From: Tubulanus polymorphus | Lineage: Eukaryota > Animalia > Nemertea | Direction: 5' to 3' | NCBI RefSeq assembly: GCF_964204645.1 | Contig: NC_134026.1 | Location: forward strand, 1,573,950-1,637,949 | Length of the DNA: 64,000 nt | Shown: positions 1-64,000 of the stretch, piece by piece | How positions within the stretch are numbered: position 1 is the stretch's first letter | How the letters are laid out: every line of letters begins with the position of its first letter | Position numbers and translations under genes: made by a program | The notes under the pieces: generated by a model | The model's input: the letters and a program-made list of their open reading frames with translations, nothing else | Told to the model about the DNA's origin: nothing | Database searches by the model: none

Positions 1-2895
<2,895 letters not shown>

Positions 2896-3706
2896 AGGAT
2901 TACTCAAAGTTGTATATGCCAAGATCTTCAGGGAAATAAACGTATTTTGTACATAGACAAGTCTCTCTTTTATGAATTGTAATCAATTTGATCGAGGTCA
3001 ATAAGCTTTCATTTACATCTCATTTACACATCACAATGTCTTTACGGTACGACAAGCTGACACACAGGAAATTACCGTAGCTGCTGGTATTGAAGTTTGC
3101 GCTATAGGATCGCAAGAACAAAATTCATGATTCCAAACATAATCAAAATCCAAAAAGCGTACAAATGAATAGTTTTTAGTAAGTTTTATTCTATACAGAC
3201 GGATAGCATTTATCCAGTACATGTATGTACATAGATATCATAGCACAAAAGTTACAACAAATAGCCCAATACAATATGAAACCTACATTTCAATATGCGG
3301 TTCATCATACCAGTACAACTGGGGTTATAGATAAATATACATAATTTATTTATTAATAATATTGACTAAACATTTGTGATAGTTTCACTGGTAATATATT
3401 ATACAAGGCTCGGCCACATTTTCAAGGCATTTTGTCGAACAAAATCTTCCAAATCTTATCAAATAAGCTGTAACACAAAATTGTATCCGTATTTCTTACT
3501 ATGCCTTAATCGAAACTGTTGGAATATTTGACATTTAAAGCAACACCGTAATTGTGGATTCCTCAGATCGTTAAACAGCTTTTACAGAAAGGCAGCAAAT
3601 ATTCTGATAACAGATACTTCTATGGGTCATTCAGTTGTGTCACAGCAGAGGTTTATAAAACTACCGTATGAAATTATGAGTTGTCGACTAATGAAGTGAA
3701 GTTTAT

Positions 3707-6704
3707 TTACTGCGTCCTCAGTTGATAATCGCCGTTTTGCGTAATGTAACGAACCCACGGTAAAGCTTGATATCCGGTCTTCTCTATGATTTTCAGATAC
3801 CTTACCTAAGAAATAATAAGAAGCCAATAATACACAAGCCCTAGAGCAAAATGCAGTCCGTCTCATAGGTATTCCCTTTTAAGATTTAAGATTATCTTTA
3901 TTCTTGGGTGTGGAGAACCTTTGAACGACACAGCCCATTTAAACCTATCTCCTACTACCTGTCGCATTTAATCTGTGAACAATTCTTATGAATTCTTCTT
4001 TTGATGTGACATATCAACGAGACCTTTATGCGTGTTGTTAGAGAGGTATAAATCAGAGCTAACTAATGTATTACCTGGATCCCAGAAACGGTGAAATAAG
4101 GAATCTCAAATTTAACATGAATAGGTGGTTTTCCTTCAGAATCCTCTCCTTCAACGCTCGGTAAACCGAAATGTGCTCGCATCAAGTATTCTTTACCTCC
4201 CTACAATCAAACGCAGATAATTCATCAAACTGAATGCACACGACATCGCGGAAAGGATTGAAGCGTTTCACATGAGCTCTACTTACAGGGAATGATTTAA
4301 TAGTCCAGATAACATTGTTCGTTTCAGGTGAATATTTACAGCTACCGACTGTAGTTTTAAACTTCGGTGAATCGGCATCTTGCGGCACAGGAATGACTAT
4401 TTCTACATTATTAGCCGTCGACCTTCGTTTGAATTGACTTTTAGCCTTTGAAAAGCACAACGAGCATTACATTTAACTTCAAATATATAAAATCAATTTT
4501 CACATGTATGAAAAAACACTCACTTTGATCATGTATTCAACTCGACTATGTTGATGACGCTCTATAACGGATTCTACCCAGATCAGAGGTTTTACCTACG
4601 AACAAACAGATACGGTAAGTGTGAACGAGGATTATAGAACACTTGTATTTTATCAATCATCAACAAATTAGTTCAATACAACATACATGAGTGTTGAGTC
4701 GATAAGACATTAATTCGAATTCGCCATCAGGTGGAATGAACGATATCGTTCGATCGTTATCAAATCTTGACAATCGAACGCATTGATTGAACTTCACGTC
4801 TTCAAGTTCAACAGATTTACTCTTACCACCTAAACAAAGAGGTAAACGCAACGTGTAAGTAATAACAATCGGCACAAAGAATATTTCTTGATTTTCAGCT
4901 GACTTACGTCCAGTGCTTTCAAATAACACTTTATCGTTGAGACCGAGTCGAAGTTCAGGCATTCCGGAGAGATACACTCTCATTTTGATAGCACCAACAA
5001 TCTCACTACGAAGAACATTTCCATTCGCGCTGACCTAAAAAGAACCGTAACATAACTATTTGACTAAAGGATACTACATTCAATAGTGGTGGATGAGCTT
5101 AGATACTGGTATATAACAAGGTCTCTACAGATCAGTCATTCCTGGATGTACAGGGTCCCTACAGATCAGTCATTCCTGGATATACAGGGTCCCTTCAGAT
5201 CAGTCATTCCTGGATATACAGGGTCCCTACAGATCAGTCATTCCTGGATATAAGGAGTTTTAACGGAGAAAATTTAAAGTTACAAGGAAGTGTCTGCATC
5301 ACTTTCACATCCCGATTACTGTAGAGTCATAGGGACCCTGTTGTTAGATTGGTGCACGGTAGAATTTTGTTAGAACATCTGAATTTACACAGATGGTGCT
5401 ATTCCTAACTGAAAGTACTTACTAGTAGATTGACGGATTCTATAACATCAAGGAACACTTCATTCTTACGGTATTTGACTCCTTCTGAACGCCATGAAAC
5501 GGCATTCGTAACTGCCATCGGGGGCCGCGGTGCGACTTCCAGTTTATGTCCTTCTTGAGTAATGTATCTGAAATATGCAAATACGTTCATTTCTAAAAAA
5601 ATATCCAAAACTTTAAAATTTTGTAAGAGAAGACTCTCATTCACGAATACTTACTCTTGTAGAATCTTAGTATCGGTAGTTTGTGGATAACCGAAATCCA
5701 TTACTTCATCTAATAATTCATAGATTATAACGAAGTTATCTCTGATACTTTCCTCCTCGAGATCTTTGAAATATTCCACGAATACCTGAGAAAAAAAGGA
5801 CATGTTCCGAGAAATGCGATAGAAGAAAGTGAATCATTCAACTTAAAAATGGTAAGTACTTACAGAGGCTATCTTGTGTAAAAAGGAGAAAACAAGGGCA
5901 GCGTTAGCATTCTTCTTGGTTGTGGCAACCACTGCATTTTTAATCAAGGATCGTAAATACAAATAAATAATTTCTGAAGAGATTTACAGACCCATCAAAA
6001 TAACTTACACTTGGAAAAATAACGGTACAACTGAACAGATAAAAGGATACGGTATAAGTTATTATATTTGATGAAGATGAAGTTGATATTCCCGTGTTGT
6101 AAAATCGGACTGATGTTGCCTTCTTCTTCTTTATCCATTAAAAGTGGCATGAATTTATCGATGACCGTCATGTCGATGTCACCTCGATAGTTACGACAAA
6201 TCAGCACCTGAAACAGTTAACCATGATTAATAAACCTAACAATGTTCATTAAACCCGGGGTTCTTACAGATCAGATAAAAACCTTGATATATCCCTGACC
6301 CTTGACAATAAATCCCCCGATTATCTCAATGGGAGCTGTTTCCCTTTCTGAAGAGGTTCTACGTGCCACTCTTCAGCAAGAAACCAACATTTTTCAAGAA
6401 AAGCCAGATTATTCCCTGGTTTTCCCAGATCTCTAAACTGATTTCAGACTCACATAAGAAATTATACCAAAATAAATTAATCTAGACAATAATAAACAAC
6501 AAAGTTCAGTTGGCCATTAGTTCTTCACTAAGCCTTATCAATCGAGGCTTCATGGGCTGAACCAAGGTGGGCCCAGGAATAGTTCTCTAGCTAGTAGGCC
6601 CTCGTGTCCTGTATTGTGTAAAACCTAAAACGCTATAAGATTTTGATAATCAGTATTTTTACCTTGCCCTTAATGTCTAAGAAATAAACAGCTGATGCAG
6701 ACAT
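3707..6704 (-). CDS. AP1M1: AP-1 complex subunit mu-1; 11 coding exons (approx. 6704-6663, 6207-6051, 5931-5864, 5785-5655, 5567-5422, 5034-4908, 4829-4687, 4594-4524, 4446-4287, 4201-4075, 3805-3707)
   Basis: MSASAVYFLDIKGK|VLICRNYRGD ... EESIRDNFVIIYELLDEVMDFGYPQTTD ... AVTNAVSWRSEGVKYRKNEVFLDVIE ... LSGMPELRLGLNDK ... ISFIPPDGEFELMSYRL ... VRYLKIIEKTGYQALPWVRYITQNGDYQLRTQ*, near-identical to metazoan mu1-adaptin. Confidence 0.97.
5120..5252. repeat. 34-bp minisatellite, about 4 copies, in an AP1M1 intron
   Basis: Unit GGTCCCTACAGATCAGTCATTCCTGGATATACAG; CAGATCAG recurs at 5128, 5162, 5196 and 5230. Confidence 0.93.
5932..6050 (-). other. U12-type (minor spliceosome) GT-AG intron of AP1M1
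   Basis: Minus-strand 5' splice site GTATCCTTT, branch site TCCTTGAT about 11 nt before the terminal CAG, no polypyrimidine tract. Splicing restores NNLYL/VATTKKN. Confidence 0.88.
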
Positions 6705-7369
6705 GATTGAATATGTAGTCGATTCTCCCTATTCTAAATTCATTCACCTGTAAAAGATTCCATTAATAAATTATGAATTTTGAAGATAAATACAATTCAT
6801 TCACTTGAAATAATAGTAAGACATGAAAATTCATGCTACTGGGTACACATGTTTCATTTCAAAATTTGATATAGCGTTTATAAAGATAGGAACATGGGTG
6901 GTCTACTGGTAATTGATGAACGGGCAGATCTAGAAAATAGAGAACACTGAGGTATAACTGTCAGGGGCACATAGCATATCATCAAAAAAAAGTGGAAATC
7001 AATCGAAGTGGGTTGGGTTGAATGTGTTTATCATTTGTCACTCTGAACTGAGCAGTGAAGAGAAGTGGGTAGTCTACAACCTGTTAATCTACTGACAATG
7101 TTCTCATGTATGATGCCATTGCCAATGAAAAAAGGTAAGCAATTGATGGATAGTGATGGCGCCACCGAGAGGGGTGCGACATTCAGTAGAAAGACCGGTG
7201 GGCGACCAGCCGGTCAGACTCAGAGATTGACTGTCAGTTGTCACTGTCGCACTCCTCTCAGGTGTTTAGTCAGCATCAAATCTCAATAAAGCGCATTTTT
7301 TCAACAAAAAGATATCTAAATATGAAACTCGTGTATTCAATTATGAATTCGTGTGTATAATTAGTAAAC

Positions 7370-7900
7370 ATACCGGTTAAAATTAGAGATTTAATCAACA
7401 CAAATTTGCAAAAAGGTTATTCCACATTTCCAGCTTCCGGGTTCTGTCACTTCCGCTTACACTAGATGACGGACGGGGAATACTCGCTTGCCAGAGCTGG
7501 TCGTAATCTACTGTAATCTCTATACCAGAGTGAGCCAGAATAGACGCCAGATTCTTCTCCGCATTTTACCCGGTTAATCAATGAACCCTAATAATACCCC
7601 GAAACGAATTAAATAATCATTACAATTTACTGAAGTTAATGCATGATTTTAGAACATAAACAGGATTAATACAATTGCTTAATCAATAAAAAAATTTATT
7701 ATTTTCATTCTTACGGGATTCTATGCCCTAATACGAAAATACTACATAGATATTCTTTCAACGTTGAGTTTTACTTTTCTATTAGCCAAACGCGGAAGTA
7801 AAAAGTAAAGAAAATGAATGAAATATGGAAATTTTGTGTTTTCTAGTGCTGAAATAATCTTCTGAAGAAAATCAGGTGTCTTTGGTGAGCAAAAGGTAGT
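7370..7900. promoter_or_regulatory. Putative bidirectional promoter and non-coding first exons shared by AP1M1 (-) and RAB24 (+)
   Basis: Head-to-head genes. ETS-like CTTCCG/CGGAAG motifs at about 7434, 7450 and 7793. Candidate donors at about 7372 (minus, GTATGT) and about 7896 (plus, AAG|GTAGT). Confidence 0.5.
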
Positions 7901-8021
7901 CATCAAAAGTACGTGAATGATCTTATTTATTTCTGAAGAAAAACAAAAGTTTCCAAGAAGTTTGACAAAGACAAACGTTTCGAATTTTCCACAAAAAAAT
8001 CCTACTAATTAGTCTCTACTA

Positions 8022-8571
8022 ACTAATGTCTATTTATTAATTGATGAGACCTGTTTTTCTGGGATATTTTGCTTACTTTTTGGGGTACATACCTCATTTA
8101 TGTCTTAACAGAATGCCAAAAATCGCGGACAACAACTGAATATCCGATATATTTCCAGTTCTGTACCAATTAGATGGATTGGCAAAAAGACTCCTTAAGT
8201 CCAGTTGAATGAGAGAGAAAATCCTCCATTTTGTCAAATTTCTTGAATTTGAACATTGTTACCATGCCTACGCCACCCTGATTTAGTTGTTGAGACCCCA
8301 CAAGTAAAATAACTTCATTTCGTAGGCATGGTGACAATGTAAAAATTCAAGAAATTTGACAAAATGGAGGATTTTCTCTCTCATTCAACTGGACTTAAGG
8401 AGTCTTTTTGCCAATCCATCTAATTGGTACAGAACTGGAAATATATCGGATATTCAGTTGTTGTCCGCGATTTTTGGCATTCTGTTAAGACATAAATGAG
8501 GTATGTACCCCAAAAAGTAAGCAAAATATCCAAGAAAAACAGGTCTCATCAATTAATAAATAGACATTAGT
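8022..8571. mobile_element. Young foldback/MITE element: about 250-bp near-perfect inverted arms (8022-8272 and 8321-8571) around a 48-bp spacer
   Basis: Arms are reverse complements with only a handful of mismatches. A 3-bp direct repeat CTA flanks both sides (8019-8021, 8572-8574), consistent with a target-site duplication. Confidence 0.88.
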
Positions 8572-8579
8572 CTAATGCT

Positions 8580-8938
8580 AGTTAGTTACCTAATCGTTGG
8601 TGGTAAGCTTTTTATAATCGGATGGGCTTATACCTTATGTGGTTTGTGAAAATATCCGATTGTGAAACTAGACCACAGACAGGTTACTGACTAAATTAGT
8701 CTATCGCTAACTGAATATCGAGGTCGGTGAAAGAAACTAGATTTCTGGTACATCATACACTAAGGTTCTCGGTGAAATTTCCAGATGCTTATAATGGATT
8801 ATGCTGGCCTTCCAGCTTTTAGCCAGTAACCTGTCTGTGTGGTTTAGTTTCCCGACGGATATTTCCACAAACCTCAGTTGGTTGGTTTAAGCCCATCCAT
8901 TTATAAAAAGCTTACCACCAATGATTAGTTAACTACTA
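8580..8938. mobile_element. Second, older foldback element next to the first (imperfect arms approx. 8580-8695 and 8818-8938)
   Basis: TGGTGGTAAGCTTTTTATAA...GATGGGCTTA...ACAGACAGGTTACTG pairs with CAGTAACCTGTCTGT...TAAGCCCATC...TTATAAAAAGCTTACCACCA. Confidence 0.75.
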
Positions 8939-9064
8939 ATAAGGCATATAGCACATCTTTGTCACTTTTTTCATCCCACAGAATACCCACAAGTATGCCC
9001 TTGACCTTTGCCATTCGCAGATACACTATATTTGTTGATATTGTTTTCGACAGATTTCTCTAAG

Positions 9065-10740
9065 ATGAGTGGTGGAAAGATTGATATGAAAGTTGTCCTT
9101 CTCGGGAAGGAGTACGGAGGAAAAACAAGTCTCGTAGAGCGATATCTTCATGACAGATTTTGCGGTGACGTTCCGTATCAAAATGTTAGTATTGTATTCA
9201 CTCACCTCATTCTTATTATTAGAAATTATTGTGGAAAATTGAATTCTAATTCAGACATATAAGAAACCCACAATATCGACTAAAGAATTAGTTTCGCTGG
9301 CGTCTAGGATGGATTTATTTTATCCATCTTTAGAGATTTATCACGGAAAAATTTTTATAAAAGTTTAAAAAAAGCTTTTTATCATTGTGGGTTTCTAATA
9401 CAAGATTCCGATCCAATTCAGACAATTGGTGCTGCATTCGGTGCTAAGAAAATAATGGTCGATGGCAAAAATGTGACCATGGGGATTTGGGTAAGCAAAA
9501 AAAAGCCGTATGAAATTAACTTCTTTTTTAACTGAATTGAATCGATGAATGATATTTAATTGTTCGATGATGTTTTGTTGATAGGATACAGCTGGTAGCG
9601 AGCGTTATGAAGCTATGAGTAGGATATACTATAGAGGAGCGCGGGCAGCTGTCGTGTGTTATGATCTTACCGACGATACCAGTTTCGACCGAGCGAGATT
9701 CTGGGTAGAAGAATTAAAAAAGAATGAAGAGGTGAATTCACCAAGTTTTCAACAGTTGACCATTTTATATTCTATTTTCATATTTCAGACGAAACGTTCT
9801 GTTGTGGCGATGATACAATCTGAAATCTCCCTCACTGAGAATGAAAAATAAAGTCTGAATTGTTTCCTTGTGCTAATAGTTTATTATTCAATGTTTTGAC
9901 ATTATCCTAGTAATAATACTCTTCTTACGGATTGAGAATTTGAATAAAGTAACATTTATTTTTCATTCTTAGTATGGAATTTTATATGATATTTTACATC
10001 TAACATGTAACCTGATAAAATCAAAATGCATCAATTCACCCTGTAGGAACTGACCACTGTTATGTAGTTACTTCAAGCAAGATAAGATCAAATATTTTTG
10101 GTTATTTTTAGAATTGCCGGATATATCTATGTGGAACTAAAAAGGATTTGGTTGATGGAGTGAATAAGAAAAACCGAAAAGTAGATTATCACAATACAAC
10201 TGATTTTGCTGACGGTGAGTGAATAGAGCATCAAAAACATTTTGTCCGAGCAGAAATTTCAATTTCTGATTATCAAAACAAAGATAGTGATTTATCCATC
10301 TATATAAGATAATCTCTGCACTTCTCTTTATAAGGAAAAAGAGTTTGATTAATAAAATTCCTGATGTTTTGCTGTGCATTTTCTTTTTAGAAATCAATGC
10401 TTTGGTTTTTGAAACTTCAAGTAAAACATGCGAAAACGTCAGTAAGTGTAACCTATGATTTTAACTGAAAATTTCGTTCTCTATTGAATTTATAGTTTTG
10501 GTAAATTACAACTGTTTTATTTTTCAGGAGAGCTATTTTATCAAATTTGTAAAGATTTCATCGATGATTGTAAGAAATTACCCGAACAGCCATGTGAGTC
10601 TAGTTAAAACCGTTCTACTTATATCAAATGTCAATTCTTCAGGTTTTTTCATAGTTTTATTTCTCATATTTTCAGCTGATCCGACTAGATTTCAATTGAA
10701 TTCCTCGCCAAAGCACAAAACATGTCCATGCAACAGTTAG
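9065..10740 (+). CDS. RAB24: Ras-related protein Rab-24; 7 coding exons (approx. 9065-9184, 9422-9490, 9585-9731, 10112-10214, 10391-10441, 10528-10593, 10676-10740)
   Basis: [32 protein letters not shown]...YQN|TIGAAFGAK...GIW|[30 protein letters not shown]...|[13 protein letters not shown]...FETSSKT, ending KTCPCNS*. GKEYxGKT and DTAGSE (Ser in place of the catalytic Gln) are Rab24 hallmarks. Confidence 0.95.
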
Positions 10741-13562
10741 CTTCGATAGCAAATCATCGATTCGATGAAAATTGATAATTACTTTACTCGATTTTGTGAA
10801 CCGTATTTGTTCATTCAAATACGTTATTGTGAGCAAAAGCCAAAGCAGTTCAAACATTCTACTTCTGATCAAGAGTTTCGAATGATGCTGTAACATCATT
10901 GCTGTGATAAACTGATTTCGACTCTGATTCTGCTCGGGTCTGGTTGTTTATACATCACTGATATAGATTTCGGGATTCAAAATGATGATGTTACTAAATG
11001 TTTGATTGGAAAACGTGAATTGCGAGAGTGTCCTGACTAACAGTTTGGTATGAATGCGTGATTACGAGTACACCGGTACTTCTACAAACAGCGATGCTAT
11101 TTTGGCTTAGACTCTTCAGAAACAGAATTTCTTTTTTCAAATTGTAATTTGTAGGTTTTGTCGGGTGTGTCTGTTATATTTCTGTGTACATTATTTCATT
11201 TTTTTCGCATTTCGTTGTCGGACAGATAGTTCTTTTTTAATTTTCGAAACGCAGACCTCTGAAGTAATTAACGATGAAACTAGTCTTTCTTGAGGTTTGA
11301 TTTTATATGAAGATTGTTGAACATGTATGAACAATACATGTAGCACATGAATGTATATTTTGTAAATTTACTTCTAATTTTATAAAATTATTGGTGAAAC
11401 TGTTTCATGTATTGTATTAAAAATGTTTAAATGTGTGATGTTCACAGAACGTTCTGAGCAGTAAAAAATTATCCGTAAAACTGAAACTTACGACTTGTTT
11501 TCTGTTGTCGATTGGATGTTTTAATCTATTTTACAAAACCCGGTTTCAATCAAAAACTACAGAAATAGGTGATGAATTCTCCCTGATGCAAACACCTGGC
11601 AGCGTGGAAAATGTCGACCCAAGGAGTGCAAATACAGTCTTAAGTAAATTGAATTACAAATACCGTATCAAAGAAGGCTGCCTTCAAGGGCTATATACAG
11701 ACATCTCAAGTTGTCCCGATTGCATTTTGGGGTAGATGGCTATGTCTGGGCTGTAGATTCAGACTCCTCAGATGAGGAGCCACTCGGTTTCAGTTGTGTT
11801 AAATATAAGGACCCAAAAAATAGATGACATATGGGATGTGATGAGTTATCCAGGTGACATCACTGAGTTTCACCGACAAGTGGAATAAATAAAGGTTCCT
11901 CAGCTCTATAGATTTAACAAAAATATTTGAATACTTGATTGTTATTTTTATTTTAACCAGACAGTGAATTGTACAGAACTCGTACATTATTTCTACACAC
12001 AAATCTCCCATCTGTTTGGACCCACTAAAAACAATTAACAGTACAAAATAAACAAGCTTTAAAAAAACAAAAAAGCTAACAAAACACTCAAAATATCCAT
12101 CATAAATTGGTTATTACAATACTATTTATACAGGTAACAGTTAATATACCCTGTGCTATATACAGGATTGCATGATACATGCGCAATGAAATGCAGATAA
12201 TAGAGAAATGTTCTACACTTTTTGCACAGGAATTTATCTAACAAAGATAATAGACAATCTATCGTTTTCTATAATATTCATGTATCATATAAGTGTGTGT
12301 CAATGAAGAAAAAATACAGATTTAATTCAATCAAATCTAAAGAAGACTTAGATCACAGAAATTGAGAGCTGGTTTTGTTGGGAACGTAGATTTTGTTATA
12401 ACAAGTATTCAAACTGTTTTTTTTTTTATGTTACAACGATTAATTTTTTGCTTATAATTTACACGAAATATACCACACCTGTATCGAACACTAGGGCAGT
12501 TAGACAATAGCAGAAATCCACGAAAACTCTTACTACTAGACTTCAAAATGTATTGCTTTTTACTACTCGGACTTTTGATCAGAAACACAGATATGAATGC
12601 CCTAATATCCTACGAGGCAAAACGTTCTGTAACATAACATGAATCAATATAGTTTAGATATAGTGGTGTTTTATAACTGGTTTCTAATGCTAAGAACCTG
12701 TGCGTTTTAACCTAAACTTAATATACATGATCAAAAAAAGACAAAAAATAACTCATTCTGCATAGCAATACCATTCCTTATTTGATCAAATATCCATAAT
12801 GAAATGTATAATGAATTTCGTCAAAAACCACGTCAATGGAAGCAAATTGAAATAGTCATTGCCAGAAAATATTTTCAAAAGAAAACAGTTTGCTTCCATT
12901 ATATCCACCAATCATCAAACAATTTGTTACCGACCCCCACTGCACACAGACATAAGCTTAGGGGAACTTGACACAGGACATCGATCGGTTAAAGGGGAGC
13001 AAATCTCAAAATTTCCGTTAACGTACAATTCTTCGATATAAAATTTCACAGAACTTCAGGAGAATTATTTACAAAGGATCAGGTCGAAAGTGTAAAAAAT
13101 TGCATCCAGTTTTTTTAATGCTCCCTGAACAACAAGATCCAGGTGTGTTTTTGAATTATGAACCTGGTTAATAATGTTTACATCATTTACCACTTTTCAT
13201 GTTCAGTTGTGCGCCCTACACTCATGCATACTCAAGGAATGTATTTGTAATTAATATTCTGCGATTAACGAAATTCACATCACCGCCAAGGGAGATTCCA
13301 TTATCTCATAACCCCGAATAAGCCTTCAATTCCCAAGAATTAATCGTAAATTCAACATATCATATCAATAATCAATCAATATTAATAACAGTAATAAATC
13401 ATGTTACATAATTCTACAACTCATATCATCGAGAAATATAATACACACATATACATGTATTTTATAACATAGGCAAATAGATTTATATTCCATTCACAAT
13501 TCATTAAATATGATTACTATAATTTAAACGTATTTATATCATTATCATAAGATCACATAGCT

Positions 13563-13607
13563 TATATCTCTATATATATCTCTATATCTCTATATATATA
13601 TATATAT

Positions 13608-13676
<69 letters not shown>

Positions 13677-13681
13677 TATAT

Positions 13682-13722
<41 letters not shown>
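13563..13722. repeat. (TA)n microsatellite, probably within the long complexin 3' UTR
   Basis: Long TA run with occasional TC/GA interruptions. Confidence 0.95.
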
Positions 13723-13723
<1 letters not shown>

Positions 13724-15735
13724 TACCTTGATTAATAATAATACATTATAATCATTTACTAGATGTAAATAATTGATTTCTATTTATTCTCTTTTCGTGG
13801 CTGTATAATATACAGTAGAGAGATATTATGTTCATCAGCTCGGAGTTAAAAACTCCAAGATTTAAGATATGTACGAGTTCAAGTATTCCTGGAGGAGGTT
13901 TTTCCTATCTGCGAATACTGATTGATCGTCATCAGGAAAATGAATTATTTGAAACTCGATTCGCTAGAATAATGAACTATACTAATAACACCGACGAGAA
14001 GTCATCTCTCACTAAGTGAATAGTTGAGAAAATTTGTAACGTTGAAGAAGAAAATACTTCAATATGTATGCAGAATATGGCTCTTCGGAGAAAAGCAATT
14101 TACAATTTTCTTGCCTTTTAATACTTGAGAATATTAAAACAAACAAAAAAACGACCATTTAGTTTCTCTACCGAGAAGTCAAAAATCAATGATAGTGTAT
14201 TTTTGATAATACGTACTAACATCTGAATGCAGTTTCCTAAAACCAAATCTACCAATAGTAAGAATAGTAAGTTTTGCATTTGTAAAATGCTATCATTTGC
14301 TTCTTTTAAATCAATATATGAAGGCCTATATACTTTCTACTGGTGTCAGGTTCGGTAAGTTTCAACGTTTACAATGTTTTTGCGATCTGAATTTGTGCAA
14401 TCGATGAAGCATTTTTATTATTCGCATAATTTTGAATTGTTCCTCCTGGCGAAAGGCAGCACACTCATGATCATTATACGACACACTTGCCCAATAAAAC
14501 ACAATACTTGCATACATACAATCATTATCAATTTCAGAATCTAGTTATAAAACATACGTACATGTTATGCTAAAATAAGGCACTGTTTGTCATGTCATAT
14601 TCAAATTTATTCATCGATAAGTAGGAATTTAGGAAAAGGATACCAAACGCTTCCCTGTTACGGCCAAATATGGAGAGAATGTCCCACAAATCAAAAGATT
14701 AAGCTGAAGGTATATTTCTGTTCCACAAAACTCAATTTAAACTCTCCATCAAATTTGAAATTAAAAGGTTCAGGTTTAGAAACATTTAAGACTCGAATAT
14801 CCTTATTGAAATGATGGCCTTAAAGAGAAACATGATTAGCTGTTTAGTGGGCAAGGCTGCATGCAAGCTTTACTTATGAATGTATCCACAACACAGAATG
14901 AGAGCTCTGATTCACTGTGGATAAATCACATTGTATACCAGGAGAACACATTTAGATGTTGGTTTTACACATTTATTCAAGAGAATTTACTCGGAAAGCG
15001 GGAACCATGCACAATAATCGGAAATCAGATAGGGAAAAACTACTGAAGAAACAATTTGCATAATCTGTCTAGGCTCCTCTGGTTTTTAGTTCGCGATGGA
15101 AAATATTTCTATGTATAAATTAACAAACACCGGTGGGTAAATTTGGTTTCAAGTTCATTGAAAACAAGGTTCAACAATGAAATAATCTCACAATACATAA
15201 ACGCTCTATTAACACATTTTAACATGATTATATACCGTAAATCTAGCAAAAAATCGCAAAATTTCCACAATTGAATAGAAACTCTTGATCATTCGATTAC
15301 AGTAACAATTCTACTAAGATTTAGAACGGAAAAACTGTCAACATTTTCTAGATTATATTCATCTTGACAGATATGTGCACATAGATAACTTGATTAAGAT
15401 TGATGTTATGAAAACATGCTATCAAACTATATATATTTGAATTTCACTCATTTCGTGCCGGAGTTCTCTATTCGATTGTAAATATAAATGAATGATATAT
15501 GACTGTAATTTTTAAAAAGCGAAGTTGCAAACTTGCTGGGCGTTGGCAGGCATGCTGTTGTAGCGATTCTTATTCAAATGTATATATATTCAAGGTAAAT
15601 TCAAAACAGTACATAATTCCACGTATGAGAGAGAGAAAAAGACAGATAGATAGAGGAGCCCAGCACCAAGACCCACCATGCACTGGATGGGACAATGATG
15701 TATGGAATAGACACAGGCAGGTTCTAGGAAGAGCT

Positions 15736-28830
<13,095 letters not shown>

Positions 28831-30970
28831 GTCGTCGTAGAACTATTCTTCAAAAATTATACAGTCGATGTAAAGGTTATTCCGTGTGAACGTCTGAAAG
28901 TAGAAAATCACAGGACGTCTTAAAGACGTAGAGAGCATCCGCACAAGTGACTGCGCGTAATCTGCGATATCAAGCCAGTAACTACACGATGAAATATTCC
29001 CGCCCTTAAATATCGTAGAAATGATGAAATTTGACGAAGCGAACGCGAGTTCTCCGATAACAAGCCCTTTCAATAGTATGATGGTAACTTTGACGAGATC
29101 TCAGCAAGGCCCCGCGCGGCGCGCACACTGTCAGTAGTGAGATATGATAATACTGGCATTTCACTGATTACTCCTGTAAAACAATACATGACAAGACGGT
29201 TTAAAAACAACGTGATATTACAGCTTCTCAGCATCATCGAGAAAGGCTGAAAAATCCATAATTTTCATAACTGTTATTTTTCAAAGCATTTCATTTAACA
29301 AGTGCAAAGTGTTCAAATACATTTCTATTGATTGCCTTTCAACGAGTGAGAAATCAATTCTGAAATCATTTCATCTTTCTAGCTAATATCTATTACACCC
29401 CTCATCATTATGCTCAAGTTAAAAGACATTTGATATAAAAAGGTAAAAGCTGAAATAAGTGTATGGAAAAACCACCCATTATAGATGGCTACAGATATTC
29501 ACAATACCTTCTGGACTTTTTTACTGATTGAAATTTAAAATGCTTCTGACGATATATTAAAGGGTCCAATGCGGAAGGGTTCCCCCGGGCAGAAGTTTGA
29601 CATGCTGTATGTAAACTGAGTAACAGTTATTGATTGTAAACCCTGTGAAAACCCTGAAGGCAAAAATCATTACCGGTATTGATTTCTTACGACACCATCG
29701 ATTGTGGAATACTTATAAAACATTGTCTTCACTGATTGTTTCTATCGATATAACACTGTATACATGTTCATCTTTAAACTCTACTGGATTAATTCAATCT
29801 ACAGTCACCTATTCATTATAGGTACACCTGATGAGGGCTATTGGTCTATAGCCAAAACATTGCTCAAATACACTTTTACTCAAGAACTTGACATCTTGGG
29901 TTGAATTATTGTTGGGATTTCTCTCATGTTCACCTATTCATTGATTTCATCATTCAATTTTGGCATCAATTTCAGTTTGGACATGATTACGAACATATGA
30001 TTTCCATGAACTGAATTCACCTGTCCATCAATTTCATCATTCGCCATAAATTTTTGACATCATTACAAACCTTAACATTGGAAAGTTTTACCGGACTCCG
30101 ATGAATATCGTCAATACCTTGAAATGAAATACTGTTTTCCTTGACATTGCCATCAGTTTGACGTCAGTGTTTTCTGGTGTCACGCAGTTTGCACGTTTCA
30201 GACTCTCAGTCTCGGTGCAAAGCAATTTTCCAGGAAATCATTTCCCGGCTATACGTATAAATCATGCTTTGGTCATGGCCAGATAGAGAAACATTTTACG
30301 TTTGATCAAAGTTTTCCGGTTTGGATATTCAATGAATACAATTGTTAATTACGACTCGGGAGCGATCATCCGTAATAAGTAAAAAAAGCAAAAACTTCCT
30401 GAAATCGTAAGCAGTCCATTACAGGCTCAAAAAGTAATAACGAATCCTCTATTTTCAAGGCGATTGGCCGATGTTAAAGGTTGCCAATGTTTTTTTCTTG
30501 GCAGCCATGTGTAAGAGTAGGAGTGAAGCGCGTTGTTGCAGATCAGACATGACTCTGATGAAGTCAATCTTGACGTTCTTGATTCTTTATTCATTTGTGA
30601 GCGAAACTTGGCAACTCGTCATCATTGGCAACAATAAGCTACGTACGTGCTACTCATAGCAATCGAGTACGAAGCCTTGTGTCGCCCGAGTCAGTCGTCA
30701 TTTTGCGCGATTCTTTTCCGACGTCACAAAGCTCGCAGGGAATACAGCTTCTAATTGGCGATAATAGAAACAAACCTCATGAGTTGTGTATTACAGAAAG
30801 CCAGCAGTGGTCATCACAACTAAATACACGGCAAAGAAACAACACGACTAATTTGTTCTAATCACTTCGTAACATTCTGGTCCCGGATTTGATAGTGGCA
30901 ACAATTTTCGAATTTCGAATTAGTTCAGGGGACTCACTGCCTTCCATCAGCTCAAGATTTTAAATATAGA

Positions 30971-31172
30971 TGTTATAAAATGGGGGTTTTACGTTGTTTG
31001 ATAGTCAAAATAAGTCTTATAATTATCTGTAAAAATACCATAGTCAAGTTATACACCTTATGAGAAGAGATGACTGTATTTATTTAGTAATTAACAGCTT
31101 TGGAGATAGATAATTATAAAATATATTATAGATTTTGACTATTAAACTCTGCAAAACCCCTATTTCATAACA
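30971..31172. mobile_element. Foldback MITE, with a shorter related copy at about 53834-53910
   Basis: TGTTATAAAATGGGGGTTTTAC...ATAGTCAAAAT pairs with ATTTTGACTAT...GCAAAACCCCTATTTCATAACA. The same left end (TGTTATGAAATGGGGTATTTTAC...ATAGTCAAAA) recurs at about 53834. Confidence 0.65.
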
Positions 31173-34100
31173 GTCATATACAGTAGACCATGAAATTTGT
31201 CCGCCTTGAGTGATATCAGAGTAAGATGTTATATATAATATTAAGTTAACCCATTATCTCCGATAGGATCCAACTTGAGTCTCCTGTATAATTGCGCATA
31301 CGCACAACGAAGCCATATCAAATTCATAAGATGCTTACATTTGCAATTTACTTGTAACAACAGTCGTAGCATCCTGAACAAGTTTAAGTGACAGCTCCTT
31401 ATCATCAATTTCTTTCTCGTAGACGTATTTCTGATATAATAGAATAGTCATAAGTCTAACTCATCACTCTAAAGGGTTTAGACATTTTCATCAAAATTTC
31501 ACGTCAAACGCAAAACCGCTGTTTTGAAATTACGACTGATTTCGCCGATCTTCGTGTCAGTCAGACAAATATTAGCCCAATATTCCCTTCAAACATTTGC
31601 CATCTCAAGTTGCCTTGGCAACTAGCCAAAATAAAATTTCAAATTCTACTGAAATCTTACTCAGTCTCCGTCGAACTGTAGACGTATTATGGCGTTTAGA
31701 CATTCCTTTCATCGGCGTGACACACAAAGAAAGACAGACATCTTCAACGTGGTGAAGCAGAAAGCTAGCGTTCCCAACGGAGTCATAGTGAATGAAGCTG
31801 AAACCAAATGGCTGATAACTGGAGATGTGGAATCAGTGTGAAAGCATTTCCGTCGAACAAGGAAAAAAACTACATCGCATTTACATAGAAATACATTCAA
31901 TCTGAATACGTTTCCATAAAAATACATTCAATGTGAATACATAGTTTACTGATCCACGGGGTCAGGTCAGACTTGTAGAAGACCCTCAAATGATTTCAGT
32001 TACCCTCTTCTGTATTAACTCTTTACTTTTTAACTGACTTGATGTATGGAAAGTTATAAACTGCATTTCTTTGTTGGGATACTCTTAAGTTTTCTAATTG
32101 GAAAAACTGTAAAATGCATCAAACCCATCATCGAATTTCCAATGGCAAAACCTTAACCGCAGGATCCAAATATGCCTTAATGATAATCAAACCTGCCTTT
32201 AAATGTGTTACAAGCTCTGTAAAAGAATCATTTGATTCACCCCTGATTCGTCATAATTTGACAGCTTGGAAAATAGAGCATGTATTCATGTGCCTATGTA
32301 CAGGTAAGGATAAGTGCACAATAAATCGACTTATATCTGATATCTTTAACCGATTGGCCTCAAGTTCTAAGAAAATGAAAAAGGTTTTAGATTAGTCTTT
32401 AGTCTGAATGTTATGATATTGAAAGTAAAATTATTCGTTCATTACATGTTCAGTTAATTATTCGCATAGGAGGGCGTTCAAATATACAGTCCCAGCAACT
32501 ACCGGGGTATCAAACCAATAACCATCAATGTGACAGCATGTTGCTAGGCAGCAGTGCGGTCAGCTGACCTTTAAACACGTCACTGACGATATCACTGTTG
32601 AAGCGCGATGCGAAAGTGTGGAGAAAATTCGATACGTTCAATAATTGATCACTGGACGAGAGCAAGAGATTCATCATACATAGAATACATGCTTCATTAT
32701 TACTACTACACGCTAAACTAATATCTATAATTATCTGTGTTTCAATCTATTTGATGATTTAACTCTGTTAAGTAACTTTATGATTCCAGGATCTTTTTAA
32801 GAGCAGCGGCTAAAAATTACAAGCAAAACGATTTTGTTCCGCGCTCATCTGATGTAGAAATGAGAATAGAATACTATAGATTTTGGTGTCTACGGAGAAA
32901 GAGGCGCAAAGTTCTCCCAACACTTTCCACAGAACATTTTGGGGAAAATCTAGCAACGCTAGTAAAACTTTTTAGGGGGAAAGCTGAACAATTCACCCTC
33001 AGGATCCATCCCTGGATTGTGGAATGGAACACTATCAATGCCTGGTTTGCAGTATATTCTAGAATCATGGACACAAATTAGTTTTAGAGTCCATGATAGA
33101 ATGTAGAAACTCACTGTGATGTGTGGTTATTATACATGCATCATTAGTAATGTATTGTCAAGTCATTTCTGGAAAGCAATTCAAGTTTCTAATTGGCCAA
33201 ACACAAGATCTAATTCTTGTCGAAGTTGCGAAAATAGATTCCATTCTCGTCGTATTGGGAGAGAAAGAAATCAGTTTAGAAAATTGATTTCGGTTTCATC
33301 GAATGCTCATCTCGCTAATATAACATGAACATCGACGTAGCAAAATTGGAATCGAAAATGTCAACGGAGAAAGATAGGATTTTTCTGCCCGCACGTAGAT
33401 TAACGGCAGCAGAGTCAGGAAATCTTTGATCATCCGATGATTTCTGATCAGTATTCACCTCACATCAAAGAATACGCTTCTCTTGATCAACGCCTGACAG
33501 TAATGATCTGTTTACTACCAGGTTTCAATATGGTCGTAACCTTACAGTTCAGGAGGTATGAATCCTAATCTGACCCTTAAATCCTCCATTTTTCAGATGA
33601 ATAGATTTAGCTTCTCGACAATATGAAAGTGCTTCAGTGATTTCAAAATAAATCCAAGGTACCCTGGCATAGTCTACGTTATATGTTCAGTGTTCTCTGC
33701 AAGAGGTTTTAAAATGGAAGCCACCCCTGTCATTTTACATCCACGCCTTCATCAGAATCTAATGCAGGTTGATATGAATGTTCCATCATTTCAATGTTCT
33801 ACCATTGCTTACACTAGCTTCATACAATAGTGATTTTTAAGCTAAATTTTCACTGTTTCAAAATCTCAGCGTTTGGTGTCCGTAATGTAACACTAACAGA
33901 GGACAAATGCAGCCCTGACCAGCATATGAAGAAGATTGATTTTTGAGATTCTTAGTTTATCCTCATTCCCACATGACAAAAAAAAACCTACGGCATAAAA
34001 TATGCACTTTCTGCGACCCTCTCGCATATCTGGTTATCAACATCGGTGCTGTCATACCTGCCCTATAAACATTACCTAACAATAAATTGATTCATTCATA

Positions 34101-35685
34101 AGTAATACATATATACATTGATTTATTGAGTTGGTCATTATAGAAATGGCCCGCGGAGCAACCCCCTTAACCGACATTACTCGAGTAAATAATGGGTAAG
34201 TCTTAGATAAGAATAACGCGTAATAGAAATCCATCTATTCACTATCAATTACGATGATAGATGTTAGTAAATCAAAGCTATCATTTCATGAGCTCAAGTA
34301 CAAGAAAACCAACTTGAAAGTTTATCGACACCTCGAAAAACAACGCCAAAATTCACAATCGTAATTGTCATTTTGAATAACCAATATTGATGAAGTAGTA
34401 CGCAATGACGTCACTACTATTCTATAAAGAAATGAAACAAGGAATGTACCTTCGAACTTGAGATGCCTTTGTATGTAGTCTTGTATTTTTATACTGATTA
34501 TACTGGTATGAATATCGAGGAAGTGAACGCATCAATTAGCTGCAAAATATCATTCAAACAGAGCATTGATTAGAGATGAATTAAAGAAGAGTGAGAGATA
34601 ATTACTTTTGTCATCGAAATGAAACAGATATCGCATTATCTCGACTGGAGACGATGAAATTTCAGTATCGTGGATTTTTATCGGAGTTTTTCCAGTTCAT
34701 GTTTGATTGTTTCAAACGGCATGAAACTAAAGTCATCGACCAGTCAGGAGGCATTAAAGCAGCATTTACCAGGCATTTTTGGTCTATTCCATCGGATGAA
34801 ACGCATCATTTTATTCAACATTCACGCTCATACAGTAAGAAGCACGCCAGACACACATCACCAATACCGAATATCGATTATAGTTTGCTCGTTAATTAAT
34901 CATACAAAGCAAACCTATAATGATTCTGTCTAATGCTCTTTATCTCGACAGTTCATGCAATTCTACCATCACCTAAACTCCGCACATGCGCCATTATACT
35001 GTACATATCTATAATCACATTTTCTTAATTCATGTCTTCATTATTAACATAACGATGTTTAAGAGCAACGTTGCTAGAGCAACAAAATTACCAAACTAAC
35101 TTTGTCATATCATGTACAATGTTACAGTCCTAAATATCGACTTAGTTCCATTGATCAGAGACATATCCTTCATTTTTGCATCAGGATAAAAGGGCATATG
35201 TTGTGTCTCAGTGACAGCGGAAGGCATGTAACCTTTTACTGGGTGGGGTGGGGTCTCATGCAGATTAGTCAGTTACATGCATTTTAACGTATTTCACAGA
35301 TAGGATTGGTACTTAATGTTTTTCATGCCAGTTTAAAAAGATTTTTGAAATTTTTTTTGAAGATTAATATTTTTTCATTATTGGCGAGTACTGTGGCAAT
35401 ATCTGTTGACACATTTTGAGCAAAGAATGCGGTGGGAAGTTTTATCGAAAGTTGTTGATGCCAAAAAATAGCGATGACCACGGAACGCAAGACGCTGAAC
35501 AACAGAAAATTCATCAACTATGCAATAAGTAGAACGGTTGACATGTCGCTGATGTAGCTAACTTCCTGCGTCGTTCTCTTTTCGTCGGTTAACTTTACTC
35601 GATGATGGACAACTTCCTTTCCGTCGTGGAGGCAAGCGGAGGCAAGCGTGTGAGCTGCGTCGACCCAATCTCCTCACATAGACAA

Positions 35686-36147
35686 AACGAAGATCGCGCC
35701 GGTCGACAAAGATCGGGCCGGTCGACGAAGATCGCGCCGGTAGACGAAGATCGCGCCGGTAGACGAAGATCGCGCGGGTAGACGAAGATCGCACCGGTAG
35801 ACGAAGATCGCGCCGGTAGACGAAGATCGCGCCGGTAGACGAAGATCGCGCCGGTAGACGAAGATCTCGCCGGTAGACGAAGATCGCGCCGGTAGACGAA
35901 GATCACGCCGGTAGACGAAGATCTCGCCGGTAGACGAAGATCGCGCCGGTAGACGAAGATCGCGCCGGTAGACGAAGATCGCGCCGGTAGACGAAGATCG
36001 CGCCGGTAGACGAAGATCGCGCCGGTAGACGAAGATCGCACCGGTAGACGAAGATCGCCCCGGTAGACGAAGATCGCGCCGGTAGACGAAGATCGCGCCG
36101 GTAGACGAAGATCGCGCCGGTAGACGAAGATCACGCCGGTAGACGAA
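35686..36147. repeat. 19-bp CpG-rich minisatellite, about 24 copies
   Basis: Unit GTAGACGAAGATCGCGCCG, highly homogeneous and degenerating toward 35686. Confidence 0.95.
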
Positions 36148-39100
36148 TACCTCGATGATAATCAGTTAAATTCAATCATCCTCTTCGCATTAAACCATGA
36201 ATATCATAACTCCCTCTAACCATACACATACTGTCTACGTTATAAAACTAAGTTATTTTCTCGGCTTATTAGATTAAAAATGTCTATGGTTTGAGGGAGT
36301 TCTAATCGATTTCAGCGTTTTAGCTTTTTTTCTTACAGTTTTCCAGATTAAACTAGATTTCTGGAGACACGCTTCGAATATAGCAACGATTGAGATGTAG
36401 TTGAAGTATTCTGTAAAGCGATGTAAATCTTAAGGTGATAGATGAGCACCAATCAGTATCATAACCGTACCCTAGAGACACCTAATTAATCAACAATATG
36501 TAGCTATGAGGCACTTGCATTAATTCTCTGGAGCTGCTTCCTGTCTTGGCACAAATATACAGCCTTCAACATTCCAATTAATGACCACCTTCTGTGATAT
36601 AGGAGAATCCTTTAAGGGATACCATCAAAAGGAAGTGAATCTTTGTGCAAAGGGAGGAAATAGCGAGGCCTCGACAACAGACCTTTAATGTCCCTCATTA
36701 ACAAAAAGTATTTCGTTTCAAAGCTTTTACTTGAAATATAGTATTAAGTCCTTTTTGCCATTTGAATAATACCTCCGCGTGATGAATAAAAGGAAAGTAA
36801 TAGCAAATTATATAAAAATCCTATTTATCACTTTCTGGCAGCGAAACATTCAATCCTCAGCATCTTCTTCAGATCAGAAGATGTTTTCATTGTGCAGTAT
36901 TTACCAGGAGTCAACACGCCAAGCCTCGTGACTCAGTCTCTTTCTTTCCATCACTCCATGTGGTGTGTAAGTCAACAAATAATAGGGAAGTCTCAAATGA
37001 AACAGTATTGCATCGAAGCAGCCAACTGCAACATTCAAGGTTGTTGTTGCTAGTGTTGGTGAAAATCTGCATTGCGCGTGAATGAATAAACTGAGATATT
37101 GAAAAAGCGGTGATAAATCCCCTGAAACGATGGTAATACCTCATAAAATGCTACCTAACTTTGATGACTCCGGGCCCCGAGATCATGTGTCGCCCCAGGG
37201 TTTTCCAGAGTTCTTATGCCCAACAGTTGAGATGATGATTTTGAACCATTTGCGAAGGATAAGCATTATACTTGTTGATGGTCCCTAGATGGAGTCCAAA
37301 GTGTTGGGTCTTTTGATCTTAATTTTTGAAAAACAAATTGTTTAAATCCTTTTATAGTGGGTTTTTATCTCATAATCTATCCTCCACGTCTTTTTACAAA
37401 TGAAAGTCGTACAGATCGAATTTCTAACGGAAGAAGAGTCAGACGTTGATCGCTGTTTTAATCCCAATCGAGAACCGTGCAACTAAAGCTGTTTTTGCTA
37501 TCGGGTAAATTTATGATTAATCTACTTTAATCGATGAAATCCAAAAAGATTATTAATTGACAATGTGTTCGTATGAAACGATGCTTCTGGCTGTCGGTAC
37601 CGTAACATAGCGATGACTGAATTTCGATATACCGGCTTCTATTCGACAATCTCATCAAATATTTTACAAAATCTCGGTGATGTTACTTCGTCTTGTTATC
37701 ATCACCGCGGAGATGTTTCATAAAAAAGAACATTTTGTCATTAAAACCACATCAAAGGAGCACGGATCAGTATCTTGTTTTCGAAAAGAACGGCTTAATG
37801 GATTTTAAAGTCACTATCAATAAGACGATCTAGAATGCATTCTTTTTCAACTGTATGAACTTTGCAGCTGATAACACAGTTATAATTGATAAGCCCGCGG
37901 ACAGAATCTTCCTTCTCACCGATGAACGTTCTCTCAGGAAATCAGTCAATATCATCCAGGTACTTTTCCCATACATTTCAATGGAACTTAAAATTTCTAG
38001 AAATTGGGTGAGAATTGCTTTAACCTGAATCACACTCGCACTGATGAAGTGTTAAAGTGATATGAATTATCAGCTCATTTATTCAGCTATACATTATTTG
38101 ATGAGGGTAACAACCTTGATAATTAGCCTCTTCTTTTATTCGTCAAACTTCAGAAGCTTCATTCATGAGATTCTTCCCATTAAGACTAAGGAGAGAGGTC
38201 CAGGACTCTGAGAACTAGATTGAAAATTACCAACAAGATCCGTTCTGAAGATTGAAACCATTTTTACTGTGCAGAAATCTTAAACGATTCAATAGTCCAT
38301 CGATCAAGCTCATGCAGCTATCGTCCCAACATCCGATGACGTCAATACTATCGCCTGCGCTCACGGATTCAAGCAACTAAATCATACCAAGTTGATGAAT
38401 TAAATGAAATGTTTTATGGCTTTTAGGCAGAGGAAGTGAAGTACAGCCGATAGCGCAAATTATAGTCGAATGGAAATTAATGCAATTGAGTATAATACGA
38501 CAAACTCAGAGACGATGACGACATAGAAAGAGTTGGGTATTTCACTTCACACACCAAACATCTCAGACTGAATAATGCTTTCACATCACTATATAACTGA
38601 ATATAATCATAGACGTACATAAAGTATATACCATGATTTTTGTTATAGCATAGATGAATTGATGCTACACCAGCATATACTCATATGTAATAAATTGATT
38701 CATCATTTATAGCATGAATTTATATCTGAATAAGAGATGCATTAATTGGATAAACTATTCTTCCTACAAATTTATATTTAAAAAAAATCAACAGGCCCAG
38801 TGAGTGGACATGTTGATAAATAATGTGCTATATCAAATCATTCAGATTAGAGAAAATGGACCGAAGTGATGACAATGAAAACCCAGATAGATATTTAGGA
38901 TACATCAGACAAATCAATTCTGACGTAAGGGTATCATAAAAAACCAGGTCCAAATTCATTCCTAGTACATGATGTTAAAGGCCCATTTTGCAGCATCAGA
39001 AAATGCATTGATCAGTGCTGCACTTTGTTGGGTTGAGAACAGACTTTGATGTTACATTACGAAAGTTACCGGTTATGCAGAATTTCAAAACTTACCGCTA

Positions 39101-40404
39101 CAAGATACTGAACAAGTACGTTTCTGCAATCAGTCTCCCATACACAAGCCCCAATGACAAAACGAATCTGATTCAAGCATTCATTTGTATAGATCAATAC
39201 AAGTTCTCAACCGCTGGCAACATCGCTAGTTTACATTCTAAACCTAACAGCATTTTATTGATCTGGTTCAGCCACAGCAGCAGCAGCACTGTCATAGTCA
39301 GGACCTATAAAAGCTTGCTCCTCTGTGTCATTGAGTTATGTAAATATTTAGTCTTCTCTATAATGGTTCACACTAAGATTGTCGAGTAGACTTATCAATA
39401 AGGATCCTATTTACTTTTCGTACAGAGATGCAATAACGAAGTTTACATAGACCTTCTATATTCTCGTATAGCTCATATATAGAACAGTCCAGATACAAAC
39501 ATAGATAGATAATTCATAAAATCGATTTCAAATTTTGAAAACCGATTCGAAAACAGAATCATAGAGCGAAAAGAGATTAGTAAGTAAGAAGGAACCATTG
39601 GCAATAATTCTCAAACGGTAGTAGATTTAAGTGACACGACGGAGAAGTCAACCTGAACAAACACATTTAGACACACAGCATCCCCTAGGCATCAATTAAA
39701 GCGAAGCATAACGGTGGCCATCATCCGATGTTGACAATAATAATGACACTTTGCCTGAGAAAAACAGCTGCTTCCACAAACATCAAATCTCATAAAACAC
39801 ATCCGCAGGAGCAAAACAAAAAGTCGCTTCTTGTTTGGACAAGAGGATTCAATGGAAAGGGGATATAGAAACCTGCTGTTCAAATGTTACACGCAAAATC
39901 AAATCTTCGCACCTTGAATTCAGATTATGTTTTCTTCACAGATAATTAGATTTCACCGAGAGATGAATTTGCCCTGACAGACTGCCACCAGCAGCAGGAA
40001 TCTAACACGGATTTTTGAATCAATATTCAGTTGACACTAATTGTTTACACCACAGGGGTCCCATTTTATTAGAAGAGCTCGTCAAATTTTCCGATGGTCC
40101 CAAATTCGAAAAGTGTCGGACATAAACACATCCAGAATCGAACGTCACATTTTCGAGAAAGTAATTTTTCATTATAATAGAAAATAACATAAACGTGACA
40201 TATTTGCGTGCGTAATTGTGAGAATTGTCGAGATGGAATCCTGTGATTTACGACTGATTGAATTGAAAATGTTACAACGAACAGAAACGTAATCACATAA
40301 ATCTAGTTATAACTGCATTCTTTACATTCTCTCCAAAACCTCATTTACATCAACTGTTCAATTTTCTGTTACATTCATTTATTGTTACACAATCATAACA
40401 TATA

Positions 40405-40435
<31 letters not shown>

Positions 40436-42916
40436 CTATAAATATATTTCAAATCGTGCTTCGCCTTCCAATTGAGGTTGCCCTTTTCATCACTTATCTT
40501 CTTGGAATTTAAATCTTTTAAGTTGTATTTCTTCAAAGATATCTAAACGCTGTGTGTGACCCCGTAATTTTTCTTTCATTCTGGACCCTGACCTCCAATT
40601 TTCATGGATGCGCCCCTAATCTAAAATTTATGTATTACGTGAAATGTTTCACGTTGTCATATTTTAAATGCAACCCTTAAATAAAGCCGCGCCCAAATAA
40701 ACGCACAGATATACAATCATCACTTCTAACAATGTAAATCCTTTGTCCTTGGTACACAATCCTTGCAGTGATTGGCAACAGACAATTATTAAGCAAGGTA
40801 TTTATGAAAGAAGCTATCTATGACATAGTGCCTGGATCTCACTGAATAACAGTCGTCTAATTTCCATAACATTTACAGGGAAGCAATTTATTACCAGGGC
40901 GAGATAGTCCAAGTTCTACATGTAATCTGAACTTGCCGGTTACTGCGAACAAAACAAATTGATGTATAAAGATGAGAGAAGTCCTTTTTTTATTATCAAG
41001 TAGAACATATGTGTGATGAAAAGTATCATATCACTAAAAGCTCAATATTAATTAGATACAAGATATCAACTCATTATACCAATATCAGGCAGACCGAAAA
41101 AGATGTTGTCTCGTTCCAGGAACATCAAACTAATGGAAGGACTTGAGACTAAAAAAGTTCCGTTTTAATAAGGCACTCAAATCATCAATACATCAGATCT
41201 AAAACTAACGGATTTGCGATTGAAAAAGTTCAGTTTTGATGATGAGGAGTTCCCATCTGTCGATACAACAGCTCCATATTAATTTTTCCTAGTTTATAAC
41301 TTTATAGCTAAAAAGCAGATCTACGAAACATGACCCGATATTACAATTCACGCTCTCTTTAAACATATAATATGGGCCGACAGAAATAATGAAACAAATG
41401 AAGCTTAACAATGCAAAACCTAAAATGTACTGACCTCAACACTGAACAGAAATCCAACTGAAGAAAAACTGGTTTATAGCATACACACAGTAGTGAGCTG
41501 CTGAATGTTATAAGCAGAATGGATCGAAGTGACTCTTCCACCCTTAATCGTCCCAGCAGAACATGAATAATTAATCAGACACACAGACCAGCGAATACAT
41601 ACCACTCAATACATCGGTGATTGCACCTAAATGATTAAGGTACATGTATGATCCCTACCCGATTATTAATACATGTACACACAGCACACACACATACACA
41701 TAGAATACAAGATGAAATTAATTGCAACGAAAAGCGATGAAATGAATTAATAATTCATAACAGTCTGAAACTCAAGGGATATTGATGATAATACTACGGA
41801 AAATGAATCAATACTAGGCCTACAGGCCTATACGAGTGATCTTACGACCTCTTAAGAGTCATTTCGAATTCAAGAAGCAAAAAGTAAAGAAAAATTGATC
41901 GATTTCAATCATAATTTTGCAGAGGAATGAATAATGTAATCGTGGTATTTGCATATCATAATTATTTGCACCATGAAATCAACATTCTTCTGAAGTCTCA
42001 GGATTGATAGCTATTCACAATCATCTATCCACAATCATCTATCCATCTATTCAACCTTGTTAGCAGGAAACATTGAAAACACAGCTGAATATGAACATAG
42101 ATTTACTGATTCGCATTGAAACATCAGCATCGCATACTCCATCTATCACTATTAATATGATTAATATAAGGATGTAAACCTTAGAAACTACTGTTGCTGA
42201 TATCATATCTTTGGTGCCTGAATATACCTCAACAAGGGGTTGGCCTAGTCTATGAATATGCATGTAATAAATGCTACTTCAACTTAGGTATACTAGGCCG
42301 CAAAAAAGTTAAAAATGTTGTAGACTAGGCCCCTAATTAATAACAAATAAATAAGCGATATGCAAACAAAAGGCCTTAATAATGAAGAAGTGACAAAATA
42401 AATGAGTAACATCAAAATACAAAAAGAGTGACAGCAAATAGAGCAAATATGGGGGTCAGAATGGAGGAAAGAAGATAACTTAGACCGAGCCAATGTATAT
42501 CAATAAAATATTTAATTGAATTGAATAAATGTCAATGCAAAATATGCACATAATGATTATCAAAAAAAGGTTTTACCAAATTCACGAAATACTACAACAA
42601 GGACTCCGTCACACCTTGATCTATATCTCAATATTTTGCTCCCTATGAACTGCTTATCGACAGAAAATTAATTATTTAGTTTCTTTTTGACAGATTTTCG
42701 ATTTCATTTCCGGGTCCACGTAACCTTCAGCTTGAAGAACGCGCGAAACTGAATTTATTAAATTCAATATTGTTTATTCAATATAACTTCAGCCCGTTCA
42801 AATATTACGAAATCATATAAAATAATCTGAACGATACTTTATTGTAACTAGTTATTCATTCAGATTCATGAGTAATATTCATATCTAATAAAATTTGATT
42901 GAGTCTAATCACGCAC

Positions 42917-43052
42917 TGCGCATGCGCCGCAGAACAGGAAACGGTCATCGAGAAAATCAAAATTTCAATGAATTTTTTTAGAAGCGACGATGAATTTTTC
43001 TCTTTTTAACTCACGACTGGGCTTGTAACAAGTCAGATTACAGATTCTGACT
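42917..43052 (+). promoter_or_regulatory. Putative TACC promoter and non-coding first exon, with an NRF1-type motif
   Basis: TGCGCATGCGC at 42917-42927, followed by a consensus donor CT|GTAAGT at about 43052. The first coding exon has an acceptor (TTTCTATAG, about 44698) upstream of its ATG. Confidence 0.5.
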
Positions 43053-44710
43053 GTAAGTGTTCTGTTCATCAACTGTTAAACGTTCGTTAACAAATATTAA
43101 ATGCTTCATATTTCAACTTAGATTGTCATTCAATCAATGTAAGAGATTTGAAAATTGAACTGGTCTGTGGACTTCGTTGGAGAGGTGATTTTCAATTCAA
43201 ACCATTTTTCACGAATGGTCTTTTGGCGAGAGCTTTCTCTGAGATTTATTTTGATCGCCTATGTCTAGGATAGGTAATTAGGCCTAATATATATTCAAAA
43301 TCATGATTTGCGTAGTAGAAGGCTGACTAAGTGTCGAGATCCAGTCGAGCGTGGGAGTGAATAGCCCATCCTCTGATCCTTGTTGCAGCAATTTTGCAAT
43401 TGATTAGAATTTACTCGGATAAAACAGTCATCCTCTTAGTATGATGGTAAATCTGCAGTTGGAAAGCATTTAAGCAGCAGATAGTCTTTTTTTTAATTGA
43501 AGAAGAGGTGTACATCTTTTCATGTATTAGTAGCCTATATGAAATATTCTTTCATCTTAACATTATTTATGTAAACACCTCTGTGTTAATGTGTTGAGTT
43601 ATATTACCTACTTATTGCGTGCTATTTAGAATCTTCCCCAGTTACTCTGTGAAGTCTTCTCAGTGAACTGACTGTTGAATCCCGTGTGATATGTACCCCC
43701 TATCTGAGGTATCTGTCCAATATAGGCCTATCAAATAATAACCAATTCGCTGGAAGTGATTTCAGCTTTAAGGATTTTTAACCAAAATCCAAAGGAATGT
43801 GCTGTAATAATCAGTAAGCGCGACTTGTTTAACAACATATTATTAGACTTGTTTTGTTTAAGCATGAATCCCGCACTCAATTGACACTTGGCTAAAATAT
43901 TTTCTGGATGAGTGATATTTCTGAGTGTGAATTAATAGGGCCTGATATCGAGGCAATGTTTTAAATCTCGTTAACAATGTTTCGGGATGCCCTTCATTTG
44001 AAGAAAGCTAACTTAACCTTAAATTTTAAAACTCTGCTTAGGTATTAAGCTCTTTTGCTGAAATTGAATTGAAAATTGAGGCAATATTTAATTATTTTCT
44101 GGCAGTGTCTAGGAATAAGTAAAAGAAAAATTAACCTTTTCTCAAATTAAAAAGCTCTGGTTATTTTGCCTATTGAATTAAAAACTCTCCACATTTCCCG
44201 AGTGAGGCCTCTATGCCCTTAGCATGTGATTACTGAATTAGCCATATAGCCAATGCAAGCAGTTAACCTTAATTAGGTATGAACTATTCATGATGTTTGG
44301 CTGTAACTGTAGGTTTTTCCTGATCTGCTAATTTGACGTCTTCACCATATACCGAAACTACTGCCGTGAAGGCCTAACAAATTCATTTTCTGTTTAAATT
44401 CAGTGTTTTTTGCAAGAGAACTTAGAGGGGCGATTATTCTTGTCAATTTAAATCCACCCCTATGCTAAGAATCAGCCCCCCAGTAGTGAGTTATTGTGAT
44501 TGAGAGATTATACCAGAATGAAGCTTTAGCCTATTTTCAATGTTTCAAAAGCTTCTTAGCATTTGGAGTCCATAATGTTATACTATAGAATGATTGCAGT
44601 CCCTCTAAAATACTAGCATGTGGAGAACATATTATTAAAAGTCTCTGTGAATACAGTGATAAATTTATAATCGTCTTCGTTGTTTTTATTTTCTATAGGA
44701 ATGTTTTATA

Positions 44711-47700
44711 ATGTATGGAGAAAACGTCGAGAATATTCCACCAGAAACGTTTAAAGTACCAACCGTTCCAAACATCCAAACACCGCCATCATCAGTAGAG
44801 AGCTCAATTCTAAAACATTCTACTAAAGATAACCTCATAGCTTTCTCACCAGCTCCTAAACACTTGAAGGTATGCCACAGTTTTTCAAAAGTCGGTTAAA
44901 ATCGACCATCAGTGACCATCAAAACTTCACTATTTGCAGACAAAGCAGTTTAACAGTCCTGAATTGAGATAAATTCATTCCAACTCTGAATTGTGAAACT
45001 GGGTCCCGAGTTACTTTAACCAACTTTTAAGCGACTATCCCTCGCGTGATTCTAATGTTATGTGATAGAGAATGTATTCTCCGGAAACCATGTCTATACG
45101 GTTGAAATTTCGGATAATTTTCAGGTCCATTTTTTGACGCCGAAGCAAAATTCCGTGAGACGATATTCGCCGGAAAAACCTGCGTCGGAATTATCGACGA
45201 TAGATTCACCGGATTGGTATAATTTCATCCGTGAGATCGACGATCAAGAGAAGTGGTGCGAACGCACGGAAGTAGTTACAAAACGGGATCATACTGAAAA
45301 CGTTGTTATTGCTCAATCAGTAATTCAAGAGATTATTGATAATTTACCTTTAAGGTATTATTTTACGATTATTTGAAGCTTTTATTATAAAATCTCAACC
45401 TAATCGGCAAAACCAACAGTTGATGATTTAACAATTTATTTTCTGACAGTTTCAAAGTTTTGACTAAACTTCATAATCAGAGAAATGAAAATAACACAAT
45501 ACACTGTACTGATATACAGCAATTTAAAAATGTAGATATTACTAAGGAAGGAAACTGTTATATCTTCAACTATAGGTTTTGCTCATTAACTTGGAAACAC
45601 TAAGATTATCGTAATAACAGTCTACCTGTCAAAGCTCAACTAGTACTAAGACTACATTATGTTATATCAGAAAATCTATTATTATGATTATAATTAGAAG
45701 CATGTATCTCCAAAGTTTTGGTTTATTTTCAGAGATTCAGCGAATAAAACCGGTCGTTTAAGTGATTTGAGTAACGACAATTGTGACACAACAATGGCCG
45801 ACGATGACGAAATCATTCCGCCGAAAGCTTCGTATAATTTCAACTTCGACGACATCGATTCGATCGATCCGTTCACGTCGAGTAAAGGTTTAGCTAATTC
45901 TCCGCCGGCGTCGTCTGCCGCGATAATCGAGAATCCGTTCCAGACGAAATCGAAGGTGTCGTCATCGCCACCGCCGGACGCCGGGTTTCACGACGATAAT
46001 ATAAATCCGTTCGCGAGCAGAAGACAATTACCGAACTCGCCGCCGCCGCCGACGATGAAGGGTGATATTACGAGCGAAGAAATGTCGAATTCAAACGTTG
46101 AGAATTCTTCGTCGTCCTCGTTGAAAGGTTTTCAAAATGTAACCGATATAAACGATAATGAGAACGGTAATAAAAACGGAGCCGCAGCCGGAATGGATAC
46201 GAGTTGCACCGGTTCGGATTTATCAGTGAAATCTGACGACAGTAAAGCCAGTTCTACCGGATCTGAGTAAGTATCGTTAACACGATAATCTGAGGCAATC
46301 GGTGGCAATCTGTCTACTGTACTGACATTTTATTGGACTTGGTACAGGGTGGCCACGTACCTGGAAATCAGGGAATTTTGTATAAAGAAAAAAGTGAAAA
46401 ATCAGGGATAAATCGGGGAAATTTCATTGCCAGGAGATTGCTAGAATTGATTGGATTCTTAGCAGATCAAGTCAGGGAAAACAACGTGCAGTCAGGGAAA
46501 AGTCAAATCAGGCCATCCTGTTTTATGTTCATACCAGTGCATGGTATATTATTCTTGTCTGTTATGCATGGGATTATTATTTTGATATTACGGAAATAAT
46601 GTAGTCCACATTTAGGCTAAAAAATCTGATACCTTGTTTCTCCTAATTGGCCAATAAACGACAATAAAAATTAGTAATCAGTTCATTTCTAAAGCTGCCG
46701 GTCTATTATGGTTAGCTTGATCATGATTGCAGAGGGTAGATAGGCGGCCGGATGGTTAAACTTTTAAGCTCAGCAGATGGAGAAACGAGATATCAATTTT
46801 TTTTAAGCCTTAGCATAGATGTTTTTCAGGGAGCAATGATCATGTAGTAGGTCATTTTGTATTATTAGGTTCTAGTGATTCTTTTTAATTTGTATCAACA
46901 TTTCACTCGATGTCTCATATTTGTGGTGCCGTGTTTTTTGCATTGTAGAAAAGTTGTCAAAAAGAAATCACCACCGAAAAAGAAGGGCCCTCCGAAGAGA
47001 TTCCTACAAGCAAATAAGGTGATTATTGATTATCGGACACAACTGAAAAAAATAATACTGGAAATAAGATGCCATGGTACATGACATAGACAGGGTTCTT
47101 AAAGATCAGGGAATTTCGACTCTATTTCTTGAAAGTCGGGGAATTTGTATTTTTGGTTCCTTGTTGTTCTTATTGGTGATGAGCATTACAAGAAATAACC
47201 AGGGAAATTATCCATCAAAGGTCAGAGTAATATCAGGGGATTTTGGATTCCCAAAAACTAAATGATTCCTTGTTTCTCCTAATCGACTGGGTCACTTTAG
47301 TAAACTGAATTGCGAATTTGACCCGGCCTGAATAAATTATATTGCTAATCAGGCCGGGTCAACTTTTAAGCTCAGCAGAAATGAGAAGGTGTCAATTGTC
47401 AGTTTCAGCCTAATCTGTTAAATCCCTTCATAGACGTTTGAATATTAATTTATGTGGAATTATTTCAGAATTTTCTCGCTGCGAATCAAGCAAACGACGA
47501 TGTCATCATATTCGATCCGAAGTCGAAGCGTTCTTCGGCCGCGGCATCTGATCGAATGGAAACGTCGAGTACGGCATCGGTTGCGTCCGATGCCGCGTCG
47601 GAGACCGGTGAATTACCGAGCTGTACCGCGGCGTCGACCGTCGCGAAGGAGATCGTTTGCGACGATTTCGACGCGTTGCTACGACCGACTAAAGACGTAC

Positions 47701-50700
47701 AAATAGCCTCGATGACCGAGTTCGATACAGCTGGCATTTCCGTGTTCTCCAGTACAGTGATGAGTCAGGAGGGATTGGGATCTTTTTCCGAAGACGAATT
47801 CAAGTCTGCGACGGAAGGTAAGCATCGTAATATGTGAACGGACCCCGTGCTGCACCAGCTATCCTGATCCTGCTAGATGATGCGTGTATCAATAGGACAA
47901 ATCAGTTTTGAGGAATTTTCATCTATTAGCCTTGCACCTTAGAAATAAGACAAATCATGTCTCTTCAAAGACTCGCGTTCAATGTTTATTGCGCAATTGT
48001 TATCTGTTATATGTACGTATTGAATTAAAAAAATCATTGATAGATTTTGATTGAATCTGAGAAGAAATCCAGGCGTCACTTTGAGCATGTACCTGGTAGA
48101 TCCTCGCTTGCCTCACACAGAATCCTCAACTGCCACAGTCAACCGTAGAGTCCTCATTGAAGTGAATTAAATTCTTGCAATCGCGGTCGTTCGATGTTGT
48201 TACAAAGGTAGAAATTATTAGTAGCAGCTATCTGGTGCAAAATGCTTCCTGGTTGTGTGAGTGTCATGTTTGTGTGTGCTGGTTCTCTTTCAATTGTTCA
48301 GTCATGGTTTGTTGATTATTTGATGGCAATATTTCATGAAATCAAATCACTATCTATTATAGCCTTACGTAGTGTGTTTGCTGTTGATGTGTCTACTCAA
48401 CTCTTAGGCAGTTACTGTCTACGAATATCAAACCAGGTCAACTGCCTACGAATTCCACGAAAAACAAATATCATTAACGCTTTAAAAGGGATATATGTAT
48501 GAATCATATATAAATACTAGTTATGTATGGTAGTTGTCTCCGTTGTGAGGGCATCATTAGGATTGTAATGAGATTAAATAAATGGATTATCTCCGTGGAT
48601 TATCTCGATATGTAGAAGAGACAGGTGCTGTTTCGTACTGATGTCCGATATATTTATACATCGATAACCGACAGCTGTGAAAACTCTTGTGCCCCTTCGT
48701 TAGTTTTTTACGTGTTATCAATGGCGGTCACAGTTTTAAGCTGGTTTTCTTCGCTGATCTATCCTTCATTGCTCACGTCTATAGTAGCCGTGTTGGTCGT
48801 ATTAGGAATCAATGCTGTGAAATGGATTTCAAAAGGTACGTAGGCGATTTTATAAAAATAGATACGACATTGAACTGAGCTGATGAGTGATCTCATAGAA
48901 GGGGGTTGTGGGCGTACAAGGATATGCCATTAGTTTAGTTGTTTGGTAGTTTACTCGATGATATGATAGGCTTCAGAAGTTTTCTAGTTCATGATCATTT
49001 GTCAGTCTTTAGTTTCTGATTTGAACTAAAGGTGGCGGTCGGTGTTGCGTATGATTACCACCAGTTGAGTTGTTTTGATGGCGTCAATGCTCGAGTGCAT
49101 TATTGTATAAGTCCGTGACACGATTGTATTGATTTTCTGTTGAAGAATATCAATGAGTTTTGTTTTCTGAAATGACTGATATTTATTTGTACATGATTGA
49201 TACTGTCGTTGTGACATTGTATCGGAAATCATCAGCCTGTGACTCGAAGCAGTTTCAACGGTCTACCGCTTCTAAGTAGTATTATTGTCCATGGTTTGAA
49301 TTTCACTCAATTTCTCATGTTGTCATTGTACCCATGCCAGTGTTACTGTACTTGTGAAGTGTTATTAGCGAACCTTTTTGAGAAACACAAATTCATGGCT
49401 TTGATAACAAGTAAGTCATTTGACCGCTGAAAGAAGTTTCATGTTATCACCGTTGATAAAACACTATATCCTTGTTGTGACGATAATATACATAGAATCC
49501 CACAACGATATGAAACGAAAAACAAAGTCCAAAAATGTTGTCTAGAGCCAGTAGTTGATTCAACGTTTTGACTATATTCTAATAGTATTCCTAGTATTAA
49601 TATTAGTGGTATATCGGTATAAACTACTAACCCTAGGATACATTTCCAGACATATTGTCTTTCGATACAATTGTGGGATTCTTTCTATACTAGGTTAGAT
49701 ATATCTACCTTTCCCTGTCTTGTTCAAATTTTCATCTGAAGGGATCCCATTCTTAGGTCAGACTTCAGGCGCTATGTGGCGCTAGTGTTATTATGGTTAG
49801 GTTAGTTAAACCTATATTCGAACATATAAACTGTAGTTGCTGTATAGTAGCCGTTGAAATAGATGAATGTCGATTGTCTGTTTGTTATTCTCATTGACGA
49901 TGCAGAAACTGTCATCTCTCCGATCAGAGAATGCCTGAATATCTATCGTTAGGCGTTTAGTTAAAATTCTGGCGTCAGTAAGATATGTTTGATAGCGCTG
50001 GGCTGCGTGGAGTAGCTGCCGTACTCTGATTGGTATTCTATCGAGATAAACCCGATCTAATCTGATATCGTGTTGTAAACGTTCTCCGGCGAGGATGATA
50101 AAGAAATTTTTCTCACGTAGAAAGAACATTCTGCCCGACAACAAAGCAATAAGTGATAATTCAGTGTTTTTATCAGTTGTTGCATTGCGAAATCATTAAT
50201 AATCTCTACAAGCGAAGGGGACTCGTCAGACCATTTGTGTTCACGCAGTAACTTTGTTTATAGCTTCAATTGAGAACAATTTTTTATGTGCATTTATTTT
50301 TTTATTGAAGTTCCCGGCGAGAAAAAAAGGTAAAGATCGAAATGATATCGGATTGTGATCGCAGTTCTACGGATCAAGGAATTTCGAATTTACCATTTCT
50401 TACACGGACAATCAGGGAAACTTGACTCTTTCCTTGAAAATCAGGGAATTTGAATTGTGATGACTTGTACTTGCCGGTGATGAGTGGCACAAGGATCCTC
50501 TTGATAAGAAACTTCCCCTGCTCTGAGGATATCTTAATTTAATCAGGGACTTTTGGTCTTGTGTTAGGGAAATATCTGAGAATATTGGATTCTCTGATCC
50601 ATAAGAAGCGTAGATGTAAAGTTTCTCTGGCATAAAGATCGAAATGAAAGCTGATTATAATCCACAGCGTTTGGTAGTTATAATTCTCTAGAGTGGATGT

Positions 50701-50757
50701 TGTATGTTGTACATTGTCGGGTGTTTAACCACTGTGTGTTGAGATCGTTGGACTGGT

Positions 50758-50825
<68 letters not shown>

Positions 50826-53800
50826 CGCTCTCTGTCTCGTTGTTGCGGTTAATGCGCGATGATCGTTGAAACTACTCGCGGAATCGAACCTTGTTTAGAT
50901 GGATACATCCCTCACGGTGGTGACAACGATGAAACGTCATCTCTACGTTTGATAACGGTTCGCCCCCCTGCGTCTCGTCCTGCGGCGATCTGTAGAATGG
51001 ATTTACGCGGTTTCTGCGACTGTTTACTGTCATCAACGTGTATGATTTTGATGGTTCTATCGTTTATGTCGCCGGTTTTACTGTATATGATAATCGTACT
51101 GGTACGGTGGGCGTAGTAACGATGATAAACACCGGCTATTGTTCGGTGAGGCCCGCGCCGTGCCGCTCTCGTTTCACAGGTCGTCCTCGCTCGTTCCGGT
51201 TTCAAGCAATTGTGGATAACGCGCGGTTGAAAGGAAAGACGCGAGACGCGCCGATGAAGTCCACCCAGCCCTGATATCGTGATATCGTCGAGTTTTATTC
51301 GATTTTTATGCGTCTCCTCTCGAGTGTTTACAGCATCATTAGTTCGTTCGTGTAGTTATTCCCCGACGGCCGTCTTCGTTTCATCGAAATGAAAAATTTA
51401 TGCATTCGCACTTTTTGTTTCTGTAGATAGAGTTTAATTACGTGTATTTATTTTCATAAAATGATTCTTCAGTTTTTCGTTAACTTTTTTGACGAAACGA
51501 TCGAATCTATTCGAGAGAATTGATTTAAAAAGATTCAATTCGTTATTATCAAAATCCACGGAAACTGATTGCGATCGATCTACGCGGCTTGACAAGCGGA
51601 AAGTACGCGTGGTCCTCGTGATTGCGTGATCGGTGAATCACCCGTGATCAGATTGATGTGAATCGTTGAATTGATCGGCGGACAGTGTTTAATCAGTGTT
51701 GTATTCTCAGTGAAGATAAAGCGATGGATTTTCATGCGTTCTGCGACTGTTTGTTATCTTCTACTTGTATGATATTGATGGTTCTATCGTTCATGTCCCC
51801 GGTTTTGTTATATATGATTATTGTGCTCGTTCGATGGGGTTGAGACGACGATCTCCGCGCGTTTATATCAAACAGGTGAATATAATAAATACATCGAGTT
51901 CTCATTTCCGATCTAGAATCGACCAAGCGCTTCGAGTCTGCGCTTAATTGGTCCGTTTCATTTTTTAACAGACCGGTTTAAACCGATCCAGATCCATTCT
52001 AAATTTTAGAATCGACAATTTCTTAATGTATGAATAAAAAGTCGTCAGTGTTTAATCTTGGATCGGTGATGAAAGCGGATTTAAAAACAAAGTGTCAACG
52101 CACAGCATTGATTTGGTCTGTTCTAGATCGATTATTAAATTCAGGTACGGGCCGAATCGGAATGGACTAATTACCGAATCTGAATCTGACTTGTAAGTGT
52201 TGTTTCATGCTTTTTTTTCAAGGAACTGTTGTCCTTTATATTTAGAAGCTGGCTTTTGAGCTTCTTTGTACAACTGGATTGGTGTTTATCCGATCAAATC
52301 TGTACATCAGTTATGATTGTGGCATTTGTTTCTTAATCCAGTCTTGATTGCGATTTCATATTTCAAATGCTGAAATTGTAAAATATGTAGTTTGTTAGTT
52401 CAGGTAAATCAGGTTTGACCAGTCCAATTAGATCTCATTTCCCACTGAGAAGATGAATCCCGGTGTTTCAAAATTCATAATTCACATTAATGTCAGGATA
52501 CAATAATAGGCATCTACCGTTTGGACAGATACGTCTCTGTGTATGGATAGCTAGTGATATTTGGTATTGCGTATGTCAGACAAAGTGACGTTATTCAGGA
52601 AATCATTCTGTCACCGAATGAGTTCGATACAAATAGTCATCGTAATGAGAATGTGGAGTCACGCGGCCGAGCATTATTACTGATCACCAAATCAAATATA
52701 GACGCTTCACTAAGTACTGTTTACGTATGCATGGGGAAAAATATATACCGCGCATAATTCCCCGGGCTAATTCACTTAGCATCGCCTTCATCGGTCAGCA
52801 GCACATTCATCGGTCAGTCATCTAGCAGCACATTCACTGGTCAGTCATTTAGCAGCAGGTTCACTGGTCAGTCATCTAGCAGCACATTCACTGGTCAGTC
52901 ATTTAGCAGCACGTTCACTGGTCAGTCATTTAGCAGCACGTTCACTGGTCAGTCATCTAGCAGCAGGTTCACTGGTCAGTCATTTAGCAGCACGTTCACT
53001 GGTCAGTCATCTAGCAGCACGTTCAATGGTCAGTCATCTAGCAGCACGTTCACTGGTCAGTCATTTAGCAGCACGTTCACTGGTCAGTCATCTAGCAGCA
53101 CGTTCACTGGTCAGTCATTTAGCAGCACGTTCACTGGTCAGTCATCTAGCAGCAGGTTCACTGGTCAGTCATCTAGCAGCACGTTCACTGGTCAGTCATT
53201 TAGCAGCACGTTCACTGGTCAGTCATCTAGCAGCAGGTTCACTGGTCAGTCATTTAGCAGCACATTCACTGGTCAGTCATCTAGCAGCACGTTCAATGGT
53301 CAGTCATCTAGCAGCACGTTCACTGGTCAGTCATTTAGCAGCACATTCACTGGTCAGTCATTTAGCAGCACGTTCACTGGTCAGTCATTTAGCAGCACGT
53401 TCACTGGTCAGTCATTTAGCAGCAAGTTCACTGGTCAGTCATCTAGCAGCACTTTCACATTGGTGAAAAGTGCAGTTAAAGTCCTACCTGAATTGGTCCT
53501 GTCCATTTTAGAATAGAAGACAAACAAAGAATTCTGATCCAGGTTTATTCAACAATTTTGAAATTATCATGTATGGATAGTGCAGGTCTGGTTTGGTTCA
53601 TTCTAAATTGGTCCATTCCTGATGCGGCCCGAATTAGAACATACTAACATCATGTTCTTTACTATTTCATCATCAATTGAAAGGAATGCACAGAATCAGT
53701 ATATTGATGATAGGGACATGTGAACAGTGCCTGTATAGGCTGTACGATCGCTGGGACTTCAGACTCCTTAAGAGTTACAGTGAGGAATTGTGTGAACGTG

Positions 53801-56800
53801 GTTCATGATTATAGGGCTTTATTCTAATTGTAGTGTTATGAAATGGGGTATTTTACATAGATAGTCAAAAATATATCTTATTATTATATGTAAAATACCC
53901 CATTATGAACTTGCAGGAGCCTCCAGTGTCTGGTATATTCATCGCTCATTCCATATACTAGTAGTTAGTTAATAAGGCAAAATAAAGAGCGGCAGTTCAC
54001 AGTAAACGCACCTCCGTGTGATGATTGGCGTTGATTGAATGAGGAAATGAAACAATTATTAAGAATACATCGCGGTGTTGGTCGGGTTTGCTGGTGATGT
54101 ATTCTCGCTCAACATTACCGCTCATCTATACTCTGCCTGATACAATGTATTGTCAGAGAGAGACACAGAAAGACAGAGAGTTGTGCAATTCAATATTTTG
54201 ATTAATGATGATGTTAAATCCACCAGTTGTGGCGATGCTCGATTGATTTTATTTTTCTCGTCGCCGCGCGTTACATTACTCGAAGGGGATACGCGCTTAT
54301 GAAAATTTATTCATTCGATTTCGAAAACTGATAAAACTGTCGGTGGTCGGGTTTTTATTTCAAATTAACTTTGTCTAATCAAATCTATAGCAGTGTGAGT
54401 CTGAGTGTGTGTCTTCATCCGCGGTGTTTTTATAAAGCATGCATTGCATGCGGTATTTCTCGAAAAAATATTTATTAGCTATCATCAGGGGGCTGTGTTC
54501 GTTGATTAGGACATTAAGCCTGTCACAAAATATCTCATTTGGACGAAGCAAACATCGCTGTCAAGTATTCCCTCGACTATTGTAGTGAAATGCTGCCCGG
54601 TAATTTGCTTTTAAGTAATAAAGTGTCCTTCAATAGCTGAATAACTGCTGACCGTCGATTAAGTATCGGAAGCTTTTATATCGTGAATCAGTTGTGAATT
54701 CTCGCACAAGTGTCTATTTGTATGAATTCAAATCAACACTTCACTCACATCAGATGAATTGGTTGTTTGTCCGGTGTAACAGTGTCGCTGTATCAGACAT
54801 TGAATCTAGAGGATCCGATGAAACTGGTGGCGTCTTGGAGTTATCAGGTATCAGAGAATCGCTATGGTTACTGTCTCAGGGTATTGCCACGTTAACTAGA
54901 CCTGTATCAGGGTATCATCGTGGTGTTTATCAGGGAATCGTCATAGTAACTGGCTGTATCAGGGAATTGTCATGGTAACTGGCTGTGTCGGGGATCAAAT
55001 CTGCCATCATTGAGTTAGATGATTATTGTATTACTCGTTTTCGTAGAATATAAAAATTATCGGAGTGTGATCAATAATTATCTGATCTGAGTGTGATCAA
55101 TGATTTATTCCGGTTTATCCAACACGCGAATGATATTTACTATCATCATCATCATCATCGTCATCGTCATCGCTGGCAATCGTGACTGAAATATAGCGAG
55201 TCGAGTGAGTGAATGATTCCTCGTTGTCGGTCTCTAAATGAAATATTGTATCGTCGACTCTTGTTACATTCGATAGGCTCATCAGCTGAGTAGAGGCAAG
55301 AGGCGCGCACAAGAGACGTTTTGATTGCTGAGGTACGCGAATCATCGAACGTCTTCCGTTTAACTCCTCGTCTATATCCTCGTGTATATCCTCGTGTGTA
55401 TGTGTGCAGAATTGCGACTTGTTCATGTGCAGGTGATTGATGATAGAAATAAAGCTGTGTTCGGATTCGTTGACAGTCGACAAACAGACGACTGTAGCAC
55501 GCGAGCACGCAGACACTGAAATGGATTCAGTATCAGGAGACAATGTGTCTATATCTACAGGTGACTCAACCCGGTTTAATCCGTGAATGATGACTGAACT
55601 ATTTTATCCCGACGGAATCATAAACATCATAAACATCCCGTGGCTAATTTACGCTCTCTCTGTCGATAGTTGAGCCGAAAGCCGGTCGTTTGCGATGCCG
55701 TATTTTTCTAATGATTGTAGCTACACGGCGACGTTTCTCGTCGACGGACATCGTTGTCGATCTCGGCGGTCGTTTCGGATTTGACGCTGTTTCGATACCG
55801 ACGTCGGTTCGACGACGGCGGGTAATAGACAATCATCGCTAACTTTTGGCCCGGTCGACTCGTCCCTTCTGGGACTAGTTCGCTGCTGCTCGAGGATAAC
55901 AGCTCCGAAGATCCGGAAAGCGTGGAACTGTTCGAGTTTAGTTCATGCGGTGATATGCCGACAGGATCGGACTCGGTTCACGTGTTAGTCCCTAGTCGGA
56001 CTAGCGATTGTTTATACGGACGGTATAGTCCGTATATCTGTTTGCGTAGTAGTTTACAGTTAACATGTACCTGTGTGTTAGTGTTATCGTTCATGGCTCC
56101 TATAATTCTCTATATTACGTTGGCTTTCCTCAACTGGCCGTAGGTAAGCCGGTGTGTATGTTTGTCACTTTTATCTTTCGTCAATCTTGATTGTCTTTTG
56201 TAAAAACTGTTACCCGTACATAATGCGGTTATCTAATGCTGAGTAGTCGATGTACATTACGTAAGTCATCAATATTGGTGTTTCAAAATAACGATAACAA
56301 TTGCGTGTATAAGCATTTATTATGTAATTTGATAAATGACTCTCTATTTCCTAATTATTGAATTTTCATGTTTTTTAACCCTTTCAGTGCGTCTACACTG
56401 CAGTGCAGTGTATTAGTCGGTGATGGACTAGTACTCCGCACTGCGTTGATATAATTAATAATGCTTAATTACTCATCACCGAAAGGGTTTTAATAGCAAG
56501 GTTATATATGTAATATAATTTATATATTCATTCTTTCATTTTGCAGTGTTCAGCGATCCGTCAGCATGGGATATGCTAGAGAAGTTTGGTGAGGGTAATT
56601 CTGATGTACGTATATTCGGTATTCAGTGTGAGTTCGCTGTGTTCGGTGTGATTTCCATCCATCGAAATAAAAACCCACAATACGAAATAACATGATTTTC
56701 ATCGCTCGAAATGTTGCCTGTATTTATGCGTTGATACAGAAAATGCCGTTGATGAATTCGACTTATGGATAAAGCCATGCGTTGAAATGTCTCGGGAATG

Positions 56801-59800
56801 ACGACTATTAACTCGCATTAGGGATTTCTGTAATTCAATTGTAGACAAATGATCGTGATGAAATTGCGTTATTGATTGCGCTTTATACGAGTCTGCGGGA
56901 TTAGCTCGCATCGAAAATTTATGAAGACGGCCAAATCATATTTACTTGAGACTGCCGATTTATTCTAAAGTTTATACAAAGCTGAAATTTGATATTCAAT
57001 CGGTTGTTAAATTACTGTGTTCCTCATGTCATAATCTTCAGTAGAAACACAAATATCATTGCTTTGTATTTGAATTTGTTGTCCAAAATCACGGTTATGC
57101 CACTCAGACTGCGATGTTTATTTTGTGGGTTTGTTAATCGTGTCTTATTGTGTTTTTTTGGGGTTATTTTTCTTTGCAGAATCCCGATTCCGCTCTTACC
57201 CGGCAATCGCTGTACGTAAAGTTCGATCCATTAGTCCAGGGAGATGATAAAAGTCCCGGCAATGTCGGCGTTCTTCCAAATCCAAGAGTACAAGGTAAAG
57301 TCCCTCGTGTAACCTTGTGGATAACTTAGATTCTTAAAGAATTGGCCAAATATCGAAAGGAAACATTTTGCTCCTTACGTCAAACATTTTATGTTTGTAA
57401 TAATGATCACATTCGTTTGCATATAGACTCCATATAAACTACTAGACTGTCTTGTTAAAGAGAACATAATAAGCATGATGAATTTTATCAATTTTACTAA
57501 GAGAGAATCTCTGAAAAGTGACGAAATTTACATAAGGGAAAGATAACGACAAAGGCCTACTAACGATAGGCCTAGTAAAAATTGGCAATGAATATTGAAT
57601 GATGTGTTACTTTCAGGACTGGCGAAGAAGACAAGTAACAGCCAACTGGCTTCACTTGCAGAAAAGTAAGTATCATTAAGGGACGTAACTGTGGTCATAG
57701 TCTTAAACTATTAGTTTTATGGTCTCGTAGCTCCTCATTTATCTAATTGGATAACAGTTGTTGATCGTATCAGTTGTCCGAGTGGTCAGTTATATCTGAG
57801 AGGGGGGCCGACCTTGCCGGTTATATATCGACTTCATTTACACAGTATGACGACGACGCAATGGTATATATCTCATCTCGTTTCAGCCCGAATGCATCGG
57901 TTTATAGCGAGGATCTTCTATTGATGAATACACCACCTCCTAATAAACCACTATCGCGTCTTAAACAACTGCAAATGGGTCAATCGAGACTCGCCCCTCA
58001 ACAGCCGGCCAGCGATCTAGATAATATTTTGACGTGTAGTCCAAAACTCGATGAAGAGGTATGTATATTAAAGCGTCATACATGTATTCGCAACAAAAAT
58101 CAATTTTATCTTCCCCGAAACTATCCGCTGACTGCACACGCGCGCACAGAGTACCGGTATATGGTAGGAATAATAGTAGGAATAAATCTCTGAATCTGGC
58201 GTGTGAATAGTGCTTGTTTTATTTCACATGACTGCGTGTTGTCATATAAAATCCTCTTATGTATGTCTGACTTATATATTCCCCTAGATCATTATTACAC
58301 GGAGATTATCATCCGTCCGTCTGTCTGTAAATCATAGAGAAGATTTCTATTACTTTTCTAAAACACAAAACTCATATGAGAATCATTAAGTTTTATGCTG
58401 TTTTTAGTGTTTTATCTGGTAGAAAAATTCAGGCTTCAAGTCGCAGTTTTGTCTTAACTGCTGAAGGAAAACATATTTTGCTTATTCGATCTGATTTATT
58501 TCACCTGACCGTCATAACATAAACTTATTTCATTCTAAATCGTTGATGTTACCGTCAATGTTGTTTTCTTCAACGGAACCACCGGGGCACTCTATATACA
58601 TATTTGTTTGTTTTTACCTCATGTGCATCAGACATGCCATTCTGATTTAGCGATCGTAGAACCGCCCGAGTATTCAACTCGCGCCGCCGCAGCCGCCGAC
58701 GAGTGGGTCGAACAGATCAACAGTTTTTCCGAGCTCGAGGATTCCGCCGCTTTGTCGCAAGATTCGCTCGAGTGTATATCGTGTACGTGGGGCACGGAGA
58801 CCGGCCGACCGGATAGTCCTCTACAATTCGACCACGACGAAGTCGTACATATAGACGTCTGTGATAGCATTAGCGAATTGAGAGATGACACAGATGTAGG
58901 TTTACGCTCTACTAACGGCATTCATCCTCGTAATTCTAGACGTTTTGATAAACAGCCGACTACGATTGGTTCACATCGTTCTTATACGCGTCAAACCCAT
59001 TAATCATACATAACGTTTGTAGTAAAATAGCTACGATCAGACGTTGAACGCGTTATATACAAATTCAAAAGATTTAAGTAGAAATTTATGTATCAAGAAT
59101 TAAGATCAGAAGTGATAACGTTTCTGACTTTCACTAGAGACCTGTGTCGGGTCCGAAATGTTGTGCGTATCTTCTCATTTTAATTCTTGATAATCGATTT
59201 TTGATTTCAATCTTTTACAATGTATACAGTGGATTTTAACCGTATCATTGATTATTTATATTTATCGCTAGCTTGAATTCGACGAGAATAATGTTTTGGG
59301 GTTGATATTCCTTCCTCGTGCTTAATGGCTGAAAAATGTGCTCCAAAAGCAGACGGCTGTTTCACTGGATTTTATGTTCACACCTCTGGCATGGTTGTTA
59401 GTTCTTCGACTGCATGGTTTCCATATTCGTCTGACCCGCTCTCTCTACCTCTACCTCTTATTTCGAGCTACGTTCATTATTTTTGTATGTCTGATGCTGT
59501 CGTCGTTTTCGTTTTCTTTCACATTCATTTTGTTGAAATCATGGTCTCGGAATATCAAATGTTCTTACGTGTAGCGTGTTTAAACAATCGGTTCCATTTC
59601 CTCAGATGTGTAAAATTTTACTCTCTAACGCGTTTCTGTCAACTACGAGATATCTCGTAGTTCCATTTCAGCCATCATTGTCACTATGAGTTGTTGTAGG
59701 TGATCCTTCTTATTCACGGTTTGATATGAGCTCTCTGGTAATCGGAATGACACATCTCCCGATTGACTGGCAATGTGAATAAAATCTGCTTCATTTTCAA

Positions 59801-62258
59801 TACTCATTGATCAACTTATGAAAATGGCTGACTATGAGATAACTTGTAGTAGTGACTGGGAAGAAAGATGGTGGCAGTGAACGTGTTGAACAGAGTTAAA
59901 CCCGTTCATATCAATTTGACCCTCAAGTCAAACTGCCGAACTGATCTCACGATTCTTACGCAACATTTCTCAAACATCACAACCCATCTGTTGATTCGAT
60001 AGGTTAATTTAGAAATGTTTCATCGTGGTATGACATTGATTTAGTCATTACAACTCCATAACGGCACATGTTGTAATAATAAATCAAGAATCTGCGTGAA
60101 ATCGAATTAGACAATGCCTGAATTAGTTTCGTATATTCGTAACAAACTGAAATATTGTTGATCATATATTGATTATATGTATATATCTAACAGTGTTTAA
60201 ACTAGTACATGTATACTCAGGGATCAGTTATACTGATTTATTCCTAAAACCTGGAAATCTATCTATGTGGTATGTTTTTCTATCATTTATACATCTAAAG
60301 GGGTACATTGTAAACTACTTTGAATTAATCTTTATGTATAAATGTAAACACTCATTGCTTTAGTTTGTAAGGGTTCTAATCAAATATTTTAAGTTTCATT
60401 TCATTTATCATAGTTTTGATTTGCAATCCCTTTTATATTCTCTCTATTAAATGCTTTGGTGTTATGTTAGTTAAAGGATGTTGTTAATTATTTGTGACTG
60501 GGTCAATCAATTCTGGTTTTCAGTGCTATGTGGAGGCCATTTATGAGTAAAATGTGTTTTTTCAAATGTCGCAATCAACAAAGCGTAAGATATCAGATTT
60601 TCTGAAATCCTTTTTTGGCCTGTCTTTGCTGCATTTTTGTAACAAGTATTTTCCAGGTGAAGTTCTAGTTTCATGGTACTTCTGTGTCAGTATTCTATTC
60701 CTGCCAAAATGCACAATGCTCTTCTGTGCCTTATGATAAAGAAAATTCACATCTTTCATCCACAACCATATCGCTGGGAACAAGTTATTATTTTTATTGA
60801 ACTATTCATAAATCATTGGATCATACAGAGTTGATAGTTGTCCGTGAAGTACATATTCACCACTAATAATCTTTATAAAGTTTACTTGTTTTGAATATTA
60901 CAGAACCAAACAGACAGTGGTCGTCCAGAGAGTGAGACGCCTTCTAAACATGATTCCGTCGAGCCATCGAGAGCGGGAACCGGTATTGTTGAGGTATGTA
61001 ACCCCGGTAACCAATAGTGGCTTCAATTGTGCGACCAAAATAGAGGAATTACTATCTAATATAACGTGTATGCTTCAGGTCTTGAAATACACAGAATCCG
61101 ACTTCAAAAAATTAAAGCAACAAATGGAGATGGACTTCCAAGCGCAGTTATTGGCTAAAGAACGTTCGTGCTACAAGAAAGTGCAAGATTTGCAGCAGGA
61201 AATTGCTAAACTTACTGAAGAAAATAAAGCATTGTCAGAATCAGTTGATAACATGACGTAAGTAGCTTTATTTCTATCGATAGACTTCGCTACCGAGTCG
61301 CCATCTACCGAGAAAAATGAGTAGCTTTAAAGTAAAATGTGTTTTCTTTTCGTTTTACAGAAAAGTGGTCGCTGAATATGAGAAAACTATATCCCAAGTT
61401 ATTGGTAAGTTAAGGGTAAATGATACGAGTTATCAGTTATGTCGTGTTTATAAGTCTAATAACTGTATTTTTTCAATAGCTGATAAAGAAACGGTCAGCG
61501 CTTCTTCGGCTGAATCAATGACAGAATTAATTCAGGAACGAAATCATCTGATGGAAAGTTTACAGTCGATGGAAAAAGCATTTTCAGATATGTTGAAACG
61601 ACACGACAGGTCGAAGGAGGTCGTTGAGAGTCAAAAGAAGGTCGGTTTATAATAACTCTCATTGTGTACTGGTTTCCCACCGCTGTTCGATGCGTTCCTA
61701 TTTCAAGTATCAATGTTTAATGTTTTTAGAATGAAGAACAACTGAAGAAATGTATTACTGATTATCAAGAGAAGATGAAGAAAGCAGAAACGAAATACCA
61801 GGCGCTTAAACGGCATGCTGAAGAGAAATTAGTAGCGTAAGTACAGAGCTTGTCGTTAATGGAAATTTGAGCATTTTTAACCGCATTTGGATGGATTTAC
61901 TAACCTCATCAGGTTCATAGATTAGTTTAAACAACGTTCTTTGCCTCAATATTTATGGCCTATCTGTGTATGTTGTTTTTAGGGCAAGTGAAGAAATAGA
62001 AAAAGTGACAAAAAGTAAAGATAACGAATTGACGCGGTTACAATTAGCCGTGAAGAAATCCGAGGTTCAAATTAAGAGCTTAGAAACAGCTGTCGCTCAG
62101 AAGGTAAATTCACCGTCTGCCGTGCGGCATCAAATACTGAGCTGTTTCAAGCGGACATATTTTTACTGTATTGCTTTCGATTTCAGACGAAAGAAAACGA
62201 AGAACTGACTTCAATCTGTGATGACTTGATTTCACAAGTAGGAGGTGGTGGAAGCTAG
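44711..62258 (+). CDS. TACC: Transforming acidic coiled-coil (TACC) family protein; exons approx. 44711-44869, 45125-45353, 45733-46266, 46949-47018, 47469-47817, 56547-56605, 57180-57294, 57617-57665, 57887-58058, (58632-58895), 60904-60993, 61079-61257, 61361-61404, 61480-61640, 61730-61836, 61983-62103, 62187-62258
   Basis: TACC3-like N-terminus ([12 protein letters not shown]...LK|VHFLTP); SDP-type repeats ([13 protein letters not shown]...SPP); the Aurora-A/clathrin segment EFKSATE|[15 protein letters not shown]...[15 protein letters not shown]; and a C-terminal TACC coiled coil ([53 protein letters not shown]). Intron phases agree where checked. Confidence 0.93.
48721..48835 (+). CDS. 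Candidate alternative first coding exon of TACC encoding a hydrophobic leader ([38 protein letters not shown])
   Basis: The ORF ends at donor AAAG|GTACGT in phase 1, matching the phase-1 acceptor at 56547 (giving ...[13 protein letters not shown]). Contains a long hydrophobic stretch. Confidence 0.5.
50761..50835. repeat. (CT)n microsatellite just upstream of micro-ORF copy 1
   Basis: About 30 CT units. Confidence 0.95.
50997..51116 (+). CDS. Hydrophobic micropeptide copy 1, 39 aa ([39 protein letters not shown]); may extend upstream to an in-frame ATG at 50859
   Basis: 35/39 aa identical to copy 2, with 16 synonymous and 0 non-synonymous codon differences over residues 6-38. Confidence 0.75.
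   Translation: MDLRGFCDCLLSSTCMILMVLSFMSPVLLYMIIVLVRWA
51724..51843 (+). CDS. Hydrophobic micropeptide copy 2, 39 aa ([39 protein letters not shown]); below the ORF-track cut-off
   Basis: Paralogue of copy 1; start and stop positions are conserved but the flanks are unrelated. Inr-like TCAGT at about 51693 and 51707; donor CAG|GTGAAT at 51875/51876. Confidence 0.78.
   Translation: MDFHAFCDCLLSSTCMILMVLSFMSPVLLYMIIVLVRWG
52790..53452. repeat. 27-bp minisatellite, about 24 copies, in the large TACC intron
   Basis: Unit GGTCAGTCAT(C/T)TAGCAGCAC(G/A)TTCACT. Confidence 0.96.
55955..56143 (+). CDS. Hydrophobic micropeptide copy 3, diverged, 62 aa from ATG 55955, ending ...[30 protein letters not shown]
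   Basis: Aligns without gaps to copies 1 and 2 (LxxTCxxxxVLSFMxPxxLYxxxxxxxWx*). Its TAG is followed immediately by a consensus donor GTAAGC at 56144. Confidence 0.65.
   Translation: MPTGSDSVHVLVPSRTSDCLYGRYSPYICLRSSLQLTCTCVLVLSFMAPIILYITLAFLNWP
56379..56487. mobile_element. piggyBac-like MITE
   Basis: TTAA|CCCTTTCAGTG ... CACCGAAAGGG|TTTTAA termini. Confidence 0.6.
58632..58895 (+). CDS. Candidate alternative TACC exon: 264-nt symmetric cassette, or a terminal exon to the stop at 59003
   Basis: Acceptor TTTTTACCTCATGTGCATCAG in phase 0 after KLDEE; GC-rich acidic open frame ([14 protein letters not shown]...ELRDDTD); donor GAT|GTAGGT in phase 0. Confidence 0.55.
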
Positions 62259-64000
62259 TATTTATGTGAAAACCGATGACTTAAATAAATGAACTACCTA
62301 TCAGCATATGCATTTCCCGAAACACTGTCAAAAGCAGATATATATATATACACGAGGCTAGATGAAAATGCTTTTAGAGATCCGCTTTAGTGCTTGGATA
62401 ATTTCTAGACGAACAAACGGTCATTATGTTGTATAATGACGATGGGAAAAAACATAATTGACTCAGGGCCGAAATAGGAATGCAAAATGATTTTCGAACC
62501 TAGACACAAAAGTAATACCGGTATACCATTTACATTCAAATGTACATGTATTAAATTTCGAAGACTGATTAGTTTATCTCTGCTTGTCCAAGAGCAGTCA
62601 TCTCATATTGTTTTCCCGAGAAAGAGAGCAGAATATTGTTTTACAAACAAAATATTTATTCGATGCCGTTTGGCCTGGTCTTGAAATCGTAGAATAAGCC
62701 GCTTGATGGCAATTTATATTTGACTGGGCGCATTTGTTGTTGATGTGAGACTTTCGCTGTGTAGGGAATGAAACCAAATGTAAATATTTCTATGAACAAG
62801 TGCCAAGCTTGTGTGATAACGCTTGTAATTGTTTATTCCGTGTTGATGATTCTATTTGTCGGTCCAATATGAAGTATGTTCATTAATCCGTATGTCCGTG
62901 ATGAGCTCGTCGTCATACACTAAGTCGGTACATGAAGTGAATTGTATTTGAATATTGCACAACCTGCCAGATATTAAGAGCTAAATGAATATGTATCAGA
63001 AATGTTAAGATTGAAAGTGAAATATATTGTGTTGAACTTAAATTAATTATTTTTGTGTTGAGTACAACAGGCTATAATTGTAACTAATAAATTAATGTTC
63101 GTTTTTGGTTAAGCTTCAAGAAGTGATGTTTGTCTGTATATTTGTGCTGCTTTCATTCGAAGATTTAAAGATTAACTCGTTCAAAGTTTGATATACGCTC
63201 GATTCTAATGTGAATAGAATGTTAGTTTAAAAACTTATAGTTATGTTGTCAATTCTGGGTTGTTTTTTCACAGCCATAATAATGATGAAGATTGTACATA
63301 TATCAGTTTAAACATATTGTAATTATGTACAGTTAACTTGTTATTATGATCGCCTTTTTGAGTACTGATGTTTCAGTGCTATAGTAGTGTAAATGGCTTG
63401 TCTATTTGTGCTCATGTTTTCTCAATTTATTGCACCTGCTGACGGACACGGATGATTGTCAGTTTCTCCGTACCGGGGTATGTAGAACTAGAAATTGGAC
63501 GATAACAAAACAATGCTATGAATTCATCTTATTGAATAATGATACATATAGGGTATTATAACATGTAGTATGAATTCACGGTGGTTTATTTGATACAATT
63601 TGACGAAGGTTTTTAGAATCACTAATCTTATCTGAATCTTTTATGGAGTTACAATCAGTTGATTGCATAATAAATACTTTGTTAATGAGTAAGAAATCTA
63701 TATATTCCAGGTTTAATGACATTGACACCTTTCATGATTCCATTAGTTTGCCTGAATTTCAGATAAATGATGTTTTTGTGCCTTGTTTAACTTGCTGTTT
63801 TTCTTATGATTACTTGTAACATGCATGTACTAAAAATCCAATTATTTTTGGTGCTCAATAAAAATTAGGCATGATCATACAATAAATAGAATGTGGTTCT
63901 GGTTTTTCTAAATTTTTCTTGTGTTGAACCTGATTTGTTTATGGTTTTTGATAATTCTACACTTCGTTTTTACAAACTCTAGGATTCATATATTTGGATT

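Follow-up and report, generated by a model that had tools for sequence, protein, structure and literature searches.

Described systems and the TACC locus

Microproteins can be made from upstream open reading frames (uORFs), and the pairs STREMI-SLC35A4, MIURF-MIEF1, PYURF-PIGY as well as ASDURF-ASNSD1 are examples (available part of PMC13303939). Each of these genes has a single such ORF, which is placed in its reference transcript and is conserved widely; STREMI is a microprotein of membranes, and its ORF has control over the downstream gene as well, so that STREMI/SLC35A4 is a precedent for a uORF microprotein with peptide and regulatory roles. The conserved peptide uORFs (CPuORFs) of animals have a low dN/dS, are not fused to the main ORF and are best conserved in their C-terminal part (available parts of PMC7530721 and PMC2276209, in the main texts of which TACC is not named). 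The regulins (phospholamban, sarcolipin, DWORF, myoregulin and sarcolamban) are small proteins with one C-terminal hydrophobic helix and a short tail (features from the available parts of PMC8396278 and 10.1101/2020.07.19.211243). TACC isoforms from internal first exons form a further point of comparison, in that other animals have short TACC opening at or just before the same exon as the one considered here.

The window analysed is a stretch of 64,000 nucleotides from the nemertean Tubulanus polymorphus, and its host gene is identical to the RefSeq TACC of this species. The RefSeq model skips three short ORFs in the intron 47818-56546 (all features given here are on the plus strand). These ORFs are a real, unannotated and selected micropeptide family, in an arrangement that is new but of a known kind. 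As with the bicistronic uORF microproteins a selected small ORF stands upstream of a conserved main ORF, but here there are several paralogues, on what are likely internal first exons of minor isoforms, before a truncated host protein, and no sequence match turned up. STREMI belongs to a main transcript; here the RefSeq long isoform passes over the ORFs, and contig depths are of a kind that cannot rank isoforms. With the CPuORFs the peptides share a low dN/dS, no in-frame fusion to the main ORF and a C-terminal part that is the best conserved, their conservation being known between paralogues and not species. The loose analogy to sarcolipin and phospholamban made in the first-pass annotation holds for size and layout, but membership of that family is not supported by the sequence: there is no profile, Pfam or PDB-sequence match, and the residues that mark the family are lacking. 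The sarcolipin and sarcolamban WLL motif is absent in 3/3 copies, and for PLN Asn34 or SLN Asn11 copies 1 and 2 have no Asn, although an invariant Ser22 could substitute. A helix-internal Pro is common to the peptides and DWORF, but lies 13 residues from the end in the former and 20 in the latter.

The micropeptide copies and selection upon them

Translation returns the three ORFs as first called, with 39, 39 and 62 amino acids plus stop: copy 1 at 50997..51116, copy 2 at 51724..51843 and a diverged copy 3, with a longer N-terminal part, at 55955..56143. The start context is strong in copy 1 (A at −3, G at +4) and in copy 2 (G at −3, G at +4); an in-frame ATG upstream of copy 1 at 50859 makes an 85-residue product possible, and copy 1 ends in the double stop TAG TAA. 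That all three form one family, as had been proposed, is borne out for copy 3 by tblastn within the window (E 3e-7) and by a raw score of 81 where 500 local shuffles reached 49 at most, which make it a true paralogue. The copies align ungapped when counted from the stop, with N-termini free, and P, L, Y and W do not vary over the C-terminal 14 residues while the final residue differs in all three (A, G and P). The best 19-residue hydropathy is 2.5-2.6 and ends 3-5 residues before the stop, so by sequence only (hydropathy) the peptides fit a short, single, tail-anchored helix. A decayed fourth copy lies at 52162..52257, with two in-frame stops (52168 and 52243), and matches copy 3 with tblastn E 7e-4 and a raw score of 60 against a maximum of 52 in 500 local shuffles; together with a probable first exon at 48351-48835 it had been missed in the first-pass annotation. 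Birth and death of copies are visible within 5 kb.

The three ORFs are under purifying selection at the protein level. Between copies 1 and 2 residues 6-38 are identical even though 16/33 codons differ synonymously and the stops are TAG in one and TGA in the other, as had been noticed before and was reproduced; the codon differences amount to 18 nt, all synonymous. Counted over all 39 codons, 21 of the differences are synonymous and 4 non-synonymous (pS 0.82, pN 0.044, binomial p 7e-11), which answers the earlier call for a dN/dS type of comparison, and 0/200,000 neutral simulations with 25 substitutions stayed free of stops with at most four amino-acid changes. Alleles agree, as 5/6 variants in copies 1 and 2 are synonymous and the sixth falls at the variable residue 4; the conservation evidence as a whole is that of paralogues and alleles of one species. 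In the six frames compared, the called frame alone is both open and conserved. Similarity was said to end at the start and stop codons, and indeed ungapped 20-nt blocks match at 12-18/20 in the ORF and 3-11/20 in the 12 flanking blocks, so that the flanks are unrelated, but blastn similarity goes on for about 10 nt past the stop. The constraint is tighter than a generic anchor needs, since no I/L/V exchange is seen in the 33 identical residues though 8/13 four-fold sites differ.

As the earlier reading had it, no named family is recognised. Pfam with E up to 10 gave nothing for copies 1 and 2 and one unrelated weak match for copy 3, PDB sequences with E up to 10 gave 0 matches to the peptides, and Rfam over 47800-57300 gave 0. 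With HMMER against 1.84 billion representatives there were 3 matches, all tandem-repeat ORFs, whilst a word search of 21-109 aa proteins with the three-peptide alignment gave no real match and exact look-up in the protein collection found 0/3. In the ESM Atlas copy 2 had no match and copy 3 a single one at 0.76, below the usable mark. Pattern matches were confirmed in 0/152 cases among metagenome contigs and 0/90 among viral contigs. In 18 TACC loci on metagenome contigs no peptide-profile match with E <0.01 was obtained from 3265 frames, and no upstream ORF is shared among the 7 genomic TACC loci compared, where the longest upstream stretches are 7.4, 6.9 and 4.7 kb and introns may be partly covered. 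A four-copy complex prediction for copy 2 scored 0.02 and carries no weight either way. A single genome suffices to recognise the family, since the selection signal is carried by the paralogues themselves.

Probable splicing into TACC

The upstream exon of the long TACC isoform (47469..47817) contains F442 and has residue 447 as its last, and the common acceptor exon (56547..56605) encodes residues 448-467 and is joined from 56605 to 57180 in X4, a run with spliced contigs. Further exons at 57180..62258, supported by X4 joints (ten of the GT..AG type) and by Pfam, encode the kinase-site region and the C-terminal coiled coil, with PF25777 and PF05010 matched in the downstream region. In the alignment to TACC3, F442 pairs with F525 and F449 with L532, the Aurora-A docking residues (available part of PMC5897774). 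The splice site at 56547 separates the Aurora-A docking residue from the phosphorylation site and the coiled coil. This exon also carries Met457 at 56573, the in-frame start of a 380-aa TACC, and, in strong context at 56566, an AUG out of frame that opens 8 codons. Short TACC forms in other animals open at or just before the counterpart of this exon (P0005, P0006, P0009, P0015 and P0018, among the 120 matches listed), of which three calls, with the Met as their start, may be truncated contigs.

That the copies are expressed from internal TACC promoters, perhaps on mRNAs for truncated TACC, had been suggested for all of them, and has support for copy 2 only. An X4 contig (51427-51875) covers copy 2, crosses its stop and departs from the genome exactly at a donor (51875..51881; last exonic base 51875, GT at 51876, score 8.6), with 28 letters unaligned, while a contig of X3 that carries identical alleles continues to 51913. 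The length of this overhang is that expected for an acceptor common to exons ending in AG, and it fits 6/11 TACC acceptors. The evidence is one contig from one run of unrecorded type, with a depth of 13.5 that is similar to the intronic cover of 4-15 in that run. The break fits a copy-2 exon that splices into TACC exon 56547, the presumed acceptor. The X4 contig over copy 1 (50959-51444) is unspliced: it passes through 51146, a weak candidate donor, and touches the contig of copy 2. The copy-3 stop abuts a strong donor (GT at 56144, score 9.6); X4 cover is absent at 56010-56204 and X5 falls nowhere on the ORFs, neither of which weighs in either direction.

Donors after the stops have phases 2, 2 and 0 where exon 56547 requires phase 1, and judged by these phases in-frame fusion with that exon is impossible for every copy. 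It follows that the peptides would be free upstream ORFs before the 380-aa TACC from Met457; they are absent from the RefSeq TACC protein.

Quite another design is suggested by exon B (48351..48835), probably a further internal first exon, where an X4 contig of depth 73.9 covers about 48351-48833 with none at 48328 or 48988. Here an ATG at 48721 opens 38 hydrophobic codons (best 19-residue hydropathy 2.4) to a phase-1 donor scoring 9.7, in frame with exon 56547. Exon B would thus give a short TACC with a hydrophobic N-terminus, predicted to be membrane-anchored. It showed no homology to the peptides (profile score −1.6), and among the 120 listed short TACC proteins neither exon B nor the peptide exons have a counterpart and 0 have a hydrophobic N-terminus (best 19-residue mean 1.1).

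Possible functions

The explanation we favour, at about even chances, is that of three paralogous small genes under selection, likely on alternative TACC first exons, whose products are likely free, single-helix, tail-anchored membrane peptides acting on a membrane partner. Transcription would begin within the TACC intron and the peptide exon would be spliced to 56547, after which scanning ribosomes would start at the peptide AUG; the strong context of that AUG in copies 1 and 2 would make the peptide the main product. The helix would exit the ribosome only after termination, with post-translational insertion into the membrane, and membrane-adjacent cysteines are candidates for lipidation. Secondarily, the ORF of 39-62 codons, a gap of 26-58 nt and the out-of-frame AUG 7 nt before Met457 would hold down the 380-aa TACC, which would be without the Aurora-A docking residues and would keep the phosphorylation site and coiled coil. 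A weak point in favour is that CpG observed/expected is 1.7-2.0 around the three copies, similar to the 2.1 of a coding exon, versus 0.9 in mid-intron. Against the favoured explanation, conservation anchored at the stop rather than at the start also fits an arrest peptide, and stops that precede ten exon junctions could subject the mRNA to nonsense-mediated decay. An arrest peptide would act in cis, each uORF stalling its own ribosome in a sequence-dependent manner and setting the level of short TACC, the released peptide having no job. We regard this as a serious though doubtful alternative, which draws on the ungapped alignment from the stop, the invariant P, L, Y and W, the free N-termini and the in-frame Met457 downstream. 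The conserved span is about the length held by the ribosome exit tunnel. C-terminal conservation is typical of many regulatory uORFs (available part of PMC7530721). However the last residue varies in all three copies, stalling does not require a hydrophobic helix of full membrane length, and a long uORF in strong context represses without any constraint on sequence; also Met457 is Leu in 5/5 of the other genomic loci that show the exon with the same splice sites.

In a further reading the copies are independent nested genes, the peptides being made from short transcripts that terminate within the intron and splicing to TACC being a minor by-product. In its favour are the unspliced contig of copy 1, its contact with that of copy 2 (a single exon may hold both copies), and flanks and donor positions that are not conserved between copies. 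Against it, the donors after copies 2 and 3, at distances of 32 and 0 nt, are strong, and the contig of copy 2 breaks at its own; we think nested genes rather unlikely. That the ORFs are conserved for anchoring TACC isoforms in a membrane by their N-termini, joined through an internal donor or stop readthrough, is largely refuted and very improbable, even though exon B in the same intron has such a design, GT sites lie in copy 1 at 51102 and 51107, and readthrough of copy 3, given skipping of exon 56547, would keep the frame of the acceptor at 57180. Copies 2 and 3 have no internal donor scoring >4, the donor phases are wrong for exon 56547, codons evolve synonymously right up to a stop that is kept with a different codon, and doubled in copy 1, the X4 contig crosses the copy-2 stop, and the peptide profile finds no match in exon B or in 121 TACC proteins. 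Because the stop codons are not the same and copy 1 carries a pair of them, readings by readthrough or selenocysteine were ruled out. A neutral duplicate or a transposon-derived coding fragment has a barely appreciable probability: real repeats do lie nearby (46268-47535 and 56375-56427), but the selection statistics oppose it, copies 1 and 2 have an X1 depth of 21, a single-copy value at 85% likeness, versus thousands at repeats (copies outside the window being judged by depth only), no flanking terminal inverted repeats occur among the 25 longest of 33 pairs, and the match to a dispersed transposon that had been named as a refutation was not found in Pfam, viral contigs or the protein library.

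A broader and improbable proposal is that the TACC intron is a promoter cassette switching between soluble spindle TACC, membrane-anchored TACC from exon B and free peptides from duplicated anchor exons freed by a stop, such peptides binding or competing with anchored TACC and so controlling the attachment of microtubule ends to membranes. Independently of that proposal, several selected micropeptide exons and a predicted membrane-anchor exon would converge on one TACC splice site, an arrangement with no counterpart in the literature searched, that outside published TACC first-exon maps. If confirmed, this arrangement would tie membrane peptides to TACC isoforms of a non-mitotic kind and provide a testable case of whether conserved uORF peptides act in cis or in trans.

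Three micropeptide ORFs under purifying selection

Three short ORFs on the forward strand (copy 1, 50997-51116; copy 2, 51724-51843; copy 3, 55955-56143) lie within one TACC intron and encode peptides of 39, 39 and 62 amino acids, as the first-pass annotation had placed them. Its description of copies 1 and 2 as sharing residues 6-38 exactly despite 16 changed codons among these 33, with different stop codons and unrelated flanks, also held, and the purifying selection it proposed was borne out by a dN/dS-type check of the two copies over 39 codons (pS 0.82, pN 0.044; 21 synonymous and 4 non-synonymous differences, binomial p 7e-11). Third codon positions account for 20 of the 25 differences, and none of 200,000 neutral simulations reproduced the pattern. 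Four-fold sites are near saturation (8 of 13 differ) and so the duplication is old. Copies 1 and 2 contain six of the 21 allelic differences listed, five of them synonymous and one altering residue 4, a position at which the two copies also differ. Copy 3 is homologous to the others (score 81; the best shuffle reached 49). All three peptides contain a single hydrophobic stretch (19-residue mean 2.5-2.6) that ends a few residues short of the C-terminus, and C, S, T-C, V-L-S-F-M, P, L-Y and W are invariant. The three-ORF family is real and unannotated, on evidence from a single species.

The third letters of the L21 and S22 codons do not vary among the three copies (TATCGTT at 51057-51066, 51784-51793 and 56084-56093, forward strand), possibly a nucleotide-level element. 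A 13-nt insertion allele occurs at 51678, upstream of copy 2, in sequencing runs X3 and X4. A decayed fourth copy with two in-frame stops lies at 52162-52257 (forward strand); its score of 60 exceeds all 500 local shuffles (maximum 52), although it ranked only weakly when the whole window was searched with the profile (E 0.27). Strong donors occur just upstream of it (52145) and inside it (52193).

Host gene and transcript evidence

An in-window query returned one protein, XP_074640771.1 (Tubulanus polymorphus, 836 aa), which has TACC_C and an Aurora-A binding profile, aligns exon by exon with 44711-62255 and skips the 8.7-kb intron 47818-56546; none of the three peptides is present in a collection of 15 billion proteins. 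None of the sequencing runs is recorded as RNA, but X4 contains spliced RNA, as shown by its ten GT..AG joints along TACC, among the joints listed.

The X4 contig over copy 2 aligns at 51427-51875, passing through the stop, and then carries 28 unaligned letters; a GT donor at 51876 scores 8.6, within the range of TACC's own donors. A contig of run X3, which comes from the same sample, carries the same alleles and runs on to 51913, and so the break at 51875 is not a structural allele. The contig word size is presumably 31 letters, with which the matching 30-letter side of two X4 joints is consistent, and 28 letters is then the overhang expected where a contig joins an acceptor that also serves an AG-ending exon. 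Such an overhang is compatible with 6 of 11 TACC acceptors. No such joint is listed within 50550-56370, and the probable acceptor is the next known one, that of the common exon 56547-56605, its position being set from sequence. Weighing against copy-2 splicing are the single contig and a depth like that of intronic cover. Over 50959-51444 the copy-1 contig shows no splicing, and its overlap with the copy-2 contig is 18 nt; a single first exon may hold both ORFs, or the cover may be background. The copy 3 stop directly abuts a candidate donor scoring 9.6.

Exon B, a putative internal first exon (48351-48835, forward strand), is covered over about 48351-48833 by one X4 contig, cover being absent at both 48328 and 48988, and is followed by a strong phase-1 donor. 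Its ATG at 48721 begins 38 hydrophobic codons in frame with exon 56547, and an isoform that anchors TACC in the membrane by its N-terminus, joint included, is predicted. The joint is absent among the 15 listed of 216 joints, and such an anchor is absent from the RefSeq protein and from the 120 short TACC homologues listed. TACC intron 58059-60903 holds two forward-strand open frames, an acidic one of 154 codons (58539-59000; no significant Pfam match), possibly an alternative exon, and one of 82 codons with hydrophobic stretches (59326-59571; no Pfam match).

Proposed mechanism and alternatives

Start context is strong in copies 1 and 2 and adequate in copy 3. A helix so close to the stop does not emerge from the ribosome until termination has taken place, and it enters the membrane as a tail anchor, the route each peptide would take. 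Copies 1 and 2 lack even conservative exchanges, which points to a fixed binding surface. The first in-frame start downstream is Met457 at 56573, 58 nt from the stop of copy 2, 26 nt from that of copy 3 and 55 nt from that of copy 1 (donor uncertain); 7 nt upstream of this Met there is a strong-context, out-of-frame AUG. Since reinitiation is governed by uORF translation time and gap length (PMC7530721), the 380-aa short TACC starting at Met457 should be scarce from peptide mRNAs; uORF translation and the out-of-frame AUG would together hold it down. That form keeps the Ser477 site and coiled coil and lacks F442 and F449, the counterparts by alignment of F525 and L532 in the Aurora-A docking motif of TACC3 (PMC5897774).

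A membrane peptide acting in trans, with repression of short TACC as a second effect, has in our estimate about an even chance of being correct. That the peptides act in cis by arresting the ribosome is somewhat unlikely. Independent genes nested in the intron are quite improbable. Were the ORFs anchors fused to TACC, exon 56547 would require phase 1, but the post-stop donors of copies 1-3 give 2, 2 and 0, no donor inside copy 2 or copy 3 scores above 4, selection extends up to the stop codon, and the peptide profile found no match among 121 TACC proteins or in exon B, and so fusion is very unlikely. A neutral or mobile origin is scarcely credible. In its proposed working the family would most resemble bicistronic uORF microproteins, for example STREMI of SLC35A4 (PMC13303939). 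With conserved peptide uORFs the ORFs share low dN/dS and lack of in-frame fusion; as to two further traits of that class, a 5'-leader position is probable for copy 2, from its contig break, and the searches for relatives gave no homologue in another species. The family is not assigned to the regulins, since no profile matched and the WLL motif is absent (PMC8396278; 10.1101/2020.07.19.211243).

Relatives and surroundings

Small-protein, Pfam, PDB-sequence, metagenome and viral-contig searches, in collections poor in animal small ORFs and with no second nemertean genome, gave no homologue, and the profile matched none of 18 TACC loci from metagenome contigs under E 0.01. In five genomic loci among these 18 the acceptor exon is present with identical splice sites, Leu stands at the Met457 position and the available part shows no similar upstream ORF. 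Five of the 120 short TACC proteins listed begin at or just before the equivalent of exon 56547, and so internal TACC starts may be widespread. Hydrophobic short ORFs in or near the TACC genes of other animals (L010, 658-771; L018, 1379-1504; L007, 2883-3008 and 5678-5896) gave no profile match and may be chance in T-rich DNA. Literature searches on TACC with a uORF, micropeptide, transmembrane first exon or alternative promoter, and on nemertean micropeptides, found nothing relevant, PMC11088998 and PMC11963466 included; TACC is not named in the main texts of two conserved-peptide uORF surveys, one of them PMC7530721, whose supplement may add to this.

High-copy dispersed repeats occur in TACC introns at 46268-47535, about 50460-50540 and 56375-56427 (depth in thousands). 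The gene at 700-2900 (forward strand) we take to be an XPF-like nuclease, with no Pfam match on the one exon examined. Among the neighbouring genes within 700-19400 Pfam identifies an adaptor medium subunit (reverse), a Ras-family GTPase (forward) and a synaphin/complexin (reverse). Tandem arrays make long open frames at 52797-53458 (27 nt, 24.5 copies) and 35687-36147 (19 nt, 24.3 copies).

Follow-up and report, generated by a model that had tools for sequence, protein, structure and literature searches.

The window analysed here is a stretch of 64,000 nucleotides from the genome of the nemertean Tubulanus polymorphus. Exons between positions 44711 and 62258 encode P0001, a protein of 836 amino acids that carries the source name "uncharacterized protein" and is 100% identical to the product of the window's exons. 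P0001 is a member of the TACC family: it matches PF05010, the C-terminal TACC coiled coil, over residues 640-828 (E 2.6e-49) and PF25777, the Aurora-A binding region, over residues 439-482 (E 6e-12), the latter region being interrupted by an intron at V448. Mapped onto P0001, five coding exons of the long isoform on the forward strand (44711-47817) account for residues 1-447, and the last of them carries F442 and ends in a phase-1 donor at 47817. An intron of 8.7 kb, the subject of this study, leads from there to a shared TACC exon (56547-56605, forward strand), which has a phase-1 acceptor and carries F449, and ten remaining shared coding exons follow on the same strand (57180-62258), with S477 in the exon 57180-57294 and the TACC_C coiled coil at their end. 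The shared exon contains an ATG in the TACC frame at 56573, as had been stated in the original prediction, and 7 nt ahead of it an out-of-frame ATG at 56566 (A at -3, G at +4) that opens an ORF of 8 amino acids. Far upstream in the window there are exon-like ORFs at 727-2892 on the forward strand and at 4663-5034 on the reverse strand, which from their translations we take to resemble XPF/ERCC4 and an AP-1 mu subunit, respectively. A 154-codon open frame at 58539-59003, acidic and protein-like, lies inside a 2.8-kb TACC intron and is skipped by the X2 joint 58058>60904; it is a possible further alternative exon. At 56374-56492, 55 nt upstream of the shared acceptor, lies a short element of high copy number whose inverted ends make it look, by eye, like a MITE.

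Five sequencing runs were available, none of which is on record as RNA. One of them, X2, was read as RNA from its GT-AG joints at the P0001 exon borders, the kind of sample not being recorded; X3 and X4 stem from the same sample as X2 and have no joints among those listed, and all junction evidence is that of one run and one sample. This evidence consists of contigs, in which rare forms are dropped, cover is patchy and transcript starts are not shown, and contig depth was left out of any isoform ranking. Over 47700-57300 the four X2 joints listed are 47817>56547, 48835>56547, 51875>56547 and 56605>57180, and ten further GT-AG joints agree with P0001. The acceptor at 56547, which is also an exon border of P0001, is used in three of these four joints; it is real and receives at least three upstream exons. 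Exons foreign to the long form join the shared exons in two cases (48835>56547 and 51875>56547), which is the arrangement of short TACC forms made from alternative promoters. A further run, X5, guessed to be RNA, contributed one contig that is less than 90% alike and aligned to two coiled-coil exons only. Under the same species label it differs from the TACC coding exons at 11/64 and 5/43 letters (60902-61404), which suggests that the label is shared by a different species or a cryptic one.

The position of the shared acceptor bears on what a short form would retain. In an alignment to human TACC3 (PDB 5odt_B; E 0.046, backed by PF25777), F442, F449 and S477 correspond to F525, L532 and S558, and the shared junction at V448 falls between F442 and F449. 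TACC proteins are established as soluble adaptors of the spindle and centrosome, as the available part of one study also describes them; the same part reports that the Kd of TACC3 for Aurora-A rises from 5.7 to over 150 uM upon the substitution F525A, and places the clathrin-binding part with S558 downstream of the docking site (PMC5897774). Because the shared acceptor splits the docking motif, short forms whose TACC part begins at 56547 would be without the F525 equivalent, the main docking residue, while keeping the S558-equivalent phosphosite and the coiled coil. The earlier expectation that a short TACC keeps the Aurora-A site together with the coiled coil would hold as far as the RQSL phosphosite and coiled coil are concerned, but half of the docking motif would be lost.

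One alternative upstream exon lies at 48351-48835 on the forward strand and is spliced into TACC by the X2 joint 48835>56547. Its 5' boundary at 48351 is the end of a contig rather than a mapped start, and a TATA-like word at 48507 might put the true start further downstream. From ATG 48721 this exon encodes 38 amino acids with one predicted transmembrane segment (KD19 2.39) and, through the phase-1 donor at 48835, joins TACC in frame to give a predicted product of 427 amino acids. Among 28900 control positions, only 14 are the end of an in-frame ATG ORF with KD19 >=2.0. The ATG has a T at -3 and is preceded on the contig by nine others, and the anchor ORF contains two variants, of which one is synonymous and the other changes Val to Ala. 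The 427-aa form is the best-supported short TACC at this locus and, since its spliced N-terminus holds a putative transmembrane segment in frame, it is predicted to be tethered to a membrane. The anchor exon was also considered as a paralogue of the micropeptides described below and rejected, as 1751 and 2639 of 5000 shuffles scored equally. Donor-like sites at 52144, 55560, 49410 and 56260 likewise end in-frame ATG ORFs in the TACC phase (38, 40, 31 and 8 amino acids, respectively) and are possible extra first exons or chance occurrences.

Further into the intron, three copies of a micropeptide are encoded on the forward strand, each with one hydrophobic stretch (KD19 2.5-2.6) and predicted to be a single-pass membrane peptide. 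Copy 1 (50997-51116, 39 amino acids) has no good donor adjoining and sits in an X2 contig that is unspliced across 50959-51444; a donor at 51145 was rejected for this copy, as it scores 1.8 and is crossed unspliced. Copy 2 (ORF 51724-51843, 39 amino acids) lies in an exon at 51427-51875 that is spliced to TACC by the joint 51875>56547. Copy 3 (55955-56143, 62 amino acids) is homologous to copies 1 and 2 by tblastn (E 3e-7, with 0/5000 shuffles reaching the score); its N-terminus is unrelated to theirs, and its sequence has a three-codon insertion peculiar to this copy. Copies 1 and 2 are separated by 21 synonymous and 4 non-synonymous changes (pN/pS 0.054, p 9e-15), their flanks are not conserved (14/60 and 8/40), and five of the six variants of sample S2 in these two copies are synonymous. 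For copy 3 the pN/pS is 0.46 against copy 1 (p 0.003) and 0.55 against copy 2 (p 0.015). Judged by these substitution patterns, the peptide is a real and selected product, with purifying selection in all three copies that is strong for copies 1 and 2, as would be expected of a conserved-peptide uORF or a bicistronic smORF. A possible decayed fourth copy on the same strand at 52162-52245 matches copy 3 weakly (tblastn E 7e-4 within the window); it begins with Met-Asp, has a stop at codon 3, and is followed by a donor-like site at 52403.

Several features of the surrounding sequence were observed in passing. Some 160 bases ahead of copy 1, at 50753-50838, lies a long (CT)n microsatellite that could be a promoter mark. 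The region 52758-53516 is a tandem array with a 27-bp unit that is open in two frames, and one X2 contig has 52017-53600 replaced by 30 other letters, possibly a deletion allele or a repeat artefact. As for the extent of the copy 2 exon, its contig overlaps that of copy 1 by 18 bases, and copies 1 and 2 could lie on one common exon; alternatively, copy 2 may lie on an internal exon, because its contig starts directly after an acceptor-like AG (51426). An AATAAA occurs at 51884, and X2, with its patchy cover, has no contig behind the donor 51875 that would show its use.

Searches for relatives of the peptide returned little. Pfam at E up to 1 assigned no family to copies 1 and 2, which gives no membership by profile in the sarcolamban/regulin family, and for copy 3 gave a weak unrelated match. 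In collections that are thin in animal small ORFs, there was no candidate homologue of 22-70 amino acids, and none of 26 longer candidates matched at E up to 10. Three matches among 1.84 billion representatives were rejected, all being tandem-repeat ORFs; an Atlas search gave no usable match for copy 1 and one unnamed match (0.76) for copy 3; a metagenome pattern search yielded 152 matches with 0 confirmed; and 0/5 window peptides were present in an exact-match collection. Since such collections contain few small ORFs of animals, these blanks are not proof of novelty.

That a single mRNA could hold both the micropeptide and TACC, as had been proposed for copy 3, is borne out for copy 2 by the joint 51875>56547, there without any overlap of the two frames, but not for copy 3; among the three copies, only copy 2 has a downstream ORF observed on the same mRNA. 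No ATG in the TACC frame is open to the copy 2 donor. In the spliced form, ATG 56573 lies 58 nt past the copy 2 stop, and from the copy 2 start to this point eight ATGs are encountered, one of which (56566) is strong and overlapping. Translation of TACC from this mRNA looks hard because of these eight ATGs and the strong out-of-frame one at 56566, which by its context is predicted to handicap ATG 56573, and the peptide would be the main product of the peptide-plus-TACC mRNA. Reinitiation and nonsense-mediated decay are described as alternative fates of such uORF mRNAs in the available part of the literature (PMC10275272).

Copy 3 was brought to attention by its end, which reads TGG CCG TAG and is followed at 56144 by GTAAGC, so that the stop abuts the predicted donor; this feature of 55955-56143 is correct as originally described. 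Donors were scored with a matrix built from 13 RNA-supported donors, which themselves score 6.6-11.8 in-sample. The donor at 56143 scores 8.3, inside the range of the 13, and ranks 4th among 620 GT sites (48836-56545). It is probably real, because among 854 TAGs on the forward strand the copy 3 stop is the only one followed by a donor at least as good as the weakest of the 13. The abutment had been put forward as the stronger clue, and it did lead to a credible donor, yet the exactness of the fit adds little: for a donor that lies no more than 60 nt from the stop, exact abutment has a rough chance of 0.16, and it needs little extra explanation because the TAG itself supplies the AG that precedes 8/13 supported donors. 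Nor is it a family trait, since the copy 2 donor lies 32 nt past its stop. A stop at a donor gives no protection from nonsense-mediated decay when further introns follow, and with ten more introns downstream the abutment in copy 3 would not shield its mRNA. Two ways of fusing the peptide to TACC were rejected, namely the use of a donor at 56139, which is out of frame and scores 4.8, and readthrough of the copy 3 stop, which would join phase 0 to a phase-1 acceptor.

Whether this donor is used remains the point on which readings of copy 3 divide. The joint 56143>56547 is absent among the four X2 joints listed, in a run with patchy contigs that by bin arithmetic has no cover over 55926-56222, an interval that X3 and X4 do cover; this blank does not prove that the joint is lacking. 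Copy 3 might be a stand-alone or fading peptide gene whose donor is a decoy and which is not joined to TACC. Its constraint is weaker than that of copies 1 and 2, its N-terminus is unrelated to theirs, three unverified GT sites in the intron outscore its donor, copy 1 already does without a good donor (51145 being the poor site crossed unspliced), and decay within the family may have a precedent in the putative fourth copy. Against this stand the singular position of a donor-grade site behind one of 854 TAGs, the splicing of copy 2 to the very same acceptor, and the lack of any AATAAA or ATTAAA between 56143 and 56560, which make a decoy improbable in our view.

The second proposal for copy 3 concerned a frame that overlaps the peptide. 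In the -1 frame (56060-56143, forward strand), ATG 56065 is followed by 26 open codons and one leftover G, as predicted, and joined to 56547 it would yield an ORF of 415 amino acids in the TACC frame. The original prediction saw in this a 1-in-3 event and, in the peptide ORF, an overlapping uORF that gates TACC: ribosomes leaking past 55955 would start at 56065 and make the 415-aa protein. A good donor at the stop, the open frame, the A at -3 of this ATG with only two earlier ATGs counting from 55829, and the fact that a start at 56065 would bypass the strong out-of-frame ATG 56566 speak for such a gate, as does a Phe six residues before the junction that matches the position of F442 in the long form. 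Yet a stop that abuts the donor already fixes the TACC frame, and the estimate of one in three does not apply. When copy 3 was recoded synonymously 20000 times, 57% of the resulting sequences had an in-frame ATG with no stop before the donor, 42% had one at least 26 codons upstream of the donor, and in 85% the -1 frame was open for at least 26 codons. The frame is commonly open because hydrophobic codons seldom create stops there, and in copies 1 and 2 no stop interrupts its 39 codons either; among eight other donor-like sites tested in the intron, four also have an in-frame ATG. The Phe alone is found in 37% of recodings and the combination of ATG, purine at -3 and Phe in 8%, a figure for features chosen after the fact. 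The ATG itself, formed by ACA-TGT (Thr-Cys) in copy 3, is absent from copies 1 (ACG-TGT) and 2 (ACT-TGT), and between copies the -1 frame has pN/pS values of 2.9, 2.1 and 1.6, compared with 0.054, 0.46 and 0.55 in the peptide frame; the overlapping 26 residues also reach a KD19 of just 1.07 against 2.5-2.6 in the peptide copies. In these comparisons, which are among paralogues only, the second frame and its start are neither conserved nor rarer than chance. ATG 56065 is near chance expectation and is likely a chance by-product of the peptide sequence, and since all three X2 joints into 56547 moreover skip copy 3, a selected second frame gated by the peptide ORF finds no support and appears unlikely.

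A wider version of the idea would make the whole intron a switchboard of N-termini, in which the anchored TACC could tie microtubule plus-end machinery to membranes, other exons make the membrane peptide on TACC mRNA, and copy 3 supplies a replacement docking Phe, this single exon thereby giving the peptide as well as a short TACC competent to dock. We hold it to be decidedly unlikely. Least of all do we expect 56060-56143 to be an 84-nt in-frame cassette by which long or anchored TACC would gain 28 residues of the -1 frame within its docking motif for Aurora-A: the acceptor-like AG at 56059, which falls in the insertion peculiar to copy 3, does score 7.7 (supported acceptors 5.1-14.8; top 10 of 469 AG sites), and the segment is divisible by three, open and in phase 1 at both ends, but the X2 contigs from 47817 and 48835 run straight to 56547, the -1 frame is unconstrained, and the pyrimidine-rich codons of a hydrophobic peptide would imitate acceptors.

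The reading that we consider probable, if by no means assured, is that several alternative upstream exons are lined up in the TACC intron and lead into the acceptor 56547, that copy 3 is likely another of them with a membrane peptide as its product, and that ATG 56065 is likely a by-product. Under this organisation the upstream exons would start from internal promoters, and the peptide exons would borrow those of TACC for their 3' portion. The peptide would be the main product, with TACC reached at a low level by leak or reinitiation past ATG 56566. Where TACC is not translated, the peptide mRNA, with ten introns downstream, would be open to nonsense-mediated decay.

Such an organisation has counterparts in known systems. 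For human TACC1, the available passages describe short isoforms that arise from variable start sites and alternative promoters; the nemertean locus resembles it in having one TACC gene with long and short forms, putative alternative first exons and common coiled-coil exons, and differs from what those passages describe by its predicted anchor exon and three selected micropeptide exons (PMC8665927). Drosophila sarcolamban, wurmchen1/2 and sloth1/2 are presented, in the accessible part of their description, as bicistronic or polycistronic transmembrane smORF genes, which the peptides resemble in being small, duplicated and predicted to be single-pass, and in having their ORF on an mRNA with another ORF (PMC11475943). 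Unlike in those fly genes as far as that text portrays them, the partner ORF in Tubulanus corresponds to the 3' half of the gene for a large spindle protein, and the peptides, of which copies 1 and 2 have no Pfam match at E up to 1, are predicted products, as is the TACC that would be made from the same mRNA. With the dual-coding mRNAs of TP53BP1/SEP53BP1 and POLG, in the accounts available, the locus would share an alternative promoter, overlapping frames and leaky scanning or reinitiation as the proposed route; unlike there, the overlapping frame in Tubulanus is unconstrained and its ATG is missing from the other two copies. Compared with TACC3, the three residues align with their counterparts, whereas an intron with alternative exons lies between F442 and F449, and the short forms would resemble a deletion of the docking site as the available part of that study defines it (PMC5897774). 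A literature search, in which most subscription papers were out of reach, brought up no paper on a membrane-anchored TACC or a TACC-linked micropeptide.

Taken together, the locus is a variant on known kinds of gene organisation, with two oddities that are supported by RNA, the anchor exon and the presence of peptide copy 2 on TACC. If true, a dual-frame gate at copy 3 would represent an uncommon mechanism, and the present evidence treats it as chance. The micropeptides are an unannotated family under strong selection, at least one copy of which is carried on TACC mRNA, and the splice point at 56547 gives natural forms of TACC in which docking of Aurora-A would be uncoupled from the phosphosite and coiled coil.
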